A stretch of DNA of 64,000 nt from Thermoanaerobaculia bacterium (lineage in GTDB: Bacteria; Acidobacteriota; Thermoanaerobaculia; Gp7-AA8). Position numbers and translations under genes: made by a program. The number at the start of each line of letters is the position of its first letter. Within the stretch, counting starts at the first letter, position 1. The notes under the pieces are model-generated. The model had not been told where the DNA came from and did no database searches. It saw only the letters and a program-made list of their open reading frames with translations. The DNA lies in assembly GCA_036261885.1 (NCBI GenBank), contig DATAJY010000009.1:52814-116813 (forward strand). The letters run 5' to 3'. Positions 1-64,000 of this stretch are shown one piece after another.

Positions 1-41
1 CTCCTGCGGGCGATCGGCAGGAACCTGGCGCACCGGCGCCG

Positions 42-953
42 ATGATCTCGTCGGCCGAGGAACTTCCGAACGATTCCATCAAACCGGTGCTCACGAAGGC
101 ATTCTCCGTGACGACGCTGCGCAATCCGGTGGCCGTCGTCTATGACGACGCTCAGGACGTCTATTTCGTCTCCAACGTCAACGGCTCGCCCGCCACAAGA
201 GACGGCAACGGCTTCATCTCCCGCATTACACCCGACGGCAAGGTCGACCAGCTGAAATTCATCGATGGCCTCGATGCACCGAAAGGTCTGGCCATCCGCG
301 GCGCGGAATTGTGGATCGCCGACATCGATCACGTGCTGGTCTATGACCGCGTCACCGGCGCGCGCAAGAGCTCGTTCGATCTCACGCCGTTCGGCGCGGT
401 GTTCCTCGAAGACATTGCCGTCGGGCCGAATGATCTCGTGTACGTCACCGATACCGACGTGACCATCAAAGGGCAACGCGAACGGGTGCGGACCGGCGAT
501 GGCCGCATTTTCCGCGTCGACGAAGATGGGGACATCGAAGTGGCCGCGCGCGGCGAAGAACTGCGCTCGCCGAGCGGCATCGCCTGGGACGGTACACGCT
601 TTCTCGTCGCCCAGGCGTACGGCAATGAAGTGCTGGCGTGGAATCCCGGCATGCGCCCCACGGCCGTCTTACGCGGCCCCGGCGCCTACGACGGCATCGT
701 GATTCTTCCCAGCGGCGCGGTGATCGTCTCCAGCCATTATGACGACGCGCTGCACGTGGCGAAGAACGGCGTGCTCGAGCCTCTGTTTGCGCGACGCCCC
801 TCGCCCGGAGACCTCGGGTTCGACACGAAGAGAAATCGCCTGCTCATTCCGTCGAGCGATGGCGACTGGCTCGAAGCCTGGACCCTTCCTCCCATGACGC
901 CCACCCAAACGACCTCGGCGCGCGATGGAGCGCTCGAACTGGCGAAATACTAG
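42..953 (+). CDS. beta-propeller protein with SMP-30/gluconolactonase/LRE-like (NHL-like) repeats; reading frame is open to the window edge, so the true start may lie upstream
   Basis: 303-aa ORF with repeated beta-strand blades (DAPKGLAIRG..LWIAD, LVYVTDTD, IAWDGTRFLVA); no stop between position 3 and the ATG at 42. Confidence 0.5.
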   Translation: MISSAEELPNDSIKPVLTKAFSVTTLRNPVAVVYDDAQDVYFVSNVNGSPATRDGNGFISRITPDGKVDQLKFIDGLDAPKGLAIRGAELWIADIDHVLVYDRVTGARKSSFDLTPFGAVFLEDIAVGPNDLVYVTDTDVTIKGQRERVRTGDGRIFRVDEDGDIEVAARGEELRSPSGIAWDGTRFLVAQAYGNEVLAWNPGMRPTAVLRGPGAYDGIVILPSGAVIVSSHYDDALHVAKNGVLEPLFARRPSPGDLGFDTKRNRLLIPSSDGDWLEAWTLPPMTPTQTTSARDGALELAKY

Positions 954-1726
954 AACCTCCCGAGGGCCCGCTCCTTGACCGGCAGGATCTCGAGACACGT
1001 CGTCCACCAGCCGGTCAGGATCGTTTCGACGAACTGTTCCGGCAGTTGTTCGCTCCGCATTTCCGCGGCCAGTGCGTGATGGTCGTAATGCACCGGCACG
1101 AATTCGACCGACAGTGCGTCCGCGACGTCGACGATCGTGTACCAGACGTTCGTTCGCCCGTCATTGGCGGGCCGCCCGATCACCCCGGCATTGATGACGT
1201 GCTTTCCGTCGCGTAAGGCCTTGTGCCAGTGCAGGCCGGTATGCGTACAGACGAGCACGTCGGCCTCGGAATCGCGGCAGAGTTTTTCGAGAAACGGCTC
1301 GGGCGAAGTCGAGCGCCAGAGAAATTCATTGATGGTGCGCGGGGAACCGTGTACGAGCAGGAAGCGCAGGCCGCCCGCCGTAAAGCGGATTTCGCGTGGC
1401 AGCGTGCCCATCCATTCCTTGTAGGCCTCGCTGGTATTCGCGAACGTGTAGTCGTAAGAGATCTGTGCGTAATGATTGTCGCGCGGATCGGTATAGCCGC
1501 AATGGCAGTCGTCGGCGTGCGTCGAGAGCGACTCCTCGTAATTCCCCTGAATTCCCGGAATGCCCCGCTCGAGGAGCAGTTGCGGGATGCGATCCGGGTA
1601 TGGGCCGAAGGCACCGAGGTCGCCGAGAAAATAGACGCGCTCGATGTGGCGCGACGCGATGTCGTCCAGCGTCGCCGTGAGCGCGTGGTAATTCGAGTAA
1701 ATGCCGCCGATGAACGCGATCTTCAC
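950..1726 (-). CDS. calcineurin-like metallophosphoesterase (YfcE/MPP family); likely GTG start at VKIAFIGG
   Basis: MPP motifs: GDLGAFG, GNYEE, VLVHGSP and VLVCTHTGLH; the upstream part of the 335-aa ORF is Arg-rich junk. Confidence 0.7.
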   Translation of the reverse strand: MKIAFIGGIYSNYHALTATLDDIASRHIERVYFLGDLGAFGPYPDRIPQLLLERGIPGIQGNYEESLSTHADDCHCGYTDPRDNHYAQISYDYTFANTSEAYKEWMGTLPREIRFTAGGLRFLLVHGSPRTINEFLWRSTSPEPFLEKLCRDSEADVLVCTHTGLHWHKALRDGKHVINAGVIGRPANDGRTNVWYTIVDVADALSVEFVPVHYDHHALAAEMRSEQLPEQFVETILTGWWTTCLEILPVKERALGRF

Positions 1727-1776
1727 GGGCGCGAGTGTACCTTGGACGCGGGAACCGGTTTTGCCGTATTGACGGC

Positions 1777-2259
1777 ATGTTCCGGTGGATACTCCCCCTG
1801 CTCCTGATCCTCTCGCCCGCGCTCTCCGCGCAAACCCACATCGCCGCCGGAGTCTCCGGCGGATTGCAGTCTTATGCGAACGAGGAAGACGATCCGCGCG
1901 TGCTCGCCGGTGGCGAGGCTCTCGTGCAGCGCGGGCGGTTCGCCATTCACGCCGCATTCGAATACGCCGATCTGTCGAGCGGCGGCGCGCTCATCGCCGT
2001 GCATCCGGACCTCGCCTTCGTCTCGAATTTCGCCGATCGCTGGACGTTTCTCGCCGGCGCCGGTCCGACGATCATCAACATCGAGAGCCTCTCGGACGAC
2101 CGGACCTGGAACGTCGAGCTCGAGCTCGCCCGCCGTTTCACGCACGCCGATGTTTTCGCGCGCGTCCGTCATTACGACTATGAGGCGGAAGGGTTCCGCG
2201 CGTTTGCCAGCCCGAGCGGACCGGTGGTCTCGATCGGCGCGCGCTTCCAGATTCATTGA
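1777..2259 (+). CDS. small outer-membrane beta-barrel protein (OmpW/OmpA-like porin family) with signal peptide
   Basis: N-terminal signal MFRWILPLLLILSPALSAQ, alternating hydrophobic beta-strands, C-terminal aromatic residue (..GARFQIH). Confidence 0.55.
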   Translation: MFRWILPLLLILSPALSAQTHIAAGVSGGLQSYANEEDDPRVLAGGEALVQRGRFAIHAAFEYADLSSGGALIAVHPDLAFVSNFADRWTFLAGAGPTIINIESLSDDRTWNVELELARRFTHADVFARVRHYDYEAEGFRAFASPSGPVVSIGARFQIH

Positions 2260-2687
2260 AAGCGTTTCGTCATCAGCTGTCGTGAATGTTCGGCGAATCC
2301 GCGGCGTATGTAGAGACGCTTCGCCGCTTCGTTCGTGAATTCGACCTCGAGGTGGAGCGCGCGAATGCCATGCTCGCGGCAGACGCGCTCCGCCTCATCG
2401 ATCGCCGCGGTGCCCAGACCGTTGCCCCGCGCCTCCGGGACGACGTAGAGCTCGTCGAGAAAGGCATCGCGCCCGCCGAATTCGACGCTGAAGCCGAACG
2501 CCACAATGAAATACCCCGCCGATTCGTTCATCAGCAGGACCCGCCCCAGCGCGGCATTCGTCAGAACCTCGCGCAACGCCGCTTCGAACACCTCCGGGCG
2601 ATAGGAATACCCTTCTTCTTCGTAAAACGCGCGATGCATGCGCAGCAGTTGTGAGAGATCGTCGGGTGTGGCCGTACGGAAGGTCAT
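2253..2687 (-). CDS. GNAT family N-acetyltransferase
   Basis: acetyl-CoA-binding motif RGNGLGTAAIDEAE and C-terminal YIRRGF; start taken at MTFRTATPDD. Confidence 0.75.
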   Translation of the reverse strand: MTFRTATPDDLSQLLRMHRAFYEEEGYSYRPEVFEAALREVLTNAALGRVLLMNESAGYFIVAFGFSVEFGGRDAFLDELYVVPEARGNGLGTAAIDEAERVCREHGIRALHLEVEFTNEAAKRLYIRRGFAEHSRQLMTKRFQ

Positions 2688-2749
2688 CGTGAGCGCTGCA
2701 TTGTAGCGGCCGTGCGGCCCCGGCCTCATGCCCGCCGAGGACGCGCGCC

Positions 2750-3184
2750 TCACAGACTCTTATCGAACGTCTTCTGCGTTTTCGTCACCGCATAGCCGAG
2801 GCGCTCGTAAAACGTGTGTGTCCGCTCGCGGACCACGTTGCTGCGGACGCGCATGCGTGCGAGGCCGCGTGCACGTGCCCACTCTTCCGCGGCAGCAACG
2901 AGACGCGCGCCGATGCCGTGCGAGCGCAGCGGCGCATGGACCACGAGTCCACGGATCTCGACATACGAGCCGGTCTCGATCGAGAGCACTTCCGCGAGGT
3001 GCATCCAGCCGGCGGTCTCGCTTTCGACTGTTGCGACGAGCACGGCATCGCCCGCGCTCGCGGAGACACGCGCGAGACGTGCACGCATCTCCGTTTCCGT
3101 CGATGGATAGCCGAGCTCGCCCGCGAGCATCGCCAGGGCCGCGGCATCGTCCAATGTCGCGTTGCGAACCATCACGTCCGGCAT
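2750..3184 (-). CDS. GNAT family N-acetyltransferase
   Basis: motif RSHGIGARLVAAAEEWA and YERLGY; start at MPDVMVRNATLDD, which overlaps the stop of the upstream radical SAM gene. Confidence 0.75.
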   Translation of the reverse strand: MPDVMVRNATLDDAAALAMLAGELGYPSTETEMRARLARVSASAGDAVLVATVESETAGWMHLAEVLSIETGSYVEIRGLVVHAPLRSHGIGARLVAAAEEWARARGLARMRVRSNVVRERTHTFYERLGYAVTKTQKTFDKSL

Positions 3185-4032
3185 GTCACTCCATCCACCC
3201 AGCATGTGTGGCAGGCGCCGTATTTCAAGGGAAATTCTCGCAGTGTTCCGGCGAGCGTCTCCCCCATCCGCGCTTCCGGCTCTTCGATGAGAATCGGGCA
3301 GACATAGACGCCTTTGCTCGTGATCATGCGGCACGAGGAGCATTGCAGCGTCGCCGCTTCCGCACCGGTCAACGACTCATTCGTCAGCCGTTCCCAATCC
3401 TCGTACGCGCGTGTGCGCGTTTCCTCCGCGCCGATCCGGAAGAGCGACAGCACTTTCAGACGCGGACGTTCGAATCCGAATCCGCGAATGAGCTCCAGGA
3501 ATCGCGCGCGTCCCGCTTCACTGCCGACACCCTCCGCGGCGGTGGTCACGGTAATGACCGGATTGAGTCCCGCCTCCGCCAGATTGCGCAGCCCGAGCAT
3601 CACCCGATCCCAAACGCCCGCGCCGCGAATGGCATCGTGCGATTCGGCGTCGAAGCCGTCGAGACTGACGCGCAGGTCGAGCGAATACTCACTCGCATCG
3701 AACAGAGCGCGCAATGCGCGGCACGTTTCGGGACGCAACAGCATTCCGTTCGTCAGCACCGTGGCCGGTCCCTGTTTCAGCGTCGCTTCGAGAATGGCCA
3801 GCATGTCGCGATTCATGAACGGCTCGCCGCCGGTGAAGTAGTACTCGCGTACGCCGAGCGCACGCGCTTCGCCGAGCCACCGCTGCACCTCCGCGAGCGA
3901 GAGCATTTCGTGGGAGCGATTGCGCGGCGACGACGAGATGAAGCAATGCGTGCACTCGATGTTGCAGAGCGTTCCGGCCACCTGGAACCAGAGCGTATCG
4001 AGGGCGAGCAGCGGAACGGAGGGATGGGTCAT
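3172..4032 (-). CDS. radical SAM protein with C-terminal Cys-rich domain (rSAM/Cys-rich, selenodomain-type family)
   Basis: CNIECTHC = CxxxCxxC radical SAM cluster motif; GGEPF SAM-binding motif; C-terminal cysteines QCSSC...VCP...ACHTCW...TC; 4-nt overlap with the upstream FAD oxidoreductase gene. Confidence 0.8.
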   Translation of the reverse strand: MTHPSVPLLALDTLWFQVAGTLCNIECTHCFISSSPRNRSHEMLSLAEVQRWLGEARALGVREYYFTGGEPFMNRDMLAILEATLKQGPATVLTNGMLLRPETCRALRALFDASEYSLDLRVSLDGFDAESHDAIRGAGVWDRVMLGLRNLAEAGLNPVITVTTAAEGVGSEAGRARFLELIRGFGFERPRLKVLSLFRIGAEETRTRAYEDWERLTNESLTGAEAATLQCSSCRMITSKGVYVCPILIEEPEARMGETLAGTLREFPLKYGACHTCWVDGVTCRT

Positions 4033-5171
4033 AAGGAATCGAGAATCGTTTCGAGCTGCGATAAGCCGGTCTGCAATAAGAACCCATTCGACCGGCCATA
4101 AGAACGGGAACCGACGAAAAAGAAGCCCGGCTCGCCCGATTGCAGGTCAGCCGGTTTCACGGGAGGGACGGAAAGACAATCGGTGATGTTCGAAATGGCC
4201 TTGTAGAGACGGCCGCCGCCTTCGGTGATCGGCGAGACTTCGACAGCCAGCTCGGATAGAAATCGATGATCGGGTTTGTAGCCGGTGAAGGCGGCCACCG
4301 CATCCGCCTCGATCACGCGGCCGCCGGTCAGCGCGACGACGACAGGACCGTTGTTCTGCGCGACGCTTTCGATCTGCGCTTTTCGTTCGACACGCAGAAA
4401 CCGCGGCGGCGCCTCGGCCAGTGCGTTCGCCTTCGCGACGACGCTCTGGCGCTCCGGCAGCGGATCGTTCATCACCTCTTCGCATGGTCTGCGATTCGCG
4501 GACCGCACGGCCCAGACGACGCGCGTCGCCGGCGCTTCCGTGGCCAGTTCCTCGAGCATCCCGATGGCATTCGCGGCGGAATGACCGTCGCCCAACAGAA
4601 GGATGGTTTTGTCGCGCAGCGATTCTCTGGCGGCGTTCAATTCGCCGAGAAAACGAATGGCCGGGCGGGACAAGCGCGACTCACCGCGCGCCGGCAGGCC
4701 GCCGACGCCCATCGGCCGCGGCACGACGAGACCGCCGCTCGCGTCGAGAATGATTTCGGCCTCGAACGATTCGTCGTTGTCGCACAGCACGCGGAACGGG
4801 CGCTCTGCGCGCAACGGATGATGGGCGTAATCGCTGCGCGTGAGACCGCGCCGTCCGATGGCGATGACGTTCATCCCGGTGCGCACGCGGCCGCCCAGCG
4901 GCGCACGCCGCGTCAACGGCAACAGCACGCGTTCGACGTATTCGGGACCGGTGAGCAGCGCATCATCGGCCGGCAGGGCATCGCCGAGGATTTCGCGCAT
5001 CGGCGCAGAAACATTCATCTGCAACGGCGAGAAAAATCGCGTGGGGCCCCAGGTGCGCAGGGACGCACCGACCTCTCCCCGCTCGAGCACGATGACGTCG
5101 TGCCCGCGCGCGGCCGCGCCGAGGGCGGCGGCGATTCCCATCGGCCCGGCGCCGATGACGAGCACGCGCAT
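4029..5171 (-). CDS. FAD/NAD(P)-binding oxidoreductase (flavin monooxygenase-like)
   Basis: N-terminal Rossmann fingerprint MRVLVIGAGPMGIAAALGAAARGHDVIVLER; second dinucleotide motif LLLGDGHSAANA. Confidence 0.7.
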   Translation of the reverse strand: MRVLVIGAGPMGIAAALGAAARGHDVIVLERGEVGASLRTWGPTRFFSPLQMNVSAPMREILGDALPADDALLTGPEYVERVLLPLTRRAPLGGRVRTGMNVIAIGRRGLTRSDYAHHPLRAERPFRVLCDNDESFEAEIILDASGGLVVPRPMGVGGLPARGESRLSRPAIRFLGELNAARESLRDKTILLLGDGHSAANAIGMLEELATEAPATRVVWAVRSANRRPCEEVMNDPLPERQSVVAKANALAEAPPRFLRVERKAQIESVAQNNGPVVVALTGGRVIEADAVAAFTGYKPDHRFLSELAVEVSPITEGGGRLYKAISNITDCLSVPPVKPADLQSGEPGFFFVGSRSYGRSNGFLLQTGLSQLETILDSL

Positions 5172-5503
5172 TACGACTCCTTGCGCGCGAGCGCGTTACA
5201 CGACTGCGCCCAGTGTGCGATCGTGCCGCCGCCGCGGATCACCGCCGCGACTCCGATGGCTTCGGCCATCTCTTCCGGACTGAAGCCGGCATCGCTGCAG
5301 GCCGACGAATACGAGTCGATGCAATACGGCTCCTGAATCGCGTACGCGACCGCCAGCGCAATGAGCTTCTTCGTTTTCTCATCGAGCGCGCCCGGCGCCA
5401 TGGTGGCGGTGTACCAGTTCAGAAACGCGTCCCAACCCTTCGGATTGGCCTTCGAGATTTCACCGAAGCGAGCGAGATCCTCGGAGAGGTAATAGCTGGG
5501 CAT
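5171..5503 (-). CDS. carboxymuconolactone decarboxylase (CMD/AhpD-like) family protein
   Basis: 110-aa protein with CMD-type helices (KKLIALAVAYAIQEPYCIDSY); shares 1 nt with the downstream gene start. Confidence 0.65.
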   Translation of the reverse strand: MPSYYLSEDLARFGEISKANPKGWDAFLNWYTATMAPGALDEKTKKLIALAVAYAIQEPYCIDSYSSACSDAGFSPEEMAEAIGVAAVIRGGGTIAHWAQSCNALARKES

Positions 5504-5621
5504 GGTCGGGTTCTCCTTTTCGAAATACGAACCGCCGGCGGCCTGGCCGCCGAGCGTGCGTGCGTGAATGGAGTGGTGGCGATGGTGCTGCCGCGCTCGG
5601 CCGCCGTCGCGGCGGCGTCAC

Positions 5622-6269
5622 TCACGCCGGTGGGGCGCGTGGGGCGAGTTGCAGCAGTGCGGGTGCGAACGGAATCGCGCGAATGAGCGGCACGTCGATG
5701 CGCACCGCAATCCAACCGCGCCACGCGCGCTCGTGTCGCGCGGCGTCGAGCGCCACACGGGAATCGACGTCGGTGATCGCATCGAGCACGACCAGCGATC
5801 CGATTCGTTCGCGGCAACGCGCGAGCGTCAGTTCCGAAAGCAACTCGCGATCGCACGTGGAGAACGCAATGAAGTTGATGCCGCCATCCCGCGCCGGGGC
5901 AACGACCGTGGCACCCGCCGCGACCGACTGCAGGACGGAAGCGAGACACGCCGGCGGTGGTGCATCGATCGCCGCAAGTACGATCGCATCGAAACGCGAA
6001 AGCGCATCGGACGACGCATTGGCCACTCGCTCTCCGAACGACGCGCCGCGCTGCGGCAGCCATTCGCGCGAGACCGACGGTGCGATGGCCGCGAGTGCGG
6101 CGAGGTCCGCTTCTTCGCAGGCGATGAGCGGCGTGGCCCCGGCCCTTGAAGCGGACTCGAGCCAGGCGGCGATTACACGACGAAACAGCGGCGCAGCGAA
6201 GCGCATCCCTTTCGCGGCTGCTTCCCGTTCCGGGCTGCGCGCGAACAGAACCACCGCCGTTCGTTTCAT
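5622..6269 (-). CDS. DUF2064-type transferase (rSAM/selenodomain-associated transferase 1 family)
   Basis: start at MKRTAVVLFARSPEREAAAKG..., the characteristic DUF2064 N-terminus; the ORF-track extension upstream of this Met is probably not coding. Confidence 0.65.
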   Translation of the reverse strand: MKRTAVVLFARSPEREAAAKGMRFAAPLFRRVIAAWLESASRAGATPLIACEEADLAALAAIAPSVSREWLPQRGASFGERVANASSDALSRFDAIVLAAIDAPPPACLASVLQSVAAGATVVAPARDGGINFIAFSTCDRELLSELTLARCRERIGSLVVLDAITDVDSRVALDAARHERAWRGWIAVRIDVPLIRAIPFAPALLQLAPRAPPA

Positions 6270-6293
6270 CAACGGCGCGAAGTGTACCTGCTT

Positions 6294-6307
6294 ATGACAT
6301 CGGTCAT
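6294..6307. promoter_or_regulatory. perfect palindrome ATGAC-N4-GTCAT in the divergent promoter region between the DUF2064/rSAM operon and qNOR
   Basis: seen in sequence: atgacatcggtcat; 59 nt upstream of the norB ATG and 25 nt upstream of the divergent gene. Confidence 0.3.
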
Positions 6308-6365
6308 GTGCGACGAGGCGGTGACTTCCTACCGTGGCTGCAGGGAAAAAAAGGAAGGGAGCATC

Positions 6366-8627
6366 ATGCAATACCGCAAGCTCTGGATCACACTCGGCAT
6401 CGTCGTTCTGGTGTCCTTCACGATTCTCGGCATCGCCGGCTACAAAGGCATCCAGTCGGCGCCGCCCATCCCGTCGAAAGTCGTGACCACCGACGGTGCC
6501 GTGCTCTTCACCGGGGAAGAAATCCGCAACGGACAGAACGTCTGGCAGTCTCTCGGCGGCCAGGAAATCGGCTCGATCTGGGGGCACGGCGCCTACGTCG
6601 CTCCCGACTGGACCGCGGATTACCTCCATCGCGAGCTCACGCTCATCCTCGATCGCTGGGGCTACGCCACGGCCGGCAGCGAGCAGCAGGCCGCGTTGCG
6701 CCAGCGTCTGCAGACGATGATGCGCACCAACACCTACAACCCGGCCACCGGCGTCGTCACGATCACGAAAGAACGGCAGCAGGCCTTCGAAACACTAGCC
6801 GCGCATTACGCGAGCGTCTTCGGCGCCGGCCGTCCCGAATACGCGATCGCGCGCGGCACGCTCACCGACGCGACGAAATCGCGCGAGATGGTGGCGTTCT
6901 TTTTCTGGACCGCCTGGTCGAGCGCCACGAACCGCCCCGGCAAGAGCATCACCTACACGCAGAACTGGCCGCACGAACCGCTCATCGATCTGAAGCCGAC
7001 CACGGCCGCGGTGATGTGGTCGATGATCAGCGTCATTCTTCTGATCGGCGGCATCGGCGCGCTGGTCTGGTTCTACGTCGCACACCGCGAGCCGCATAAG
7101 AACGACGACGAAGACGAGCTGCCGATCACCGATCCGCTCCTCGGCGCGAATCCGACGCCGTCCCAGAAGGCGACCATCAAATTCTTCCTCACTGCCGCGG
7201 CATTGTGGGTGTTGCAGATCGCGCTCGGCGCGCTCGTCGCGCATTACGGTGTCGAAGGGGCGTCGTTCTTCGGCATCCGCATCGATCACATCCTTCCGTA
7301 CAACATCGTCCGGACATGGCATCTGCAGCTCGGCATCTTCTGGATCGCCACGACGTGGCTCGCCACCGGTCTCTACATCGTTCCGGCGCTGGCCGGCAAA
7401 GAGCCGAAAGGGCAGCGCTTCGCGATCAACATGCTCTACGGCGCGGTCGTCTTCGTCGTGCTCGGCTCGATGACCGGCGAATGGCTCGGCATCAAACAGA
7501 AACTCGGCAACCTCTGGTTCTGGTTCGGCTCGCAGGGGTACGAGTACGTCGACCTCGGACGCGTGTGGCAGATCCTGCTCTTCACGGGACTCTGCTTCTG
7601 GCTCTGGCTGATGTGGCGCGGCGTCAAACCGGCGCTCGATCGCAAAGACTCCTCCCGCTCGCTGCTGATGCTCTTCACCGTCTCCGCGATCGCCATTCCG
7701 ATGTTTTATGGCGCCGGCCTGATGTACGGACAGCGCTCGCATGTCGCCGTCGCTGAATACTGGCGCTGGTGGGTCGTCCATCTCTGGGTCGAAGGGTTCT
7801 TCGAAGTCTTCGCCACGGTGGTGATCGCGTTCCTCTTCACGCGTCTGCGGCTGCTGCGAATCGAAGCGGCCACGAAGGCCGTGCTCTTCTCGACGATCAT
7901 CTTCCTCGGCGGCGGCATCATCGGCACGTTCCATCACCTCTACTTCACCGGCATGCCCGCCTCGATCCTGGCCCTCGGCTCGGTGTTCAGTGCACTGGAA
8001 ATCGTGCCGCTCTGTCTGGTCGGCTTCGAAGCATGGGAAAACCTCAAGCTCTCGAAGGGAACGCAGCGAGCGACGTGGGTTCCGGCCTATCGCTGGCCGA
8101 TCTACTTCTTCGTCGCGGTCGCGTTCTGGAACCTCGTCGGCGCCGGCGTGTTCGGCTTCCTCATCAATCCGCCGATCGCGCTTTATTACATGCAGGGTCT
8201 CAATCTCACGCCGGTGCACGGACACACCGCCCTGTTCGGCGTGTACGGCATGCTCGGGCTCGGTCTCACGCTCTTCTGCCTGCGCGCGCTTCGTCCGGGG
8301 TTGCAGTGGAAAGAGAAAACCGTCGGTGTCGCCTTCTGGCTGATCAACGGCGGTCTGGTGCTGATGGTCGCGCTGTCGATGTTGCCGGTCGGCATCCTGC
8401 AGGCGAATGCCGCGATCAGCGAGGGAGTCTGGTTCGCGCGCTCTGCCGAGTTTCTGCAGACGCCGCTGATGCAGAACCTCCGCTGGCTGCGCGCGATCGG
8501 CGATACCTGCTTCGCCATCGGCGCGCTGATGCTGGCGTGGTTCATGGTCGGCTTGCTCACCGGCCACTCCTACGACGTCACCACGGAAACGGAACCGGCA
8601 CCGAAAGGCGGCGTGCCGCAATACTGA
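6366..8627 (+). CDS. norB: quinol-dependent nitric oxide reductase, single-subunit qNOR (NorB/NorZ family)
   Basis: 753 aa; N-terminal TM plus periplasmic extension, then a 12-TM haem-copper-oxidase-like core with conserved His ligands (HLWVEGFFEVF, TFHHLYF, HGHTALFGVYGM); RBS ggaagggag before the ATG. Confidence 0.9.
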   Translation: MQYRKLWITLGIVVLVSFTILGIAGYKGIQSAPPIPSKVVTTDGAVLFTGEEIRNGQNVWQSLGGQEIGSIWGHGAYVAPDWTADYLHRELTLILDRWGYATAGSEQQAALRQRLQTMMRTNTYNPATGVVTITKERQQAFETLAAHYASVFGAGRPEYAIARGTLTDATKSREMVAFFFWTAWSSATNRPGKSITYTQNWPHEPLIDLKPTTAAVMWSMISVILLIGGIGALVWFYVAHREPHKNDDEDELPITDPLLGANPTPSQKATIKFFLTAAALWVLQIALGALVAHYGVEGASFFGIRIDHILPYNIVRTWHLQLGIFWIATTWLATGLYIVPALAGKEPKGQRFAINMLYGAVVFVVLGSMTGEWLGIKQKLGNLWFWFGSQGYEYVDLGRVWQILLFTGLCFWLWLMWRGVKPALDRKDSSRSLLMLFTVSAIAIPMFYGAGLMYGQRSHVAVAEYWRWWVVHLWVEGFFEVFATVVIAFLFTRLRLLRIEAATKAVLFSTIIFLGGGIIGTFHHLYFTGMPASILALGSVFSALEIVPLCLVGFEAWENLKLSKGTQRATWVPAYRWPIYFFVAVAFWNLVGAGVFGFLINPPIALYYMQGLNLTPVHGHTALFGVYGMLGLGLTLFCLRALRPGLQWKEKTVGVAFWLINGGLVLMVALSMLPVGILQANAAISEGVWFARSAEFLQTPLMQNLRWLRAIGDTCFAIGALMLAWFMVGLLTGHSYDVTTETEPAPKGGVPQY

Positions 8628-8668
8628 GATGTCATTCTGTGCCGCGCAGACGGCACGGCTCCCCCCAT

Positions 8669-8705
8669 AATGAACGGCGGGCTGCCTTGCGGCCCGCCGT
8701 TCATT
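8669..8705 (+). terminator. GC-rich hairpin (aatgaacggcgggc-loop-gcccgccgttcatt) without a T-tract, ending 1 nt before the MBL gene start codon; a terminator or translational occlusion structure
   Basis: seen in sequence: 14-bp perfect stem; it would sequester the region immediately upstream of the ATG at 8707. Confidence 0.35.
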
Positions 8706-8706
8706 C

Positions 8707-9825
8707 ATGAAGAAGTTTCTGAAGATCGCCGTCCTCGTCGCCGTCGTACTGGCGGTCGCGACCTGGTGCGTCTTTCAGCTCCCGCAATTCGGCGGGACAT
8801 TCGAAGGCGAGCGGCTGGCGCGCATGCAGCGCTCGCCGGAATTCATCAACGGACGATTTCAGAACGTGCCGCCGCAGCAGACCGACAACTCGCTGCGCAA
8901 GATGTACCGGCTCTACACGCAGGGACAGATACGCGAGCCGCAATTCGCCGTACCGGTGCTCGACGTTTCGCTCGAGCGTCCGCCCTCGCGCGAGCTGCAG
9001 GCCGTCTGGCTCGGCCATGCGAGCGTGCTCGTGGAGCTCGACGGCGTGCGCATCCTCACCGATCCGGTGCTCTCCGACTACGCGTCCCCCGTTCCGCCGC
9101 TCGGACCGAAACGTCTGCACCGCCCGCCGATCGCCATTCCGGATCTCAAAAGCGTCGACGCGGTGGTGATCTCGCACGATCACTACGACCACCTCGACCT
9201 GGAGACCACGCGGCAGCTGGCGCGGAACGGCACGCACTTCTTCGTGCCGCTCGGCGTCGGCGCGCATCTCGAACGGTGGCACGTTCCATCCGCGCAGATC
9301 CACGAAATGGATTGGTGGGAATCGACGCCCTTCCAGGGCATCACCATTCATTGCACGCCGACGCGGCATTACAGCGGACGCAAACGGATGGACAACTCGA
9401 CGCTCTGGTCGTCGTGGTTCATCAAGGGCACGCGCTCGGTCTATTTCAGCGGCGACACCGGCTATGCACCGCACTTTCGGGAGATCCGCCGCCGGCTGGG
9501 GGCGGTCGATCTGACGCTTCTGAAAGTCGGCGCATACGGCGAGACATGGCTCGACATTCACATGGATCCGGAATCGGCCGTGCGTGCTCACCGCGATCTC
9601 GGCGGCCACACGATGCTGCCGGTGCATTGGGCGACGTTCAATCTTTCGTACCACGCGTGGGAAGAGCCGATCGTCCGCACGCTCGCCGCCGCGCAGCGCG
9701 AGCACATCGACGTCATCACTCCCCGTCCCGGTGAGCCGTACGCATTCGGACGACCATTCCGAAATACCGATTGGTTTCGGCGCCTCCCCTCCCGTGCATC
9801 CGGGCGGGATCGCCTGCCTCATTGA
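8707..9825 (+). CDS. MBL-fold metal-dependent hydrolase (NAPE-PLD/Zn-dependent hydrolase-like), secreted or membrane-anchored
   Basis: N-terminal signal/TM MKKFLKIAVLVAVVLAVA; metallo-beta-lactamase motif ISHDHYDHLD. Confidence 0.75.
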   Translation: MKKFLKIAVLVAVVLAVATWCVFQLPQFGGTFEGERLARMQRSPEFINGRFQNVPPQQTDNSLRKMYRLYTQGQIREPQFAVPVLDVSLERPPSRELQAVWLGHASVLVELDGVRILTDPVLSDYASPVPPLGPKRLHRPPIAIPDLKSVDAVVISHDHYDHLDLETTRQLARNGTHFFVPLGVGAHLERWHVPSAQIHEMDWWESTPFQGITIHCTPTRHYSGRKRMDNSTLWSSWFIKGTRSVYFSGDTGYAPHFREIRRRLGAVDLTLLKVGAYGETWLDIHMDPESAVRAHRDLGGHTMLPVHWATFNLSYHAWEEPIVRTLAAAQREHIDVITPRPGEPYAFGRPFRNTDWFRRLPSRASGRDRLPH

Positions 9826-9857
9826 GTGGGCCTGCCCCGGCCGGCCTCGACACCGGT

Positions 9858-9873
9858 GACAGTCGTCACTGTC
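9858..9873. promoter_or_regulatory. perfect palindrome GACAGT-N4-ACTGTC upstream of the decahaem cytochrome gene
   Basis: gacagtcgtcactgtc, about 85 nt upstream of the ATG at 9958. Confidence 0.25.
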
Positions 9874-9957
9874 GGCAATGCTCTCCGATCACCACTGTGG
9901 AACCGGTACTCCTTAAACAATCCGTAGCGGATCGATACGCCACCAAGGAGGTTCACG

Positions 9958-12111
9958 ATGACGGCGTTTCTCAGAGCACTTCTCGTACTGGCCACGGCCG
10001 GGACGATTGCATTTCCCACGCAGCCGCCGCCGAAGCTCACCGCTCCGGAGACGGCCACCAACGGCGGACGCAAACGCGCCGTCGGCACTCCTTCGACTCC
10101 GGTTCCCTCGCGCCCTGAATTCGTCGCGACGGATCTCGAGTACTACCTGACCGACGACGGCATTGCCTACATCCGTCCGGGACTGAAGGTCACGATCAAA
10201 TCGGTGACCGTCCCGACCGATCGCAAGCCGGTCGTCGAATTCACGCTGACCGACAACTTCGATCAGCCGCTCGATCGCCTCGGCAAAACGACGCCGGGCG
10301 TGGTTTCGACGTCGTGGCTGCTGGCCTGGTACAACCCGGAGACGCGCCTCTACACGTCGTACATCACGCGCACCGTGAACGCCGCCGCCGGCAGCCCGAA
10401 GGCCGGCACGTCCGCCGTGCAGGCCACCGGTGAGAACGTCGCCGCGAACTACACCGACAAAGGCAACGGCCTCTACTCGTACAAGTTCAACGCGGCGCTT
10501 CCGGCGAACTTCGACGTGACGAAAACGCACACGCTCGGCGTTTACTCCAGCCGCAATCTCACCGAGCAGATCGGCAAGAACTACTACGCCGACGAAGAGT
10601 TCGACTTCCGTCCCGACGGCCAGACCGTCGTCGAAAAGTGGGACAAGATCCGCGACGTCGGCTCCTGCCAGAACTGCCACGACGCGCAGACGTTCGGTCT
10701 GCACGGCGGCTCGCGCCGCGACGTGAAGCTCTGCGTGATGTGCCACACGCCGCAGACCACCGACCCCGACACCGGCAACAGCGTCGACATGGCGTTGATG
10801 ATCCACAAGATCCACGGCGCCGCGCTGCTCAGCACCCCGTACGTGATCTGGGGCAACGGCAACAGCATTCACGACTACTCCGAAGTCACCTATCCGCAGG
10901 ACACGCGCAACTGCAAGAACTGCCACGAAGGCACGGTGGCCACGGCCATTCCGACGCAGAAGGAAGTCTGGTACACGCAGCCGAGCCGCCGCGCGTGCGG
11001 CGCCTGCCACGACAGCATCAACTGGGTCACAGGCGAAGGCCACCCGGCCGGACCGCAGACCAGCGACGCCACCTGCGCCACCTGCCACGTGCCCGACAGC
11101 GGCAGCGAGTTCGACGCCTCGGTCAAGGGCGGCCACATGATCCCGACGAAGTCTTCGCAGCTTCAGGGCATCAAGGCCACGATCGTCAGCGTGTCGAACG
11201 TGAAGGCCGGTGAGAAGCCGACCATCGTCTACAAGTTCACCAACAACAAGGGCGAGGTGCTCGACGGCACGAAGTTCTCGACCTTCGCACCGATCCACGC
11301 CGGCCCGACGTCGAGCTACACGACGTACTTCCGCGAGTCCGTCACCGCGACGAGCACGAACAAAGCGGCGTTCGACGCCGCCACCGGCAACACCACCTAC
11401 ACGTTCACCAATCCGATCCCGGCCGGATCCACCGGCACCTGGTCGTTCAGCGGTGACTTCTACATCACCTCGACGCTCAAGCGCGGCGACGGCAAGGCCG
11501 ACATTACCGGCGTGCGCGATGCCGCCATCAACCCGCAGAAGTACGTCGGCCTCAACGGAGCCACGACGGTTCCGCGCCGCACGTCGGTCTCGATCGCGTT
11601 GTGCAACGAGTGCCATGACAGCCTCGGCCTGCACGGCGGACAGCGCCGCACGATCGAAGAGTGCGTGATGTGCCACAACCCGGTGAAGGGCGACAAAGCC
11701 GTTCGTCCCGCCACCGAGGGTGAAGAGGAATCGGTCTCCTTCCAGCGTCTCATCCATCGCATTCACAGCGGTCACGAGCTGACGCAGGACTTCACGGTCT
11801 TCGGCAACGGCAGCAGCCGCCACAACTACAACGAGGTCACCTATCCGGGCGATCGCCGCAACTGCGCCTCCTGCCACGTCAGCGATGGACAGCAGCTTCC
11901 GGCCGCCGGTGATCCGGTGATCGCGAAACGCGACTTCTTCTCGCCGCAGGGCTCGGGCACGGCCGCGTGCCTCGGCTGCCATGACAATCGCGATGCGGCA
12001 GCGCACGCGTTCCTGAACACCACCACGTTCGGCGGACAGCCGGCCGAGGCGTGTGCGACGTGCCATGGCAAAACCAAAGAGTGGTCCGTCGACAAATCGC
12101 ATGCCCGGTAA
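9958..12111 (+). CDS. mtrC: MtrC/OmcA-like decahaem c-type cytochrome (beta-domain / pentahaem / beta-domain / pentahaem architecture)
   Basis: 717 aa; signal peptide; exactly 10 CxxCH motifs in two groups of five (aa ~235-385 and ~540-717) separated by a haem-free beta-rich segment, with ~230 aa haem-free beta-rich N-terminus; RBS aaggagg. Confidence 0.8.
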   Translation: MTAFLRALLVLATAGTIAFPTQPPPKLTAPETATNGGRKRAVGTPSTPVPSRPEFVATDLEYYLTDDGIAYIRPGLKVTIKSVTVPTDRKPVVEFTLTDNFDQPLDRLGKTTPGVVSTSWLLAWYNPETRLYTSYITRTVNAAAGSPKAGTSAVQATGENVAANYTDKGNGLYSYKFNAALPANFDVTKTHTLGVYSSRNLTEQIGKNYYADEEFDFRPDGQTVVEKWDKIRDVGSCQNCHDAQTFGLHGGSRRDVKLCVMCHTPQTTDPDTGNSVDMALMIHKIHGAALLSTPYVIWGNGNSIHDYSEVTYPQDTRNCKNCHEGTVATAIPTQKEVWYTQPSRRACGACHDSINWVTGEGHPAGPQTSDATCATCHVPDSGSEFDASVKGGHMIPTKSSQLQGIKATIVSVSNVKAGEKPTIVYKFTNNKGEVLDGTKFSTFAPIHAGPTSSYTTYFRESVTATSTNKAAFDAATGNTTYTFTNPIPAGSTGTWSFSGDFYITSTLKRGDGKADITGVRDAAINPQKYVGLNGATTVPRRTSVSIALCNECHDSLGLHGGQRRTIEECVMCHNPVKGDKAVRPATEGEEESVSFQRLIHRIHSGHELTQDFTVFGNGSSRHNYNEVTYPGDRRNCASCHVSDGQQLPAAGDPVIAKRDFFSPQGSGTAACLGCHDNRDAAAHAFLNTTTFGGQPAEACATCHGKTKEWSVDKSHAR

Positions 12112-12120
12112 ATCGGGACT

Positions 12121-12150
12121 GGTGGAGGAGAGCGCATCGCTCTCCTCCAC
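12121..12150 (+). promoter_or_regulatory. intercistronic stem-loop between mtrC-like and mtrA-like genes
   Basis: gtggaggagagcg-catc-gctctcctccac; 13-bp perfect stem, no T-tract; candidate attenuator or processing site. Confidence 0.35.
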
Positions 12151-12181
12151 GCCTGAGATGCACTCGTAGAAAGGGACGACG

Positions 12182-13093
12182 ATGTCGATCAGACAAACAG
12201 CCATCGGAGGAATCGTCCTCCTCCTCTTCATCGGTCTCTCGCCGGGATCGTTGTTCGCACAGGAGCAACAGCAGCCCGCGGCCGAGAGCTCCGGGATGAC
12301 GTGCGGCGATTGTCACGAGCAGGCGAAGGATTTCGTCGCCAATCCGCACGCGCGCGGCCACGTCGAAAGCGGCACCGTGCCGCGGACGGTATGCGAGTCG
12401 TGCCACGGCGACGGCACCGCACACATGGAGGCGGGCGGCGACACGTCGCTCATCAAAGTGCCGCGCGGTTTCGACGGCGCCGAGAACACCTGCGCCTCGT
12501 GCCACGGAAAAACCACCGAGCGCCGGTCGCATCGTATGGGAGCCCATGCGAATCAGCCGGCCGTGAACTGCCTCTCCTGCCACGCCATTCACAAACCCGC
12601 GCAGACTCTGCACCTCGTCGCCAGACCGGAGCCCGCACTTTGCGCGAGCTGCCACGGCACGCAGGCCTCGTCGTTCCGCAACAAGCCGTACACGCACCGG
12701 CTGGGCGGATCGTCGATGGGCTGCACGTCGTGTCACGACCCGCATGCGCGGCCCGGCCGCGAGAACGTGCGCACCACCGCTTCCGGCGAAACGGTCTGCC
12801 TCAACTGCCACGGTGAAAAACGCGGTCCGTACGTCTTCCAGCATGGCGGCCTGGCCGCGGCCGAGAACGACTGCGCGACCTGTCACGATCCGCACGGCTC
12901 GGCCAATCCCAATCAACTGCGTCGCGCCACCGTCGCGCAGGTCTGCCTGGAATGCCACTCGCCGCTGACGTCCGAGACTCTCGGCTCGCAGCCGCCGTCC
13001 TTCCACAACCTCCGCCTCCCGCGCTACCAGAACTGCACCACCTGTCACGTTGCGGTCCACGGCTCCAACCGTTCGCCGCAGCTCCTGAAGTGA
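12182..13093 (+). CDS. mtrA: MtrA/DmsE/PioA-like periplasmic decahaem c-type cytochrome
   Basis: 303 aa; signal peptide; 10 CxxCH motifs evenly spaced (CGDCH, CESCH, CASCH, CLSCH, CASCH, CTSCH, CLNCH, CATCH, CLECH, CTTCH); size and haem count match the MtrA family. Confidence 0.85.
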   Translation: MSIRQTAIGGIVLLLFIGLSPGSLFAQEQQQPAAESSGMTCGDCHEQAKDFVANPHARGHVESGTVPRTVCESCHGDGTAHMEAGGDTSLIKVPRGFDGAENTCASCHGKTTERRSHRMGAHANQPAVNCLSCHAIHKPAQTLHLVARPEPALCASCHGTQASSFRNKPYTHRLGGSSMGCTSCHDPHARPGRENVRTTASGETVCLNCHGEKRGPYVFQHGGLAAAENDCATCHDPHGSANPNQLRRATVAQVCLECHSPLTSETLGSQPPSFHNLRLPRYQNCTTCHVAVHGSNRSPQLLK

Positions 13094-13101
13094 GGACGAC
13101 C

Positions 13102-15027
13102 ATGCGAATGAAAAACAATTTCACGTGGCTCGCACTCGCCATCACCGTTCTCCTCTCCACCACCGCCTTCGCGCAGGTCACTACCGAGATCGAGGCCGGC
13201 TATCGCTTCACTTCGGTGAGCGGCAACGAAGATCTCTATCGCACGCAGATCGATGAGCGCGAAGGCTTCGTCATCCGCTCGTTCTCCGTCTTCACTCCGC
13301 AGTCGACCGGCCTCACCGATTTCCTGCGCGTCGATGCGACCGACATCGGTGCCGGTCCGTCGAGCTCCGTCCGCGTCGACACCGGCCGCGAGGGCGCCTA
13401 TCGCCTTCGCGTCGGCTGGCGCAGCATGGATGCCTTCAGCGCGTTGCCCGCGTATGCGAATCCGCTGCTCGGGCAGGGCATCATCCCCGGCCAGCACACG
13501 TGGGATCGCGACCGCACGATGTTCGACGTCGACCTCGAGCTCCTTCCGAGCGCGAAGATCACGCCGTTCATCGGCTACTCGCAGTTCCGCAACGAAGGAC
13601 CCGGCACCACGACGTACACCCTCGGCGGCGACGATTACCTGCTCCGGCAGAACCTCGACGAGAAAGAGACCGAGCTGCGCATCGGCACCGGCTTCAACCT
13701 CGGCCCGGTCTACGGCTCCGTCACGCAGGGGTGGCGCAATCTCGAGAGCGATGAAGTCCTGTCGCTCGCGCGTGCCGGCAACAACGGCAGCACACCGGTC
13801 CTCGGCACCAATCCCGACGCATCGCAGATCATCCGCAGCAGCAGTCTCGATGCGGACACACCGTTCACCTCCATCTTCATCAACGGCGACGTGCTCAAAA
13901 ACACGAAGCTCATCGGCAGCTTCCAGCGCTTCTCTTCCGAGGCGGACGGCAGTGACGATGAGGTTGCGAACGGCAACTTCGTTTCGTTCGCTCTGGGACG
14001 TTTCTTCACCGGCTTCAACGAGTCCGTCGACTCGCGGGCCAAAAACCAGACGTGGCGCGGCAGCGCGCGCGTCGAGTCGACGCTCCTGTCGAAGCTCGAC
14101 GTGATGGCCGGGTATCGCACCGAGCATCGTGAGCTCACCGGCAGCGCCTTGATCAACACGCTCTTCCTCGACAGCATCACGTTCGGCGGCGTCGACAAGC
14201 GCAACCTCGAAGAGATTCTCGAAGCCGACAGCTCGATCGACCGCGACGTCGACGTCCTCGAAGCGGCGCTCTCGATGCGCAACCTCGGCCCGTTCGCGTT
14301 CCGCGTCAGCGCCAGCGTCGCCGACTACGACATCACCGTCGATCCCGACCTCGAAGAGATCGTCGTCCCGGGCAACCAGTCCGGCGATTTCTCGCGGCGG
14401 GTGAACACGATCGATGCGAATGCCAGCTACTCGAAGTCGCTGTTCACGATCGGTGCGTCCGCGCGTCTCGATGATGCGAATCGCGCCGTGCTGCGCACCG
14501 ACTACACGACGCGCGATCGCTACCGCGTGCGCGCCTCGTTCCACACGCCGAACAACATGGTTCGGCTCGGCTTCACCGGCGAGGAAACGAACGTCGAAAA
14601 CGATCTCGACGGCGGCGGCTTCAATGCCGACGGCCGCTCCTGGACGATCGACGCCGAAGCCGCGCCGGTAGACGTGCTTCGCGTGCGCGCGTCGTACTCG
14701 ATTCTCGATTCCGAGAGTCGCGCGCGGATTCGCCGCCCCGAAACGTTCGTCGTCGAAACGTGGACGAACGACGAAGACGGCGAAGTGCTCGAAGGCGGCA
14801 TCGCCCTGCTGCTCGCACCGGTGTCGCTCGATCTCAATCTCTCGCGTTACGAAAACGAAGGAACGCTCCCGTTCAGCGTCGACCGCTGGCGGATGCGGAC
14901 CGTCTACGACTTCAAAACGCACTACGGCGTCTCGGCCGAATGGGCCCGGGACCGCTACGAAGAAGAACCCGCGTACGGACAATTCGACGCCGACCGCTAC
15001 GGAATCTTCTTCCGCTACCGCAGGTAG
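13102..15027 (+). CDS. mtrB: MtrB/PioB-like outer-membrane beta-barrel porin (sheath for the decahaem cytochrome)
   Basis: 641 aa; signal MRMKNNFTWLALAITVLLSTTAFAQ; long amphipathic beta-strand-rich sequence ending in an aromatic C-terminus (GIFFRYRR); starts 9 nt after the mtrA-like stop. Confidence 0.7.
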   Translation: MRMKNNFTWLALAITVLLSTTAFAQVTTEIEAGYRFTSVSGNEDLYRTQIDEREGFVIRSFSVFTPQSTGLTDFLRVDATDIGAGPSSSVRVDTGREGAYRLRVGWRSMDAFSALPAYANPLLGQGIIPGQHTWDRDRTMFDVDLELLPSAKITPFIGYSQFRNEGPGTTTYTLGGDDYLLRQNLDEKETELRIGTGFNLGPVYGSVTQGWRNLESDEVLSLARAGNNGSTPVLGTNPDASQIIRSSSLDADTPFTSIFINGDVLKNTKLIGSFQRFSSEADGSDDEVANGNFVSFALGRFFTGFNESVDSRAKNQTWRGSARVESTLLSKLDVMAGYRTEHRELTGSALINTLFLDSITFGGVDKRNLEEILEADSSIDRDVDVLEAALSMRNLGPFAFRVSASVADYDITVDPDLEEIVVPGNQSGDFSRRVNTIDANASYSKSLFTIGASARLDDANRAVLRTDYTTRDRYRVRASFHTPNNMVRLGFTGEETNVENDLDGGGFNADGRSWTIDAEAAPVDVLRVRASYSILDSESRARIRRPETFVVETWTNDEDGEVLEGGIALLLAPVSLDLNLSRYENEGTLPFSVDRWRMRTVYDFKTHYGVSAEWARDRYEEEPAYGQFDADRYGIFFRYRR

Positions 15028-15043
15028 TCCTCCTTCCCCTTTT

Positions 15044-15085
15044 GAAAAAGACGCCGCCCGGGAAACCGGGCGGCGTCTTTTTTTG
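15044..15085 (+). terminator. rho-independent terminator closing the norB-MBL-mtrCAB block
   Basis: aaaagacgccgcccgg-gaaa-ccgggcggcgtctttttttg: 16-bp GC stem followed by a T7 run. Confidence 0.9.
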
Positions 15086-15200
15086 CACGGCTTCGATTTG
15101 CGGACCGAGCGGCCACTTTTGCCGGATGGGACGGGAATCCCACCCGAAAGAATGACGCGAAAGCGCACCTGCCGACCTCCGCAGCGCTATCATTCCATCC

Positions 15201-16343
15201 ATGCCACCCAAACCAGACGAGCTCCCTCTCACTACTGAAGGTCCGGTCGAGCCAGGCGAAGGCAAGCTCGAAGACGTACTGGCCATCTGTCTTTCCGGCG
15301 GCGGGTATCGGGCCATGCTCTTTCACCTCGGCACGCTCTGGTACCTCGCCGATGCCGGCTATCTGCCGAAGCTCGATCGCGTGTCCAGCGTGTCGGGCGG
15401 CTCCATCACCGCGGGTGTGCTCGCGTTGAAATGGAAGGAGCTGCAGTTCGATGCGAACGGCATCGCCACGAATTTCAGAGACGTCGTGGTCGCGCCGGTG
15501 CGCAAGCTGGCCGACAACACCATCGACGCCGGCAACATCATCAAGGCGACGCTCACGCCCGGCACCTCGATCAACGATCGCATCATCGCCTCGTACAAGA
15601 AGCTCGTCTTCGGCGAGGCCACGCTGCAGGACATCGTCGACAAGCCGCGCTTCGTCATCAACGCCACGAATGTGCAGACCGGCTCGCTCTTCCGCTTCTC
15701 GAAGCCCTACATCGCCGACTATCGCATCGGCATGATGGACAAGCCGAAGACCTCGCTCGCGGCCGCGGTGGCGGCATCATCGGCGTTTCCGCCGGTGCTC
15801 TCCCCCGCGCGCATCGACTTCAAACAGAGCGACTGGACGAAGCTCGAAAACGGCGAGTGCTCGCAGCCGCCGTTCACGACGAAGGTGCTGCTCACCGACG
15901 GCGGCGTCTACGACAACATGGGCATCGAGACGGCGTGGAAACGCTGCAAGCGCGTGCTCGTCAGCGATGCCGGCGGCAAGTATCAACCGGAGAAGAATCC
16001 ACATTCCGACTGGGCGCGCCACGCGCTGCGCATCAACTCGACGATCGACAATCAGGTGCGCAGCCTGCGCAAACGCCAGGTCGTCTCCGCATTCAACGAT
16101 CCGACCGACGGACACATCGGCGCGTACTGGGGCATGTGGACGAAGCCGTCGGATTACGCGACGTTCTCCCTGAAGCTCGACGATGCCGCCTGCCTCGAGC
16201 TCGCCAAGACGCCGACGCGTCTGGCGAAGCTGCCGTCCGAGAAACAGGAAGCGATCATCAACTTCGGGTACGGGATGGCCGAGCGCGCGGTGCGCACGCA
16301 TTACGACAAGGCCGCATTCGCGCCGAAGAAGTTTCCGTACTAG
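15201..16343 (+). CDS. patatin-like phospholipase
   Basis: oxyanion motif GGGYRA, nucleophile elbow VSGGS (GxSxG), catalytic Asp in TDGGVYDN. Confidence 0.85.
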   Translation: MPPKPDELPLTTEGPVEPGEGKLEDVLAICLSGGGYRAMLFHLGTLWYLADAGYLPKLDRVSSVSGGSITAGVLALKWKELQFDANGIATNFRDVVVAPVRKLADNTIDAGNIIKATLTPGTSINDRIIASYKKLVFGEATLQDIVDKPRFVINATNVQTGSLFRFSKPYIADYRIGMMDKPKTSLAAAVAASSAFPPVLSPARIDFKQSDWTKLENGECSQPPFTTKVLLTDGGVYDNMGIETAWKRCKRVLVSDAGGKYQPEKNPHSDWARHALRINSTIDNQVRSLRKRQVVSAFNDPTDGHIGAYWGMWTKPSDYATFSLKLDDAACLELAKTPTRLAKLPSEKQEAIINFGYGMAERAVRTHYDKAAFAPKKFPY

Positions 16344-16442
16344 CGATCACTGCGCCGCGGGCACGTGCAGTTTGTGCTCGCGGTAGAACGGTCACGCGTT
16401 CGCGCCGCCGAGGCGGCGGAAGATCGGGGCGTACGACTCCGA

Positions 16443-17489
16443 ATGGTACCGGGACCGCGATTTGCCTTCCCCGCGGCACGGGAGGCCTTCTTGCTTCGAG
16501 TCTTATTGATCGCCGGATCGCAGCGCCGCCAGTACAACTGCCCTGGTGTGGACGGCAAGGCGCGTACATTTCTGAATCGCATGACCGCGCGGCTGCAGGG
16601 CGCGTTCGACATCGACACCGTCGACCTCGCCAACGTCTACGGCGCCGAACGCATCCAGCCGTGCAACGCCTGCGTCTCGACGTCGATGGCGCTCTGCGTC
16701 TGGCCGTGCAACTGTTTCGAGAAGAACGACAAGGACGAGCCCGATCTGATGTGGAACCTCGACCTCTACGCCCGGCTCGATCAAGCCGATGCCTGGGCCA
16801 TCATCGGGCCGGTCAACTGGTACGCACCGTCATCGAATCTGAAATTGATGTTCGATCGCCTCGTCTGCGCGAACGGCGGCAATCCGCGCGAAGAGTTGAT
16901 CGAGCACAAGAACCCCGAGCTGGCGATGGCGCTCGAGCACACCGACGCATGGCAGCAGCTCAGCGTCAATCATCTCGAAGGACGCACGGCCGCGTTTTAC
17001 TGCTACGGTGACGGCGGCGGCGACGAGCTCGATGGCGACGGCCGCCCGAAGAAACTGCGCCACAAGCCGTGGTTCGATCCGAAGGACGAGCCGTTCGCGC
17101 GCGGCCGCGATGCCTACGCGCCGCTGGTCTGGCAGTGCCGCTACAGCGGCATCGAAGTGCCGGATGCGCTGTGGCATTACACGGAGTTCGGCAATCACAA
17201 GCCGTACAGCGACAACCAGGCCGAGGACATCGACGACGCGACCTACTTCGAGTTCGACGCGTGGGCCGACGCGTTCGCGCGGCACGTGCACGACAAAGGA
17301 AAGGTGCCGCCGGGACGCTGGCGCGCGTACGGCTACGAGCCGCCGAAGCACCGGCTCGCCGATCTGAAGCTCGCCTGGCGCGATCGAAAGATGCGTCTCG
17401 GACATCCGCCCGAAGGCTCGTCCGTCGAGGCGCAGCAGAACGAAAAGCTCAATGACGATGTGACGCTGCGGCCCAGGCCGGGCGGATAG
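16443..17489 (+). CDS. flavodoxin-like fold NAD(P)H-dependent FMN reductase family protein with a Cys cluster; start uncertain (ATG 16443 or TTG ~16494)
   Basis: LRVLLIAGSQRR flavodoxin-like N-terminus; Cys motif CNACVSTSMALCVWPCNC. Confidence 0.45.
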   Translation: MVPGPRFAFPAAREAFLLRVLLIAGSQRRQYNCPGVDGKARTFLNRMTARLQGAFDIDTVDLANVYGAERIQPCNACVSTSMALCVWPCNCFEKNDKDEPDLMWNLDLYARLDQADAWAIIGPVNWYAPSSNLKLMFDRLVCANGGNPREELIEHKNPELAMALEHTDAWQQLSVNHLEGRTAAFYCYGDGGGDELDGDGRPKKLRHKPWFDPKDEPFARGRDAYAPLVWQCRYSGIEVPDALWHYTEFGNHKPYSDNQAEDIDDATYFEFDAWADAFARHVHDKGKVPPGRWRAYGYEPPKHRLADLKLAWRDRKMRLGHPPEGSSVEAQQNEKLNDDVTLRPRPGG

Positions 17490-17560
17490 CGCGTTCAGAA
17501 ACGCGGATGACACGAAGGTGCAACAGTGCGTGGCATCACTTCCTCCTAAAATGCGCGGCC

Positions 17561-20308
17561 ATGCGAAAACTGATCGCCTTGCTGATGCTGGTTGCGCTGA
17601 GCGCTGCCGCGCAGGAGAAGAAGCCAACGTTGTCCACCAGACAATTCGATAAAAAGCAGTTCACCATCCCGTACGAGAAAATCGTGCTCGACAACGGACT
17701 CACCGTGCTCGTGCACGAAGACCACAACGTCCCGATCGTGGCCGTGAACCTCTGGTACCACGTCGGCTCGCGGAACGAGCAGCGCGGCCGCACCGGCTTC
17801 GCCCATCTCTTCGAGCACTTCTTCTTCAACGGCTCCGAGAACTATCCGCACGGATTCCGCGAGGCGATGGACGACCTCGGCGCGAACAACCGCAACGGCA
17901 CGACCTCGACCGATCGCACCAATTTCTTCGAGAACGTGCCGACCTCCGCGCTCGAGCGGACGCTCTACCTCGAAGCCGATCGCATGGGCTTCCTGGCCGG
18001 CAACATCTCGAAGGAGATGCTCGAGCGCGAGCGTGGCGTCGTCTCGAACGAAAAACGCCAAGGCGAAAATCAGCCGTACGGACGGGCGCTCAATCGCGCC
18101 ATGGAGATCCTCCATCCGTACGAGCACCCCTACTCGTGGTCCACGATCGGCTCGCTCGACGACCTCGCCGCCGCGTCGCTCGACGACGTGAAGGAGTGGT
18201 ACCGCAGCTACTACGGCCCGAACAATTGCGTTCTCTCGCTGGCCGGCGACATCACCGTCGCACGCGCGCGCGAGCTGGCCTTGAAATACTTCAACGGCAT
18301 CGCCCCCGGGCCGGCACTGGCGCGCGCGGACGAGTGGATCCCGAAGCTCGATCGCAACATCCGCGACGAAATGGAAGATCGCGTCGCGAATACGCGCATC
18401 TATCGCGTCTATCACGCACCGGCGTGGAAGGACGGTTCGCTGCAGCATCTCAATCTGCTCAGCGAAGTGCTGGCCGGCTCGAAGAGCGCGCGCCTCGATC
18501 GGCGGCTGGTCTACGAAAAAGGGCTGGCCACCGAGACCTCCGCGTACGTGTGGGATCGCGAGCTCGGCTCGCTCTTCATCATCGCCGTGACGCTGAAGCC
18601 GGGCGGCGATGCGGCGGTCGTCGAAAAAGAAATGGATGCGATCGTGAGGGAGGTCCTCGAAAACGGACCGACCGCGGAAGAGATCCAGCGCGCGCAGAGC
18701 CGCTCGCTCGCCTCCTTCGTGCGCGGCATCGAACGGCTGGGTGGATTCGGCGGACGCTCCGACGTGCTCGCGGAGAGCATGACCTTCGGCGGCACGCCGG
18801 ACGCCTATCTCGCGCGTCTCGAAACGCTCGCCACGGCCACACCCGCGGACGTGCAGAAGACCGCGAAGAAGTGGCTGGACACGAATCACTACACGCTGAC
18901 CGTTCGCCCGACGGCGGAGCTCAAGCCGGGGAAGACCGAGCTCGATCGCAAGGTGCTGCCGTCGCTCGGCGCCGCGCCGGCAGTGACGTTCCCGCAGGTG
19001 CAGCGCGCCACGCTCTCGAACGGCATGAAGGTCATGCTGCTCGAACGCCACAGCGCGCCGCTCGTGAACCTGACGCTCGCGGTCGACGCCGGCCACGCCA
19101 CCGACGCGCCTGCGAAGGCAGGTCTGGCGTCGCTGACGCTCGATCTGATGGATGAAGGGACGGCGACGCGCGACACGTTCAAGATCTCCGATGATCTCGA
19201 TGCCCTCGGCGCGCAGCTCTCGACGACGAACTCGCTCGATTACTCGTTCGTCGACCTGAGCGCGCTGCCGATGCATCTTCGCGCCTCACTCGACATCCTC
19301 GCCGACGTCGTCCTGCGTCCGGCATTTCCGGCCGACAAGGTGAAACTGCTCACCCAGCAGCGCGTCTCGCGCGTGCGCCAGGAACAGTCGCAGCCGAACA
19401 CGCTCGCCCTCCGGCTCGTGCCTCGCCTGCTCTACGGCGAGAACCATTTGTATGGCAAACCATTCACCGGCACCGGCTACGTCGAGACCGTCGGCGCGCT
19501 CACGCGCGACGATGTCGTCTCGTGGCACAGGAGCTGGTTCCATCCGAATCGCAGCACGATGATCGTCACCGGCGACGTGACGATGGAGAAGCTCGTCCCC
19601 GAGCTCGAGCGCGCCTTCGGCTCGTGGAAAAACGGTGACGCTCCGAAGAAAGAGATCTCCAACGTCGCCCGCACCGCCGGCAAGCGCGTTTACCTCATCG
19701 ACAAACCGGATGCGCCGCAATCGGTGATCGTCGCCGCACATGTTTCCGACGCGGGCGGCACGCCGGAAGACGTCGCGGTCGATACGGTGATTCGCAACTT
19801 CGGCGGGATGGCCACCTCGCGTCTCAATCGCAATCTCCGTCTCGACAAGCACTGGAGCTACGGCACCACCGGCTTCGTCAACGACACGCGCAACCAGCGG
19901 CCGTTCATCGTCGTGGCGCCGGTGCAGACCGACAAGACGAAGGAAGCGATCGTCGAAGTGCAGAAGGAAATTCGCGGCGTGGCCGGCGAGCGGCCGATCA
20001 CCGGCGAGGAGTACGACAGCGTGATGCGCAGCCAGGTGTTGCGCCTCCCCGGCTCGTTCGACACGCTGGCCTCGCTGACCAATGCCGCCATTCGCACGCT
20101 GACCCTCAACCGCGGCGACGACTACTACCAGAAGTACGCGGCGAACGTGCAGGCGCTGACGGAAGCCGATCTGCTGAGCGCGGGGAAGAAGATCGTGCAT
20201 CCCGACGAAGTGATCTGGATCATCGTCGGCGATCTGAAGAAGGTCGAAGCCGGCATCCGCGAGCTGAACCTCGGCGAGATCATGCAGCTCGATCCGAACA
20301 AGCTGTAA
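17561..20308 (+). CDS. M16 family (pitrilysin-like) zinc peptidase, tandem-domain single-chain form, secreted
   Basis: signal MRKLIALLMLVALSAAAQ; inverted zinc motif HLFEHFFF..E; ~915 aa consistent with an N-terminal active half plus C-terminal inactive half. Confidence 0.85.
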   Translation: MRKLIALLMLVALSAAAQEKKPTLSTRQFDKKQFTIPYEKIVLDNGLTVLVHEDHNVPIVAVNLWYHVGSRNEQRGRTGFAHLFEHFFFNGSENYPHGFREAMDDLGANNRNGTTSTDRTNFFENVPTSALERTLYLEADRMGFLAGNISKEMLERERGVVSNEKRQGENQPYGRALNRAMEILHPYEHPYSWSTIGSLDDLAAASLDDVKEWYRSYYGPNNCVLSLAGDITVARARELALKYFNGIAPGPALARADEWIPKLDRNIRDEMEDRVANTRIYRVYHAPAWKDGSLQHLNLLSEVLAGSKSARLDRRLVYEKGLATETSAYVWDRELGSLFIIAVTLKPGGDAAVVEKEMDAIVREVLENGPTAEEIQRAQSRSLASFVRGIERLGGFGGRSDVLAESMTFGGTPDAYLARLETLATATPADVQKTAKKWLDTNHYTLTVRPTAELKPGKTELDRKVLPSLGAAPAVTFPQVQRATLSNGMKVMLLERHSAPLVNLTLAVDAGHATDAPAKAGLASLTLDLMDEGTATRDTFKISDDLDALGAQLSTTNSLDYSFVDLSALPMHLRASLDILADVVLRPAFPADKVKLLTQQRVSRVRQEQSQPNTLALRLVPRLLYGENHLYGKPFTGTGYVETVGALTRDDVVSWHRSWFHPNRSTMIVTGDVTMEKLVPELERAFGSWKNGDAPKKEISNVARTAGKRVYLIDKPDAPQSVIVAAHVSDAGGTPEDVAVDTVIRNFGGMATSRLNRNLRLDKHWSYGTTGFVNDTRNQRPFIVVAPVQTDKTKEAIVEVQKEIRGVAGERPITGEEYDSVMRSQVLRLPGSFDTLASLTNAAIRTLTLNRGDDYYQKYAANVQALTEADLLSAGKKIVHPDEVIWIIVGDLKKVEAGIRELNLGEIMQLDPNKL

Positions 20309-20311
20309 TCG

Positions 20312-20734
20312 CTACGTGAATACGACCAGCGCGGGCAGGTTCCCGCGCTGGTCGTGAAGCACGCCCTTCGCCGCGCCGCGCCCATCCGCGAACCCGTTCG
20401 ACATCGCCCGCGGCTCGAACACGCTTCCATCCTCGAACTGCAGCGAGCCGGTCTTCACGGCCGTGATGCGCAGCGCCTGTTTCTCGTGCGCGGGATACAC
20501 GTAGCGCTCGATCCAGACGGTGCGATCGAGCAGCGCGGCATGCAGAGGACGCGGACGCGACGGCAGAAAGAACCGGCGCCGCGCCACGAACTGCGGATTC
20601 GGCAGACCGCTCGCGGCCGCGGCGCGAACGTCCGCGCGCAGGCCGCTGATCATCGGAATGAGGATGAACAGGAACGACGTGACGCTCCACGCGATGAGAA
20701 TGCCGGCGAACGGTCCGACGATCGGCAGTTTCAT
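20312..20734 (-). CDS. hypothetical membrane-anchored protein
   Basis: start MKLPIVGPFAGILIAWSVTSFLFILIPMISGL (one TM helix); 4-nt overlap with the upstream yciH-like gene. Confidence 0.4.
   Translation of the reverse strand: MKLPIVGPFAGILIAWSVTSFLFILIPMISGLRADVRAAAASGLPNPQFVARRRFFLPSRPRPLHAALLDRTVWIERYVYPAHEKQALRITAVKTGSLQFEDGSVFEPRAMSNGFADGRGAAKGVLHDQRGNLPALVVFT
20323..20354. terminator. bidirectional hairpin terminator between convergent genes
   Basis: cgaccagcgcggg-caggtt-cccgcgctggtcg; 13-bp perfect stem. Confidence 0.5.
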
Positions 20735-21069
20735 TTGACGCGATATCCGAGCTTGCGCAGTTCGTCCGCGACTTTCGCGGCGTGATCGCCCTGAATCTCG
20801 ATCTCGCCATCCTTCGCCGTTCCGCCCGAGCCGCATTTCTTCTTGAGCGTCTGCGCGACCGTGGCCAGCGATTCGTTCGTGTGCTGAAACCCGCTCGCCA
20901 CCGTGACGGTCTTCCCGGCGCGGCGTTTCTTGTCGATGGCCACGCGGATGGTCTGCTTCGCCGGTTCGGCATCGCGCGGCGTCTCGAGCTTCCCCGAGTC
21001 GCGCAGCCGTCTTGCTTCTTCAGGGTCGGAGGTCCAGACGAGTTTCGTGCTCATGGTTCGCGTGCTCAT
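20731..21069 (-). CDS. yciH: translation initiation factor SUI1/eIF1 family (YciH-like)
   Basis: SUI1-fold motifs: RVAIDKKRRAGKTVTVASGF and KKKCGSGGTAKDGEIEIQGD; alternative start at Met6. Confidence 0.8.
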   Translation of the reverse strand: MSTRTMSTKLVWTSDPEEARRLRDSGKLETPRDAEPAKQTIRVAIDKKRRAGKTVTVASGFQHTNESLATVAQTLKKKCGSGGTAKDGEIEIQGDHAAKVADELRKLGYRVK

Positions 21070-21113
21070 GTTCGCGTGCTCAGCGTTCGCGCCGCTATGC
21101 TATCGCCTCTCGC

Positions 21114-21956
21114 ATGGATGACTCGTATCGCGGCTGGCGCCGCCCCGGCCCTCTCCCTCCCGGCGGCATCGAAGCGGAGGAAGGCGAAACGCTCGATTTT
21201 CTCTGCGGCTACTACCGCATCTTTCAGTACGCGAAAGGGCATCGCTACTCCACCGACGACGTGCTCACCGCGTGGTACGGCAGCATCAGCGCGCCGCGCG
21301 TCGATCGCGCCGCCGACCTCGGCTCGGGCATCGGCTCGGTCGCGCTCATCACCGCCTGGCGTCTCCCCGGCGCGTCGTTCACGACCGTCGAAGCGCAGGA
21401 AATCTCGTTGCGACTCGCGAAGAAGAGCGTGCGCTACAACGGACTGGAAGCGCGATTCGCGCAGCACCATGGGGACCTGCGCACGTTCGTCTTCGACGGC
21501 ACCTACGATCTCGTCACCGGCTCCCCGCCGTACTGGCCCGAGGGTACGGCGTCGGAAGCGCGACACCCGCAGGCCGTCCCCGCGCGCATCGAGATTCGCG
21601 GCAGCGTGTTCGATTACGCGGCGGCGGCCTCGCGGATTCTCGCGCCGGGCGGAGTGTTCGCGTTCGTCTTTCCGACGGTGCAGATGCCGCGCGTGTTCGA
21701 AGCGCTCTCCGCTGCTTCGCTGAAGCTCGTGCGCCGGAGAGATGTCGTGTTCAAGGATGGCGAGCCGCCGTTGATCACGCTGTTCGCCGCCTGTCGTTCC
21801 ACCGATCTCCCCGATTCGTATGCGGAGTTCGTGGAAGCGCCGCTGGTGATCCGTCGCAGGGACGGCGGTGTGCCCGATGAGTACTCCGCCATCCGGCTGA
21901 GCTTCGGGTTTCCACCCGGCAATGTGCCGGCGGAAACCCGCGGTCCCGGCCGCTGA
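21114..21956 (+). CDS. class I SAM-dependent methyltransferase, N6-adenine (YfiC/TrmN6-like)
   Basis: SAM motif DLGSGIGSVAL and catalytic (D/N/S)PPY-type motif GSPPYW. Confidence 0.7.
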   Translation: MDDSYRGWRRPGPLPPGGIEAEEGETLDFLCGYYRIFQYAKGHRYSTDDVLTAWYGSISAPRVDRAADLGSGIGSVALITAWRLPGASFTTVEAQEISLRLAKKSVRYNGLEARFAQHHGDLRTFVFDGTYDLVTGSPPYWPEGTASEARHPQAVPARIEIRGSVFDYAAAASRILAPGGVFAFVFPTVQMPRVFEALSAASLKLVRRRDVVFKDGEPPLITLFAACRSTDLPDSYAEFVEAPLVIRRRDGGVPDEYSAIRLSFGFPPGNVPAETRGPGR

Positions 21957-21988
21957 GCGCTGCGTGAATAAACACGAGGCGCATGCAG

Positions 21989-22413
21989 TGTGTCATCCCG
22001 AGCGGAGCGCGCAGCGCGGAGTCGAGGGACCCCCTGCGGATGCACGAGGGTCGCTGCGTATGCGGGGGATCCCTCCACTCGCTGCGCTCGGTCGGGATGA
22101 CACGAAAAGGGAGCGTGCAGTGTGTCATCCCGAGCGCAGCGCGCAGCGCGGAGTCGAGGGACCTCCTGCGGATGCACGAGGGTCGCTGCGTAGGCGGGGG
22201 ATCCCTCCACTCGCTGCGCTCGGTCGGGATGACACGAAGTTGCGTCCACGCAACAGCGCGGCGGAGCGCTGCGTGGATAAACACGAGGCGCATGCAGCGT
22301 GTCATCCCGAGCGCAGCGCGCAGCGCGGAGTCGAGGGACCCCCTGCGGCTGCACGAGGGTCGCTGCGTAGACGGGGGATCCCTCCACTCGCTGCGCTCGG
22401 TCGGGATGTCACT
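21989..22413. repeat. three tandem ~115-bp hairpin repeat units (REP/MITE-like, family 1) in a convergent intergenic region
   Basis: each unit = arm gtgtcatcccgagcggagcgcgcagcgcggagtcgagggacccc + ~30-nt loop + inverted arm gggggatccctccactcgctgcgctcggtcgggatgacac; units >90% identical; the last unit overlaps the stop of the downstream convergent gene. Confidence 0.85.
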
Positions 22414-22855
22414 TCCGGCGGCTGGCCTCGTAGATGTCGATGTATTGCTTCGGCGGCGTCGCCGCGATGACCTTCGCCACGACGTCGAGCGGCAGGTCTT
22501 CGAGTTTTTTGAATCGCAGACACGACTTCCCGAGATCGAGCTTCTTCCCCGCCTTCGCAAAGCCGTCGCGCAACATCGCCTCGATCTGCGCGTCGCCGTA
22601 GACGTTCATCAGATAGAGCGCGTAGTGGTTTTTCTGCGCCGCGAACGCGGCATAACAGAGCGGCTGCCGGTTGTACGTGTCGGGATAGGTCTCGAGCGGA
22701 ATCCCCCAGCAGACCCCGCCATACCCCATCGTCTCCGCATAACCTTTCGGGATGTTGTTCCGTACCAAAACCAGTACCCTCTCGGCGACCGCCCGGCGCT
22801 CGTCCGGCAACTCGTCGAGATAGGCGTCTACTGATTTCGCTTTGCTCTGGACCAT
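22409..22855 (-). CDS. DUF1801 (YdhG-like) domain protein
   Basis: N-terminus KSVDAYLDELPDERRAVAERV typical of DUF1801. Confidence 0.6.
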   Translation of the reverse strand: MVQSKAKSVDAYLDELPDERRAVAERVLVLVRNNIPKGYAETMGYGGVCWGIPLETYPDTYNRQPLCYAAFAAQKNHYALYLMNVYGDAQIEAMLRDGFAKAGKKLDLGKSCLRFKKLEDLPLDVVAKVIAATPPKQYIDIYEASRRK

Positions 22856-22940
22856 CGGCTCGGAGTGTAATACGCAGCCTCACGCAAGCTGTGACTCATT
22901 CGGCATTCAGCAGCAGGAACAATCACAACAGGGGGAAAAG

Positions 22941-24440
22941 ATGAGAAGAGTGTTGTTGCTCGCGACGCTCGTCCTGACGGCGGTCTCCGCCTTCGGTCAG
23001 GACCTGGCGTCGTTCGAGAAGCGCACGCAGATGCGCAAGCTCGACAACGGTCTGACCGTCATCATCGTGGAACGCCGCGACGCACCGGTGTTCTCGTACG
23101 CGACGATGGTCAACGCCGGCTCGGCACAGGAAGTCCCCGGGATCACCGGTCTGGCACACATGTTCGAGCACATGGCCTTCAAGGGCTCGGACAAAGTCGG
23201 TTCGACGAACTGGGACGCGGAGAAAGCCGCGTTGCAGCGGGTCGAGGAAAAGTACGCCGCGTACGATCGTCTCCGCCGGGCCGAGACGAATCGCGACGAG
23301 GCGGCCGTGGCCGCGGCGAAGAAGGAGTGGGAAGACGCCATCGCCGAGGCCGACAAGCACATGGTCAATGACGAGTTTTCGGAGATCATCGATCGTGCCG
23401 GCGGCGTCGGCATGAACGCCTTCACCTCGTCGGACGTGACCGGCTACTTCTTCTCTCTCCCCTCCAATCGTTTCGAACTGTGGGCATTCATGGAGTCGGA
23501 GCGTTTCCGCAATCCGGTCTTCCGCCAGTTCTACAAAGAGCGCGACGTCGTTTTCGAAGAGCGTCGCATGCGCACGGAATCGAGTCCGTTCGGCCGGCTG
23601 ATGGAACAGTTCCTCGCCACCGCCTTCACCGCACACCCGTACGGGTTCCCCGGTGTCGGCTGGCCGTCGGACCTGCATTCGTTCTCGGCGACGGACGCGG
23701 AGGCGTTCTTCCGCAAGTACTACGTTCCGTCGAACATCGTCATCACCATCGTCGGCGACGTGAATCCCACCGAGGCGTGGCCGATCGTCGAGAAATACTT
23801 CGGCCGTCTGCCGAAATCGCCGCAGCCGGAGGCGCTGCGCACGGTGGAGCCGCCGCAGATCGGCGAGCGTACGGTCGTGTTGCGCGAGACCTCGCAGCCG
23901 ATTTATCTCGAGGGGTACCATCGCCCCTCCGCGGCCGACAAAGACGACCCGACCTATTCGGTCATCTCGATGCTGATGTCGAGCGGCCGCACGTCGCGTC
24001 TGTACAAATCGCTCGTGCGTGACAAGAAGATCGCCGCCGGCGCGTCGGGATTCAGCGGCTTCCCCGGCGAGAAGTATCCGAACCTATTCACGTTCTACGG
24101 CATCACCACGCCGGGTCACACTCCCGATGAAGTCGCGGAAGCGATTCACGCCGAGATCGACAAGCTGAAAACCGAAGACGTTCCGGCCGAGGAGCTGGCA
24201 TCGGTGAAGACCCGCGTGAAAGCGGACCTCATCCGCCGCCTCGGCAGCAACAGCGGCCTCGCTCTTCAACTCGCCGAAGCGCAGACGCTCTACGGCGACT
24301 GGCGCGAGCTCTTCCGCCAGGTCGACGCCATCGACAAGGTCACGGCCGCCGATGTGAAGCGCGTCGCCAACGCCACCTTCTCCGCCAACAACCGCACCGT
24401 CGCAAAAGTCGAATCGGCTCCGAAAGGAGGAGCGAAATGA
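22941..24440 (+). CDS. M16B family zinc peptidase, catalytic subunit, secreted
   Basis: signal MRRVLLLATLVLTAVSAFGQ; HxxEH motif HMFEHMAFKG; RBS gggggaaaag. Confidence 0.85.
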   Translation: MRRVLLLATLVLTAVSAFGQDLASFEKRTQMRKLDNGLTVIIVERRDAPVFSYATMVNAGSAQEVPGITGLAHMFEHMAFKGSDKVGSTNWDAEKAALQRVEEKYAAYDRLRRAETNRDEAAVAAAKKEWEDAIAEADKHMVNDEFSEIIDRAGGVGMNAFTSSDVTGYFFSLPSNRFELWAFMESERFRNPVFRQFYKERDVVFEERRMRTESSPFGRLMEQFLATAFTAHPYGFPGVGWPSDLHSFSATDAEAFFRKYYVPSNIVITIVGDVNPTEAWPIVEKYFGRLPKSPQPEALRTVEPPQIGERTVVLRETSQPIYLEGYHRPSAADKDDPTYSVISMLMSSGRTSRLYKSLVRDKKIAAGASGFSGFPGEKYPNLFTFYGITTPGHTPDEVAEAIHAEIDKLKTEDVPAEELASVKTRVKADLIRRLGSNSGLALQLAEAQTLYGDWRELFRQVDAIDKVTAADVKRVANATFSANNRTVAKVESAPKGGAK

Positions 24441-26548
24441 AAAGAGTGAACACCGCCTTCGCGGTCTTCGCCTCGCTCCTGATGCTCGCGGGCAACGCGC
24501 CCGCGCAGGTGAATTCCGTCAATGACATCAAGACCCCGCCGCTGCGCAAGTTCTCCATGCCGCAGCCGAAACGGATCGTGCTCCCGAACGGCATGGTGAT
24601 CTTCCTGCAGGAAGACCACGAGCTGCCGCTCATCAGCGGCTCTGCGACCATTCGCGGCGGCTCGCGCGACATCCCGGCCGCAAAGGCCGGCATGCTCGGC
24701 ATCTACAGCGGCTCGTGGCGTACCGGCGGCACGACGTCGAAGACCGGCGACGAGCTCGATCAGTTCCTCGAATCGCGCGCCGCGCGCGTCGAGACCGGTG
24801 GCGGCGTCGATTCGACGTCCGTGTCGATGAGCGTCCTCAAAGGCGACTTCGATACCGTCTTCCCGATCTGGGTGGACGTGCTGCGCAACCCCGCCTTCCG
24901 CGAAGAGAAGATCACGCTCGCGAAGACCGGCGCCAACACCGGCATCTCCCGCCGCAACGACGAGCCGGGCGGCATCCTCGGCCGCGAGCTCGGCAAGCTC
25001 GGCTACGGCACCGACTCGCCGTACTCGCGCCAGTCCGAGTACGCGACCATCGCCTCGATCACGCGCGACGATCTGCTCGCATTCCACAGGCAGACCGTCC
25101 ATCCGAACAACATCATCCTCGCCTTCATCGGCGACTTCGATTCCGCGAAGGTCGAGAAGAAACTGCGCGACACCTTCGGCTCGTGGGCGAAGGGACCGCA
25201 GGTGGCGAAGCCGGCCTCGGCGTTCACGCCGGCCAAACCGGGTCTCTATCTCGTCGCGAAAGACGATGTGACGCAGGCCAACATCGGCATCGTGCACGCC
25301 GGCATCGAGCGCAACAATCCCGACTACGCGGCCGTGCAGGTCATGAACGAAATCTTCAGCGGCGGCTTCTCCGGACGCCTCATGCAGACGCTGCGCTCGC
25401 AGCGCGGTCTCACCTACGGCGTCGGTGGCGGCGTCGGCGCGGCATGGGATTACCCCGGCCTCTTCCGCGTGCAGATGGCCACGAAGAGCACCACCGCCAT
25501 CGAGTCGGTGCAGGCGCTGAAGGAAGAGATCGCGAAGCTCACCACCGCGCCGGTGACCGCCGATGAGATCTCGCTTGCGAAGGAGTCGATCCTCAACGCG
25601 TTCGTCTTCACCATGGACACGCGCGAGAAAGCGCTGCAGCAGCAGGTGCTCCTCGAGTTCTATGGGTTCCCATCCAATTACTTCCAGCAGTACCCGTCGC
25701 TGATCGAGAAGGTGACGGCCGACGACGTGCAGCGCGTGGCGAAGAAGTACGTGCACCCCGACCAGCTGGCGATCCTGGTGGTCGGCAAGGAAGCGGACTT
25801 CGAGAAGCCGCTCTCCTCCCTCGGCCAGGTCACGAAGATCGACATCACCATTCCGGAAGCGAATGCGGGCGCACCGGCCTCGACGAGCTCGAACGCCGAA
25901 GGAATGGCGCTGCTGAACAAGGTGCGTGATTTCGTCGGCGGCCAGGCGGCCATCGATGCCGTGAAGACCGTGCGCATCACCGGCGCGCGCAAGATCCATA
26001 CGCCGCAGGGCGAGATGGAAGCGCAGTCGGTGTCGCTGCTCCAGTACCCGAACTCGCTGCGGATGGAAATGACGCTGCCGATGGGCCAGATCACGCAGGT
26101 GATCTCCCCCGGCGCGGCGTTCGCCATCACGCCGATGGGCACGCAGGACATCCCGTCATCGCAGCGGGACTCGGCACTGGCGGACATGAAGTCCGACATG
26201 CTCGGCGTGCTGAAGAACGCGTCGAATCCGAAGTACGTCTTCACCGCCGGAAAGATGGAGAAGATCGGCGACGTCAACGCGCAGATCCTCGACATCAACG
26301 CCGACGGCTCGATGACGCGCTGGTACGTCGATCCCGCCAGCGGCCGTCTCGTGCGCACGCAGCGCACCAGCTCCGGCCCGCAAGGCGGCGACGTCGTGAC
26401 CGATTACCTGACCTGGCAGAAGTACGGCTCGGTCAACATGGTCACCTCGACCTCCAGCACCCGCAACGGCGAACCCTACACCAGCCAGACCGCCACCAAC
26501 GTGGAGATCAACCCCGCGGTGGATGAGAAGGCGTTTGTGAAACCGTGA
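24437..26548 (+). CDS. M16B family peptidase partner subunit (lacks HxxEH) with ~250-aa C-terminal extra domain
   Basis: 4-nt ATGA overlap with the upstream M16B gene; signal peptide; M16 fold without zinc motif; C-terminal LolA-like beta domain (my fold guess). Confidence 0.75.
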   Translation: MKRVNTAFAVFASLLMLAGNAPAQVNSVNDIKTPPLRKFSMPQPKRIVLPNGMVIFLQEDHELPLISGSATIRGGSRDIPAAKAGMLGIYSGSWRTGGTTSKTGDELDQFLESRAARVETGGGVDSTSVSMSVLKGDFDTVFPIWVDVLRNPAFREEKITLAKTGANTGISRRNDEPGGILGRELGKLGYGTDSPYSRQSEYATIASITRDDLLAFHRQTVHPNNIILAFIGDFDSAKVEKKLRDTFGSWAKGPQVAKPASAFTPAKPGLYLVAKDDVTQANIGIVHAGIERNNPDYAAVQVMNEIFSGGFSGRLMQTLRSQRGLTYGVGGGVGAAWDYPGLFRVQMATKSTTAIESVQALKEEIAKLTTAPVTADEISLAKESILNAFVFTMDTREKALQQQVLLEFYGFPSNYFQQYPSLIEKVTADDVQRVAKKYVHPDQLAILVVGKEADFEKPLSSLGQVTKIDITIPEANAGAPASTSSNAEGMALLNKVRDFVGGQAAIDAVKTVRITGARKIHTPQGEMEAQSVSLLQYPNSLRMEMTLPMGQITQVISPGAAFAITPMGTQDIPSSQRDSALADMKSDMLGVLKNASNPKYVFTAGKMEKIGDVNAQILDINADGSMTRWYVDPASGRLVRTQRTSSGPQGGDVVTDYLTWQKYGSVNMVTSTSSTRNGEPYTSQTATNVEINPAVDEKAFVKP

Positions 26549-26715
26549 TGAGGCGGTAGTCGGTTGTCGGGAGTCGGTTGTCGGGAGCTCCCGGCAACCG
26601 TGCTGCCGACGACCGACACGCCGATCGCCGTCCTCACGACCTCTCTCGCCCCGAGTCTGGAGTCGAGAGCATCGTTCTCCCGACAACCGACAACCGATCA
26701 CCGACCACCGCCCTA
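26548..26715. repeat. GTCGG-type palindromic repeat (family 2), copy A
   Basis: begins tgaggcggtagtcggttgtcgggagtcggttgtcgggag ... and ends with the inverted ctcccgacaaccgacaaccga; starts at the M16B stop codon. Confidence 0.8.
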
Positions 26716-26970
26716 CTGCGACATCGTCCCGCCTGCGCCGCGATTCGCCTGCAGTTCCTTCACGACTCGCATCAAACCGACCGTCACCTCGTGGAGTGCG
26801 TGGATGAGTCCTACCTGAAAGGCGGTCGGTGGTTCGCCGGCGGCGCATGCGCAGTAGTTGCAGGGGCCGCCGCGTCCTCCGTCGTGATGATCGATGCCGT
26901 GCGCGCAGGCACAGGAATCTTTACCGAGTTGCATCGCTTCCCTCCTCCGATTCCTTCCTAAGATATCCCG

Positions 26971-29343
26971 ATGACCCGCCGACTGCTCTTCGTCCTTCTC
27001 CTGCTCACCGGTTGTGCGAGCTCGACGTTCCTGGAACCGCTGCGCAACGACGATCCGGACGAGGCGGCGGAGTATTTTGCGGCGAAGCGCGCGGGAACCG
27101 CGGATCGTTTTGCGGCCTATGCGAAAGCGCGCGCGGAAATGCACGCATTGCCGCGCGTCGCCTCGAACGCCGAGTCTGCCGAACCGTTCGGCAGGTGGAC
27201 GTTCCTCGGGCCGGGCAACGTCGGCGGCCGCACGCGCGTGCTCGTCATCGACAGCAACAATCCCGAGGTGATGTACTCCGGCGGAGTGTCGGGCGGTCTC
27301 TGGAAGACGAGTGACGCCGGCAAATCGTGGGCCCCGCTCGGCGACGATCTCGCGAACATCGCCATCAACGCGCTGGCGATGCATCCGACCGATCACGCCA
27401 TCCTCTACGCCGGCACCGGCGAAGGCTACTTCCGCGAAGAACAGCGCGGCACCGCGCTGCCTCTGCGCGGCGACGGCATCTTCATCACGCGCGATGCGGG
27501 AACGACGTGGACGCAACTCCCGTCGACCGCCGGCGACGACTTCGATTACGTGAACGACCTCGTGGTCAGCACGCACGACCCGTCGCGCGTCTACGCCGCA
27601 ACGCGCACCGGCGTATGGCGGTCGAATGATGAGGGGACGACGTGGACGCGCATTCTGCCGACCAGCGTCAAAGGCGGTTGTCTCGATCTCGCGTTTCGCG
27701 GCGACACCGGCGGCGACTATCTCTTCGCCTCGTGCGGCACGTTCGAGCGCGCCACGGTCTGGCGCAATACGGACGCGCAGAACGACGGCCAGTGGCAGAG
27801 CGTGTTGTCGGAACAAAACATGGGACGGACCACGCTCGCCATCGCGCCGTCGGATCCCTCCGTCATCTATGCGCTCGCGGCGAGCAATGAACCGGGCAAC
27901 TACAACCAGGCGCTGCTCGGCGTCTATCGCTCCTCGCAGAACGGCGATGCCGGCACGTGGAGCGCGCGCCTCACGAACAACTCATCCGATTACCTGGCCA
28001 CGCTCCTCCTGACCAACGTGTACGGCGCGACGCAGGCGAACTGCCGCAATGCCACGAACGGCTACACGACCATGGGCTGGTACTGCAACGCCATCGCCGT
28101 CGATCCGGTGAACGCCGAGCGTGTGTGGGTGGGCGGCGTCGACGCGTTTCGTTCCGACGACGGCGGCCGCACGTGGGGCATCGCGTCGTACTGGTGGGAG
28201 CGCGAGGATTATCCGACGTACCTGCACGCCGATCAGCACGCGATCGTCTTTCATCCGCGATACGACGGCGTGACCAACAAGCAGCTCTTCTTCGCCAATG
28301 ACGGCGGCCTCGCGCGCACCGATGACGCGCTGGCCACGCCGGCGTACGGATTGAGCTCGGCGTGTCTTCCGACGGCGTCGCAGTTCTCGTTCACGACTCT
28401 CAACAACGGCTACGGCGTGACCCAGTTCTACCATGGCTCCGTTTCGCCGGACGGCCGCACCTACATCGCGGGCGCGCAGGACAACGGCACGCTCATCGGC
28501 ACGTTCGACGCCGGTCCGAACGAATGGCGCCGCGCCCTCGGCGGCGACGGCGCGTACACGGCCATCGATCCCGAGATCCCGACGACGGTCTATGGTTCCT
28601 CGCAATTCGGCAACGTCTATCGCTCCGTGAACGGCGGGGCCGGCTGGCGCAGCGCGCGCGGCGCGATGTCGGATGACTTCCTCTTCATCACGCCGTTCGC
28701 GATCGATACGAACAAAACGACGCGCCTCTGGATCGGCGGACGCCGCATGTGGCGCACGGAAGATCGCGGCGAGCAGTGGTCGGCGGCCAGCACCCCGCTG
28801 CCGGGCAAGGTCTCGGCCATCGCCATCGCGCCCGGCAACTCGGGTCTCGTGATCGCCGGCACGAACAGCGGTCACATCGTGCGCAACGCCGATGCGACGA
28901 ACGCGCATGCGCAGATCGCGTGGAACGTGACGCAGCCGCGCGAAGGATTCGTGTCGTGGATCGCCTTCGATCCGATCGACACGAACACGCTGTACGCGAC
29001 CTATGCCGGTTTCGGCGGCGAGCATCTGTGGCGTTCGCTCGATGCCGGCGTGACGTGGTCGGCGGTCGCGAGCAACCTCCCCGACATTCCGGTGCATTCG
29101 ATCGCCATCGATCCGACGCGTCGCGAACGCCTCTACCTCGGCACCGACCTCGGCGTATTCGTCTCGCTCGACAGCGGCACGACGTGGGCCATCGAGAACA
29201 CCGGCTTCGCCAACGTCGTCACCGAGAGCGTGATCATCGGCCAGGGTCACTACGGCCCCGCCGTTTACGCGTTCACGCACGGACGCGGCGCGTGGCGCGC
29301 GGAGCTCGTGTTTCCGGGGCCGAAACGGCGCAGCGTGCGCTGA
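26971..29343 (+). CDS. BNR/Asp-box repeat beta-propeller lipoprotein (sortilin/VPS10-like, GH74-like glycosidase family)
   Basis: lipobox LLLLTGCASS; many S/TxDxGxTW Asp-box repeats (SDAGKSW, RDAGTTW, NDEGTTW, SDDGGRTW, EDRGEQW, LDAGVTW, LDSGTTW). Confidence 0.75.
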   Translation: MTRRLLFVLLLLTGCASSTFLEPLRNDDPDEAAEYFAAKRAGTADRFAAYAKARAEMHALPRVASNAESAEPFGRWTFLGPGNVGGRTRVLVIDSNNPEVMYSGGVSGGLWKTSDAGKSWAPLGDDLANIAINALAMHPTDHAILYAGTGEGYFREEQRGTALPLRGDGIFITRDAGTTWTQLPSTAGDDFDYVNDLVVSTHDPSRVYAATRTGVWRSNDEGTTWTRILPTSVKGGCLDLAFRGDTGGDYLFASCGTFERATVWRNTDAQNDGQWQSVLSEQNMGRTTLAIAPSDPSVIYALAASNEPGNYNQALLGVYRSSQNGDAGTWSARLTNNSSDYLATLLLTNVYGATQANCRNATNGYTTMGWYCNAIAVDPVNAERVWVGGVDAFRSDDGGRTWGIASYWWEREDYPTYLHADQHAIVFHPRYDGVTNKQLFFANDGGLARTDDALATPAYGLSSACLPTASQFSFTTLNNGYGVTQFYHGSVSPDGRTYIAGAQDNGTLIGTFDAGPNEWRRALGGDGAYTAIDPEIPTTVYGSSQFGNVYRSVNGGAGWRSARGAMSDDFLFITPFAIDTNKTTRLWIGGRRMWRTEDRGEQWSAASTPLPGKVSAIAIAPGNSGLVIAGTNSGHIVRNADATNAHAQIAWNVTQPREGFVSWIAFDPIDTNTLYATYAGFGGEHLWRSLDAGVTWSAVASNLPDIPVHSIAIDPTRRERLYLGTDLGVFVSLDSGTTWAIENTGFANVVTESVIIGQGHYGPAVYAFTHGRGAWRAELVFPGPKRRSVR

Positions 29344-29355
29344 CCGACGAGGATG

Positions 29356-29461
29356 GCGGCGGGACGCCGCGTGCTCAGCCGCCGGGACGGCGGCGTTCCG
29401 CTTGATGCGAGCGAAGCGGAGCGCCGGCGTCCTCGCCGGCTGAGCACGCGGCGTCCCGCCG
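29356..29461. repeat. long nested imperfect palindrome (~105 bp) between convergent genes
   Basis: outer arms ggcgggacgccgcgtgctcagccg / cggctgagcacgcggcgtcccgcc flanking an inner palindrome ggacggcggcgttccgcttg... Confidence 0.6.
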
Positions 29462-29468
29462 CCCCGCC

Positions 29469-30320
29469 TCACCACCTCGTCGGATACGAACCCAGCACCC
29501 GCACCTCCTGCGCCATGTCCCGCAGATTCGCGAGCGCGCGGGAAAGCACATGCTCGTTTTCGCGGCCGATCACGTCGAGATAGAACGCGTACTCCCACGG
29601 CCGTCCTTCGATCGGCCGCGATTCGATTTTCGAGAGATCGATTTCGAGCAATGCGAATGCGCCGAGGGCGCGGAACAGCGCGCCCGGTTTGTTGTCGATG
29701 CGGAAAACGAGCGACGTCTTCCAGCGGCGCGGTGCTTCCTGCGTCGGGATCTCGCGTCCGCGCGGCGTGAGGAGAAAGAAGCGCGTGAAATTCTGCGGGT
29801 TGTCTTCGATGCCGCGGGCGAGGATCTGTCCGTCGTAAATCGAGGCCGCGCTCTCGGAGGCGATGCCTGCTTCGTCTTCGCGCCCGCGTTCGAGCACGAG
29901 GCGCACGCCGCCGGCGGTGTCGTGCACCGGGATCGGCTCGATGTGCGGATGGGCGGCGAAGAACTTCGTGCATTGTGCGAGCGCGACCGGATGGGAGAGC
30001 ACGCGGCGGATCGAATCGAGACTCGTGTCGCGCGGAGCGATGAGGTTGTGCACGACGCGCAGGTGCGTTTCGGCGGCGATGTTCAGCTCGTGCTGCACGA
30101 GGAGGTCGTAGTTGCGGTGAATCGAGCCGGCCAGTGAATTCTCGATCGGCGCGATGCAGCAGTCGGCGTCGTCATTCGCGATCGAGGCGAACATCTTGTC
30201 GAAGGAGTCGAACGGGATGGCCGCGATGCCGTGTCCGAGGAGTCGTTGTGCTGCCGTTTCACTGAATGCGCCGCGCTCGCCCTGATATGCCACTCGAAGC
30301 TGTTCCATCATTTCCTCCAA
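29469..30320 (-). CDS. pheA: prephenate dehydratase
   Basis: PDT domain (LRVAYQGERGAFSE, ESRP motif IESRPIEG) plus C-terminal ACT domain. Confidence 0.85.
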   Translation of the reverse strand: MEEMMEQLRVAYQGERGAFSETAAQRLLGHGIAAIPFDSFDKMFASIANDDADCCIAPIENSLAGSIHRNYDLLVQHELNIAAETHLRVVHNLIAPRDTSLDSIRRVLSHPVALAQCTKFFAAHPHIEPIPVHDTAGGVRLVLERGREDEAGIASESAASIYDGQILARGIEDNPQNFTRFFLLTPRGREIPTQEAPRRWKTSLVFRIDNKPGALFRALGAFALLEIDLSKIESRPIEGRPWEYAFYLDVIGRENEHVLSRALANLRDMAQEVRVLGSYPTRW

Positions 30321-30471
30321 ACGCGAAAAGGCCCGCTCCCCTGTTGAGGAGCGGGCCTTTGAAATTGCGCTGATGTTCGTCTACACGATGCGCGGCTCCG
30401 CTCCGATGGCGCCGAAGCTAAAAAATCGCGCGAAGGAAGCGAAGCGGTTCATGTGCCCGGAGAAGGTACGC

Positions 30472-31266
30472 TCAACGCGGCAACAAAGCAACCGCACGCA
30501 GCGGTCCGCCCGAGCCCTTGCCGATTTTCATCGGCAGCGCCACCACCCACGCGCCGCGCGGCGGCACGCGCTCGAGATTGGCGATGTTCTCCAGCCCCGG
30601 TACGTTCGCGCCGTTCGCGACCTGATGGACGATGAAATCCTTCGACTGCCCGTAGTCGATGCTGGCCGTATCGACGCCGATGGCGCCGACGCGCCGCTCG
30701 CTCACCAGCAGACGCGCCGCATCTTCGCCGTACGACGGGAAATGCAGCTTGTCGGTAGCGCCCGGCGTGTCGTCCCCGAAGTAGAGCTTGCGATCGCCGT
30801 AGCGGCTCCCCCAGCCCGTGTGCAGCAGGACGATCGTGCCCGGCGCGATCGTGCCGTGCTGCGCTTCCCACGCGCGGACGTCCTCGGCCGTGAGCCGGTA
30901 GTCGGCATTCGCTGCCGCCTTCGTGCTCACGTCGATCACCGCGGCCGGCGCGATGAGCTGCCGCACCGGAATCTCATCGGCCGTACGTCCCTGCTGCGAG
31001 AAATGGATCGGCGCATCGAGATGCGTGCCGCCGTGCTCCGGCGCCGAGTAAGCGAACGACGAATAGAAATAGCCGCCCGGCGTCGGTCCGTACGAGAGCT
31101 GCTTCAACTCGAATGCGCTCGGCGAATTCGGCCAGTAGAGCGTCTTCTCGTCGAACGTGTAGGTGAGATCGACCACCTCCGCATTCGCGAGATCGACGGT
31201 CGACTTCGGACCGGTCGTCGCGCAGGCGACGGTGAGCAAGAGGAGCAGCGCAGCGGAGAGTCGCAT
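30472..31266 (-). CDS. cyclase family protein (kynurenine formamidase-like), lipoprotein
   Basis: metal-binding motif HGGTHLDAPIHF; signal MRLSAALLLLLTVACATTG. Confidence 0.75.
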   Translation of the reverse strand: MRLSAALLLLLTVACATTGPKSTVDLANAEVVDLTYTFDEKTLYWPNSPSAFELKQLSYGPTPGGYFYSSFAYSAPEHGGTHLDAPIHFSQQGRTADEIPVRQLIAPAAVIDVSTKAAANADYRLTAEDVRAWEAQHGTIAPGTIVLLHTGWGSRYGDRKLYFGDDTPGATDKLHFPSYGEDAARLLVSERRVGAIGVDTASIDYGQSKDFIVHQVANGANVPGLENIANLERVPPRGAWVVALPMKIGKGSGGPLRAVALLPR

Positions 31267-31273
31267 GCGCGCA

Positions 31274-32040
31274 TTAAAGACTGTCCGCGATTCTCCTTGC
31301 AATCAAACCGTACCCCTCGCCGCCGGGATGAAAACGATCGACGGCCAGCCGGTCGCGATGCGAGAAGAGGTCACTGGTCGGCACGACCGTGAAATTCTGA
31401 TCCGCGCCGAACTCCTCGAGCAGTCGCGCGTTCCACTGGTTCACGAGCGGCGTCAGCCGCGGTCCCATCGGCGTGGTGATGAACGGGTTGTACAGACCGA
31501 TGAAGAAGATGCGCGCTTTCGGATTCGCGGCTCGGATCTTCGCGATCGCCTCTTTCACGCGGCCCAGGACGTCGTTCATCACCGCGCTCGGATCGTCCGG
31601 CGCGGCGTTGCGCCAGTCGTTGCCGCCCCAGAGATCGTTGCCGCCGATCGAGACGATGATCACGTTCGACTCGCGCAGCAGCTGCTGCACGTTCGGACGA
31701 TCGAGCACCTGCAGCAGATCGCGCGTGCGCGCGCCGCTGACGGCGACGTTGTAGGTGCGACGCGCGCGGATGCGGCGCTGCTGCAGTTCCTGATCGAAAC
31801 GGCCGGCGATTCCGAGGCCGCGTTCATCGCCGGCGCCGCGCGCCAGCGAATCGCCGAGGATGATCGGCGCGAGGTCGCCGCGCGGTGCGGCGGCGGCGTT
31901 TTGCGTCGGCAGAAAATCGACCGGAGTACCGGTATCACCGCGCAGGTAGGAAACGAATCCGTACGCGAACACCGACGCCGCGAGCAGCGAGACCGCGATC
32001 GGCAGCGTCCAGTAGACGAAGCGGCGCATGGCGCGTGAAG
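31274..32040 (-). CDS. SGNH/GDSL hydrolase family protein with N-terminal membrane anchor
   Basis: block I GDSLARG, block III GGNDL, block V DRFHP; only the C-terminal ~255 aa of the 555-aa ORF are credible. Confidence 0.7.
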
Positions 32041-32104
32041 GTACCATGACGCGCTTGATCGTCGATGGGCGCCGCTCCGGTGACCATCGAGCCCTGACCA
32101 GACC

Positions 32105-33010
32105 ATGACCGCCGCACTCGAAGCGCACCAGCTCACCAAAGTCATCGGCGACCGTACGATCGTCGACGATGTTTCGTTCGCCTTGAAGCCGGGCGAAGTG
32201 TTCGGCTTCCTCGGCCCGAACGGCGCGGGAAAGACGACCACCATCCGCATGCTGGTCGGGCTCATCCAGCCGACGCACGGCACGGTCACGGTCTGCGGAT
32301 TCGACATCCGCAAGGAGTTCGAGAAGGCGATGCGCTGCATCGGCTGCATCGTCGAGAACCCCGATCTCTATCGCTTCATGACCGGCCGCGAGAATCTCGA
32401 GCACTTCGCGCGGATGCTGCAGGTGCCGGCGCAGGAGATCGAGCGCGTCGCCGCGCTGGTCAATCTCGATCATCGGCTCGATCAACGCGTCGGCACGTAT
32501 TCGCTGGGCATGCGCCAGCGCCTCGGCATCGCCCAGGCGATGCTCGGCAATCCGCGCGTGCTGATCCTCGACGAGCCGGCCAACGGACTCGATCCCGCCG
32601 GCATTCGCGAGATCCGTCAGCTGCTGCGCACGCTCGCCGCGGAGCGCGGCCTCGCCGTCTTCGTCTCCAGCCATCTGCTCGCGGAGATCGAGCTGACCGC
32701 CGATCGCGTGGCCATCATTCACAAAGGGCGCATTCTCAGAAGCGGCAGCGTGCAGGAGCTGATCGCCAGCCAGCGGGCGATGGAGTTTCGCGTCGACGAC
32801 GCCGAACGCACCGCCGCGATTTTTCGCGAGCATGGGATCGAGGCCACGGCGCAGGACGACACCGTGCTCGCGCCGATCGAGGAAGCGGACGCGCCGCCGC
32901 TCATCGCCGCGCTCGCACGCAACGACATCGCGATTTTTCACGCACGCCAGCGCGTGCAGACGCTCGAGGAGATGTTCCTCGAGGCAACCGGCGGAGAGAC
33001 GGTGGACTGA
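32105..33010 (+). CDS. ABC transporter ATP-binding protein (ABC-2 type)
   Basis: Walker A GPNGAGKTT, signature YSLGMRQRLGIA, Walker B VLILDEP. Confidence 0.9.
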   Translation: MTAALEAHQLTKVIGDRTIVDDVSFALKPGEVFGFLGPNGAGKTTTIRMLVGLIQPTHGTVTVCGFDIRKEFEKAMRCIGCIVENPDLYRFMTGRENLEHFARMLQVPAQEIERVAALVNLDHRLDQRVGTYSLGMRQRLGIAQAMLGNPRVLILDEPANGLDPAGIREIRQLLRTLAAERGLAVFVSSHLLAEIELTADRVAIIHKGRILRSGSVQELIASQRAMEFRVDDAERTAAIFREHGIEATAQDDTVLAPIEEADAPPLIAALARNDIAIFHARQRVQTLEEMFLEATGGETVD

Positions 33011-33981
33011 TGGTTTCGCTCGTACGCAACGAAGTGCTGAAGATCCTCCGCCGCCGCCGCTTCATGATCGTGATGGGCATCCTGCTCGCGATCCTGACGA
33101 TCATCTCGTACGCCGAATACCGGCAGTTGCGCCAGCTGAAGAATCAGAACTGGCGCGCGGAGATGCAGGAGCGCATCGCGCGCTACGAGAATCGCATTCG
33201 CCGCGGACGGCCGAACGATCCGTGGATCCGCTCGATGCGCGCCGAGGTGAAACGGCTGCAGTTCTATCTCGACCGCGGCATCAATCCGGAAGAGCCGACC
33301 GCGCCGCTCGTGGTGCGCTCGTTCGCGAACGTCGCGGGCATTCTGCTGCTGCCGCTGCTGATGGCGGTGCTCGGCAGCGACATCGTGTCCGCCGAAAACG
33401 CGGAGGGCACCGACAAGCTCTTGCTCACACGGCCGGTGCGACGATGGAAGATCCTCACGTCGAAGCTGATCACGCTCTGGCTCTTCGCCTCGCTGACGAT
33501 GTTCTGCGGCGCCCTGCTCGCGTACGTCGTGACGGCTCCGGTGCTGCCGGCCATCGGCTGGGATGCCCCTTCGTTCAACGGGTTTCAGATGACCGGCGAG
33601 AGCGTCTCGCTCGAAGGCGTCCGGCAGCTGCCGCTGTGGAAAGACACGCTCATCGCCTACGGCCTCGGGTGGTACGCGCTGCTCACCGTCGCCTCGATCT
33701 CGTTGATGCTGTCGGTGATCTTCAAATCGTCCGCGGCCTCGATCGGAACGATGCTCGCCTCGCTGATCGGCGGCACGATCCTCACGCGTCTCAGCCCCGA
33801 CTGGACCGCGGGGAAGTATCTGTTCGTGAGCGCGCTCCCGCTGGCCGATTACTACACCGGCCAGGTGCCGCCGTACGACGGGATGTCGATGACGTTCTGC
33901 ATTCTGCTGCTCGGCGCCTGGGCACTCGGTGCGCTGACCATCGCCTACGGCCTCTTCACGAAACGCGACGTCTTCGGCTAA
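33010..33981 (+). CDS. ABC-2 family transporter permease
   Basis: 6-TM hydrophobic protein; translationally coupled (tgATGg) to the ATPase gene. Confidence 0.75.
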   Translation: MVSLVRNEVLKILRRRRFMIVMGILLAILTIISYAEYRQLRQLKNQNWRAEMQERIARYENRIRRGRPNDPWIRSMRAEVKRLQFYLDRGINPEEPTAPLVVRSFANVAGILLLPLLMAVLGSDIVSAENAEGTDKLLLTRPVRRWKILTSKLITLWLFASLTMFCGALLAYVVTAPVLPAIGWDAPSFNGFQMTGESVSLEGVRQLPLWKDTLIAYGLGWYALLTVASISLMLSVIFKSSAASIGTMLASLIGGTILTRLSPDWTAGKYLFVSALPLADYYTGQVPPYDGMSMTFCILLLGAWALGALTIAYGLFTKRDVFG

Positions 33982-34082
33982 TCCGCCGACGCCTCGCGTG
34001 CAAACGCGGAGAGAGAAACGTCGCTGCATTTCGGACAAGTCAGATTCATAATCTCGATCAGCACTCAATCAGGAGGTTACGC

Positions 34083-34151
34083 AATGGCCAAGGGGAACAA
34101 CGCTCGCAAAAAAGAAACGAAGAAGCCGAAGAAAGATCCGAAGAAGAAGTA
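34083..34151 (+). CDS. 22-aa highly basic micro-ORF MAKGNNARKKETKKPKKDPKKK with a perfect Shine-Dalgarno sequence
   Basis: aggaggt 7 nt upstream of the ATG; AAG/AAA-rich codons atypical for this genome; followed by a hairpin terminator. Confidence 0.4.
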
Positions 34152-34240
34152 ACGCGAAAACGGCGCCTCACGACCGGATGCGCCTGGGTCGCACAGCCTG
34201 AAAAAGGTTCGTGCCGGCCGGCGCCGGCGGCCGTGCCGCC

Positions 34241-34270
34241 AGAAACGGCGGGCTTTCTGCCCGCCGTTCT
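34241..34270. terminator. bidirectional hairpin terminator
   Basis: agaaacggcgggc-tttctg-cccgccgttct. Confidence 0.5.
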
Positions 34271-34782
34271 CATTTCTGCTGTTGCGTCATGGCCTGGATG
34301 CGCTGCGTCATGGCCGGCACGACGCCGATGCTGCGCGCGTACGTCGTGAGCTGGCCGCGGTGATACATCTCGTGCGAGGCCGCGAACCAGATGCCGGAGA
34401 CGCGGGACTGCTCGCCGTTCATCATCGGCATCGTCCCCGCCTCGATCGTCGCGGCGTGATCGCGCAGCCGCTGCGCGTTGCTCGCGCCCGTGTTTTTCGC
34501 CAGCTCGACGAGCTGCGCTTTCGTGGTGACGTCGCCGAATTGCGCCATCAGCTCCGCCTGCACCTTCGGATCGCGCAGACGCAGGAACTGCGGCGCGCCG
34601 GACGTGAGCTCGTTCACGAAGCCGAGCGATGAGCCGAGGATGTGCAGCGCGAGCTCGCGCACCGAGCGCGCTCCTTCGCCGATGCGGTATTCGAATTGTT
34701 CGTCCGGAATGTTCTCGAGCTCACTGACCGTGCCGGCGCGAAACATCTCCCACGTACGCACTGCCTCTTCGACGTTGTTCAT
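34270..34782 (-). CDS. DinB/YfiT-like (DinB_2) metal-dependent hydrolase family protein
   Basis: 170 aa; His-containing helical bundle (ALHILG...HEMYHRGQL); the real start is MNNVEE, the upstream part of the ORF-track call is spurious. Confidence 0.65.
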   Translation of the reverse strand: MNNVEEAVRTWEMFRAGTVSELENIPDEQFEYRIGEGARSVRELALHILGSSLGFVNELTSGAPQFLRLRDPKVQAELMAQFGDVTTKAQLVELAKNTGASNAQRLRDHAATIEAGTMPMMNGEQSRVSGIWFAASHEMYHRGQLTTYARSIGVVPAMTQRIQAMTQQQK

Positions 34783-34838
34783 GGGGCGAACGTTAGCATT
34801 GCGCGCGGGCCGGGAGCACGCCGAATTATGATGCGCGC

Positions 34839-35387
34839 ATGAGACGAATCGCCGCCGCGCTGCTCCTCCTGGCTGCCTGTGCGAAGGAAACTCCGGTGAC
34901 CACCGGAACGGTCGACACGCGTACACCGATCGCCGTTCGCTACGTCGGCACGCCCGAGCTGATCGTGCGCGAACAGGCGAACGACACCGCACCCGTCCTG
35001 GCGACCTATCAGAACGGCGAGGCGCTCTCGGTTCTCGCGGAGAAAGGCGAATGGGTCGAAGTGCGCAGCGGTGACGGCTCCGGCTGGGCGAAGGCCGCCG
35101 ACCTGACCACCGCCGAAGGAAAGACCGCACAGGACGAGAATCCGTCGCCGCGATTCAAGGTGATGCCGATGCCGGTGTCGGCCCCGAGCGCGCGCGGCGA
35201 GATCTATCTCGAGGCGGATGTGAATTCCGACGGCGAGGTGATCACCGTGCGCACCATCACGAACACCACCGGTTCCGACGCGCTCGCCTCGCAGAATTCC
35301 GCGGCGCTCCGTTCAGCGCGGTTCTACCCGATCGTTCAAAAAGGCGAGCGGAAGCCGTTCAAGTACTACCACAAGGTCACGTACTGA
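34839..35387 (+). CDS. lipoprotein with SH3b-like and TonB-C-terminal-like domains
   Basis: lipobox LLLLAACAK; SH3-like segment (YQNGEALSVLAEKGEWVEVRSGDGSGWAKAADL); C-terminus GEIYLEADVNSDGEVITVRTITNTTGSDALASQNSAALRSARFYP resembles TonB_C. Confidence 0.5.
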   Translation: MRRIAAALLLLAACAKETPVTTGTVDTRTPIAVRYVGTPELIVREQANDTAPVLATYQNGEALSVLAEKGEWVEVRSGDGSGWAKAADLTTAEGKTAQDENPSPRFKVMPMPVSAPSARGEIYLEADVNSDGEVITVRTITNTTGSDALASQNSAALRSARFYPIVQKGERKPFKYYHKVTY

Positions 35388-35971
35388 TGATTCATCGGAT
35401 CTGCGTCTTCTGCGGATCGAATACCGGTTCCGATCCCGCATACGCCGACGCCGCCCGCAACCTCGGCACTCTCTTCGCCCGCGAAGGCATCGCCCTCGTG
35501 TACGGCGGCGGCAGCGTCGGCCTCATGGGACAGCTCGCCGATGCCGTGCTGCGCGCCGGCGGCGAAGTGATCGGCGTGATCCCGCATGCGCTGTGGGCAC
35601 GCGAGGTCGGACATCGCGGCCTCACCGACCTCCGCATCGTCGAGACCATGCACGAGCGCAAGGCGATGATGGCCGATCTCGCCGATGCATTCATCGCGCT
35701 TCCCGGCGGTCTCGGCACGTTCGAGGAGATTTTCGAGATCTGGACGTGGGCGCAGCTCGGCCTGCACACGAAGCCCCTCGGCTTTCTCGACACCAACGGC
35801 TACTACAAGCCGCTGATGCAGTTTCTCGATCGCGCCACGCGGGACAAATTCGTGCGCGACGAACATCGCTCCATCGCCTGCATCGATGAAGACGCCGAGG
35901 CACTGCTGAAGAAATTCGACTCCTGGCGCCCGCCGCGCGTGCAGAAGTGGATCACGAGAGACGAGACGTAG
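35387..35971 (+). CDS. LOG family protein (cytokinin riboside 5'-monophosphate phosphoribohydrolase / TIGR00730)
   Basis: motifs VYGGGSVGLMG and PGGLGTFEE. Confidence 0.9.
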   Translation: MIHRICVFCGSNTGSDPAYADAARNLGTLFAREGIALVYGGGSVGLMGQLADAVLRAGGEVIGVIPHALWAREVGHRGLTDLRIVETMHERKAMMADLADAFIALPGGLGTFEEIFEIWTWAQLGLHTKPLGFLDTNGYYKPLMQFLDRATRDKFVRDEHRSIACIDEDAEALLKKFDSWRPPRVQKWITRDET

Positions 35972-36078
35972 CATCCTTCCGGAGTCTCAGCGGCTGTGAT
36001 GATCGCCACATCGTGACGGCATCGCTCGTCACCGATGCCTGTCGCGCAACGCTCCATCGTGTCCGTGGAGGAACATCC

Positions 36079-36645
36079 ATGAGGCACATCGCTGTCATCG
36101 CTCTTCTTCTCATCAGCGTGTTGGGCTGCGTGCAGAAACCGGCGCCGGTCGCGAACGAGAACACGGTCATGGCGCCCGACGAACAGCCGGCCATCGCCGT
36201 CGAGTACGTGGCCGTGCCCTCGATGAACGTCTATGCGAAGCCTTCCCTCGATGCTCAGATCACCGGCACGTACGGACTGACCGAGGCGATCTCGGTGCTC
36301 GATCGCAAGAACGGCTGGTGCAGGATCCGGACGTTCGACGGCATCGGCTGGGTGCAGCAGAAAGACCTCATGAACGCGCAGACCGCCGATTCGCTCGACA
36401 CGGCCACGCCGCGTTTCTACGTCGCACCGGCAGCGATCGCGTTCCGCGGGCGCGGCGAGATCGTCTTTCAGGCGAAGGTGAATACCGATGGCGCGGTCGT
36501 CGAAGTGAAAACGATGAAGAACACCACCGGCTCGGCCGACGTCGCGCAGAAAAACGCCGACGCGCTCTCCGCCGCGAAGTTCTATCCGATGATCGACAAG
36601 GGAGCCCGCAAGACCTTCATCTACGAACACGCGGTGTATTACTGA
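36079..36645 (+). CDS. paralogous lipoprotein with SH3b-like and TonB-C-like domains
   Basis: lipobox LISVLGCVQ; same architecture and C-terminal motif as 34839..35387 (GEIVFQAKVNTDGAVVEVKTMKNTTGSADVAQKNADALSAAKFYP). Confidence 0.5.
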   Translation: MRHIAVIALLLISVLGCVQKPAPVANENTVMAPDEQPAIAVEYVAVPSMNVYAKPSLDAQITGTYGLTEAISVLDRKNGWCRIRTFDGIGWVQQKDLMNAQTADSLDTATPRFYVAPAAIAFRGRGEIVFQAKVNTDGAVVEVKTMKNTTGSADVAQKNADALSAAKFYPMIDKGARKTFIYEHAVYY

Positions 36646-36775
36646 GCGGGTCGTTGTCGGTTGTCGGGAGTCGGTTGTCGGGAGGCCACCGCCACCACCA
36701 CGTTTCCAGCGGAGCGGTTCTCCCGACTCCCGACTACTGACTACCGACTACCGACTTCCCGACTACACGCCCGCT
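36646..36775. repeat. GTCGG-type palindromic repeat (family 2), copy B
   Basis: gtcgttgtcggttgtcgggagtcggttgtcgggag ... ctcccgactcccgactactgactaccgactaccga. Confidence 0.8.
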
Positions 36776-37554
36776 TCGTCCCACTTCGTTACGATCTCTT
36801 CGATCAGCTTCCCGACTTTGTCGGTGACCTTGCGGTAGTACTCGTCGGCTTTCTTCTGGTCGAATTTCGGGTAGCCCTGGCCGGGCTGATAGAGGCCGAT
36901 CGATGACGGGAACGGCGACGCGCTCCACGTTCCGGTGACCGGATAGGCGGTGGCCAGCTTGTCGCTGTAGCGTTCGGGATGAACGAGCGTGCGATCGACG
37001 GCCTGCACGAACGCGGTCTCGTTCCAGCCGGCGTGGCCGCCGTCTTCACCGAACACTTCCTTCGTCACATCGGAGGCGAACGACCACCAGTTGATCACCA
37101 GCGTGCGCACGTGCTTCTCCGCGGAGACTTCGTTGGCGATCGCGGTGAGCACCGCGGTCTGCGGTCCGCCGTGTCCGTTGAGAATGATGATGTTGCGGAA
37201 GCCGTTCTTCGCCAGCCCTTCGAGCACCGCTTTCATGTATGGCCGGTATGCGGACTCGGGGATCGTGAACGCGCCGGGATACGCTTCCATCGAGCCGGTG
37301 ATCCCGTACGGCACGGCCGGCGCGATCATGGCGTTGAGCCGCGGCGCGAGCGTCTTCGCCATCGCCAGCGGTGCGGTGATGTCCGCGCCGTTGTTCGCGA
37401 CGCCGTGCGGCTCGAGCGTGCCGGTCGGCAGCAGCACCGTCCTGATCTTCGACGGCACCACCTCGCGAAACTCCATCCAGTTGATGCGCTCCATCTCGCG
37501 CTCCTGCGCGCCGAGGGAGAGAGCGAATGCGAGAAGAATCAGCAGGCGTTTCAT
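36763..37554 (-). CDS. creatininase (creatinine amidohydrolase) family protein, secreted
   Basis: signal MKRLLILLAFALSLGAQ; creatininase motifs TGTLEPHG and ILNGHGGP. Confidence 0.75.
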   Translation of the reverse strand: MKRLLILLAFALSLGAQEREMERINWMEFREVVPSKIRTVLLPTGTLEPHGVANNGADITAPLAMAKTLAPRLNAMIAPAVPYGITGSMEAYPGAFTIPESAYRPYMKAVLEGLAKNGFRNIIILNGHGGPQTAVLTAIANEVSAEKHVRTLVINWWSFASDVTKEVFGEDGGHAGWNETAFVQAVDRTLVHPERYSDKLATAYPVTGTWSASPFPSSIGLYQPGQGYPKFDQKKADEYYRKVTDKVGKLIEEIVTKWDEAGV

Positions 37555-37574
37555 GCGCGCGATAGTAGCGCGCG

Positions 37575-40127
37575 TCAGGGGCTGACTCTCACTCCCAGTT
37601 CCTGCATCACCGGCGCGATCGGCACGACGATCGACAGGCTCTTGTTGTCCGACGAGACGAGCATGCCGATCAACTCGTTGCGCGCGTTCACCACCGGACC
37701 TCCGGCATCCCCTGAATCCGGAATGATGGACGTGAGGATCTGTCCATCCTTGCGCAGCTCGATCACCCGGCCGTTCGCGAGCGCGGAGCCGCGGCCGACG
37801 AGACGCACCTCTTCCCCGACGCGCACCGACGTCTGCACGCCGCGCAATGCGCCGATGCGCGGAACCTTTGCATCGAGCGTGGTCCCCTTCGCGAGCCGGA
37901 TCAATGCACCCGATTGATACGCGTCGGAGCCGACGCGCTCGACGATGCCGATGACGTCGCGCACCGTCCCTCCGTCACCGGGACCCGGCTGAAACACGCG
38001 CGCTCCTTTCTCCCCGCCGACGACGAACGGCAGCGTGAGCAGATAGCGCGTTCCGGCGGCGTCCTGCACGACGCAGCACGAAGAACCGGTGGCGCCGCCG
38101 CCGCCGACGCTCACTCCCGGCGTGACCGGACGGACGCGGCGGCGCACGCCGGGGCCGTTGTTCGCCGGCTCCGGAGGGGCGGCCCACGTCACCGGTCTGG
38201 CCGCGGCCGGCGGTTCGTACACGCTCAGATACGGATCGGCGATCTGGCGCGCGTTCTCGAGCTCCTTGATCTTCTTCTGCAGATCGGCGTTCGCCTTCTC
38301 CGCCGCCTCACGCGCCTCTTCGGTCTCGCGGATGAGCGCGGTCATCTGATCGACCGACGCCCAGGCGTTCTGCTCCGCGCGCTTGTTCGCTTCCGCGAGC
38401 TCTTTCTGATGTCGCGCATCGGCCAGCGCCTGGTCGCGCAGCTCGTTGTTCAGTTTCTTTTCGACGGCCGCTCGCTCGAGCAGCTGGGCGTTGTTCTTCT
38501 TCTGAATCATCCAGGCGCCGTACAGCACGACGATGAGCGCAATCGCCAGCGCCGTCGCGAACGTCTGCCCCACGCGCTTCATCCAGCGTGCGCGGCGGAT
38601 GAGCGAACGACTGGCGTCGACGAGTTGCAGCAGCGCGTCGCTGATCACCAGATCCTTCGCGGCATCGCTCCTCAACCAGTGCTCCGCTTCCTTCAACTGC
38701 TCTTCGTCGAGGAACCCGCTCTCCCGTCCGAAACGCGCCCACTCGTCGGCGAGCGATTCGAAGCGCTGCAACTCGAGCATCTCCGCTTTCTTGTGCTCGA
38801 CCCACGACACCAGCAGCGGCCAGTTGCGAATGAGCGCCTCGTGCGCGACCTCGACCTGCTGCTCGCCGGTGATGCGGACGAGCCGGTTCTCGGCGAGCCG
38901 CTCCACGACGCGCTTCACGCGCTCCGGGTCATCGCCGATCTGCAGGAGATCGCTCAGCAGCGCGCGGCTGCTCGTCACTTCCGCGCCCGCGGCCGGACGA
39001 ACCATGCGCAGCACGATGCGGCGCATCGTGTCGCGATCCTGTTGAATGAAGCTCTCGTACAACGCGGTGGCGGCGTTCGCCAGTGCCGCCCGTCCGCCGC
39101 CGAGCTTGCGATACGCGGCCAGCGTGATGCGGTTGTGCTCGCGCGTCTGCCACAACTTCCAGAGCGTGAACTGCAGCAGCGGCAACGCCGCCGGCTCGCC
39201 GAGAACGTCGCGCACGAGCGCGTCGACCACGCCGGATTCGAACTTCAGTCCGATCAGCTTGGCCGGCTCCTCGATGGCCTCGCGCAACTCCGCCGCGGTG
39301 AGCGGCGTGGCGCGCAGATCGCCCGCTTCGAACAGCGTCTGCAGCTCGCCGGTCGTGGCCAGGCGCGAGTCGTAGTCGCTGCGCATGGTCACGATCAGCA
39401 CATGCCCGTCGCGCGAATACGAGAGCAGCTCGTCGACGAAGGCCTGGCGTGAGGAGAGATCGTCGGTGAGCGTGAACAGCTCTTCGAACTGATCGATGGT
39501 GATGACGGTGGTCTGGCTTTTCTGCGGCTTCGCGCCGCCGTACGCGGCGGCGAGATTCTTCATCGGCTCGCTGCCCGGAACCATCGACGGCAGATAGCGC
39601 CACTGCGCGCTGCCTTCGATGGCGTTGGCCTTCAACGCCGGCAGCACACCGCCGAGCACGATCGACGATTTGCCACTGCCGGACGGCCCGAGGACGGCGA
39701 GAAAGCGGTGCTGGCGCAGCTTGTCGAGTGCGACGTGCACCGCCTGCCTGCGACCATAGAAGCGGCTGCTGTCCGACTCGTGAAACGAATTGAGACCGAC
39801 GTACGGACAGAGCGCATCATCGAGCGTCGGCGCGAGCGCGGGATCGAAATCGACGAGCGTCGGATCGTCCGCCACTTCGATCGACGCGCGATAGAGCGTC
39901 GTCACCCAATAGTCGATCAGTCCCTGTGCGGCGTCGCGCTGTTCCTCGACGTCGAGCAGCGCGCCGGTGCGCTGCGCCCGCTTCACGAAGTCGCGCACCT
40001 CGGGCTCGATGTCGCCGACGGTCGCGCCCTGCCGCTGCCGCGTCAGCAGCGACGTGTGCGTCGCGCGCAGATCGAAGATCGTCGGGAAGAAATCCTGCGG
40101 CTGCGAAATCGGAACGAGAGTGCTCAT
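37575..40127 (-). CDS. membrane-anchored nSTAND-type NTPase: N-terminal nSTAND1-like NTPase, one TM helix, coiled coil, C-terminal degenerate chymotrypsin-fold domain
   Basis: CPYVGLNSFHESDSSRFYGR hallmark, Walker A GPSGSGKSS, Walker B VLIVTMRSD; TM VGQTFATALAIALIVVLYGAWMI; ~90-aa coiled coil; C-terminus has GDAGGPVVN..ELIGMLVS (the Ser position of GDSGGP is Ala) and no histidine in the last ~250 aa. Confidence 0.75.
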   Translation of the reverse strand: MSTLVPISQPQDFFPTIFDLRATHTSLLTRQRQGATVGDIEPEVRDFVKRAQRTGALLDVEEQRDAAQGLIDYWVTTLYRASIEVADDPTLVDFDPALAPTLDDALCPYVGLNSFHESDSSRFYGRRQAVHVALDKLRQHRFLAVLGPSGSGKSSIVLGGVLPALKANAIEGSAQWRYLPSMVPGSEPMKNLAAAYGGAKPQKSQTTVITIDQFEELFTLTDDLSSRQAFVDELLSYSRDGHVLIVTMRSDYDSRLATTGELQTLFEAGDLRATPLTAAELREAIEEPAKLIGLKFESGVVDALVRDVLGEPAALPLLQFTLWKLWQTREHNRITLAAYRKLGGGRAALANAATALYESFIQQDRDTMRRIVLRMVRPAAGAEVTSSRALLSDLLQIGDDPERVKRVVERLAENRLVRITGEQQVEVAHEALIRNWPLLVSWVEHKKAEMLELQRFESLADEWARFGRESGFLDEEQLKEAEHWLRSDAAKDLVISDALLQLVDASRSLIRRARWMKRVGQTFATALAIALIVVLYGAWMIQKKNNAQLLERAAVEKKLNNELRDQALADARHQKELAEANKRAEQNAWASVDQMTALIRETEEAREAAEKANADLQKKIKELENARQIADPYLSVYEPPAAARPVTWAAPPEPANNGPGVRRRVRPVTPGVSVGGGGATGSSCCVVQDAAGTRYLLTLPFVVGGEKGARVFQPGPGDGGTVRDVIGIVERVGSDAYQSGALIRLAKGTTLDAKVPRIGALRGVQTSVRVGEEVRLVGRGSALANGRVIELRKDGQILTSIIPDSGDAGGPVVNARNELIGMLVSSDNKSLSIVVPIAPVMQELGVRVSP

Positions 40128-40152
40128 GAGGGGCCTGCTATGCCAATGCTTG

Positions 40153-41550
40153 CTATGCCAATGCTTGAACGATCGCGGCGAGTGGGTCTCCCGCTTTGCG
40201 GAGCTCCACGCACTGCTGATTGAGGTTCGAGTCGACGGCGAAGAAGCGCGTCACCGCACGTTGCCGGTAGCGGCGGAAGTGCCGGGCCATCTTGTTCGCA
40301 TCGTTCTCGGCGATGGCCTGATCGAGCGAGTCCGCCTCCTTGCCGAGGCTCTTCGCCCATTCCGCGGTGGCCGCGGTGAGCAGCGCCACCTGCTTCTTCA
40401 GCTCCGGCCAGGCGTCGATCAGCTCGAAGCTGTCGGCTTCGAGATTCGTGTCGACGCGGCGCATGGCCACATCGACGTCCTGCCATGCGGCGTGACTGCG
40501 CACCAGCTCTTCGAGCGTGTCGTCGAGACACTCCATCTCGTCGAGCGCGTGTTCGAGCTTGGTCAGCTTCGCCGCATCGAGATTCGCCTCTTTCGCTTTG
40601 CGGCAGACCAGCGCGACCGCGTCGATCACCGCATCGAGCTCGAGCTCCGATGCCGCATCGGAGAGACGGGCATCGATGCGCGGCGGCTCGGAGGCGAGCA
40701 CGCGGTCGAGCAGCGCGGCCGCACGTTTCACCACCGCGCCGTCGCGCGCCTCGATCCCCTGCCCCAGCGACTGCAGGGCGCGGTCGAGCGTGGCGATCCA
40801 CGTCAGCTTGAAGTTGTCGAAGACGTCCGAGTTGTTCAGCTGCTTCAGGCGGTCGATCGACTGCTGCAGCGTGTCGGAGTACTGCAGCATCGCGTCGACG
40901 GCGAGATCGTCATCAGCGAGGCGCGGCAGATCGCGCACGATCGGATCGTGGCAGTGCAGCTGGATGTGGTGCAGTTGATCGTGCACTTCCTTGAAGCTCG
41001 CCAGACGATCGATGCGTCCGGAAATGCTTTCGAAGCGGAAGCGGAACTCGAGCAGCGCGTCGCGCGCCGGCCCGCTGGCGATGAGATCGGCGACGGTGCG
41101 CAGACCTTCGTTCACGACGTCGATCTTCACCGCCGCATCGGACGCCGCGGGCGTGCGTTTCAAGGCCCGGATGAGCCGCTCCATCTGCTGGGCGATGCGC
41201 GTGTCGTCGAGGAAATCGAGGTACGAGCGGATGGAAAGCCACTTCGGCGGCTCGCACTTCTGCCGCAGGATCGGGATGAGCTTCCCCTTCGAGCCGGTGG
41301 GATCGGTCTGCACCGAGAGCAGCCCTTCGAAGCGCGTCCATTCGCTCTGCACCCACGCGTCGGTGAGCACGACCACCGTTCGCTGCGCGTTCTCGACGGC
41401 GCTGGTCATGTTCTCGATCGACGTTGCGCCTCCGGCAAAGTCGTCGGAGTCGATGAGCACATCGATGCCGTGCGCCGTGAGCGTCCGCACCAGCACGCCG
41501 TCTACCCACTCCTTGTCTTTGTGGCTGTAGCTGATGAAGACGTCGTGCAT
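40153..41550 (-). CDS. TIR domain protein with ~320-aa helical C-terminal region
   Basis: N-terminus MHDVFISYSHKDKEWV...; conserved SxW..E (SEWTRFE) with candidate catalytic Glu; 25 nt upstream of the STAND gene. Confidence 0.8.
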   Translation of the reverse strand: MHDVFISYSHKDKEWVDGVLVRTLTAHGIDVLIDSDDFAGGATSIENMTSAVENAQRTVVVLTDAWVQSEWTRFEGLLSVQTDPTGSKGKLIPILRQKCEPPKWLSIRSYLDFLDDTRIAQQMERLIRALKRTPAASDAAVKIDVVNEGLRTVADLIASGPARDALLEFRFRFESISGRIDRLASFKEVHDQLHHIQLHCHDPIVRDLPRLADDDLAVDAMLQYSDTLQQSIDRLKQLNNSDVFDNFKLTWIATLDRALQSLGQGIEARDGAVVKRAAALLDRVLASEPPRIDARLSDAASELELDAVIDAVALVCRKAKEANLDAAKLTKLEHALDEMECLDDTLEELVRSHAAWQDVDVAMRRVDTNLEADSFELIDAWPELKKQVALLTAATAEWAKSLGKEADSLDQAIAENDANKMARHFRRYRQRAVTRFFAVDSNLNQQCVELRKAGDPLAAIVQALA

Positions 41551-41684
41551 CTCCGGGAACCCTCGTTGTGTAGTGAAGGAAGTATGCGCGTCGTTACAAA
41601 CGGAGGGAAGGGGCGCAGGATCGAGGGAGGTCGCGACGAGGCGCGGAAACGTGCGCGGCTTACGGCACGCGACACGCGTCCGAT

Positions 41685-42389
41685 CTATGGCGCGTAGCGG
41701 CGCGTCGGAATGCCTTCGCTGCGCGAGATGCTCAGGCCGGCGAACGTCCGAATCAGCTTTCGCCCTTCGGCGTCGCCCGATTCATACGCGCGGCAGAGCA
41801 TGTCGATCTTGGCGGGCTCTTCGTCGCACGACACGGTGAAGCCGTTGCGCGGCTGCGTGCGATCGCTGGTCTTCGTCTTTGTCCAGCCGCGCGGGCCGAG
41901 CTCGCATCGAAGCAGCTCCTCGCTCTTGCCGGTCTGAAACGACTGCGCGGCGATGGCGGGGATGCCCATCGCGTTCGCTTTCTGTTCGTCGAGCGCGCGC
42001 GTCACCGCGGCCTCGATGATCTCGCGAATCGTCGCGTCGGCGACCTCGTCCCTGGAGATGATGGCCAGGCCGGTGTGATGCAGCGTTTTCTCGAGCAGCG
42101 TCCGCGCGGCCTTCGCCACTTCCGTGCGCCGCACCTCGCAGCGCATCGTCACGCGGCGTCCCTGCCACTGGAACTGCAGCGTGCAGAGCTCGCCCATTTT
42201 CGGAAGCGGATCCTGATGCGCGACGCGCAGGCCGCTGAGGGAGAGATCGACCACGTACACGATCACCGTCCCGACCGTGCCACGGATGCGCTCGACAGGT
42301 GTCACGCGGCCGTACTGCCGCCGTTCCAGATTCATGAGGGAGCTGCTCGCGCTCAAGACCTTCTCACCGACCCGGGCGAATTGTCGCAT
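41685..42389 (-). CDS. PilZ domain-containing protein (putative c-di-GMP receptor); alternative start at Met19
   Basis: PilZ motifs RRQYGR (RxxxR) and DLSLSG (D/NxSxxG) near the N-terminus. Confidence 0.5.
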   Translation of the reverse strand: MRQFARVGEKVLSASSSLMNLERRQYGRVTPVERIRGTVGTVIVYVVDLSLSGLRVAHQDPLPKMGELCTLQFQWQGRRVTMRCEVRRTEVAKAARTLLEKTLHHTGLAIISRDEVADATIREIIEAAVTRALDEQKANAMGIPAIAAQSFQTGKSEELLRCELGPRGWTKTKTSDRTQPRNGFTVSCDEEPAKIDMLCRAYESGDAEGRKLIRTFAGLSISRSEGIPTRRYAP

Positions 42390-42478
42390 GGAAAAGTCGG
42401 TTTTCCGGCGAAGCGGCGTGAGTTGTGCGTGAAGCGGAATAGGAATTCGTAACGCACGAAACCGCTTAACGGCCGCGA

Positions 42479-44416
42479 ATGCAGCAATTTCGATACGACA
42501 TCCGCAACGTTGCCATCATCGCCCACGTCGACCACGGAAAGACTACGCTCGTCGATGCGCTCCTCAAACAGGCCGGCGCCATCCGCGCGCACCAGCAGGT
42601 CGACGAGCGCGTCATGGATTCGAACGATCTCGAAAAAGAACGCGGGATCACGATTCTGGCGAAGAACACGTCGATCCGTTACTTCGTCGATCAGCCGGAC
42701 GCCCTCGGCCATCCGGTTCATCACGAGACGACGCACACGGCGAGCGGCCACGACCTCCCCGCGGAATTCGTTCACCCCACCGAGGTGAAGATCAACATCG
42801 TCGACACCCCGGGCCACGCCGATTTCGGTGGTGAAGTCGAGCGCGTCCTCTCGATGGTCGACGGCGTCATCCTCCTCGTCGATGCCGCCGAAGGCCCGAT
42901 GCCGCAGACGCGTTTCGTGTTGCGCAAAGCCCTCGGACTCGGCCTGCTGCCGATCGTCGTCATCAACAAGATCGATCGCAGCGACGCGCGCGCAAACGAA
43001 GTCGTCAACGAAGTGTTCGACCTCATGGTCGAGCTCGGAGCCACCGACGAACAGCTCGACTTCCCGATCCTCTATGCGATCGGCCGTCAGGGCATCGTCC
43101 GCCACGAGCTCACCGACACCACCGAAGACTGCCGTCCGCTGTTCGACGCGATCCTCAAGCGCATCCCGCCGCCTCCCGGCTACGCGGACGCGCCGCTGCA
43201 GCTGCTCGTCAGCGCCATCGACTACAACGACTACGTCGGCCGTCTCGGCGTCGGCCGCATCCAGCGCGGCCGCATTCGCCAGAACTCCGACGTCATCCTC
43301 ATTCTCCGCGACGGCACGCACAAGAAAGGCCGCGTCACCAAGCTGCAGGCCTTCGAAGGGCTGACGCGCAAGGACGTGGACGAAGCGTCGGCGGGTGAGA
43401 TCGTCACCGTGGCCGGCTTCGCCGACGTCGAGATCGGCGAGACCTTCACCGCTGCTGATGCGCCGGAACGCCTCGAGCCGATCGCCATCGACGAGCCGAC
43501 CGTCTCGATGTTCTGGATGGTCAACGACTCGCCGTTCGCCGGCACCGAAGGCAAATACGTCACCTCGCGCAACATCAAAGACCGCCTCGACCGCGAACTG
43601 CGCAAAGACGTCGCGCTGCGCGTGCGCGAGACCGGTCAGGCCGACCGCTTCGAAGTGGCCGGCCGCGGCGAGCTGCACCTCTCGATCCTCGCGGAGAACA
43701 TGCGTCGCGAAGGCTACGAGTTCGCGCTCTCGCGCCCGCAGGTCATCCTCAAGGAGATCGACGGCAAGACGATGGAGCCGTATGAAGCACTCGTCGTCGA
43801 CGTCGAAGAAGCGCACGTCGGCCCGATCATGGAAAAGCTGCAGCAGCGCCGCGCCGAGATGACCGACATGGTCAACCCCGGCACCGGCCGCGTGCGCATC
43901 GAGTTCAAGATCCCCACCCGCGGCCTCTTCGGCATCCGCACCGAATTCCTCAGTGAAACGCGCGGTACCGGACTCCTGTACCACACGTTTCTGCAGTACG
44001 GTCCGTACCGCGGCGAGCTGACCTCGCGCAACCGCGGCGCGCTCGTGGCGAAGGAAGCGGGCGATACGACCGCCTACGCGATCGAGCCGCTGCAGGAACG
44101 CTCCACGCTCTTCCTCGGGCCAGGCAACAAGGTCTACGGCGGCCAGGTCGTCGGCGAAAACTCGCGCGACAACGACATGGTCGTGCAGGTCTGCCGCGCC
44201 AAGCACCTCACCAACATGCGCGCCTCCGGCTCCGACATCGCCGTGAAGCTCACCCCCCCACGCCTCATGACCCTCGAACAATGCCTCGACTGGATCGAAG
44301 ACGACGAGCTCGTGGAAGTCACCCCCGAGTCGATCCGCATCCGCAAACAGATCCTCGACCACTCCCAACGCGAAGTGGCCGCGAAAAAGGCGAAGAAGGC
44401 CGAAGCGGCGGGGTGA
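42479..44416 (+). CDS. typA: ribosome-associated GTPase BipA/TypA, with a ~32-aa insertion in the G domain
   Basis: G1 [11 protein letters not shown]3 DTPGHADF, G4 NKID; BipA-specific C-terminal domain; extra segment [38 protein letters not shown] where canonical BipA has ~6 residues. Confidence 0.9.
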
Positions 44417-44427
44417 GTGGTGGGTGG

Positions 44428-45160
44428 GTTGAATTGAAAATTGAAAATTGAAAATTGAAATCACTCGTCGCCAGCGTGACTCGTCGCGCTGGCGATTTTG
44501 CTTTTGAGGGACAACGCGTCACTCGTGCATCCGCCCGCGTGTCATCCCGAGCGGAGCGCGTAGCGCGGAGTCGAAGGGACCCCCTTCCCGACAACGCGGT
44601 ACTCGTGCTTTCGCAGGGGATCCCTCCACTCGCTCCGCTCGGTCGGGATGACACATGCGCGCCCACGTGTCATCCCGAGCGGAGCGCGCAGCGCGGAGTC
44701 GAGGGACCCCCTTCCGACAACGCGGTACTCGTGCATTCGCGGGGGATCCCTCCACTCGCTCCGCTCGGTCGGGATGACACAGGCGCCCCGCGTGTCATCC
44801 CGAGCGGAGCGCGTAGCGCGGAGTCAGGGACCCCCTTCCGACAACGCGTCACTCGTGCTTCCGCGGGGGATCCCTCCACTCGCTCCGCTCGGTCGGGATG
44901 ACACAGGCGCGCTTCCGACAACGCGTCACTCGTGCATCCGCCCGCGTGTCATCCCGAGCGGAGCGCGCAGCGCGGAGTCGAAGGGATCCCCTTCCGACAA
45001 CGCGGTACTCGTGCATCAGCAGGGGATCCCTCCACTCGCTGCGCTCGGTCGGGATGACACATGCGCGCTCGCGTGTCATCCCGAGCGGAGCGCGTAGCGC
45101 GGAGTCGAAGGGCATCGCGCTGGCGAAACCTGATTTCAATTTTCAATTTTCAATTTCCCG
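44428..45160. repeat. ~730-bp composite repeat element: (TTGAAAA)n terminal inverted repeats enclosing about six tandem family-1 hairpin units
   Basis: left end gaattgaaaattgaaaattgaaaattgaaatc, right end gatttcaattttcaattttcaatttc (exact reverse complement); interior alternates the gtgtcatcccgagcggagcg.. arm, a ~30-nt cttccgacaacgcggtactcgtgc core and the inverted arm. Confidence 0.85.
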
Positions 45161-45172
45161 CCGCCTCAATCC

Positions 45173-47800
<2,628 letters not shown>

Positions 47801-47979
47801 GGACCGTATTGTACGGGGGTTGTTCGGCCGGCAGTGCCGGGGGATGGATGCGGAGCGCCGACAGGTTTCGCGAGCGTCACATCCGCCGTTCGACCATCAG
47901 TTCGCAGCCGGGACGCACGCGCGAAACGTCTCGTCGAATCGCATCCCATCACTCATCCGCAGCGCCGGCCAGCCGGCTC

Positions 47980-48207
47980 TCAACGCCGAATCACCACGAT
48001 CTCCGCGGTGTCGTACTCCTCGTCCAGCAGAACCTTCGTGTCTCTGCGCAGAAGCTGCTGGCGAAGGTACGTGTGCAGAACGCTTTTGGTGCGGAGCTCG
48101 CGCAGTTGCGAGGGAGACGCGGGACTCGCGCTGTCGAAGACGGAGTGTTCGCGGATCTCCTCTTCCAATCGCTCGACCTGTCGCCGCAACCAGTCCGTGG
48201 TGCTCAT
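47980..48207 (-). CDS. small hypothetical protein (coiled-coil, DUF465/YdcH-like?)
   Basis: 75 aa, LRRQVERLEEEIREH helix; weak evidence. Confidence 0.3.
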   Translation of the reverse strand: MSTTDWLRRQVERLEEEIREHSVFDSASPASPSQLRELRTKSVLHTYLRQQLLRRDTKVLLDEEYDTAEIVVIRR

Positions 48208-48323
48208 ACGCTCTGCATATTCGGTTCACTCCGCGCGAGGTTGCGTGAGGCGAGTCACGCCTTCACAAGTTGTTCACCGGCGCGATCGTTCGCGCGCCGC
48301 CATGCAAGAATGCCGGTCTCTCG

Positions 48324-49454
48324 ATGCGTATCGCTCTCTTCCTCGTCATCGCGCTCCTGCTCTTCCTTCCCTTCAACTGGCTCGCGTATCGCCAGCTCGT
48401 GCGCATTCATCCGCGACGCAGGCGCTGGATTCTCCCCGCCCTCGTCCTCGGCAATCTGATGTGGCCGTTCTTTCCGCTGCTGCGCTCGTTCACCGACTTC
48501 GCGCGCATCACCCGCGCGATCTTCGGCCCGCTCTGGTTCGGCTGGACGGTGCTCACGCTGCTCTACTCGCTGCTGCTGTTCGTCGTGCTGCTGGCGTGGA
48601 TTCCGTTCCACCGCCGCATGACATTCGCGCGGTTCGCACGCTGGCCGTCGCGAGTCTTTCTCGTCACCGGCGCGATCGCATGCGTCATCGGCTACTACCA
48701 GGCCATCGTGCCGCTGCGCGTCGAACGCGTGCCGATCCGCATCGCGAATCTCCCCGCCGCGGCAGACGGTATGAAGATCGCGCTCCTCGGCGATCTGCAC
48801 GTCGGTCTCTTCACGCGCCCGTCGCGCCTGCAGACGATCTTCGCCACGACCGCGCGCTTGCATCCCGACGTCGTGCTCCTCGCCGGCGACATGATCGATG
48901 ACGATCCGCACTTCGTGCCGAAGCTGCTGGCCGGCACGAGCGCGCTTCCGCCCTCGACCCCGGTCTACGGCGTGCTCGGCAATCACGAGATGTACGGCGA
49001 CCCGCTGCTGGCGATCGAACGTCTGGAGGGGAGCCGCATTCGACTGCTGATGAATGAAGGCACCGCGATGCGCGGCATCTGGATCGCCGGCGTTTCCGAT
49101 CCCGCCGCCCGCGACGCCGCGCAACAGCAACCGCGGCTCCTGCCGAATCTCACCCGCGCACTCCACGGCCGGCCCGCGGCGATGCTGCCGATCGTGGTCG
49201 CGCATCAGCCGAAGATTCTCGACGATGCACTGCGGGAGCACGTTCCGCTCGTGCTCACCGCGCACACGCACGGCGGCCAGTTCGGCATCCGCCCCCTCGG
49301 CTGGTCGCTCGCCGGCGTGTTCCTCCGCTATCACATGGGACTCTATGCAATTGGCGGGACGCAGCTCTACATCAACACCGGCACCGGTTACTGGCTCTTT
49401 CCGTTCCGCCTCGGCATGACCCCCGAGATCACGCTGATCGAGTTGCAGCGCTGA
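48324..49454 (+). CDS. membrane-bound metallophosphoesterase (YkuE-like)
   Basis: 4 N-terminal TM helices, then MPP motifs LGDLHVG, GDMIDD, GNHE, AHTHGGQ. Confidence 0.8.
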   Translation: MRIALFLVIALLLFLPFNWLAYRQLVRIHPRRRRWILPALVLGNLMWPFFPLLRSFTDFARITRAIFGPLWFGWTVLTLLYSLLLFVVLLAWIPFHRRMTFARFARWPSRVFLVTGAIACVIGYYQAIVPLRVERVPIRIANLPAAADGMKIALLGDLHVGLFTRPSRLQTIFATTARLHPDVVLLAGDMIDDDPHFVPKLLAGTSALPPSTPVYGVLGNHEMYGDPLLAIERLEGSRIRLLMNEGTAMRGIWIAGVSDPAARDAAQQQPRLLPNLTRALHGRPAAMLPIVVAHQPKILDDALREHVPLVLTAHTHGGQFGIRPLGWSLAGVFLRYHMGLYAIGGTQLYINTGTGYWLFPFRLGMTPEITLIELQR

Positions 49455-50304
49455 CGATGGCCCGCAGCACCGCGCCGCATTTCTCTTCGATCTTCAGCGT
49501 CGCCAGCTCGTCGCCGCGCGTCGGTCCGATGTTCACGATGGCGATCGGCAGCTGCCGTTCCGCGGCGCGCTTCACGAAGCGATAGCCCGACCAGACCGTC
49601 AGCGACGAACCGACCACCAGCATCGCGTCTGCTTCGCCGACGCGCATCATCGAATACGTCACCTTCTCCGCCGGCACCGATTCGCCGAAGAACACCACCG
49701 CCGGCTTCAGCACGCCGCCGCAGCGAATGCACTCCGGCACCTGAAATCCGCCAACGACGTCGTTCGCGACTTCCGCATCGCCATCGGGAGCGAAGTCCGC
49801 CTCGTCGGCCTGCAGCCGGTCCCACTCCGCCGCGGCCAGCCATTCGGCGTTGAGCTCGGCGAGCCGCTCCTGCATCTCCGCGCGCGGAAACTCGCCGCGG
49901 CAGTCGAGACAGACCACCAGCCGGTTGCGGCCATGCAGCTGCACGACGGCGCGGCTGCCTGCTTCCTGATGCAGGTCATCGACGTTCTGCGTGATCAGCT
50001 GATGCACGCGCCCGTCTGCCTCGAGCTGCGCCAGCGCGCGATGCGCATCGTTCGGCCGCGCGCGTTCGAAGCGCGGCCAGCCGCGATACGAGCGCGCCCA
50101 GTAGAACCGCCGCACTTCCGCGCTTTTCACGAACGACGAGAAGTAGATCGGCTTGTGTTTCGTCCACGCACCGCCGGGGCTGCGGTAATCGGGAATGCCC
50201 GACTCCGTGCTGCAGCCCGCGCCGGTGAGCACGACCAGACGCCGGGCCGCGCTCAGGAACTCGACGAGACTATTTCGCAAACGCCCCCTCGATCTTCGGT
50301 CCAC
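49429..50304 (-). CDS. NAD-dependent protein deacylase, Sir2 family
   Basis: GAGCSTESGIPDYRS, QNVDDLH, Zn ribbon CxxC...CxxC (CLDC...CIRC). Confidence 0.85.
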   Translation of the reverse strand: MDRRSRGRLRNSLVEFLSAARRLVVLTGAGCSTESGIPDYRSPGGAWTKHKPIYFSSFVKSAEVRRFYWARSYRGWPRFERARPNDAHRALAQLEADGRVHQLITQNVDDLHQEAGSRAVVQLHGRNRLVVCLDCRGEFPRAEMQERLAELNAEWLAAAEWDRLQADEADFAPDGDAEVANDVVGGFQVPECIRCGGVLKPAVVFFGESVPAEKVTYSMMRVGEADAMLVVGSSLTVWSGYRFVKRAAERQLPIAIVNIGPTRGDELATLKIEEKCGAVLRAIVSAATRSA

Positions 50305-51778
50305 TCGCGATGTCCACCAATGCGTGAATCAACACGCGTGCACCACGATGCAAATCGGCGATCGAGATCTTCTCATCGACGTCGTGTCCCGGATACGGCT
50401 TGCCGGGAAACCACATCCCGAACGCGATCGCATTCGGCAGTCTCTTCGCGTACGTGCCTCCGCCCGAGATGGCCGGCTTCGCCTTCTCGCCCGTGGCATG
50501 CTCGTACACGCGCATGAGCCGCTTCACGATCTTCGCGTTCGGATCGAAGATCAGCGGCTCGTCGGAGAAGTACGAGTTCTTCTGATCGACCGTCAGCGCC
50601 GAACCCTGCTTCTCGTTGAACGTCGCGACGAACTCCTCGAGGTACTTCTTCGACTCCGCTCCGTTGCGCGGCGGCGTGCGGCGCAGATTGATGTAGAGCG
50701 TCACCTGCTTCGGATCGTTTTCGACGAGCTTTACCGTGGCGACGTTGACGTCGTAGCGGCCCCAGACCGGATCGTTCGATGTGATGCCGAGGCCGGTGCC
50801 GTGGATGTCTTTGCCGGCGATGCGCGCGAAGGTGAGCAGATCGTCGACGCCGCCGCTCGGCAGTTTTCCTTCGAGCGCGATGGCGAGCGCGACGAGGGCG
50901 TTGCGTCCGCCGCGAATGTTCACGCCGGCGTGCGCCGATTTGCCGTACGCAACGATGCGGAAGGTGACTCCGTACGACTCGAACGCGAGCCTCGTTCCTT
51001 CCGGCAGTTTCTTCTTCGCCGCTTCGAGCTCGGCGACGAGAGGATCCCAGTTCACGCTCTCGCCGTTCCACGCGAGCTCCACCTCGGCGCGGTCCGGCAC
51101 GATGCTCGGCGAGAGGCCGGCGCTGATCGACGACACGCGATACGGTTTCACGACGCCGGGACGTTCCGCGATCGGCGTCGTCAGCCCGAGACCGTCCCAT
51201 GCTTTCTCCCCGACCACGACCGGGAACTCGGAATCGAGCACGAGCGAATAGTCGGGCGGCGCATGCGTCGTGAGGTACTCCCCCATCTCCGTCGCCGACG
51301 ATTCTTCTTCACTGCCGACGAGGAGGCGGATCGTGTGCGTGCGCGGCAGCCCGCTTTCTTTCAGCGCCTTCATCGCCAGCAGCGTCTGGATCAGCGGACC
51401 TTTGTCGTCCGCCGCGCCGCGGCCGAGCACGTAACCATCCGCGACGCGGCCGTCGAATGGATCGAAGGTCCACCCTTCGGGATCGGCGAGTTGCACGTCG
51501 CCGTGAATGACCAGCCCGAGGATCGGCGCGTTTTCGGGACCCGGCAGTTCGATCTCCGTGATCTTCCCGCTGTCACGCGACACGAAGCCCATCTCTTTCG
51601 CGACGTTCATCAGCCACTGCTTCTGCGCGGCGTGCGCGTCGGGATCGTTGACGTGCGTGCGAAAGCCGATCACCTCGGTGAGCATCGGCACGAGCCTGGG
51701 CGCTTCCTGTTTTTCGTAATGGTCGAGAGCCGGCTGCGCCGAGATCGTCGCGGCCAGCAGGAGAGATCCGATGAGCAT
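50270..51778 (-). CDS. M20 family metallopeptidase (dipeptidase-like), secreted
   Basis: signal MLIGSLLLAATISAQP; metal-binding HGDVQ, GAADDKG, SEEES. Confidence 0.8.
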   Translation of the reverse strand: MLIGSLLLAATISAQPALDHYEKQEAPRLVPMLTEVIGFRTHVNDPDAHAAQKQWLMNVAKEMGFVSRDSGKITEIELPGPENAPILGLVIHGDVQLADPEGWTFDPFDGRVADGYVLGRGAADDKGPLIQTLLAMKALKESGLPRTHTIRLLVGSEEESSATEMGEYLTTHAPPDYSLVLDSEFPVVVGEKAWDGLGLTTPIAERPGVVKPYRVSSISAGLSPSIVPDRAEVELAWNGESVNWDPLVAELEAAKKKLPEGTRLAFESYGVTFRIVAYGKSAHAGVNIRGGRNALVALAIALEGKLPSGGVDDLLTFARIAGKDIHGTGLGITSNDPVWGRYDVNVATVKLVENDPKQVTLYINLRRTPPRNGAESKKYLEEFVATFNEKQGSALTVDQKNSYFSDEPLIFDPNAKIVKRLMRVYEHATGEKAKPAISGGGTYAKRLPNAIAFGMWFPGKPYPGHDVDEKISIADLHRGARVLIHALVDIASGPKIEGAFAK

Positions 51779-51781
51779 GAG

Positions 51782-52234
51782 TTAGAACAACCTCCGTCCT
51801 TCGAGTGCGAGCAACCACTGCTTTCGTTCGATTCCGCCACCATAGCCCGTGAGCGAGCCGTTCGCGCCGATGACGCGATGACACGGCACGATCACCGGGA
51901 TCGGATTCGCGCCGTTCGCCGCGCCGACCGCACGAATCGCCGCCGGCCGCCCGATGCGATGCGCGAGCTCCATGTACGAGATCGTGTCGCCGTAGCCGAT
52001 GTTCTGCAATTCCGTCCAGACCGCGATCTGAAACGGCGTCCCCTTCAACGCGAGCGGGAGATCGAACGTCCGCCGATGACCGGAAAAGTATTCGTGGAGC
52101 TGGCGGGCGACCGGCTGGCAGTTGGCGGCCGGCAGCTGGCGGAGGTCGTCCGATCGCGTGAAACGCAATTCGGTGAGCCGCCCTTCTGCATCGACGGCGA
52201 TCGTCAACGGTCCGATCGGCGAATCAATCGTCAT
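51782..52234 (-). CDS. ogt: methylated-DNA-[protein]-cysteine S-methyltransferase
   Basis: active site PCHRVI; motif GYGGG. Confidence 0.85.
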   Translation of the reverse strand: MTIDSPIGPLTIAVDAEGRLTELRFTRSDDLRQLPAANCQPVARQLHEYFSGHRRTFDLPLALKGTPFQIAVWTELQNIGYGDTISYMELAHRIGRPAAIRAVGAANGANPIPVIVPCHRVIGANGSLTGYGGGIERKQWLLALEGRRLF

Positions 52235-52330
52235 GCTCGTTCAAACACCTCGCTCGCGAGTCGCGTTCGTCATTCCGGCCGGCACAACCATTTACAATAG
52301 CCCCACTTCAGCACCGTCTCGGGAGACACC

Positions 52331-53326
52331 ATGAAAACCTTCTTCAGGGTCGTGGGCATTGCAGTGCTCGCGATCGTGGCCCTTGCTGCGATCGGAGTTT
52401 CGTACCTCTCGCTGCGCAAACCGGCGCAGCGTCCGGCCTCGGCCGAAAAAATCGAAGCAACACCGGAGCGCGTCGCGCGCGGCCGGTACCTCGTCTCGCA
52501 CGTCACGCTCTGCGTCGATTGCCATTCCGAGCGGACGCTCGCCTACGGACTGCCGGTGAAACCGGGACGCGAAGGCGTCGGCGGATTCGTCTGGGATCCG
52601 AAGAGCAAGTTCCCCGGCACGCTCGCGGCCGCGAACCTCACGCCGGATCCCGACACCGGGCTCGGCAAATGGAGCGACGGCGAGATCCTGCGCGCCATCC
52701 GCGAAGGCGTCGACCGCGAAGGCAACGCACTCTTCCCGATCATGCCTTACGGTCACTACCGCGCCATGTCCGACGACGACGCGAAAGCGGTGGTCGCCTA
52801 TCTCCGCACGCTCCGGCCGCAGCGTTACGAGAAACCGAAGAAGAGCCTCGACGTGCCGCTGAACTTCGTCGAAAAATTCATCCCGCAGCCGCTCAGCGCG
52901 CCGGTCCCGCCGGTCGATCCGAGCGATCACCTCGCCTACGGCAAATACCTCACCACCATCGCCGCCTGCGGCGAATGCCACACACCGAAAGACGACAAAG
53001 GAAACGCCCTTCCGGGAATGGAGTTCGCCGGCGGCTTCGAGATGCACACGCCGTACTTCCGCGTCGTCACCGCGAACATCACCCCGCATCCCGCGACCTA
53101 CATCGGCCGCGCCTCCCGCGAGGAGTTCATCGCCCGCTTCAAGTCATTCGAGCAGATGAACGCCAGCAACGCCCCGCCAGCCGAGCCCGGAAAAAACACG
53201 CTCATGCCCTGGCTCTCCTACGCCGGCATGTCCCCCGACGACCTCGGCGCCATCTACGATTACCTGAAAACCATCAAGCCGATCGAACACCAGGTGAATT
53301 CATTTCCGGATGCGATGAGGCGGTAG
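52331..53326 (+). CDS. dihaem c-type cytochrome, membrane-anchored
   Basis: N-terminal TM; two CxxCH motifs (CVDCH, CGECH), each in a class-I cytochrome c-like domain. Confidence 0.75.
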   Translation: MKTFFRVVGIAVLAIVALAAIGVSYLSLRKPAQRPASAEKIEATPERVARGRYLVSHVTLCVDCHSERTLAYGLPVKPGREGVGGFVWDPKSKFPGTLAAANLTPDPDTGLGKWSDGEILRAIREGVDREGNALFPIMPYGHYRAMSDDDAKAVVAYLRTLRPQRYEKPKKSLDVPLNFVEKFIPQPLSAPVPPVDPSDHLAYGKYLTTIAACGECHTPKDDKGNALPGMEFAGGFEMHTPYFRVVTANITPHPATYIGRASREEFIARFKSFEQMNASNAPPAEPGKNTLMPWLSYAGMSPDDLGAIYDYLKTIKPIEHQVNSFPDAMRR

Positions 53327-53455
53327 TCGGTAGTCCGGAGTCGGGTGTCGGGAGCACGGCCACCCGAAAACTCGTGGGCGGGTGGTGGCCTCCCGACTCC
53401 CGACTCCCGACAACCGACAACCGACTCCCGAACTCTCCGTCCCTCCAAACCGATT
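53320..53455. repeat. GTCGG-type palindromic repeat (family 2), copy C; its first bases supply the last codons and stop of the cytochrome gene
   Basis: gatgaggcggtagtcggtagtccggagtcgggtgtcgggag ... ctcccgactcccgactcccgacaaccgacaaccga; atg agg cgg tag is read in frame as M-R-R-stop. Confidence 0.8.
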
Positions 53456-53507
53456 CTTCATCCCAAATCGCAAAACCCTGAGGCGACGCAGGCCGTAAAT
53501 AGGCCAC

Positions 53508-54395
53508 ATGTCACTCACATTACGCATTGAAGGTCTGTCCAAAACCTACTCCAACGGCGTCCAGGCATTACAGAACGTAAACCTCACGATCCCGACCGGC
53601 ATGTTCGGTCTGCTCGGGCCGAACGGCGCGGGGAAGTCGACTCTGATGCGAACGATCGCCACGCTGCAGGAAGCGGATGGCGGCTCGATCCTGCTGGGCG
53701 ACATCGATGTTCTGCACGACAAAGACGCCGTCCGCCGCGTGCTCGGATATCTGCCGCAGGAGTTCGGCGTCTATCCGCGCATCTCCGCCGAGTCGCTGCT
53801 CGATCACTTCGCGATCCTGAAAGGGATTCACCAGCGCGGTGAGCGGCGCGACATCGTCAACGCCCTCCTCCGTCGCGTGAATCTCCACGGCGCGCGCAAG
53901 CAGGCTCTCGGCACGTTCTCCGGCGGCATGCGCCAGCGCTTCGGCATCGCGCAGGCGCTCCTCGGCAATCCGCGACTGATCATCGTCGACGAGCCGACGG
54001 CCGGCCTCGATCCGGAAGAGCGGGTCCGCTTCCACAACCTCCTCGCCGAGATCGGAGAGAACGTCATCGTCATCCTCTCGACGCACATCGTCGAAGACGT
54101 GAGTGATCTCTGCAGCCGCATGGCCATCATCTCTCATGGCCAGGTGCTGGCCGAGTGCGATCCGGCCGAGGCGCTGCGCGATGTCGATGGGAAAATCTGG
54201 CGCCGCACGATCGGCAAGGGCGAGCTGACCGCGATCCAGAGCGAGCACGCCGTGATCTCGACCAGGCTCGTGGCCGGCAAGACCGTCGTGCATGTCTTCA
54301 GCGACACGCAGCCCGCCGGCTTCTCGCCGGTCAACGCCAGCCTCGAAGACGTCTACTTCTCGACCATCCGCAAGTCCGGAGCGAAGGCGGCCTGA
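53508..54395 (+). CDS. ABC transporter ATP-binding protein
   Basis: Walker A GPNGAGKST, signature FSGGMRQRFGIA, Walker B LIIVDEP. Confidence 0.9.
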   Translation: MSLTLRIEGLSKTYSNGVQALQNVNLTIPTGMFGLLGPNGAGKSTLMRTIATLQEADGGSILLGDIDVLHDKDAVRRVLGYLPQEFGVYPRISAESLLDHFAILKGIHQRGERRDIVNALLRRVNLHGARKQALGTFSGGMRQRFGIAQALLGNPRLIIVDEPTAGLDPEERVRFHNLLAEIGENVIVILSTHIVEDVSDLCSRMAIISHGQVLAECDPAEALRDVDGKIWRRTIGKGELTAIQSEHAVISTRLVAGKTVVHVFSDTQPAGFSPVNASLEDVYFSTIRKSGAKAA

Positions 54396-57300
54396 TGCTC
54401 AGCGCCATCGCCAGATTCGAGCTCAAGTACCACCTGCGGGCTCCGCTCTTCTACATCCTCACGCTCGTCTTCTTCCTGCTCACGTTTGCGGCGGTGACCA
54501 CCGACGGCGTGCAGCTTGGCGGCGCGGTCGGCAACGTCAATCGCAACTCGCCGTACGTGATCATGCAGTTCCTGCTGGTGATGACGATCTTCGGCGTTCT
54601 CACCACCACCGCGTTCGTCGCCAACGCCGTCCATCGCGATTTCGAGATGGGCACCGACTCGCTGTTCTTCAGCGCGCCGATCCGGAAATTCGACTATCTG
54701 ATCGGGCGCTTCCTCGGCTCTTTCAGCGTGGCCGTGCTGGTCTACTTCGGCGTGGTCGGCGCGATCATGCTCGGCAGCATCATGCCGTGGATCGAGAAGG
54801 AACGCCTCGGCGCCTTCGACCTCTGGCCCTACGCCTACACGATGCTGGTCATGGTCATCCCGAACCTGCTGCTGGCCGGCGCGATCTTCTTCGCCGTCGC
54901 CGCGATCACGCGCAGCCTCATGGCCACCTACTCGTCCGCGGTCGCGTTCATCGTCGCCGCCGCCGTGTCGAACAACATCCTCGAATCGGCGCTCGACAAC
55001 GAGACCATCGTGAGCCTCGCCGATCCGTTCGGCTTCGGCGCGTTCGGCGTCGCCACGCGCTACTGGACCGTCTTCCAGAAAAACACGCAGGTCCTCCCGC
55101 TGGAAGGCGTGTTCCTCTGGAACCGCATCCTCTGGACCGTCATCTCGCTGGCCTGTCTCGCACTCGCGCTGAAGCTCTTCCACTTCCGCATCGGCGTGCA
55201 GAACGCGAAACGGAAACGGGTCGAGGCGAGCGACGAGGTCGTCTCGCGCATCCCGCTCGCGCTGCCGAAAGTCTCGCAGACGTTCGGCGGCGGCGCGGCA
55301 TGGAAGCAGTTCTTCGCCAGCGTCAGCCTGCAGGCCAGCACGATCTTCAAGAGCATCCCCTTCGCGATCATGCTGCTCCTCGGCGTCCTGAACATCTGGG
55401 GCAACTCGGTCGGGCAGGAAAACCGCTTCGGCACCAGCGTCTATCCGACCACCGGGCTGATGGTCGAGACGATCTTCGGCGCGTTCGCGATCTTCGCCCT
55501 GCTCATCGCCGCGTTCTACGCGGGCGACATCGTCTGGCGCGAGCGCAATCTCAAGCTGCACGAAGTCAGCGATGCGATGCCGATTCCGACGTGGGCGCAG
55601 TGGGGCGCGAAACTGACGGCGCTCGTCGGCGTGCTCATCACCACGCTCGCCGCCGGCATCGCCACCGGCATGATCCTGCAGCTCGCGAAGGGCTACACGA
55701 AGCTCGAGCCGATGGTCTACGTGAAAGGCATCTTCCTCGAGCTCGGCGTCTTCGTGGTGCTGATCGCGGCCCTCGCGTTCATCATGCAGGTGCTGTTCAA
55801 CCAGAAGTTCGTCGGCTTCCTCGGCGTACTGGTCTACTTCATTCTCAACCGCGCGCTGCCGGCCCTCGATCTCGAGCACCGCCTCTATCGCTTCGCCTCC
55901 ACGCCGCCGGCCACCTGGTCGGACATGAACGGCTTCGGCCACTTCGTCACGCCGATGGTTTCGTTCAATGCCTACTGGACGCTCTTCTGCATCGTGATGC
56001 TCGTGTTCTGCCACCTCTTGTGGGTGCGTGGAACGGAGAGCGGCCTCAAGTCGCGGTTCAGCGTCGCGCGGCAGCGCTTCAGTAAACCGGTCTTCGCGAT
56101 GTTCGTCCTCTCGCTGGTCGCGTTCATCTCGACCGGCTGCTACATCTACTACAACACCAACGTCGTGAACTCGTACCGCACGACGAAGGAAGGCGAACAG
56201 CTGCAGGCCGAGGCCGAAAAGAAGTACAAAAAGTACGAGACGCTGCTGCAGCCGAAGATCACGGCGGTGCAGGCGAACGTCGACATCGTGCCGGAGCAGC
56301 GCAAGGTTTCGATCGACGGAACCTATGCACTGAAAAACAAGGGCACGCAGCCGATTCCGGCCATCCACATCAATTTCAATCCGGAAGCGCTGACCACGTT
56401 CGAAGTCGAATTGCCGAACGCGAAGCTCGAGACCAGCGACCGCGATCACGGTTATCTCATCTACAAGCTCGCCCAGCCGCTGCAGCCGGGAGAGGAATTG
56501 ACGATGCGCTACAAGACCGCGTTCGAAGCAAAAGGCTTCGTGAACGGCGCATCGAACACGCAGGTCGTCGAGAACGGGACCTTCTTCAACTCGAACGGCT
56601 ACTTCCCCCGCCTCGGCTACAACTCCGGCGTCGAGCTGCAGGATCGCAACAAACGCCGCAAATACGGCCTCAAACCGATTCAGCGCATGAAGAAGCCCGA
56701 CGACCTCCAGGCCCGCATGGACAACGGTCTCGGCGACTCCGACTGGCTGAGCCTCGATACCACCGTCTCCACCTCGGCCGATCAGATCGCGATCGCACCC
56801 GGATATCTGCAGCGCGAGTGGACGCAGAACGGACGGCGCTATTTTCATTACAAGACCACCTCGCCCATTCTCGGCTTCTGGTCGTATCTCTCCGCGCGCT
56901 ACAGCGTGAAACGCGGCCAATGGAAGGATGCGCACGGCAACGTCGTGCCGATCGAGATCTATTACGACGCCAAACACGGCTACAACGTCGATCGGATGAT
57001 CTACGCGACCCGGAAGTCGCTCGACTACTTCACGAAAAACTTCTCGCCTTATCAGCACAAGCAGGTGCGCATCCTCGAGTTCCCCCGCTACGCGAGCTTC
57101 GCGCAATCGTTCCCGAACACGATTCCGTTTTCTGAATCGATCGGCTTCGTGGCCGATCTGCGCGACAAGGAGAGCATCGACTACGTCTTCTACGTGACCG
57201 CGCATGAAGTGGCGCACCAGTGGTGGGCGCATCAGGTCATTGGCGGCAACGTGCAGGGCTCGACCATGATCGTCGAGACCATGGCCCAGTACTCCGCGCT

Positions 57301-57961
57301 GATGGTGATGGAGAAAGAGTACGGCCGGAACAAGATGCAGAAGTTCCTCCGCTACGAGCTCGATCGTTATCTCAGTGGCCGCGGCGGGGAGCTCGTCGCC
57401 GAGATGCCGCTGATGCTCGTCGAGAATCAGCAGTACATCCACTATCGCAAAGGCAGCCTCGTGATGTACGCCCTGCGCGATTACATCGGCGAAGAGGCGG
57501 TCAACCGCGCGCTGGCGAAATTCATCCGCGACAAGGCGTTCGCCGAACCGCCGTACACCACCGCCACCGAGCTCGTGAAGTACTTCCGCGCCGAAGCGCC
57601 GCCGCAATATCAGGAGACGATCACGGACCTCTTCGAACGCATCGTTCTCTATGACCTCCAGGCGCGCGAAGTGAAATCGGTCAAACGCGCCGACGGCAAA
57701 TACGTCGTGACCATGACCGTCGCCTCCACGAAACTGCGCGCCGACGACAAAGGCGAAGAAAAGCCGGTCCCCATCAACGACCTCATCGACATCGGCGTCC
57801 TCGGCGAAAAGGACAAGCTCCTGGCCGTCGAGAAACACCGCATCACCAAACCGGTCGAAACGTTCGAGATGGTCGTCAGCGAGAAACCGCAGAAAGCAGG
57901 CATCGACCCAATGAACAAACTCATCGACCGAAACCCCAAAGACAACACGAAATCGCTGTAA
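54395..57961 (+). CDS. fusion protein: ABC-2-type permease (N-terminal ~600 aa, multi-TM) + M1 family aminopeptidase-N-like domain
   Basis: ATGA-coupled to the ATPase gene; hydrophobic N-terminal half; C-terminal gluzincin motif HEVAHQWW...x18...E (HExxH+E). Confidence 0.8.
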   Translation: MLSAIARFELKYHLRAPLFYILTLVFFLLTFAAVTTDGVQLGGAVGNVNRNSPYVIMQFLLVMTIFGVLTTTAFVANAVHRDFEMGTDSLFFSAPIRKFDYLIGRFLGSFSVAVLVYFGVVGAIMLGSIMPWIEKERLGAFDLWPYAYTMLVMVIPNLLLAGAIFFAVAAITRSLMATYSSAVAFIVAAAVSNNILESALDNETIVSLADPFGFGAFGVATRYWTVFQKNTQVLPLEGVFLWNRILWTVISLACLALALKLFHFRIGVQNAKRKRVEASDEVVSRIPLALPKVSQTFGGGAAWKQFFASVSLQASTIFKSIPFAIMLLLGVLNIWGNSVGQENRFGTSVYPTTGLMVETIFGAFAIFALLIAAFYAGDIVWRERNLKLHEVSDAMPIPTWAQWGAKLTALVGVLITTLAAGIATGMILQLAKGYTKLEPMVYVKGIFLELGVFVVLIAALAFIMQVLFNQKFVGFLGVLVYFILNRALPALDLEHRLYRFASTPPATWSDMNGFGHFVTPMVSFNAYWTLFCIVMLVFCHLLWVRGTESGLKSRFSVARQRFSKPVFAMFVLSLVAFISTGCYIYYNTNVVNSYRTTKEGEQLQAEAEKKYKKYETLLQPKITAVQANVDIVPEQRKVSIDGTYALKNKGTQPIPAIHINFNPEALTTFEVELPNAKLETSDRDHGYLIYKLAQPLQPGEELTMRYKTAFEAKGFVNGASNTQVVENGTFFNSNGYFPRLGYNSGVELQDRNKRRKYGLKPIQRMKKPDDLQARMDNGLGDSDWLSLDTTVSTSADQIAIAPGYLQREWTQNGRRYFHYKTTSPILGFWSYLSARYSVKRGQWKDAHGNVVPIEIYYDAKHGYNVDRMIYATRKSLDYFTKNFSPYQHKQVRILEFPRYASFAQSFPNTIPFSESIGFVADLRDKESIDYVFYVTAHEVAHQWWAHQVIGGNVQGSTMIVETMAQYSALMVMEKEYGRNKMQKFLRYELDRYLSGRGGELVAEMPLMLVENQQYIHYRKGSLVMYALRDYIGEEAVNRALAKFIRDKAFAEPPYTTATELVKYFRAEAPPQYQETITDLFERIVLYDLQAREVKSVKRADGKYVVTMTVASTKLRADDKGEEKPVPINDLIDIGVLGEKDKLLAVEKHRITKPVETFEMVVSEKPQKAGIDPMNKLIDRNPKDNTKSL

Positions 57962-57966
57962 GCGAG

Positions 57967-57996
57967 AAACGGCGGGCCTGAAGGCCCGCCGTTTTC
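57967..57996 (+). terminator. rho-independent terminator
   Basis: aaacggcgggcc-tgaa-ggcccgccgtttt, then cattgtt. Confidence 0.8.
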
Positions 57997-58380
57997 ATTG
58001 TTCGACCAGAATATCAGCTTCACGCTGTAGTTAGCCCGACCGGAGCAGAACGCCAGAAAGCCAGAAGGCTAGCGTCCGCGTTCGTGGCCAGTTGTCGCGC
58101 CGCGACGCAGCCACGTCCACGCGCGACTCGCCTTGTCCGGGGTGAAAGCGTCGACAGGCGTGCCCACGCCTTCGTAGCGACCACGGGCTACGTCCAGCCT
58201 CGGATTTCAAAGCCGACACCGGCTTGGCCAAGTTTTGGAATGATTCGCCGGAAAGGCCGTGCGGCGGCTCCGGCGTGAGTCACGCTTGTTGCTCGCAAAT
58301 TCATCTCAAGTCACGAACGGCAGGGCACGTTCGATATGAGATACCCGCCGTCGTCGCTCGGCAGCGGTAGAATCGTCGCT

Positions 58381-58569
58381 ATGGAAACGGCGAAAGAGCA
58401 GGTTCAGCAGATCCTCGACCAGTTGCCGCAAGATGCGTCGCTTGAGGACATCCAGTACCACATCTACGTGCGGCAGAAGATCGAGCAAGGACTTGCCGAT
58501 GTTGAAACGGGCCGTGTCGTGAGTCACGCCGAGGTACAGCAACGGCTGGCGAAATGGCTTACGAAGTAA
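58381..58569 (+). CDS. type II antitoxin (RelB/ParD-like addiction module antidote)
   Basis: 62-aa protein overlapping the downstream toxin gene by 16 nt; lower GC than its surroundings. Confidence 0.55.
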   Translation: METAKEQVQQILDQLPQDASLEDIQYHIYVRQKIEQGLADVETGRVVSHAEVQQRLAKWLTK

Positions 58570-58862
58570 CGTGGTCAGAATCTGCGGTCGCAAGTCTCGT
58601 GGACGCAATCGAATATATTGCGCGGGACTCCCCGAGCTACGCCGCGGCATTTGCGGTGCGAGCTGAGCGCGCAGCGGCATCGCTTGAAACATTCCCTGAA
58701 CGAGGCCGACGCGTTCCGGAGTTCAATGACCTCGACGTTCGCGAACTGCCGGTCGCGAGCCACCGTCTCATCTACCGCGTTGGGCGTGGACGAGTGTTTC
58801 TACTGGCGCTTGTTCATCAGTCGCGAAATCTCGCATCTCTTATCGACGAAGCTACGCAATAG
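58554..58862 (+). CDS. type II toxin, RelE/ParE family
   Basis: 102 aa; ParE/RelE-like sequence (..RRVPEFNDLDVRELPVASHRLIYRVGRGRVFLLALVHQSR). Confidence 0.7.
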   Translation: MAYEVTWSESAVASLVDAIEYIARDSPSYAAAFAVRAERAAASLETFPERGRRVPEFNDLDVRELPVASHRLIYRVGRGRVFLLALVHQSRNLASLIDEATQ

Positions 58863-59060
58863 CCAGCAGCGGGCTAATTTTCTGCTGAAACCGTCACGGC
58901 CCGCTTTCGGCCCTGCTGAAGCGCCTCGTTCTTGCCGGCCTCACGGCGTCACGCTCAGCCTTCGCCACTCGACACGGCCATCCGGTTTAGCGGAAGAACG
59001 TTAGGCAGCGTCGGCGATACGACGCTACTATTACGTTCGGGCCGAAGGATTACCGAAACG

Positions 59061-59351
59061 ATGACCAGATTGGCAAACGCCACATGGGGACCGCTCTATA
59101 GCGGTCCATTACATGCGTCGTCAACGGACGCAGTGGCACCTTGGACCTACTGCTGCGTGTCGATGGACTGTCAATGCTCGCACCCAAAAGTGTGCAGCGC
59201 CGGCGCTCATTGTTCCTGCGGTCGTCCAAAGGTGTGCGTTGGAGACTGGGACTGTCACTGCGGTTACCCGATCATGTGTGTTAGGCCCAACTGCGCCTGT
59301 GGGCTACCGAAAGTTGCAACGAGCAACTGGTGCAAGCCCATCCGGCGCTGA
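59061..59351 (+). CDS. 96-aa Cys-rich repeat protein (four CxCxxP(K/I)(V/M)C repeats); metallothionein-like or RiPP-precursor-like
   Basis: 17 Cys; repeats CQCSHPKVC, CSCGRPKVC, CHCGYPIMC, CACGLPKV; atypically low GC and rare codons (aga, tta, tgt). Confidence 0.45.
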   Translation: MTRLANATWGPLYSGPLHASSTDAVAPWTYCCVSMDCQCSHPKVCSAGAHCSCGRPKVCVGDWDCHCGYPIMCVRPNCACGLPKVATSNWCKPIRR

Positions 59352-59420
59352 GCGCATTTTTCATCCGTCTGGCTATTCTCGACTCGCCCACGCCACCCGC
59401 GTCATGATCGAACCACGCCT

Positions 59421-60155
59421 TCAATGCGCGTGCATCCGGGAGAGGCTGTAAACCACCGCGCCGGCGATGGTGAGGCCGGCGAGAGTGGACGCGATCAATG
59501 CGAAGCGTGGTTTTTCGTGGACGTGCGGGAGGAGGTCGCTGGCTCCGAGGTAGAGGAGGAAGCCGGCCATGAAGGCGAGCTGGAAGGCGAGGATGCGGGG
59601 GTCGATGTCGATCACGTTCGCGAGCAGCGCGCCGATGACGGGGGCGATGGCGTCGACGAGCAGGAGCGTCACGGTGCGCCAGAGGCTGTTGCGCGTGGCG
59701 AGCATGAACGTCACGGTGTTGAGGCCGTCGGCGAAGTCGTGCGCGAGGACGGCGATGAGCACGACCACGCCGACTTCCGTTCCCGCCTGAAAGCCGACGC
59801 CGATGGCGAGGCCGTCGAGAAAGCTGTGGAACGAGAGGCCGACCGCGCCGGCGAAGCCGACGTGATGGTGATGGCCCGGCGCGTCGTGTGTTTTCTCGCT
59901 GTGGATGATGGTCAGCTTCTCGAGCAGGAAGATGGTCACGAAGCCGCCGACGAGCATGGTCATGAGCAGGCGCGAATCGGTCGCGGTTTCGTGCGCGAGC
60001 TCGAAGACCTCGGGAAGGAGGTGCAGGAAGACGACGCCGATCAGCACACCGGCGGAGAACGCCATGATCGCGTCGAGGTGTTTGCGGTACCGGTAGGCGA
60101 ACGCGCCGCCCGCCAGGGTCATCGCGAAGGCCGTGAGCGCCCATAGCGCATTCAT
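59421..60155 (-). CDS. ZIP family metal (zinc) transporter, ZupT-like
   Basis: 8 TM; His-rich loop HDAPGHHHHVGF; conserved HSFLDGLAIG and AVLAHDFADG motifs. Confidence 0.85.
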   Translation of the reverse strand: MNALWALTAFAMTLAGGAFAYRYRKHLDAIMAFSAGVLIGVVFLHLLPEVFELAHETATDSRLLMTMLVGGFVTIFLLEKLTIIHSEKTHDAPGHHHHVGFAGAVGLSFHSFLDGLAIGVGFQAGTEVGVVVLIAVLAHDFADGLNTVTFMLATRNSLWRTVTLLLVDAIAPVIGALLANVIDIDPRILAFQLAFMAGFLLYLGASDLLPHVHEKPRFALIASTLAGLTIAGAVVYSLSRMHAH

Positions 60156-60263
60156 GCGGCGCGGATTGTAAGCCGGCCCGGCCGGCCGCGCATGTCGTTC
60201 CGGAGAACAAAAAAGGCGACGCCGGCAGCGTCGCCTCTCTCTCGACTCGGAATGCCCCGCCGC

Positions 60264-60503
60264 TTACGCCGCGTAGACACGCACGAGAAACACCGTGTCT
60301 TCTTTCTTCACGGTGGCGATCGACTCCCGCCCCCGCGCCGGGTTGCTGTAGCTGACCAGTTCCGCGGCGCTTTCCCGCACGTACCGCGTGATCGCTTCAC
60401 TGGCGTCCGAGGCCTCGACGGTGGTCCGGCGGGACTCCACGTCGCAGGCAGGACGGTGCGTGTACTCACTCGTCAGTTCACGCGTCTCGATCGTATATTG
60501 CAA
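60264..60503 (-). CDS. small hypothetical protein (TTG start, good SD)
   Basis: 79-aa ORF; ggagggg 6 nt upstream of the TTG start. Confidence 0.35.
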   Translation of the reverse strand: MQYTIETRELTSEYTHRPACDVESRRTTVEASDASEAITRYVRESAAELVSYSNPARGRESIATVKKEDTVFLVRVYAA

Positions 60504-60572
60504 AAGATCCCCTCCGGATTTTCGTTTGCTGCAAATCCCGGCTCAGCAAGCGATACGCCAGAATTCGCCGCT

Positions 60573-62261
60573 TCAGCGCTCGCGCATGTAGTCATGAATG
60601 AGCTGCACGGCCATCGCTCCCTCGCCCACCGCGGAGCCGACGCGCTTGACCGACCCATGCCGCACGTCGCCGGCCACGAACACGCCGGGCATGCTGCTTT
60701 CGAGCGGCGCCGGCCAGCGGTCGCGCGGCCAGCCCTGCAGCTGCTGGCGCCGCAGATCGCGGCCGGTGATGACGAAGCCCTGCTTGTCACGCGCGACGGC
60801 GCCGGTCAGCCAGTCGGTCCGCGGCTTCGCGCCGATCCAGATGAAGAGCGCATCGGTCTGCAGTTCGCGTTTCTCCCCGCTCTCGAGATCTTCGATGACC
60901 ACCGCTTCGACGCGCTCTTCCCCTTTCACCTCGGCGACGCTGGTCTTTGTCAACAGTTCTACGTTCGGCAGAGCCTCGATGCGATCGACGAGATAGCGGG
61001 ACATGGTCGTCTCCAGCGAGGGGTCGATCGTGATGATGGTCAACTTCTTGACGTATCGGGCGAGCAGCAGCGCCGCCTGGGCCGCGGAGTTGCCGCTGCC
61101 GAGGAGACAGACCTCGCGGTCTTTGAAGCGCGCGGCCTCGGCGGCGGCCGCGCCGTAATACACGCCGGCACCGGTGAGCCGCTCCGCCCCTTTCCCTTCG
61201 AACCGTTTGTACGCGACGCCCATCGCCAGCAGCACCGTGTGACTGGCGATGCGCGTGCCGTCGTCGAGCTCGATCACGCGATAGCCGCGGTCGTCGTGCA
61301 GCCCTTTCGCGCTTTTCGTGAGCAGGATCTCGGTACCGAACTTCTGCGCCTGCGACACCGCGCGCGACGCGAGCTCCGCGCCGGAGAGTCCTTCCGGGAA
61401 GCCGAGATAGTTTTCGATGAGCGCACTCGATCCGGCCTGCCCGCCCGGCACGTCGCGTTCGACGATGACCGTGCGCAATCCTTCCGAGCTCGCGTAGACC
61501 GCCGCGGCCAGTCCGGCCGGACCGCCGCCGACGATGACGAGGTCATAGAACGACTCGTCGGGCGTCGTGCTGAAGCCGAGCTTCCGGGCGATGTCTTCAT
61601 CCGTCGGATCGACGAGCTCCGAACCGTCGGGAAAGATGATGTGCGTGCCTCGATGCGCATCGTCCGCGTCATCGGGCTCCCCTTCATCGGGATCGACATA
61701 GCGATACGGCACCCGGTGCCGCGCGAGCAGATCCTTCACGTCGTGACAGCGCGGCTGCCATTGATCGCCGACGATGCGCACGACGTCGCTTTCGACCGAT
61801 GTCGACTCCCAGGCGCGCAGCGCATCGCGCAGGATCGGCTCGAGCGAAACCTCCGGCGCATCCCACGGCTCGTCGACGCTGAAGTCGATCAGCCCTTCAC
61901 GCTTTGCCTCATTCGCGAACTGCGGATTGACGTCGTCGGCGTAGAGGATGACTTTGACGCCGGACGAAACGCGTTTGGCCTGCTGCAGGAGCTCGCGCAG
62001 CGCATCCTCTTCGCGAAGATGGCGAACGAGCAGCAGCGCGACCGGCTGCTTGCGCGCGGCGGCGTCTTCGAGGGCGTGCCGCGCGTCGTCGGCCGAACGC
62101 GTGGCCACGACGTCGAACATCGTCGAACAATCCGCGAGCAGGAAGTCCCGCCCGCGGGCGAGATGCTCCGTGTGCGGTTCGAGCAGAAGAACCAGAGGGC
62201 GTGCAACCGAGCTCACGCCCTCGCCCTCTGCGAACGCGATGCCGCAGAGTGTGCCAGGCAT
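60573..62261 (-). CDS. thioredoxin-reductase-like FAD/NAD(P) pyridine nucleotide-disulfide oxidoreductase with N-terminal receiver-like and thioredoxin-fold-like extensions; start uncertain (62261 or 62354)
   Basis: C-terminal TrxR-like part: YDLVIVGGGPAGLAAAVYA, LLGSGNSAAQAALLL, GDVRHGSVKRV; N-terminus resembles a CheY receiver but has Glu where the phospho-Asp is expected (LLLEPH). Confidence 0.7.
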   Translation of the reverse strand: MPGTLCGIAFAEGEGVSSVARPLVLLLEPHTEHLARGRDFLLADCSTMFDVVATRSADDARHALEDAAARKQPVALLLVRHLREEDALRELLQQAKRVSSGVKVILYADDVNPQFANEAKREGLIDFSVDEPWDAPEVSLEPILRDALRAWESTSVESDVVRIVGDQWQPRCHDVKDLLARHRVPYRYVDPDEGEPDDADDAHRGTHIIFPDGSELVDPTDEDIARKLGFSTTPDESFYDLVIVGGGPAGLAAAVYASSEGLRTVIVERDVPGGQAGSSALIENYLGFPEGLSGAELASRAVSQAQKFGTEILLTKSAKGLHDDRGYRVIELDDGTRIASHTVLLAMGVAYKRFEGKGAERLTGAGVYYGAAAAEAARFKDREVCLLGSGNSAAQAALLLARYVKKLTIITIDPSLETTMSRYLVDRIEALPNVELLTKTSVAEVKGEERVEAVVIEDLESGEKRELQTDALFIWIGAKPRTDWLTGAVARDKQGFVITGRDLRRQQLQGWPRDRWPAPLESSMPGVFVAGDVRHGSVKRVGSAVGEGAMAVQLIHDYMRER

Positions 62262-62393
62262 TACTGATCGCGAATGCAGATGAGCATGCGGATTTCCGCG
62301 TGCCGGCGTTACGCTGTCTGTACTATCTTCAGCCTTAGCAGGCACGACCGGCATTGTGTTTGCTTAGAACCCATCAGGAAGAACTGACCCAAA

Positions 62394-62831
62394 ATGCGGA
62401 GCACTCGAGTGCTGGTAGTGGATGATGAACCGGCGATTCGCGCGCTGGTGACGAAGATCGTCGAACGCCAGGGATTCACCGTCGACAGCGCGCGCGATGG
62501 CGCCGATGCGATCGCGAAGCTCGAACAACAGAGCTACGGCGTGATCGTGCTCGATCTGATGATGCCGAACATCGACGGCTACGGTCTCATCGAATACATC
62601 AAGCATCAGAGCGACGTTCGCCCGGCCATCATCGTCGTCAGCGCCGGCGACTCCGTGTCGCTGCGGCGTCTCGACGGCTCGATGGTGCATTCGATCGTCC
62701 GCAAGCCGTTCGACATCGACGTCCTCGGCGATCTCATCGCCGCCGCCGCGCGGACGATGGACGAACAGCAGCAACAGGCGCAGCACGATAAGGGCGTGCT
62801 CCCCTTCCGCAAGACCGATTCGGTCTGCTGA
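62394..62831 (+). CDS. single-domain response regulator (CheY-like receiver)
   Basis: VLVVDDEP, phospho-acceptor context VIVLDLMMP, K in VRKPF. Confidence 0.8.
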   Translation: MRSTRVLVVDDEPAIRALVTKIVERQGFTVDSARDGADAIAKLEQQSYGVIVLDLMMPNIDGYGLIEYIKHQSDVRPAIIVVSAGDSVSLRRLDGSMVHSIVRKPFDIDVLGDLIAAAARTMDEQQQQAQHDKGVLPFRKTDSVC

Positions 62832-62882
62832 TCCGCCGCCGGCGGTCGAGAGGATCGCGTAAGCTCTCCGCGCAACGTCTTC

Positions 62883-63410
62883 ATGCGCATCCTCGCCATT
62901 TCCGGCAGCCTTCGTGACCAGTCGACGAACTCCCGTCTGTTGCGCGCGGCAAAACTCCTCGCCCCGCCCGACCTCACGATCGAGCTCTACGCACATCTCG
63001 GCGAGCTCCCGCACTTCAATCCCGATCTCGATGAAGACGAGCCTCCGCCGATCGTCGCGCAGTTGCGTGAAGCCGTCGGCGCCGCGGATGCGCTGCTGCT
63101 CTGCAGTCCCGAATACGCGCACGGCGTGCCCGGCACGTTGAAGAACGCGCTCGACTGGCTGGTGGCGAGCCGGGAGATGCCGGGAAAAATCATCGCGCTC
63201 GTGAACGCCTCGGGCCGCGCGGTTCACGCGCAGGCGCAGCTCGCCGAGACGCTGCGCACGATGGCGACGCAGGTGCTCGAGCTCACGATCGCACTCGATG
63301 GACGGCGCATCGACGAACAGGCGATGGCCGCGGATGCGGAGATCGCGGCGCGTTTGCTCGGCGTCTTCGAGGCGGTCCGGACACGAGCGGCAGCGTCATC
63401 GCAAAAGTAA
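62883..63410 (+). CDS. NADPH-dependent FMN reductase (flavodoxin-like fold)
   Basis: MRILAISGSLRDQSTNSRLL; LLLCSPEYAHGVPGTLKNALDW. Confidence 0.8.
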   Translation: MRILAISGSLRDQSTNSRLLRAAKLLAPPDLTIELYAHLGELPHFNPDLDEDEPPPIVAQLREAVGAADALLLCSPEYAHGVPGTLKNALDWLVASREMPGKIIALVNASGRAVHAQAQLAETLRTMATQVLELTIALDGRRIDEQAMAADAEIAARLLGVFEAVRTRAAASSQK

Positions 63411-63425
63411 CGCTAGAGTACGCAC

Positions 63426-63812
63426 ATGAAACGAATCGCCTTCCTCGCTTTGCTCGCGCTGGCCTGCAATCGTCAGGAGACACCGCAGTCGGTGCAGAAC
63501 GCCGCGCCACAGTCGATGGAGAACAGCGGCAACGCGGCGCGCGGCAAAGAGCTCATCAACCAGTACGGCTGCAACGTCTGCCACGTGGTGCCGGGCGTGG
63601 ACGGACCGGCCGGCATTCTCGGACCGTCGCTCGCGGGCATGGCCTCGCGTCCGACGATCAGCAACGGCGTCGTGCAGAACACTCCGGAGAATCTCCTGAA
63701 GTTCATCCAGAACCCGCCCACCGTGAACCCGCAGAGCGCCATGCCGCCGCCGATGGGCATGACGCCCGACGATGCGAAGGATCTCGTGGCGTTCCTGCAG
63801 ACCTTGAAGTGA
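63426..63812 (+). CDS. monohaem class I c-type cytochrome, lipoprotein
   Basis: lipobox LALACN; CNVCH haem motif; distal Met-Pro-rich segment (SAMPPPMGM). Confidence 0.75.
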   Translation: MKRIAFLALLALACNRQETPQSVQNAAPQSMENSGNAARGKELINQYGCNVCHVVPGVDGPAGILGPSLAGMASRPTISNGVVQNTPENLLKFIQNPPTVNPQSAMPPPMGMTPDDAKDLVAFLQTLK

Positions 63813-64000
63813 GCGGTGCGCGGCGGGGTGTCGCCGATCAGGCACACATTCCGCAAACACTAGCGCTCGGTGACGTTCTACATTCGCAAGGCGCTCCCGA
63901 ATGGGCGCATTCGCTTCGGCGTGTCGCCGCGCAGTCTCCGCGATGAAATCGATTCCGCCGCCGAGCTTTCGACCGGCGGTCGCGGCGAGTTCCTGCGCAA

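Follow-up and report, generated by a model that had tools for sequence, protein, structure and literature searches.

The window, a 64,000-nt stretch of DNA from a metagenome-assembled genome of Thermoanaerobaculia (Acidobacteriota), contains a six-gene operon on its minus strand. The first gene (5622–6269) encodes a 215-aa DUF2064-type protein, as originally predicted (Pfam PF09837, E 6e-11, 42.6 bits; cut-off 25.8). A 118-nt spacer (5504–5621), with GC-rich hairpins and a Shine-Dalgarno sequence (AAGGAG), separates it from the gene for a 110-aa protein of the AhpD/CMD fold (CMD; 5171–5503), a near-threshold relative of TIGR04169. Then come a 380-aa FAD/NAD(P)H flavoprotein (FADox; 4029–5171) with Pfam Pyr_redox_3 and Pyr_redox_2 domains, a 286-aa radical SAM enzyme (rSAM; 3172–4032; Pfam Radical_SAM, 73.7 bits) and two GNAT N-acetyltransferases. 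The first GNAT has 144–151 aa (2750–3184, or to 3205; Pfam Acetyltransf_1, 49.6 bits), and the second has 144–166 aa depending on the start codon (2253–2729, or to 2687 or 2753; Acetyltransf_1, 57 bits). A qNOR gene, which starts at 6282 or 6366 and ends at 8627, is divergent from the operon, as had also been noted. Independent gene calls on the same contig (locus L077) gave the same gene set.

The original prediction described six tightly packed genes with overlaps of 1–13 nt. Six genes are present, and CMD/FADox, FADox/rSAM and rSAM/GNAT overlap by 1, 4 and 13 nt, respectively. The description does not hold for DUF2064/CMD, which are separated by the spacer, and the GNAT/GNAT junction is either a 20-nt gap (called start) or a 4-nt overlap (GTG at 2753). 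The RNA fold of the spacer was no better than that of shuffled sequence (z = −1.19), and no Rfam match was obtained. In 25 orthologous loci the spacer was 38–153 nt long with the Shine-Dalgarno sequence as its sole conserved element, and the small ORFs within it were not conserved.

Another minus-strand gene (950–1726), outside the originally flagged coordinates, encodes a 258-aa metallophosphoesterase-like protein (MPE; Pfam Metallophos_2, 37.5 bits). It is split from the operon by the two GNAT genes and a plus-strand ORF (1777–2259; 160 aa as called) with a signal-peptide-like N-terminus, which was also called as a gene in L077. This ORF had no Pfam or NCBIfam match, and none of the 76 related loci has it; as an insertion between the operon and the MPE gene it is peculiar to this genome.

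Partners of rSAM were counted only where the sequence extended for 3.5 kb or more on each side (30 acidobacterial loci and 17 from other phyla). Of these, 29/30 and 16/17, respectively, had MPE adjoining or near rSAM and in the same orientation, and the stop and start codons of the two genes often overlapped. The pair was kept across at least eight phyla, and most Gemmatimonadota loci held the pair alone. MPE is the most constant partner of rSAM, a core partner that the original gene set left out. CMD and FADox were each present in 26 of the 30 acidobacterial loci, and FADox in 7/17 loci of other phyla. In 18/30 acidobacterial loci a DUF2064 gene lay upstream of the CMD gene, and P0262 joins DUF2064 and a related rSAM in one protein. 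A lack of co-conservation between DUF2064 and rSAM had been named as grounds for refuting the original prediction; the two are co-conserved, so it was not overturned on this point.

The other neighbors were rarely kept. The first GNAT was present in just five of the 30 acidobacterial loci, the second in none of the well-flanked 30 and elsewhere only in the closest relative (L001), and a qNOR neighbor in 0/30. The GNATs and the qNOR neighbor are local accidents; the GNATs are lineage-specific, and the first is an accessory gene inserted between rSAM and MPE. The conserved unit consists of four to five genes encoding DUF2064, the AhpD-like CMD, the FAD flavoprotein, rSAM and the MPE-like protein, and in this genome it is broken up by the two GNATs and the reverse-strand ORF. 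The suggestion of small-molecule or peptide modification drew on the two GNATs; because they are not in the conserved system, the idea of GNAT tailoring is unsupported.

rSAM contains a CX3CX2C motif (C23/C27/C30), a GGEP SAM-binding motif and, within the final 56 residues, six more cysteines. The reading frame runs uninterrupted and contains no in-frame TGA. These features bear out the predicted cluster motif and a Cys-rich tail that uses Cys. The best NCBIfam match was the Rv1681 family (116 bits; cut-off 380), and the ArsS model TIGR04167 gave 56 bits (cut-off 300). The C-terminal domain had no TIGR04167 or Pfam match even at E ≤ 10. rSAM was therefore rejected as an ArsS. Judged by sequence, it belongs to an undescribed, unmodelled family, and no curated family fits.

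Cysteine conservation was compared across 76 rSAM orthologues plus relatives with identities as low as 30%. C-terminal cysteines are C231, C245, C274 and C277, followed by a G281-x-x-C284 tail that was invariant among the orthologues. The AlphaFold 2 model (pLDDT 86.4; below 50 in the tail) contains a β-hairpin (234–243) flanked by C231/C245 and a helix (272–280) bearing C274/C277. In this model the C-terminal domain resembles a twitch domain and is followed by a flexible GxxC tail. The nearest folds found with Foldseek were BlsE, SkfB, SuiB and MoaA. Selenocysteine, which some orthologues in the rSAM/selenodomain system had been said to carry, was not found at any conserved cysteine in tblastn alignments of up to 76 rSAM (76 for cluster cysteines, 73–75 for C-terminal ones), 43 CMD, 51 FADox and 65–68 MPE orthologues.

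The metal site of MPE is degenerate, with the motif I Asp and His changed to G7 and Y9 and GNH changed to GNY62. The protein has three invariant cysteines, C73 and C75 in DCxCGYTDP and C243 in GWWTTC. It matched no NCBIfam family. Its nearest PDB entries were 1nnw, 2gju, 3rqz and 3qfm, none with the CxC motif. PF1291 (1nnw) and PH1616 (2gju) share the Metallophos_2 fold and also lack the motif I Asp and His; canonical SapH/YfcE-type phosphodiesterases share the fold. Unlike MPE, no solved relative has the DCxCGYTDP/GWWTTC cysteines or is known to be paired with a radical SAM enzyme. A Roseomonas cluster holds a 32%-identical MPE homologue with GGxYSN and DCGCG.

For CMD the best NCBIfam match was TIGR04169 (107.8 bits; cut-off 120), labeled "arsenosugar biosynthesis-associated peroxidase-like protein", and its orthologue in the KSB1 locus L079 passed this model with 125.7 bits. 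Compared with the AhpD structure 5dik, QCPGC reads QEPYC in CMD; the AhpD CxxC is replaced by E58-x-x-C61, and extra cysteines are present at 69 and 102. Position 58 was E in 38 sequences and C in five, co-varying with C69 and C102. FADox has two dinucleotide-binding domains, no CxxC, and a C332 that was invariant in 51 orthologues. It scored 49.8 bits against TIGR04018 (YpdA; cut-off 339.9), and its nearest PDB sequences were 7a7b (Bdr) and 7a76; its resemblance to YpdA/Bdr and thioredoxin reductase is distant. The sole NCBIfam match of the DUF2064 protein was TIGR04282 (41.6 bits against a cut-off of 134), of which it is a divergent relative. TIGR04282 is a CofC-like nucleotidyl/glycosyl-transferase-like family labeled by NCBI "arsenosugar biosynthesis glycosyltransferase". 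Both TIGR04282 and TIGR04169 (model type hypoth_equivalog) owe the arsenosugar in their names to guilt by association. Neither GNAT reached an NCBIfam cut-off; the best match of the first was PhnO-like (39.5 against 142 bits). The resemblance to the TIGR04167/TIGR04282 system claimed in the original prediction thus holds for CMD (TIGR04169) and DUF2064 (TIGR04282) and fails for rSAM. That system was then said to have no known function; its current NCBIfam name is arsenosugar biosynthesis (ArsS), and the ArsS chemistry has been published.

In 8 of 26 non-acidobacterial loci, rSAM and MPE were clustered with a methyltransferase of about 400 aa. KSB1, Calditrichota and Cytophagia loci have an ArsM-type methyltransferase and PiT transporters adjoining the pair. 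The best NCBIfam matches of the methyltransferase were arsinothricin-type ArsM (NF040538) and arsenite methyltransferase (PRK11873); the NF040538 scores in KSB1 and Calditrichota loci, 351–383 bits, do not reach the 500 bits required for ArsM. The methyltransferase retains each of the four As(III)-binding cysteines of CmArsM. Fusions of rSAM with ArsM were found in P0139 (43% identity, full length) and P0253. FADox–rSAM fusions, with the FADox-like part N-terminal, were found in P0133 and P0142, indicating that the flavoprotein works directly with rSAM. In the TIGR04282–rSAM fusion P0262, the DUF2064 half passed TIGR04282 at 163.6 bits; DUF2064 also adjoins rSAM in L050, L082 and Roseomonas clusters. 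Genes for oxyanion uptake repeatedly lie nearby, including PiT (L050, L059 and L062), an OprO/P-type porin (L082) and, in the Roseomonas cluster, a phosphonate-type ABC transporter. Arsenate enters cells via phosphate transporters. Within ±8–10 kb, none of the 50 acidobacterial loci had an ArsM-like gene or one recognized as ars from its Pfam annotation, and ArsM-like tblastn queries had no match in the 64-kb window. As the acidobacterial loci have no nearby ars gene, the arsenic link comes from other phyla. By analogy with these relatives, the rSAM system is probably arsenic-related.

Like rSAM, ArsS is a radical SAM protein about 300 aa long whose CX3CX2C is N-terminal, and its tail GxxU corresponds to GxxC here; TIGR04167 is listed with a single "GxxU" selenocysteine motif (PMC13188914). 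Because rSAM does not pass the ArsS model, and no homology to the C-terminal domain of ArsS was detectable in its own, this parallel is at the motif level only. TIGR04282, TIGR04283 and TIGR04169 are the ArsS-associated genes; AhpD-like TIGR04169-type and DUF2064/TIGR04282-type companions are shared, and no glycosyltransferase passing TIGR04283 was found. Relatives of rSAM cluster or fuse with ArsM-type methyltransferases, another likeness to ArsS. The differences are an obligatory Cys-bearing MPE-like partner, a YpdA-like flavoprotein near-constant in Acidobacteriota, acidobacterial loci without an adjoining ArsM, and no Sec forms found. The arsinothricin system ArsL/ArsM is similar in that rSAM relatives are paired with ArsM closest to NF040538 and in having a C-terminal Cys tail, on which ArsL binds arsenic (bioRxiv 10.1101/2024.02.01.577332; 10.64898/2026.04.29.721666). 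ArsL has about 445 aa, cluster cysteines at 209/213/216 and an RCCLKC tail (terminal CCxxC), and cleaves SAM to an ACP radical, whereas rSAM has 286 aa, cysteines at 23/27/30, a canonical GGEP and a single tail Cys. It was therefore also rejected as an ArsL. With twitch enzymes (BlsE, SkfB, MoaA and BtrN-type), rSAM shares a partial TIM barrel followed by a Cys-flanked β-hairpin and a CxxC helix. BlsE (7vob, E 5e-14), SkfB and MoaA were the best Foldseek matches, with identities of just 15–20% and TM-scores of about 0.6; substrates, partners and the additional GxxC tail differ.

From the observed gene content, conservation, fusions, residue patterns and non-membership in known families, we tentatively favor an ArsS-analogous module that modifies an organoarsenical or a related thiophilic metalloid; its substrate and every chemical step are what we infer. 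rSAM would be a canonical 5'-deoxyadenosyl-radical generator (CX3CX2C, GGEP) with a twitch-type auxiliary Fe-S cluster and one tail thiol, and, like ArsS, it would link carbon to arsenic on an As(III) species held by a thiol. FADox and CMD may constitute an NAD(P)H-driven redox relay, which would supply electrons to the rSAM cluster or, between steps, reduce As(V) or protein disulfides again. The MPE-like protein, in which half of the dimetal site is gone and three strictly conserved cysteines have been acquired, may hold and deliver the metalloid, or hydrolyze an adenosylated or phospho-linked product. The TIGR04282-like DUF2064 protein might attach or activate the resulting sugar-like moiety.

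A somewhat less likely possibility is that the module is unconnected with arsenic. The substrate of rSAM would in that case be a nucleotide, nucleoside-sugar or lipid head-group precursor, altered either through adenosyl addition as in HpnH/MqnE or through chemistry resembling that of MoaA, BlsE or viperin, with an NTP or nucleoside as substrate. MPE would then remove or rearrange phosphate, the flavoprotein and AhpD-like protein would carry out redox tailoring, and DUF2064 and glycosyltransferases would link what is formed to a component of the membrane or cell envelope. Consistent with this, the nearest relatives of rSAM by sequence and structure are twitch-domain or nucleotide-acting enzymes (BlsE, MoaA, viperin-like), and the closest characterized relatives of MPE, e.g. 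SapH (3qfm), hydrolyze nucleotides. The acidobacterial loci, which lack nearby ars genes, encode very strongly conserved proteins: within Thermoanaerobaculia these are 75–93% identical with housekeeping-type neighbors, which fits core metabolism at least as well as arsenic handling. Related clusters hold GT2, GT87, CDP-alcohol phosphatidyltransferase, VTT/DedA, FA_hydroxylase, nucleoside transporter and glycerol-3-phosphate dehydrogenase genes, but the lipid and glycosyltransferase genes equally suit arsenosugar-phospholipid synthesis. A role apart from arsenic leaves unexplained the recurrent ArsM-type neighbors and fusions with their four As(III)-binding cysteines, as well as the GxxC tail, the three invariant MPE cysteines and the AhpD-like protein.

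Arsenic might instead be handled in the opposite direction, with rSAM and MPE serving anoxic breakdown or detoxification of organoarsenicals as a C–As lyase or demethylase, PhnJ-like (C–P lyase), and the MPE-like Cys site capturing the freed As(III). Every thiol-rich feature fits general arsenic handling, the minimal two-gene form of Gemmatimonadota needs no methyltransferase, and the host lineages come from soil and sediment, many of them being anaerobic or microaerobic. We consider breakdown unlikely, as fusion and clustering with ArsM, glycosyltransferases and TIGR04282 favor synthesis and a literature search found no precedent for such chemistry. A RiPP or peptide-modification operon, with rSAM as a SPASM/twitch maturase and the GNATs acetylating its product, is disfavored and very improbable. 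Peptide maturases StsB, ScmF and WgkB matched rSAM weakly in NCBIfam (67–82 bits), SkfB and SuiB were among the Foldseek matches, and one GNAT faintly matched a RiPP acetyltransferase. Those maturase matches are far under cut-offs and limited to the rSAM core. rSAM has no N-terminal RRE or peptide-binding domain, its cluster motif starting at residue 23; no small ORF is conserved, the sole sizeable spacer is not conserved, and most orthologous loci have no GNATs.

Under the ArsS-analogous reading, the ties of relatives of the rSAM–MPE pair to arsenic methyltransferases imply that the module may represent a third bacterial route to carbon–arsenic bonds.

The operon was resolved as six minus-strand genes at 2253-6269. 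They encode a DUF2064 protein (5622-6269), an AhpD-like protein (CMD, 5171-5503), an FAD oxidoreductase (FADox, 4029-5171), a radical SAM enzyme (rSAM, 3172-4032), and two GNATs (2750-3184 and 2253-2729). Calling the genes of this contig independently gave the same set, and rSAM was 100% identical to one NCBI protein from Thermoanaerobaculia, the acidobacterial class to which the MAG containing the window belongs. The original prediction had described the genes as tightly overlapping. This held for three junctions, with overlaps of 1, 4, and 13 nt; DUF2064 and CMD are separated by a 118-nt gap. The predicted CX3CX2C motif of rSAM (C23, C27, and C30) and its Cys-rich C-terminus were both present with no in-frame stop, and the qNOR gene lies upstream in divergent orientation, as proposed. 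The original observation was therefore largely correct. Its interpretation was good in part and needed three corrections. The core partner of the system is an unusual metallophosphoesterase-like protein (MPE), encoded beyond the flagged interval at 950-1726, also on the minus strand.

Next to the operon, qNOR (6282-8627, plus strand) carries an N-terminal cytochrome-c-like domain. Beyond it, at 8707-9825 and 9958-12111 (both plus strand) and further, a secreted MBL-fold protein is followed by two or more multihaem cytochromes, including a 717-aa MtrC/MtrF-domain protein. This set may be a nitric-oxide locus, or one for extracellular electron transfer, in a Thermoanaerobaculia genome.

NCBIfam and Pfam models were used to place rSAM. 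It matched Pfam Radical_SAM at 73.7 bits. The original prediction had suggested a TIGR04167-type enzyme (the model now bears the name ArsS, arsenosugar radical SAM selenoprotein), and this assignment failed: the score was 56.1 bits against a cut-off of 300 bits and covered only residues 11-155, the radical SAM core. Its relatives and the fusion proteins described below scored 45-79 bits with the same model. The best NCBIfam match was the uncharacterized Rv1681 family, at 116 bits against a cut-off of 380, again in the core only. With every score far under the cut-off, rSAM was rejected as ArsS, ArsL, or another NCBIfam radical SAM equivalog. When the C-terminal 121-130 residues of five family members were compared with NCBIfam and Pfam, nothing matched at E <= 10, and no homology of this domain to DUF3641, TIGR04167, or SPASM was detected. 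ArsL has about 445 residues, with cluster cysteines at 209-216 (CX3CX2C in mid-protein) and a terminal RCCLKC (CCxxC) (bioRxiv 10.1101/2024.02.01.577332; 10.64898/2026.04.29.721666). The window rSAM has 286 residues, CX3CX2C at residues 23-30, and a C-terminal end of ...GACHTCWVDGVTCRT. Length, motif position, and tail thus rule out ArsL identity. rSAM belongs to an abundant, undescribed sister family and not to ArsS/TIGR04167. Our literature search found no paper describing this family or its pairing with MPE; the only relevant papers were those on ArsS and ArsL and a selenoproteome review.

The residues C23, C27, C30, C231, C245, C274, and C277 of rSAM were invariant down to relatives at 30% identity. 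G281-x-x-C284 was invariant in the core family; only the most distant relatives have lost it. The structure of rSAM was modeled using AlphaFold 2 (pLDDT 86.4, pTM 0.88). In the model, C231 and C245 flank a β-hairpin (234-243), C274 and C277 are located on a helix (272-280), and C284 is in a disordered tail. The top folds, at TM-scores of about 0.6, were those of BlsE, SkfB, SuiB, and MoaA, all enzymes of the twitch/SPASM type. rSAM has the features of the twitch subclass, namely CX3CX2C, GGE, the hairpin with flanking cysteines, and CxxC. The invariant Cys pattern, together with the model and its fold matches, fits a predicted auxiliary cluster with four Cys ligands and one free thiol in the tail. 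A published listing gives TIGR04167 a single GxxU selenocysteine motif (PMC13188914), and ArsL binds arsenic on a C-terminal Cys tail (bioRxiv 10.1101/2024.02.01.577332; 10.64898/2026.04.29.721666). The GxxC of rSAM parallels the GxxU of ArsS at the motif level only, and this likeness, like that of the C284 tail to the ArsL tail, is an analogy and not a demonstrated homology. In-frame UGA codons had been suggested as a feature to look for in orthologues. In tblastn alignments of 73-76 orthologues per column for rSAM, 43 for CMD, 51 for FADox, and 65-68 for MPE, none of the conserved Cys columns contained a stop codon, and no selenocysteine variant was found.

One genome per GTDB species was scanned, and the window proteins were mapped onto the 76 loci obtained. 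The loci span at least eight phyla (Acidobacteriota, Gemmatimonadota, KSB1, Calditrichota, Cytophagia, Myxococcota, Eisenbacteria, and Elusimicrobiota). Partners were counted in loci with flanks of at least 3.5 kb, 30 from Acidobacteriota and 17 from other phyla. MPE was the most constant neighbor of rSAM, present in 29 of the 30 acidobacterial loci and 16 of the 17 others. CMD and FADox were each found in 26/30 acidobacterial loci, and in 5/17 and 7/17 of the others, respectively; DUF2064 was found in 18/30 and 1/17. The GNAT at 2750-3184 had counterparts in 5/30 and 0/17 loci, and neither the GNAT at 2253-2729 nor qNOR had any in either group. The GNATs and the qNOR neighborhood are incidental to the system. 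The conserved module is DUF2064, CMD, FADox, rSAM, and MPE.

MPE was encoded on the same strand as rSAM in all cases, and the stop and start codons of the pair often overlapped. In the window, the two genes are separated by the inserted GNATs and a unique opposite-strand ORF (1777-2259, plus strand). This ORF lies between the second GNAT and MPE and overlaps the GNAT stop convergently. The N-terminus of its 160-aa product (MFRWILPLLLILSPALSAQ) resembles a signal peptide. The product matches no family, and the ORF was absent from all 76 related loci, including L001, a 90%-identical relative. One acidobacterial locus (L089, 10001-14884, on a 1.26-Mb contig) has rSAM with no adjacent MPE; the genes downstream of rSAM encode OsmC, an unknown 423-aa protein, GT2, a MobA-like NTP transferase, and MoaC.

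The fold of MPE was recognized by Pfam at 37.5 bits. Canonical metallophosphoesterases have the dimetal ligands DxH / GD / GNH(D/E) / H / GHxH. MPE does not belong with them, as its motifs I and III are altered: in 68 of 68 orthologues, motif I reads G7-x-Y9, with Gly and Tyr in place of Asp and His, and motif III reads GNY62, with Tyr in place of His. D35, N61, H125, and H161 are retained. MPE also has three invariant cysteines, located in DCxCGYTDP and GWWTTC, and cysteines of this type were absent from the solved relatives 1nnw, 2gju, 3rqz, and 3qfm.

The other module proteins were also compared with family models. CMD narrowly missed TIGR04169, scoring 107.8 bits over its full length against a cut-off of 120 bits. 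Its KSB1 orthologue (locus L079), which retains the CxxC motif, passed at 125.7 bits. In acidobacterial CMDs, the first Cys of the AhpD CxxC is replaced by Glu (E58), and co-varying cysteines are present at 69 and 102. The KSB1, Elusimicrobiota, and Cytophagia forms (L049, L050, L056, L059, and L062) have CxxC and lack C69 and C102. From these alignments, the change looks like a clean co-varying rewiring of the redox motif. The window DUF2064 protein passed Pfam DUF2064 (42.6 bits, cut-off 25.8); its sole NCBIfam match was TIGR04282, at 41.6 bits against a cut-off of 134. Homologues elsewhere scored 118.6 (L050), 125.6 (L082), and 163.6 bits (P0262, a fusion protein) with TIGR04282. FADox is only distantly YpdA/TrxR-like, and the GNATs reached no specific NCBIfam cut-off. 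TIGR04282 and TIGR04169 are named arsenosugar biosynthesis glycosyltransferase and arsenosugar biosynthesis-associated peroxidase-like protein, respectively, and both names are association-based labels. A search of plasmids for a canonical ArsS cluster, made via the TIGR04169-like protein, turned up only generic CMD proteins.

Arsenic-linked genes were found beside the pair in other phyla. A methyltransferase of about 400 aa clustered with rSAM and MPE in eight loci (KSB1, Calditrichota, Cytophagia, and unclassified bacteria). The models that fitted it best were those of arsinothricin-type ArsM (351-383 bits against a cut-off of 500) and of arsenite methyltransferase, and alignment with CmArsM showed that all four As(III)-binding cysteines were kept. 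PiT-family transporters (L050, L059, and L062) and an OprO/P-type porin and an SSS-like permease (L080 and L082) also recurred near the pair. A search of 1.8 billion representative proteins recovered rSAM fused to ArsM (P0139 and P0253, the former with an rSAM part that was 43% identical from end to end), to FADox (P0133 and P0142), and to TIGR04282 (P0262, whose DUF2064 half was above the cut-off). The ArsM association of the family was limited to these eight non-acidobacterial loci and two fusion proteins. No ArsM-like gene was detected in the 64-kb window (tblastn with ArsM-like queries) or in the flanks covered at 50 acidobacterial loci. By Pfam annotation, no other ars genes were present within 10 kb on either side of the window cluster or the clusters on two long acidobacterial contigs.

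A cultured bacterium also has a homologue. Plasmid p546-1 of Roseomonas haemaphysalidis encodes a 38%-identical rSAM, whose cluster also contains a TIGR04282 protein (so named by PGAP), DUF547, a second radical SAM enzyme, a phosphonate-type ABC transporter, an MPE with GGxYSN and DCGCG motifs, VTT/DedA, FAD oxidoreductases, and GT2. No ars genes were found around this cluster. L082 and L085 have comparable gene sets in their flanks, with DUF547, GT2, GT87, and CDP-alcohol phosphatidyltransferase. Around DUF2064/TIGR04282 and radical SAM-superfamily genes, a recurrent set was observed in a Calditrichota locus (L082, 2247-7801), a metagenome lineage (L085, 914-13547), and this cultured alphaproteobacterium (L087, Roseomonas plasmid, NZ_CP061178.1, 52088-65146). 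The set comprises DUF547, GT2, GT87, CDP-alcohol phosphatidyltransferase, FA_hydroxylase, a chalcone-isomerase-like protein, and VTT/DedA, which either adjoins a pyridine-nucleotide disulfide oxidoreductase or is fused to it. By its content, the set looks like chemistry of membrane-lipid head groups. In three KSB1 loci (L056, 11309-12949; L079, 13908-18996; L083, 11612-16369), a GlpD-type glycerol-3-phosphate dehydrogenase comes after the rSAM-MPE-CMD-FADox block, hinting at a link to glycerol phosphate; L079 and L083 additionally encode an FAD-linked oxidase of about 965 aa with Fe-S and CCG domains. On plasmid pHP-187 of Marinobacter adhaerens HP15 (L088, 8001-8826), a 31%-identical rSAM homologue is split over two frames, by either a frameshift in a pseudogene or a sequencing error, and was left out of the analysis. 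A sodium:solute symporter adjoins it, as SSS-like permeases flank the pair in L080 and L082.

The spacer and promoter regions were searched for a precursor peptide or regulatory RNA. The 118-nt spacer contained no conserved element or small ORF, its fold was not significant, and it had no Rfam match. The spacer and the divergent promoter region showed no excess of promoters or terminators. With no conservation, significant fold, or Rfam match, both candidates were rejected for these regions. RiPP maturase features were also absent from rSAM, for which neither an N-terminal extension, a SPASM match, nor a conserved small ORF was found.

The best-supported reading is a pathway analogous to that of ArsS, modifying an organoarsenical or a related metalloid. 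We hold it tentatively, because every chemical step is inferred. In such a pathway, rSAM would act on a thiol-tethered As(III) species and form the carbon-metalloid bond there, with the flavoprotein and the AhpD-like protein providing an NAD(P)H-driven thiol or electron relay. MPE might bind and deliver the metalloid or process an adenosylated or phospho-linked product, and DUF2064 could activate or transfer a sugar-like moiety. A non-arsenic nucleoside or lipid head-group pathway, which we regard as possible and rather unlikely, is favored by two features: both core proteins have nucleotide-type relatives, and related clusters carry glycosyltransferase and lipid genes. That rSAM and MPE form an anaerobic C-As lyase or detoxification pair is improbable. 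A RiPP operon is very improbable, as no RRE and no precursor gene were found and the GNATs are not conserved.

To our knowledge, radical SAM routes to carbon-arsenic bonds number only two, ArsS for arsenosugars and ArsL for arsinothricin. rSAM and the Cys-bearing MPE might conceivably constitute a third, independently evolved radical carbon-arsenic or carbon-metalloid system, with a new C-terminal substrate domain and an MPE repurposed as a metalloid-binding or product-processing subunit; we consider this doubtful. A large proportion of uncultured soil Thermoanaerobaculia, Gemmatimonadota, KSB1, and Calditrichota carry the rSAM-MPE system. The family is very abundant in soil metagenomes: of the 8,000 candidates scored in each search, nearly all were significant, at least 7,871 for rSAM and at least 7,525 for MPE. 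If the third-system reading is true, these bacteria would be an unrecognized, abundant microbial source (or sink) of soil and sediment organoarsenicals. A third family would then widen the enzymology of organoarsenical formation and supply a candidate marker gene for the cycling of arsenic in soil and sediment. Whatever the substrate, the strictly conserved pairing of a twitch-type radical SAM enzyme with a half-degenerate, Cys-bearing metallophosphoesterase fold presents a new structure-function problem, as does the rewired AhpD motif of CMD. Should the arsenic link fail, the module would still be a widely conserved pathway in poorly studied phyla.

Follow-up and report, generated by a model that had tools for sequence, protein, structure and literature searches.

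The locus analyzed here raises the question of whether a nitric oxide reductase gene and a set of outer-membrane electron-transfer genes, which lie side by side on one strand in an uncultured Thermoanaerobaculia bacterium (Acidobacteriota), are expressed as a single transcription unit. In the window, as we call the whole 64,000-nt stretch of DNA that was analyzed, norB is followed by a gene for an MBL-fold hydrolase and by three porin-cytochrome genes, and an initial annotation had proposed that the five are co-transcribed and co-regulated as one block closed by a single terminator. The five genes were indeed found on the plus strand, at essentially the coordinates claimed and with the identities proposed:

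6366-8627, plus strand: norB, single-subunit qNOR of 753 aa
8707-9825, plus strand: MBL-fold hydrolase gene, NAPE-PLD-like
9958-12111, plus strand: mtrC-like gene, outer-surface decahaem cytochrome of 717 aa
12182-13093, plus strand: mtrA-like gene, periplasmic decahaem cytochrome of 303 aa
13102-15027, plus strand: barrel gene (MtrB-like, here mtrB), predicted outer-membrane 26-strand beta-barrel of 641 aa

The gaps between them are 79, 132, 70 and 8 nt; the first three agree with those given before, whereas the last had been given as 9 nt, the ATG of the barrel gene being at 13102 and not at 13103. The plus-strand run goes on past the terminator behind mtrB, through genes for a patatin, an FMN reductase and an M16 peptidase, to position 20308, so that co-directionality alone tells little. 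Our findings suggest that the block probably consists of separate transcription units placed side by side rather than of one operon.

The norB product combines in one 753-aa chain the Pfam domains PF22085 (NorB_cytochrome_c-like, 3.9e-63) and PF00115 (COX1, 5.8e-61), and its residues 3-735 align full-length to the qNOR structures of Alcaligenes xylosoxidans (E = 4e-239). The protein has no CXXCH motif, and no norC-like gene was found adjoining norB. Judged by its sequence, norB is a single-subunit, quinol-dependent NO reductase (qNOR), an enzyme type whose electron donor is quinol.

The three porin-cytochrome genes resemble mtrC, mtrA and mtrB to different degrees. The MtrC-like protein has 10 CXXCH motifs, reaches 443 bits against the OmcA/MtrC family TIGR03507 (cut-off 209), matches PF22113 and aligns to the MtrF structure 3PMQ (E = 4e-36); its N-terminus, MTAFLRALLVLATAGTIAFPTQPPP, contains no lipobox Cys, and no alternative start was found upstream. 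The MtrA-like protein, also with 10 CXXCH motifs and with a signal peptide, scores 188.8 bits against TIGR03508 (DmsE family), slightly below the cut-off of 192.2, and matches chain A of the Mtr complex 6R2Q over residues 25-298 (E = 3e-29). For the barrel protein no Pfam or NCBIfam match was obtained at E <= 0.01, neither PF11854 nor TIGR03509, and a profile of 27 homologues found no MtrB among the PDB sequences; PF11854 was precomputed on 2 of 120 barrel homologues among the matches listed. Its AlphaFold2 model (pLDDT 79.6) has 26 strands, and the best Foldseek match of this model is MtrB (6R2Q_B; E = 6e-15, TM 0.65/0.65), the next ones, 22-strand TonB-dependent transporters at about 1e-9, being five orders of magnitude weaker. 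The protein is therefore predicted to be an MtrB-fold, 26-strand outer-membrane protein that stands outside the MtrB/PioB sequence family. From this homology, together with the Fe and Mn reduction by Thermoanaerobaculum aquaticum that is cited in a passage of PMC8528874, we infer an MtrCAB-type conduit by which electrons would cross the outer membrane on their way to, or coming from, extracellular acceptors. Since qNOR is fed by quinol and has no haem c, any electron link between it and a periplasmic or outer-membrane conduit could only be indirect; a direct hand-over of electrons from MtrA to qNOR was rejected on these grounds.

The remaining member of the block, the MBL-fold protein, belongs to Pfam Lactamase_B_2, carries an N-terminal signal or anchor and matches the structure of human NAPE-PLD (4QN9) over the catalytic domain (E = 4e-55). 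Only the window and the loci L157, L069 and L071/L072 have its gene between norB and mtrC, and it is missing from L076, L074, L160 and L004, a distribution by which it is best described as a recent lineage-specific insertion.

Three hairpins of the block bear on where transcription may end:

8669-8705, plus strand: GC-rich hairpin with a 14-bp stem, 41 nt past the norB stop, with a weak T-tail (TTCATTCAT)
12122-12150, plus strand: intercistronic hairpin between mtrC and mtrA, perfect stem of 13 bp, z = -3.9
15045-15087, plus strand: canonical intrinsic terminator with a 17-bp stem, a GAAA loop and T7, bidirectional in form

The strong terminator that had been claimed after the porin gene was confirmed at 15045-15087. 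It reads AAAAAGACGCCGCCCGG-GAAA-CCGGGCGGCGTCTTTTT followed by TT, folds with -37.1 kcal/mol (z = -5.8) and has a comparable hairpin 3' of mtrB in 44 of the 69 family loci; a consensus terminator scan missed it because its T-run pairs with the upstream A-run. By a custom hairpin scan, for which a more permissive version with 200 matches was discarded, perfect stems of at least 9 bp number just eight in the 64 kb, all of them shortly past stop codons and three of them in this block. A search of positions 5000-16000 against Rfam (E <= 1) matched no riboswitch or leader of a known class; all that it gave were sRNA hits below threshold, at the terminator hairpins.

The hairpin behind norB deserves particular attention. 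Its 14-bp stem is perfect and it abuts the ATG of the MBL gene, and the spacer between the two genes folds with -47.9 kcal/mol (z = -6.4). The arms, ACGGCGGGC and GCCCGCCGT, reappear after other genes of the window (34244, 57967) and, among relatives, after norB (L069, L074), after an M16 peptidase gene and, with a TTTTCTTTT tail, after mtrB (L071/L072). In L072, a 91%-identical relative, a canonical T-tract terminator lies 3' of norB, and in L160 a terminator-like hairpin occupies this place. The norB hairpin thus appears to be of the terminator type, a member of a family of gene-end hairpins in this clade, and the earlier statement that the block has only one canonical terminator, correct to the letter, is misleading in this respect. 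The start codon of the MBL gene abuts this hairpin and has no visible Shine-Dalgarno sequence or promoter, so that some read-through from norB would be needed for its expression.

The hairpin between mtrC and mtrA keeps its position family-wide while its sequence varies. A stem of at least 9 bp occurs within 70 nt past the mtrC stop in 57 of 69 loci, and the mean folding energy after mtrC is -31.4, against -22.9 for shuffled sequences, with no signal in the control region after mtrA. These figures come from folding and shuffling each locus separately; covariation in alignment A4 was dropped, the hairpins of L074 and L075 being out of register. The space left before mtrA is too small for a promoter. 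Being conserved and having to be read through, this hairpin probably tunes expression rather than acting as a full stop. Both internal hairpins had been described as lacking T-tracts and as possible tuning elements: both are real, the T-tail of the norB hairpin is weak, and tuning is plausible between mtrC and mtrA, whereas the hairpin behind norB looks like a terminator.

The following elements were recognized upstream of norB and of mtrC:

6294-6307, no strand assigned: CRP/FNR-type palindrome ATGAC-ATCG-GTCAT, in the norB/DUF2064 divergent intergenic region
6330-6335, plus strand: -10-like hexamer TACCGT (TAnnnT), about 30 nt from the centre of the norB box
9856-9869, no strand assigned: CRP/FNR-type palindrome GTGAC-AGTC-GTCAC, upstream of mtrC
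9889-9930, plus strand: conserved promoter/leader block, with TCACCAC at 9889-9895 and AACAATCCGTAGCGG at 9916-9930

The conserved region before mtrC spans about 110 nt and includes the GTGAC-N4-GTCAC box and a -10-like AACAAT. The box is conserved, with invariant leader columns, in all eight close loci whatever gene lies upstream (alignment A2), including the two, L073 and L075, in which that gene is on the opposite strand. Of 60 loci in the wider family, 22 have a box with at most one mismatch at 70-120 nt before the mtrC start, compared with 2.7% of random windows. Both sequence groups of the family have a -10-like hexamer some 52 nt away from the centre of the box, AACAAT being the likely -10 element of the mtrC promoter. 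These observations point to a promoter/operator region that belongs to mtrCAB itself. A sigma-70 consensus scan of positions 4000-18000 returned no sites where 1.9 were expected, and the promoter assignments given here draw on conservation only for that reason. At about -65 from the putative start, the mtrC box does not sit where a textbook class-I site would.

Upstream of norB, the 16-nt core of the box is unchanged in five norB loci despite diverged flanks, and a TAC(C/T)(G/T)T motif is kept near the norB start (alignment A3). In L160 the same type of box, with the same box-to-hexamer spacing, precedes ric-norB, and in the more distant L081 the gene order is CRP/FNR regulator, ric, norB. The norB box would lie near -41.5, in class-II geometry. 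NsrR, NorR and sigma-54 motifs were also sought in the aligned norB promoters, judged by eye, and nothing conserved was seen.

Gene order in relatives was compared next to these elements, and the five-gene arrangement proved not to be conserved. The unit mtrC-mtrA-mtrB is kept in this order in about 60 Thermoanaerobaculia and Holophagae genomes, while the full five-gene arrangement was seen nowhere but in the window and its closest relatives, L157 and L069 (at least 88% MtrB identity). Within one subclade, 8 of the 12 informative lineages have norB adjoining mtrCAB. The same adjacency was seen at none of the roughly 50 mtrCAB loci that are more distant, and just one of 80 metagenomic norB loci is linked to mtrCAB. 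Opposite-strand genes separate norB from mtrC in L071/L072; norB is missing or has been deleted from L073, L075, L159 and L003, with a remnant of its promoter left in L159. The downstream genes (M16 peptidases, SUI1, MTS, DUF1801, BNR protein) stay in place with or without norB. The genomes that retain the adjacency share only 66% identity in the flanking M16 peptidase and are thus moderately related; adjacency kept at such divergence may reflect selection for linkage. Comparing the window with L074 and L160, a rearrangement breakpoint falls directly upstream of norB, which stays with mtrCAB. Hence the claim of one co-transcribed, co-regulated block with a single terminator is not supported, given the own promoter region of mtrC, the terminator-type hairpin after norB and the variable gene order.

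The operator boxes leave room for coordination at another level. The norB and mtrC boxes are the sole exact matches to TGAC-N4-GTCA in the 64 kb (2 against 0.70 expected); variants with one mismatch occur at the expected number (7 against 6.8), so that only the two exact sites are meaningful. All norB and ric boxes examined in the clade have ATGAC as left half, all except the remnant in L159 end in TCAT, and mtrC boxes are of the GTGAC...TCAC type, often with one or two mismatches. In Escherichia coli, the box position at which they differ tells FNR sites from CRP sites. Because norB/ric boxes carry A and mtrC boxes G at this discriminating position, the two promoters are probably regulated by two CRP/FNR paralogues. 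Hybrid GTGAC...GTCAT boxes do exist, in L011 beside an FNR-like gene, in L085 and L114 before norB, so that one regulator could serve both. A candidate is a CRP/FNR-family protein with a CRP-like RETVTR recognition helix, encoded 5-7 kb from mtrCAB in L011 and L023; its gene in L011, the only locus checked, carries a GTGAC-N4-GTCAC box of its own. In a Pfam search of about 45 ORFs from the 64-kb window, neither a CRP/FNR regulator nor other N-oxide genes turned up. With CRP/FNR-type palindromes in both promoters, co-induction of norB and mtrCAB at the regulon level is possible.

How far do these data speak for a tighter connection? That one transcript starting at the norB promoter covers all five genes, passing both T-tract-less hairpins and stopping only at 15045-15087, is very improbable, since the mtrC promoter/operator region is conserved independently of the upstream gene, the norB hairpin falls in the terminator family of the clade, with a canonical terminator after norB in L072, opposite-strand genes intervene in L071/L072 and the five-gene order is limited to the closest relatives. 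Such an operon would suit the co-directional genes with gaps of 8-132 nt and the internal hairpins without strong T-tracts; moreover, the read-through of the norB hairpin that an MBL gene lacking a visible promoter and Shine-Dalgarno sequence needs could extend into mtrC, and the mtrC-mtrA hairpin is read through in the mtrCAB family. Mere inheritance of a neighbourhood, in which norB was inserted beside mtrCAB once, in the ancestor of the subclade, with no regulatory or functional relation, seems to us somewhat unlikely. It accounts for the downstream synteny, which holds over the same divergence whether norB is present or not, for the loss of norB in four lineages and for M16 peptidases that at 66% identity indicate moderately related genomes, but not so readily for one operator family shared by both units, nor for a breakpoint just upstream of a norB that stays with mtrCAB.

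The opposite possibility, a single CRP/FNR regulator that recognizes both R-TGAC-N4-GTCA-Y boxes and switches on qNOR and conduit together under anoxia or NO, is in our judgment unlikely. A rationale is at hand, for Fe(II) from Fe(III) reduction could react with nitrite to give NO that needs detoxification, or electrons from Fe(II) could reach qNOR via the quinone pool, and the two promoter boxes as the only exact sites in 64 kb, the hybrid boxes of L011, L085 and L114 and an adjacency kept in 8 of 12 informative lineages despite the rearranged region upstream of norB all fit it. Nevertheless, the norB/ric and mtrC box types differ systematically, the promoter geometries are unlike (about -41.5 and about -65), norB was lost or separated several times, some 50 other mtrCAB loci do without norB just as norB loci elsewhere do without mtrCAB, and the window contains no regulator gene. 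Quite improbable, too, is the broader proposal that this subclade brought a ric/qNOR module and an Mtr-like conduit together under one CRP/FNR operator family, possibly one regulator, so that extracellular iron redox and NO turnover are co-induced; if true, such co-induction could protect against NO that arises by Fe(II)-nitrite chemodenitrification, or could be Fe(II)-driven NO reduction via the quinone pool.

Under the reading that we prefer, separate units side by side, norB would be driven by its ATGAC-N4-GTCAT box promoter at about -41.5 and would end at the terminator-type hairpin. Since the same type of box drives the NO-stress gene ric along with norB in relatives, NO, anoxia or both are the most likely signals for this first unit, which would serve NO detoxification at the quinol level. 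The NAPE-PLD-like gene, with no evident role in NO or electron transfer, would have been inserted later, right behind the norB hairpin, and is probably expressed by leaky read-through. The second unit, mtrC-hairpin-mtrA-mtrB, would be a porin-cytochrome operon of ancient origin, complete in itself and serving extracellular electron transfer, with an activator-dependent promoter (GTGAC-N4-GTCAC about 65 nt before the putative start, plus the -10-like AACAAT), in which the mtrC-mtrA hairpin probably sets the MtrC:MtrAB ratio by partial termination or mRNA stabilization and which the canonical terminator would close. Any co-regulation of NO reduction and conduit would then take place at the regulon level, via related regulators of the CRP/FNR family.

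An operon coupling NO reduction to the conduit would have suggested a new respiratory wiring, whereas separately controlled neighbours are ordinary. The locus is nevertheless of interest: an MtrCAB-type conduit is widespread in Thermoanaerobaculia, a group abundant in soils and sediments, and a survey (PMC8805035, mBio 2022) listed only Acidobacteriia within Acidobacteriota. As the barrel escapes sequence-based detection, surveys of this kind may miss the conduit. The conserved CRP/FNR-type operator and the intercistronic hairpin offer concrete handles on mtrCAB regulation, and the repeated juxtaposition of an NO-stress module and a conduit provides a testable, if modest, hypothesis of cross-talk between iron and nitrogen.

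Several known systems resemble parts of this locus. Clusters of multihaem cytochrome and beta-barrel genes are described, in passages of Flieder et al. (2021; PMC8528874), from marine Thermoanaerobaculia MAGs and from T. aquaticum; they are syntenous among the MAGs and metal oxide reduction was proposed for them. They come from the same taxon and are of the same kind of cluster as mtrCAB of the window, to which they are likened by kind and not by orthology; a term search of that source did not find "nitric oxide", so that a neighbouring qNOR is apparently unreported there, and we found no literature that treats qNOR, MtrA and extracellular electron transfer together. With MtrCAB of Shewanella (6R2Q; MtrF 3PMQ, OmcA 4LMH) the window shares the order mtrC-mtrA-mtrB, decahaem proteins of the MtrC/OmcA family and of the MtrA/DmsE type, and a 26-strand barrel, here predicted. 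The barrel differs from MtrB/PioB (11% identity, no detectable sequence similarity), the MtrC-like protein lacks the Cys of the Shewanella lipoprotein, MtrA stays below the NCBIfam cut-off, and, unlike Shewanella, the locus has a conserved mtrC-mtrA hairpin, an Acidobacteriota host and no cymA-like quinol dehydrogenase gene nearby. The MBL-fold protein shares its catalytic domain with NAPE-PLD family phosphodiesterases (4QN9), from which it differs in being bacterial and in its signal or anchor, and nothing ties it to NO or electron transfer. The norB product is homologous over its full length to the qNOR structures of A. xylosoxidans (6QQ5/8BGW), Neisseria meningitidis (6L3H) and Geobacillus (3AYF), with E = 4e-239 to 1e-170; as in these, a single subunit has an N-terminal cytochrome-c-like domain without a haem-binding motif, and the sequences suggest no notable difference.

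In denitrifiers, nor promoters are under the control of DNR, NNR and FNR, as are NO-stress regulons (e.g., Rodionov et al., 2005). The norB region has in common with such nor promoters a 5-4-5 palindrome with a TGA-N6-TCA core about 41.5 nt before the putative start, as well as a CRP/FNR gene adjoining ric-norB in L081, and distant norB genes are preceded by TTGAC-N4-GTCAA boxes as in those promoters. The likeness to NO-stress regulons (norB, ric/ytfE, hcp) lies in the box upstream of ric in L160. The half-site of the window is ATGAC rather than TTGAT or TTGAC, and a cognate regulator gene is missing from the window. Finally, intercistronic stem-loops set differential expression within operons, for instance in Rhodobacter puf and E. 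coli malEFG. The mtrC-mtrA hairpin, known here from sequence, is likewise a stable GC-rich hairpin between cistrons, and throughout its family it drifts in sequence but not in position, as do those stem-loops.

The initial annotation had read norB, an MBL-fold hydrolase gene and three porin-cytochrome genes as a single co-regulated block ending at one terminator. The five genes were located where it had placed them, all on the plus strand:

6366-8627, plus strand: norB, single-subunit qNOR (quinol-dependent NO reductase)
8707-9825, plus strand: MBL-fold gene, NAPE-PLD-like
9958-12111, plus strand: mtrC-like gene, ten CXXCH
12182-13093, plus strand: mtrA-like gene, ten CXXCH
13102-15027, plus strand: barrel gene, MtrB-like by predicted structure

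The intergenic gaps are 79, 132, 70 and 8 nt, the last having been given as 9. Since the plus-strand run passes the terminator and continues through patatin, FMN reductase and M16 peptidase genes up to 20308, co-directionality alone is uninformative. The one-operon reading itself was not supported, in view of a conserved control region 5' of mtrC, a unit-end hairpin after norB and variable synteny among relatives.

Gene order was compared among Thermoanaerobaculia MAGs, the L-numbers designating related loci from other genomes or metagenomes. A barrel-protein profile search yielded 67 species-genome loci; mtrC-mtrA-mtrB was intact in essentially all of those long enough to show order, and norB lay upstream of mtrCAB in only one of them (L004). 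A norB-based search returned 80 metagenomic loci, with mtrCAB downstream in one, the L071 contig, and L077, whose norB is 83% identical, showed no mtrCAB within 7.6 kb of downstream sequence.

Gene order in related loci (with percent identity of MtrB to that of the window)
L157, 96%: five-gene order as in the window
L069, 88%: five-gene order as in the window
L071/L072, 84%: norB, minus-strand GyrI-like, second MBL, minus-strand DUF3224, MBL, mtrCAB
L076, L074, L160, L004, 70-56%: norB directly 5' of mtrCAB, without the MBL gene
L073, L075, L003, 81%, 58%, 57%: without norB
L159, 75%: norB promoter remnant 340 nt 5' of mtrC, without norB

The five-gene order was found only in the window, L157 and L069; it is interrupted in L071/L072 (L071 alone has an additional minus-strand 485-aa gene ahead of mtrCAB), and the MBL gene or norB is absent elsewhere. 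The comparison indicates that norB-mtrCAB linkage is confined to one subclade and present in 8 of its 12 informative lineages, that the MBL gene was inserted late and that norB was lost or separated repeatedly. The remnant in L159 (40-70) reads ATGACATCCATCAC GTGCGACG, apparently a clean deletion of norB. Synteny 3' of mtrB is maintained with or without norB, the M16 peptidases of the window and L074 being 66% identical. Relative to the window, cyanophycin synthetase and a cyanophycinase-like peptidase S51 are inserted between mtrB and patatin in L069 (12161-17440) and L071/L072 (12039-15556), and the site 3' of the mtrB terminator resembles a hot spot for indels. In some Holophagales/Acidobacteriota genomes (L039, 6796-17119; L061, 6623-14138) mtrCAB clusters are duplicated in tandem or mtrC is present in an additional copy.

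About 110 nt 5' of mtrC are conserved in all eight close loci, regardless of the upstream gene, and include:

9856-9869: palindrome GTGAC-N4-GTCAC, a CRP/FNR-type box
9889-9895: TCACCAC
9916-9930: AACAATCCGTAGCGG

In L073 and L075 the gene upstream of mtrC sits on the opposite strand, and therefore a promoter must be within this conserved region. In 22 of 60 loci a box with at most one mismatch was found 70-120 nt 5' of mtrC, compared with 2.7% of random windows, and it is present in nearly every locus whose MtrC is at least 52% identical; in both of the family's sequence groups a -10-like hexamer lies ~52 nt from the centre of the box. On this sequence evidence, mtrCAB appears to have an independent control region. 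A CRP/FNR-family protein with an N-terminal Cys cluster and a RETVTR recognition helix is encoded 5-7 kb from mtrCAB in L011 and L023, its gene being preceded by GTGACGTTCGTCAC in L011, the only locus checked. In a second Thermoanaerobaculia group (L005, L011, L052, L062) mtrC has a divergently transcribed neighbour, a ccmC-like cytochrome c maturation gene, with a GTGAC-N4-GTCAC box between the two (~6.6-6.8 kb; 5.5 kb in L011).

The norB gene has a similar box in a predicted promoter of its own, with a 16-nt core, CATGACATCGGTCATG, invariant in five loci with diverged flanks and a conserved TAnnnT ~30 nt from the box centre, which we infer to be class-II spacing. The motif TGAC-N4-GTCA occurs at exactly two sites in 64 kb, the norB and mtrC promoters (0.70 expected by chance); one-mismatch variants in the window showed no excess over chance. 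Because ric, a NO-stress gene, precedes norB behind the same box and -10 architecture in L160, and L081 has the order CRP/FNR regulator, ric, norB, norB belongs to a NO-stress module. Divergent from norB (2253-6269, minus strand) are genes for DUF2064 (TIGR04282-like), CMD/AhpD-like, FAD-dependent disulfide oxidoreductase, radical SAM and GNAT proteins. The first three adjoin norB in L069, L072 and L078, radical SAM and GNAT being confirmed only in L069, and the cluster is not beside norB in L074 or L160. Only 25 nt separate the norB box from the start codon of DUF2064, and the box could influence both genes.

The two boxes raise the possibility of norB-mtrCAB co-regulation at the regulon level. 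A single CRP/FNR regulator for both promoters is possible, as hybrid GTGAC...GTCAT boxes exist, both beside the FNR-like gene of L011 and 5' of more distant norB genes. However, every norB/ric box examined in the clade has ATGAC as its left half and, with the exception of the L159 remnant, ends in TCAT, whereas the mtrC boxes follow a GTGAC...TCAC pattern, often with 1-2 mismatches. In E. coli, the discriminating box position separates FNR from CRP sites. The promoter geometries differ as well, and two paralogous CRP/FNR regulators are favoured by these sequence features. The 64-kb window holds no CRP/FNR regulator gene and no other N-oxide genes. Elsewhere on its minus strand, two adjacent genes at 37575-41550 may be an anti-phage defence pair, their products being an 850-aa nSTAND1 NTPase whose C-terminal domain is trypsin-like and a 465-aa TIR-domain protein, and 45173-47800 encodes an 875-aa Ser/Thr protein kinase fused to PD40/WD40-like beta-propeller repeats.

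The strong terminator proposed after the barrel gene is real, with a 17-bp stem, GAAA loop and T7 (-37.1 kcal/mol, z = -5.8), and had escaped a consensus terminator scan. Folding also confirmed the two internal hairpins (8669-8705 and 12122-12150). In 64 kb there are only eight perfect stems of 9 bp or longer, all just 3' of stop codons, three of them inside the norB-mtrCAB block. The arms of the norB hairpin (ACGGCGGGC/GCCCGCCGT) recur 3' of two other window genes (34244-34268, 57967-57994), of norB in L069 and L074, of the M16 peptidase gene in L074 (hairpins of L074 at 6696-6717 and 20371-20393) and of mtrB in L071/L072 (11950-11971, tail TTTTCTTTT). Near-identical arms (AACGGCGGGC ... GCCCGCCGTT) trail unrelated genes both in this genome and in those of relatives, and the element looks like a clade-shared terminator or REP-like sequence. 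A canonical T-tract terminator follows norB in L072 and a T-rich one in L160. By the clade's own usage, the norB hairpin is to be regarded as a unit-end element, though leaky in the window. The MBL ATG lies one base past it (8706-8709), with no visible promoter upstream, and no Shine-Dalgarno was recognisable for this gene in the window or in L069 (5631) and L072 (5649).

A GC-rich stable hairpin occupies the mtrC-mtrA spacer of most family members, constant in position and widely different in sequence.

Hairpins in the 70 nt 3' of each stop codon (number of loci with a stem of 9 bp or longer; mean dG of real vs shuffled sequence in kcal/mol)
After mtrC: 57/69; -31.4 vs -22.9
After mtrB: 44/69; -29.2 vs -22.6
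After mtrA (control): 21/64; -19.9 vs -19.4

The mtrC-mtrA spacers elsewhere in the family span 42-133 nt. In the window only ~30 nt, Shine-Dalgarno included, separate hairpin and mtrA, and therefore it must be read through there. The earlier suggestion that it may tune expression is reasonable.

By domain content (PF22085 and PF00115), lack of CXXCH in the whole protein and a full-length match to Alcaligenes xylosoxidans qNOR structures (E = 4e-239), norB encodes a bona fide single-subunit qNOR. As qNOR is quinol-dependent, any electron link with the conduit would be by way of the quinone pool; our literature search found no paper that connects qNOR to both MtrA and extracellular electron transfer. 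The MBL protein, with a signal/anchor sequence, resembles NAPE-PLD (4QN9, E = 4e-55). Cytochrome-plus-barrel clusters were already described in Thermoanaerobaculia, with metal oxide reduction proposed (PMC8528874), and Acidobacteriia was the only class of this phylum listed in an MtrCAB survey (mBio 2022, PMC8805035). The MtrC-like protein (TIGR03507, 443 bits, cut-off 209) matches MtrF (4e-36), and no lipobox was found in it. The MtrA-like protein matches Mtr complex chain A (3e-29); the PDB sequence file names chain A of 6R2Q (MtrA) 'Cystathionine beta-synthase', an apparent mislabel that could mislead name-based searches. The barrel protein had no match in Pfam, NCBIfam or PDB sequences; its AlphaFold2 model has 26 strands (pLDDT 79.6), and the best PDB match of this predicted structure is by far MtrB (6R2Q_B, E = 6e-15, TM 0.65).

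Follow-up and report, generated by a model that had tools for sequence, protein, structure and literature searches.

The closest described counterparts of the locus analysed here are the outer-membrane porin–cytochrome conduits typified by Shewanella MtrCAB, whose solved complex comes from S. baltica (6R2Q) and whose genes share the order C-A-B and the tight A-B coupling seen below. MtrB in the solved complex forms 26 strands, and the decahaem wires of MtrCAB are reversible. In DmsEF, MtoAB and PioAB an MtrA-family decahaem cytochrome is likewise followed immediately downstream by a large barrel, but these systems lack a surface MtrC-type cytochrome. In concept, Geobacter porin–cytochrome complexes are similar, combining a barrel with periplasmic and surface cytochromes, although OmaB/OmbB/OmcB (octahaem plus dodecahaem lipoprotein) is not known to be homologous to Mtr. 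Acidobacterial mtrCAB clusters have been described as ‘Group 5’ in a PSI-BLAST survey of nr (July 2020) that listed no Thermoanaerobaculia (Baker et al., 2022; PMC8805035).

Here we describe, in a 64-kb window (the whole stretch of DNA analysed) from an uncultured soil member of the Thermoanaerobaculia (Acidobacteriota), three adjacent genes that most likely encode a Shewanella-type electron conduit across the outer membrane. Our favoured reading, to which we assign a probability of roughly 0.65, is that they form one transcription unit for an MtrCAB-type porin–cytochrome conduit in which electrons most likely flow outward.

Layout of the cluster

As a preliminary description of this DNA had it, three consecutive open reading frames occupy the forward strand at 9958-15027, in the order C-A-B, and they are accompanied by three short signals:

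9945..9951, + strand: Shine-Dalgarno sequence AAGGAGG, 6 nt 5′ of the gene C ATG (read from the sequence)
9958..12111, + strand: gene C, OmcA/MtrC-family decahaem c-type cytochrome, 717 aa (TIGR03507, PF22113, PDB matches, AF2 model)
12122..12150, + strand: perfect 13-bp GC-rich hairpin, GTGGAGGAGAGCG-CAT-CGCTCTCCTCCAC, directly 3′ of the gene C stop
12182..13093, + strand: gene A, MtrA/DmsE-like periplasmic decahaem c-type cytochrome, 303 aa (TIGR03508, 6r2q_A)
13102..15027, + strand: gene B, predicted 26-strand outer-membrane beta-barrel, 641 aa (AF2/DSSP, Foldseek, HHalign)
15050..15084, + strand: intrinsic terminator, 12-bp stem GACGCCGCCCGG / CCGGGCGGCGTC, loop GAAA, then T7 (read from the sequence)

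The Shine-Dalgarno sequence is strong and lies within a 132-nt spacer that separates C from an upstream MBL-hydrolase gene; a consensus scan of 9700-15400 found no sigma-70 consensus promoter. Genes A and B are 8 nt apart, not 9 nt as first reported, or 14 nt apart with the alternative start of B at 13108 used in GenBank. A longer open reading frame for B begins at 12952 and overlaps A; it was not used. The terminator, absent from the consensus-scan listing and found by direct reading, is of textbook type and ends the C-A-B unit; as it has A5 ahead of its stem, it could work bidirectionally. The Shine-Dalgarno sequence ahead of C, the 8 nt between A and B and the terminator downstream of B fit the best explanation, that the three genes are one transcription unit. 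The hairpin between C and A lacks a U-tract, and the region around it (12105-12190) folds at -37.9 kcal/mol (z -3.66; 0 of 200 shuffles equally stable). An equivalent hairpin, differing in sequence, follows C in 51 of 61 related loci, and the element is probably an intercistronic RNA element, either a stabiliser or an attenuator. The ‘very high-GC’ character claimed at first needs a small correction: G+C is 0.63-0.67 across the window and 0.648 in the cluster, whose composition is not distinct.

The three proteins and their relatives

The product of gene C (identical to HEX2833397.1) carries a Sec signal peptide and ten CxxCH motifs, at residues 237, 259, 319, 347 and 373 and again at 549, 569, 636, 671 and 699, which form the two five-haem blocks, each after a haem-free stretch, that had been read from the sequence at the outset. 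The AF2 model (haem-free, pLDDT 77.8) agrees, with predicted beta domains I (77-217) and III (406-531) alternating with five-haem domains II (230-395) and IV (545-717). The protein scores 443 bits over residues 86-715 against the curated OmcA/MtrC model TIGR03507 (cut-off 209 bits) and 171 bits against PF22113, and its sequence matches in the PDB include MtrF (3pmq, 3.8e-36), OmcA, MtrC and UndA. With the model as query, the best 15 Foldseek matches were all Shewanella outer-membrane cytochromes (only OmcA, UndA, MtrC and MtrF), headed by OmcA (E 3.5e-31, TM 0.63). Sequence and predicted fold together identify C as a full-length member of the OmcA/MtrC family.

Gene A encodes a protein with a predicted signal-peptide cleavage near the junction of LFA and QE and, as first described, ten evenly spaced CxxCH motifs, at intervals of 24-33 residues. 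It can be aligned along its full length with MtrA as solved in the Mtr complex (6r2q_A, E 3.3e-29, residues 25-298 against 54-326), is 30-32% identical to Shewanella-type MtrA proteins (L081, L082) and scores 188.8 bits against TIGR03508, 3.4 below the DmsE-family cut-off of 192.2 bits; these alignments identify it as MtrA-like in identity and, by homology, in fold. The histidines of C (25) and A (23) would suffice for bis-His ligation of ten haems in each.

No lipobox is present in C, as had been noted before, nor in about 60 homologues. Lacking a lipid anchor, C would have to stay on the cell through contacts with the A and B proteins, and its disordered N-terminal tail (residues ~20-70), in which a basic motif (GRKRAVG, residues 37-43) is conserved, may help to hold it there. 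The missing lipobox could also mean that C is untethered, in which case A and B would be a generic DmsEF-like trans-outer-membrane module and C a secreted or loosely bound protein rather than a fixed mineral-contacting terminal reductase, the main acceptors being soluble or colloidal (chelated metals, humics, DMSO-like compounds, shuttles). The widely kept hairpin after C, which could uncouple its expression from that of A and B, would suit such an arrangement, as would the surroundings of distant B-family members (L084), which resemble dmsEFAB in having a molybdopterin oxidoreductase alongside. We nevertheless consider it improbable: the three genes are inherited jointly and diverge in step, no soluble-substrate reductase was found adjoining the module in the window, and C has the full predicted four-domain OmcA/MtrC fold, which is used for mineral and flavin contact.

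Of the earlier claims on B, a signal peptide (predicted cleavage near the junction of AFA and QV) and richness in beta strands stood; an aromatic C-terminus did not, the last residues being ...GIFFRYRR (Tyr at -3, Phe at -5 and -6), where the B-family consensus is Y/F-x-R-W-R/H-P. The protein has no cysteine, and hence neither CxxC nor CxxCH. DSSP counts 26 beta strands in its AF2 model (haem-free, pLDDT 83.4), which has no plug domain and aligns with MtrB over 529 residues; the best Foldseek match is 6r2q_B (TM 0.64), every other match reaching at most 0.49. A 51-sequence B-family profile aligned in HHalign with a three-sequence alignment of canonical MtrB/DmsF at 97.8% (E 9.7e-13, 560 columns), while reversed and block-shuffled controls gave at most 3.6%. 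A narrow B-family profile reached only 2% against MtrB, and a B-family hmmsearch against the PDB returned no matches. The window protein matches no Pfam or NCBIfam model, including the curated MtrB/PioB models PF11854 and TIGR03509, to which 10-12 of 41 relatives show weak matches, and BLASTP detects no pairwise similarity to MtrB (E above 0.28). As B fails the curated models and the narrow profile misses MtrB, the homology rests on one broad profile and predicted structure, which identify B as a remote MtrB/DmsF homologue with a predicted 26-strand, MtrB-like fold. By sequence it falls outside MtrB/PioB as currently modelled, and standard gene models miss the barrel.

The order and strand of C-A-B are kept in every related locus with sufficient upstream DNA (about 66 of 80), nearly all from MAGs of Thermoanaerobaculia or other Acidobacteriota, and the lineage is widespread. 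Identities to the window proteins co-vary among C, A and B across 61 loci (Spearman 0.66-0.82), the A-B gap is 2-19 nt in most related loci, and recurrence is far above chance; the module is conserved as a unit. Distant B-family members, even at 20% identity, are paired with MtrA-like decahaems, as in the decahaem-barrel two-gene modules of L084 and L085. L085 has both a true PF11854 barrel and a barrel of the B family, and a separate MtrA-like protein is paired with each, so that the two barrel families are distinct paralogous lineages. The missing model and pairwise matches of B might be taken to mean that it is some large but unrelated porin or transporter that happens to adjoin two cytochrome genes, with no conduit at all, yet the close A-B spacing, the invariant synteny, the pairing of even distant relatives with decahaems, the plug-free, MtrB-like strand number and the end-to-end profile alignment with its clean controls make this very improbable. 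The MtrCAB-like interpretation was supported on both points that the preliminary description had named as decisive, in that B is predicted to have more than 20 strands and the decahaem proteins group with OmcA/MtrC (C) and align with MtrA (A) rather than falling in unrelated multihaem families.

Direction of electron flow

We infer that A, exported to the periplasm as a rod of ten bis-His c-haems, would thread into the lumen of B, whose barrel would insulate it across the outer membrane, and that electrons would leave the last haem of A for C, positioned on the outer face of B, and from there reach acceptors outside the cell, for example Fe(III)/Mn(IV) oxides, humic substances, flavins or other cells. 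Flow would most likely be outward, amounting to anaerobic respiration of extracellular acceptors, along a haem chain that is intrinsically reversible. In the window there is neither a quinol dehydrogenase of the inner membrane nor any type II secretion gene or further multihaem gene, and the quinol-oxidising partner would lie outside it. Among 51 long related loci, the module adjoins an NrfH-like six-haem membrane cytochrome in 19, a CbcL-like fusion (11 CxxCH plus FdnI-type cytochrome b), in the style of Geobacter, in 16, and a four-haem NapC/NirT protein in four; in many relatives the CbcL-like or the NrfH-like protein would fill the quinol-oxidising role.

The same complex could run inward, as in MtoAB and PioAB, with Fe(II), reduced humics, a partner cell or a cathode as the electron source, and could then feed oxygen or nitrogen-oxide respiration. 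A candidate outlet is the quinol-dependent NO reductase (qNOR) gene at 6282-8627 (PF22085 + PF00115), on the same + strand 1.3 kb upstream of the module; the gene is kept in a close relative (L003, 82% identity), but just one of 80 loci has this neighbourhood. The reversibility of such wires and the want of an adjoining quinol-oxidising cytochrome in the window would also permit inward flow, as would the lack in B of the CxxC motif, which Wee et al. (2014; cited in PMC12175506) reportedly tied to metal-reducing Gammaproteobacteria specifically. Known Fe(II)-oxidising modules, however, have no surface MtrC, whereas here C is always present, and the CbcL-like and NrfH-like neighbours serve outward transfer in Geobacter. 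The sole cultured representative of the class, Thermoanaerobaculum aquaticum, is described as reducing Fe(III) and Mn(IV) (PMC8528874, PMC9671151). These neighbours and this physiology make outward transfer the more likely, and inward flow unlikely.

Comparison with known systems

Relative to Shewanella, whose MtrC, MtrF, OmcA and UndA have known crystal structures, C shares the ten haems (5+5) and the four-domain fold, A aligns end to end with ten-haem MtrA at 30% identity, and MtrB is the best structural match of the predicted barrel, with homology at profile level. In contrast, C is only 21-25% identical to the reference C proteins, which carry a lipobox (LVGC or LAGC); reference MtrC has 24-25 Cys, whereas C has none outside its CxxCH motifs and lacks the domain-III disulphide. 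An N-terminal CxxC occurs in three of three reference MtrB/DmsF proteins but not in B, the window contains neither cymA nor a paralogue of the omcA or mtrDEF kind, and the host belongs to Acidobacteriota rather than Gammaproteobacteria. The barrels of DmsEF, MtoAB and PioAB pass PF11854 (for example DmsF of L083), unlike B. As to Geobacter, with its inner-membrane cytochromes CbcL and ImcH, many relatives of the cluster have CbcL-like and NrfH-like proteins encoded beside C-A-B, but the GSU2203/GSU2204 family is distant: A matches the GSU2203 model weakly (146 bits, cut-off 325), 15 of 51 B relatives match the GSU2204 model weakly (best 4e-8, all far below the cut-off of 350 bits), and B has no CxxCH.

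Group 5 mtrCAB (Baker et al., 2022; PMC8805035) is acidobacterial, has a single mtrC and lacks a neighbouring inner-membrane quinol oxidoreductase, and its MtrB is annotated in GenBank just as ‘hypothetical protein’, all as here. It comes from another class (Bryobacterales or unclassified Acidobacteriia), with proteins of 677 (MtrC), 326 (MtrA) and 677 aa (MtrB) against 717, 303 and 641 aa in the window, overlapping A and B genes against an 8-nt gap, and a periplasmic tetrahaem gene directly 3′ of mtrB that the window lacks. With Mtr-like genes already reported in Acidobacteriota, the cluster amounts to a known kind of system in divergent form; the divergence proposed in the preliminary description stands, its novelty less so than was implied. 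That divergence consists in a putative surface cytochrome with no lipid anchor, the lack of other Shewanella hallmarks and a barrel that standard models do not recognise.

The C-A-B gene cluster and its two decahaem cytochromes

Three consecutive genes, here called C, A and B, encode an OmcA/MtrC-family cytochrome, an MtrA/DmsE-like cytochrome and a predicted beta-barrel, and are accompanied by a small set of expression signals.

Genes and expression signals of the cluster
9945-9951, + strand: strong Shine-Dalgarno sequence (AAGGAGG) before C
9958-12111, + strand: C, OmcA/MtrC-like, 717 aa
12122-12150: perfect, GC-rich hairpin without a U-tract, right after the C stop codon
12182-13093, + strand: A, MtrA-like, 303 aa, 70-nt spacer after C
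13102-15027, + strand: B, barrel, 641 aa, 8 nt after A
15050-15084, + strand: textbook intrinsic terminator directly 3' of B (12-bp GC stem, GAAA loop, T7)

The GC3 of the three open reading frames (0.83-0.87) is as high as is typical for real genes in the window, and all three products begin with Sec-type signal peptides. C and A contain exactly ten CxxCH motifs each and no other cysteines, together with enough histidines (25 and 23, respectively) for bis-His ligation of ten haems each, while B contains no cysteine at all. When open reading frames, CxxCH counts and signal peptides were re-read, the preliminary description of these genes, made by a model from the sequence alone, proved accurate except in two details: the A-B gap, given there as 9 nt, is 8 nt, and the C-terminus of B, described as aromatic, reads ...FFRYRR, with aromatic residues at -3, -5 and -6 and none terminal. 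Across the B family (window 15025-15027 and homologues) the C-terminus follows the pattern Y/F-x-R-W/Y-R/H-P/R in place of a terminal aromatic, an atypical beta-signal for an outer-membrane protein. A sigma-70 promoter scan returned no site. Hairpins following C (stem 9-15 bp, no U-tract) recur in 51 of 61 related loci, including L002-L016, with position kept and sequence varying. Such a hairpin may protect the C portion of the mRNA or reduce transcription onward into A and B.

HEX2833397-99, from a public 'Thermoanaerobaculia bacterium' MAG, match the window proteins exactly; in that record B starts at 13108, two codons after 13102. GenBank names C correctly as OmcA/MtrC, A as a 'cytochrome c3 family protein' and B as a 'hypothetical protein'; public annotation recognises just one of the three genes. 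The name given to A follows from its score against the DmsE-family model TIGR03508 (188.8 bits, 3.4 below the cut-off of 192.2; residues 40-298 on profile positions 4-257). The protein is MtrA/DmsE-like in size and haem count, as originally proposed: it has about 300 residues, a signal peptide and ten CxxCH motifs, is collinear with the structurally characterised MtrA (6r2q_A, E 3.3e-29, residues 25-298 on 54-326), and shares 30-32% identity with MtrA and DmsE references recovered from Shewanella-type loci. Its gene lies immediately 5' of the barrel gene in most related loci as well (gap 2-19 nt, against 8 nt in the window).

C scores 443.4 bits against TIGR03507 (cut-off 209.3; residues 86-715 on profile positions 3-672) and 170.8 bits against PF22113 (cut-off 30), and the proteins of solved structure closest to it in sequence are MtrF (3.8e-36), OmcA, MtrC and UndA. 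A haem-free AlphaFold2 (AF2) monomer model built with 37 homologues (pLDDT 77.8, pTM 0.72) shows a beta/haem/beta/haem succession, and the top 15 Foldseek matches to it are all Shewanella outer-membrane cytochromes (OmcA, UndA, MtrC, MtrF; OmcA E 3.5e-31, TM about 0.63). CxxCH positions and model together give the four-domain fold in which two pentahaem domains alternate with two beta-barrel domains, in agreement with the MtrC/OmcA layout first read from the sequence.

C departs from its Shewanella counterparts in how it might be held at the surface. Reference MtrC and OmcA of Shewanella type have a lipobox (LVGC or LAGC), whereas C has none, as had been remarked: its first cysteine is residue 237, within haem 1. 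Nearly all of the approximately 60 C homologues likewise have the first haem cysteine as their first cysteine, and L020 alone has a weakly lipobox-like one. A domain-III disulphide (CX8-15C) is also missing from C, whose 20 cysteines all lie inside the ten CxxCH motifs, and extra cysteines are similarly absent from 43 of 58 homologues. In Shewanella, this conserved disulphide is reportedly tied to flavin binding (Edwards et al. 2015). Type II secretion (gsp) genes were not seen among the scanned window ORFs. Between signal peptide and domain I, some 50 residues of C form a disordered tail. This tail carries a conserved basic motif (GRKRAVG, residues 37-43, window 10066-10086), which across homologues (L002-L079) takes the form [RK]x[RK]R[AS], consensus RRRAVGxP, R40 and P45 being conserved to at least 90%. 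The basic tail may stand in for the absent lipid anchor in anchoring or sorting.

The barrel and its family

Standard searches do not place B. The window protein has no match in Pfam and NCBIfam, including PF11854 and TIGR03509; searches of PDB sequences by phmmer and hmmsearch, started from B alone and from either family profile (a narrow one of 41 sequences and a widened one of 51), gave a spurious MHC match and nothing else; and BLASTP against MtrB references detected no homology. Among the 41 relatives, sub-threshold matches to PF11854 occur in 12 (best 2.8e-6) and to TIGR03509 in 10 (best 1.6e-4, about 12 bits vs a cut-off of 240), and these weak matches, found in about a quarter of relatives, are collinear. 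Ten sampled distant family members gave no PF11854 match in a Pfam scan. The family itself is large: a word-indexed search returned 480 relatives, mostly labelled Thermoanaerobaculia bacterium, and a profile search run exhaustively over 1.84 billion representatives returned 997 clusters at E <=1e-3, 221 of them at E <=1e-30.

Profile-profile comparison reaches further. We widened the family profile with members of 19-22% identity from the exhaustive search (Neff 5.3) and aligned it with three reference barrels recovered via their MtrA neighbours, namely MtrB from two Shewanella-type loci and one DmsF, all of which pass PF11854. HHalign joined the widened profile (51 sequences) to the references (3 sequences) end to end over 560 columns (97.8%, E 9.7e-13), while the narrow 41-sequence profile did not reach MtrB (2%). 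Controls in which either alignment was reversed or block-shuffled gave at most 3.6% and E >=0.012, and the signal is therefore more than beta-barrel periodicity. The N-terminal CxxC of metal-reducing gammaproteobacterial MtrB, seen as CKGC or CKRC in all three references, is missing from the cysteine-free B.

Structural prediction, again from a haem-free AF2 monomer (41-sequence alignment; pLDDT 83.4, pTM 0.74), gives a 26-strand barrel by DSSP, without a plug, for which more than 20 strands had been expected. This is the same number as in MtrB of the solved Mtr complex. MtrB is also structurally closest: 6r2q_B is the top Foldseek match (E 7.4e-14, TM 0.64), and all others have TM <=0.49. The proposal that B is an MtrB/PioB sheath porin therefore holds in part, with predicted strand number and HHalign homology in its favour and the lack of any PF11854 or TIGR03509 match against it. 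From profile alignment and model we conclude that B is a remote MtrB homologue with the same predicted architecture, lying outside the MtrB/PioB family as curated.

Conservation of the module and direction of electron flow

When each GTDB species was represented by one genome, 80 loci came up, almost all of them from Thermoanaerobaculia or other Acidobacteriota MAGs; the remainder come from a few Holophagae or Ca. Sulfomarinibacter and from single bins labelled Longimicrobiales and Methylomirabilota. Wherever upstream DNA suffices, OmcA/MtrC and MtrA homologues come before the barrel gene, with order and strand unchanged, and the C-A-B order noted at the outset extends from the window to its relatives. 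Ten CxxCH motifs are kept in 70 of 72 A homologues and in all C homologues but two truncated ones. Over 61 loci, the three proteins lose identity to their window counterparts in step (Spearman 0.66-0.82), so the module evolves as a unit. Recent horizontal acquisition was considered and rejected, as cluster G+C matches that of its surroundings and gives no compositional sign of transfer.

Very distant B-family members are still paired with MtrA-like decahaem cytochromes. One acidobacterial contig (L085:997-9685) has both barrel types: after a C-A-B set whose barrel belongs to the B family come another MtrA-like gene and a genuine MtrB/PioB barrel of PF11854. The two families are thus separate lineages of parallel function. 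Another locus (L084:552-9688) has two pairs of MtrA-like and B-family genes, one adjoining a molybdopterin oxidoreductase in a dmsEFAB-like arrangement.

The model with the best support, drawn from homology to the solved MtrCAB complex, is a conduit in which A would form a ten-haem wire inside the B barrel and C would dock on its outer face, distributing electrons to extracellular acceptors; here we infer how A, B and C assemble, that C is exposed at the surface, which way electrons flow and what the substrate is. The genes that bear on direction are those for inner-membrane partners and one gene in the window itself.

Genes bearing on the direction of flow
L029:1855-3732, - strand; L029:374-1855, - strand; L058:10199-10894, + strand: examples of CbcL-like, NrfH-like and NapC/NirT-type neighbours in related loci (equivalents in about 25 loci, each with at least one of the three)
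6282-8627, + strand, in the window: qNOR, quinol-dependent nitric-oxide reductase (NorB cytochrome-c-like domain and COX1), 1.3 kb upstream of the cluster

Of the related loci, 51 span 12 kb or more. An NrfH-like membrane cytochrome with six haems adjoins the module in 19 of these, 16 have a CbcL-like protein with 11 CxxCH motifs fused to an FdnI-type cytochrome b (TIGR01583, 1.2e-19), and four have a four-haem NapC/NirT protein directly after B. In related loci with these genes, an outer conduit of Shewanella type is joined by inner-membrane modules of Geobacter type. Because of these neighbours, and because Fe(III) and Mn(IV) are reduced by T. aquaticum, the class's only cultured member (PMC8528874, PMC9671151), we favour outward electron flow. 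The 64-kb window itself contains none of these partners and no further multihaem genes, only one dihaem and one monohaem cytochrome c lying far away; upstream of the cluster there is instead the qNOR gene, and inward flow through the conduit is therefore a less likely but serious alternative. The qNOR is kept at 82% identity in one close relative (L003) and is not conserved in the other loci.

The neighbouring genes were also checked for a functional link to the module: beyond the qNOR in that relative, none of the surrounding genes (MBL hydrolase, patatin, FMN reductase, M16 peptidase) is conserved beside the module.

Other genes of the neighbourhood
15201-16343: patatin-like phospholipase, adjoining the M16 genes
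16365-17489: FMN-reductase-like gene, adjoining the M16 genes
17507-20308, 22842-24440 and 24437-26548, + strand: three secreted M16 (insulinase-type) peptidases, within 9 kb downstream of the cluster
37575-40127, - strand: nSTAND1 NTPase (PF20703, 3.7e-100)
40153-41550, - strand: TIR-domain protein, directly upstream of the nSTAND1 NTPase

The TIR and nSTAND1 pair (37575-41550) may be a module for anti-phage defence or signalling.

Significance and comparison with known systems

On a tentative, far-reaching reading, the window would hold one case of a large, uncharacterised Mtr-type lineage, largely vertical in its descent in Thermoanaerobaculia and neighbouring Acidobacteriota, whose barrel would form a sister family of MtrB/PioB (about 1000 clusters at 50% identity) unseen by curated Pfam and NCBIfam models, whose C would work without a lipid anchor, perhaps held by its basic N-terminal tail, and which in many genomes would be wired to Geobacter-style CbcL-like and NrfH-like inner-membrane cytochromes. 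We give this joint reading a probability of about 0.45. As the 997-cluster barrel family escapes the MtrB/PioB models, three-gene screens relying on those models probably miss the conduit, and, if the reading is true, profile-model surveys would arrive at too low a number of complete Mtr-type conduits among the Acidobacteriota of soil and sediment. Soils, sediments, permafrost and wastewater commonly contain Thermoanaerobaculia. A working conduit would let these bacteria respire humic matter and oxides of iron or manganese directly, or would let them draw electrons in, with consequences for carbon and metal cycling models. Heterologous Mtr expression is held back by MtrC secretion and MtrB folding (PMC12175506); the lineage, if correctly read, would offer a naturally lipid-anchor-free MtrC for synthetic biology.

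The type of system and its occurrence in Acidobacteriota are already known. Ruhl et al. 2022 (PMC8787282) describe mtr homologues as common in Acidobacteria; MtrABC genes were found in three Acidobacteriota MAGs, with one MtrC and two MtrA in a T. aquaticum MAG (Kato et al. 2022, PMC9671151); and a PSI-BLAST survey of the July 2020 nr database described mtrCAB in five Acidobacteriia ('Group 5'), in a list that contains no Thermoanaerobaculia (Baker et al. 2022, PMC8805035). Given these reports, the basic finding will not surprise a specialist. Cytochrome and beta-barrel loci of different gene content have been reported in marine Thermoanaerobaculia (Flieder et al. 2021, PMC8528874); we considered whether our cluster is the 'extracellular cytochrome' locus of that study (Ca. 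Sulfomarinibacter, T. aquaticum) and rejected this, their Supplementary Table 5 listing NHL-repeat and PPIase genes. We found no published description of the size and distinctness of the barrel family, of the family-wide absence of lipid anchor, CxxC and disulphide, or of the frequent linkage to CbcL-like and NrfH-like genes.

Several known systems differ from the cluster in composition. The Group 5 clusters have a downstream tetrahaem gene (PMC8805035), which the window cluster lacks. The MtoAB/PioAB modules of Fe(II) oxidation consist of two genes and have no surface MtrC-type cytochrome, whereas the window, and related loci with enough upstream DNA, have an OmcA/MtrC gene before A. Geobacter OmaB/OmbB/OmcB pairs an octahaem periplasmic cytochrome with a dodecahaem lipoprotein, in contrast to haem counts of 10 and 10 here. 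For Geobacter GSU2203/2204, too, the scores lie under the cut-offs: A scores 146 bits against NF041028 (GSU2203 family decaheme; cut-off 325), and B itself has no match to NF041027 (GSU2204 family; relatives <=32.5 bits, cut-off 350). Weak matches among the 51 relatives are to the GSU2204 'CXXCH-containing (seleno)protein' model in 15 (best 4e-8) and to MtrB/PioB in 7. Such sequence similarities hint that GSU2203/2204 is another decahaem-barrel pair related to the B family. Relative to the Shewanella paradigm, two variations are the anchor-free C and, in many genomes, the pairing with CbcL-like and NrfH-like cytochromes.
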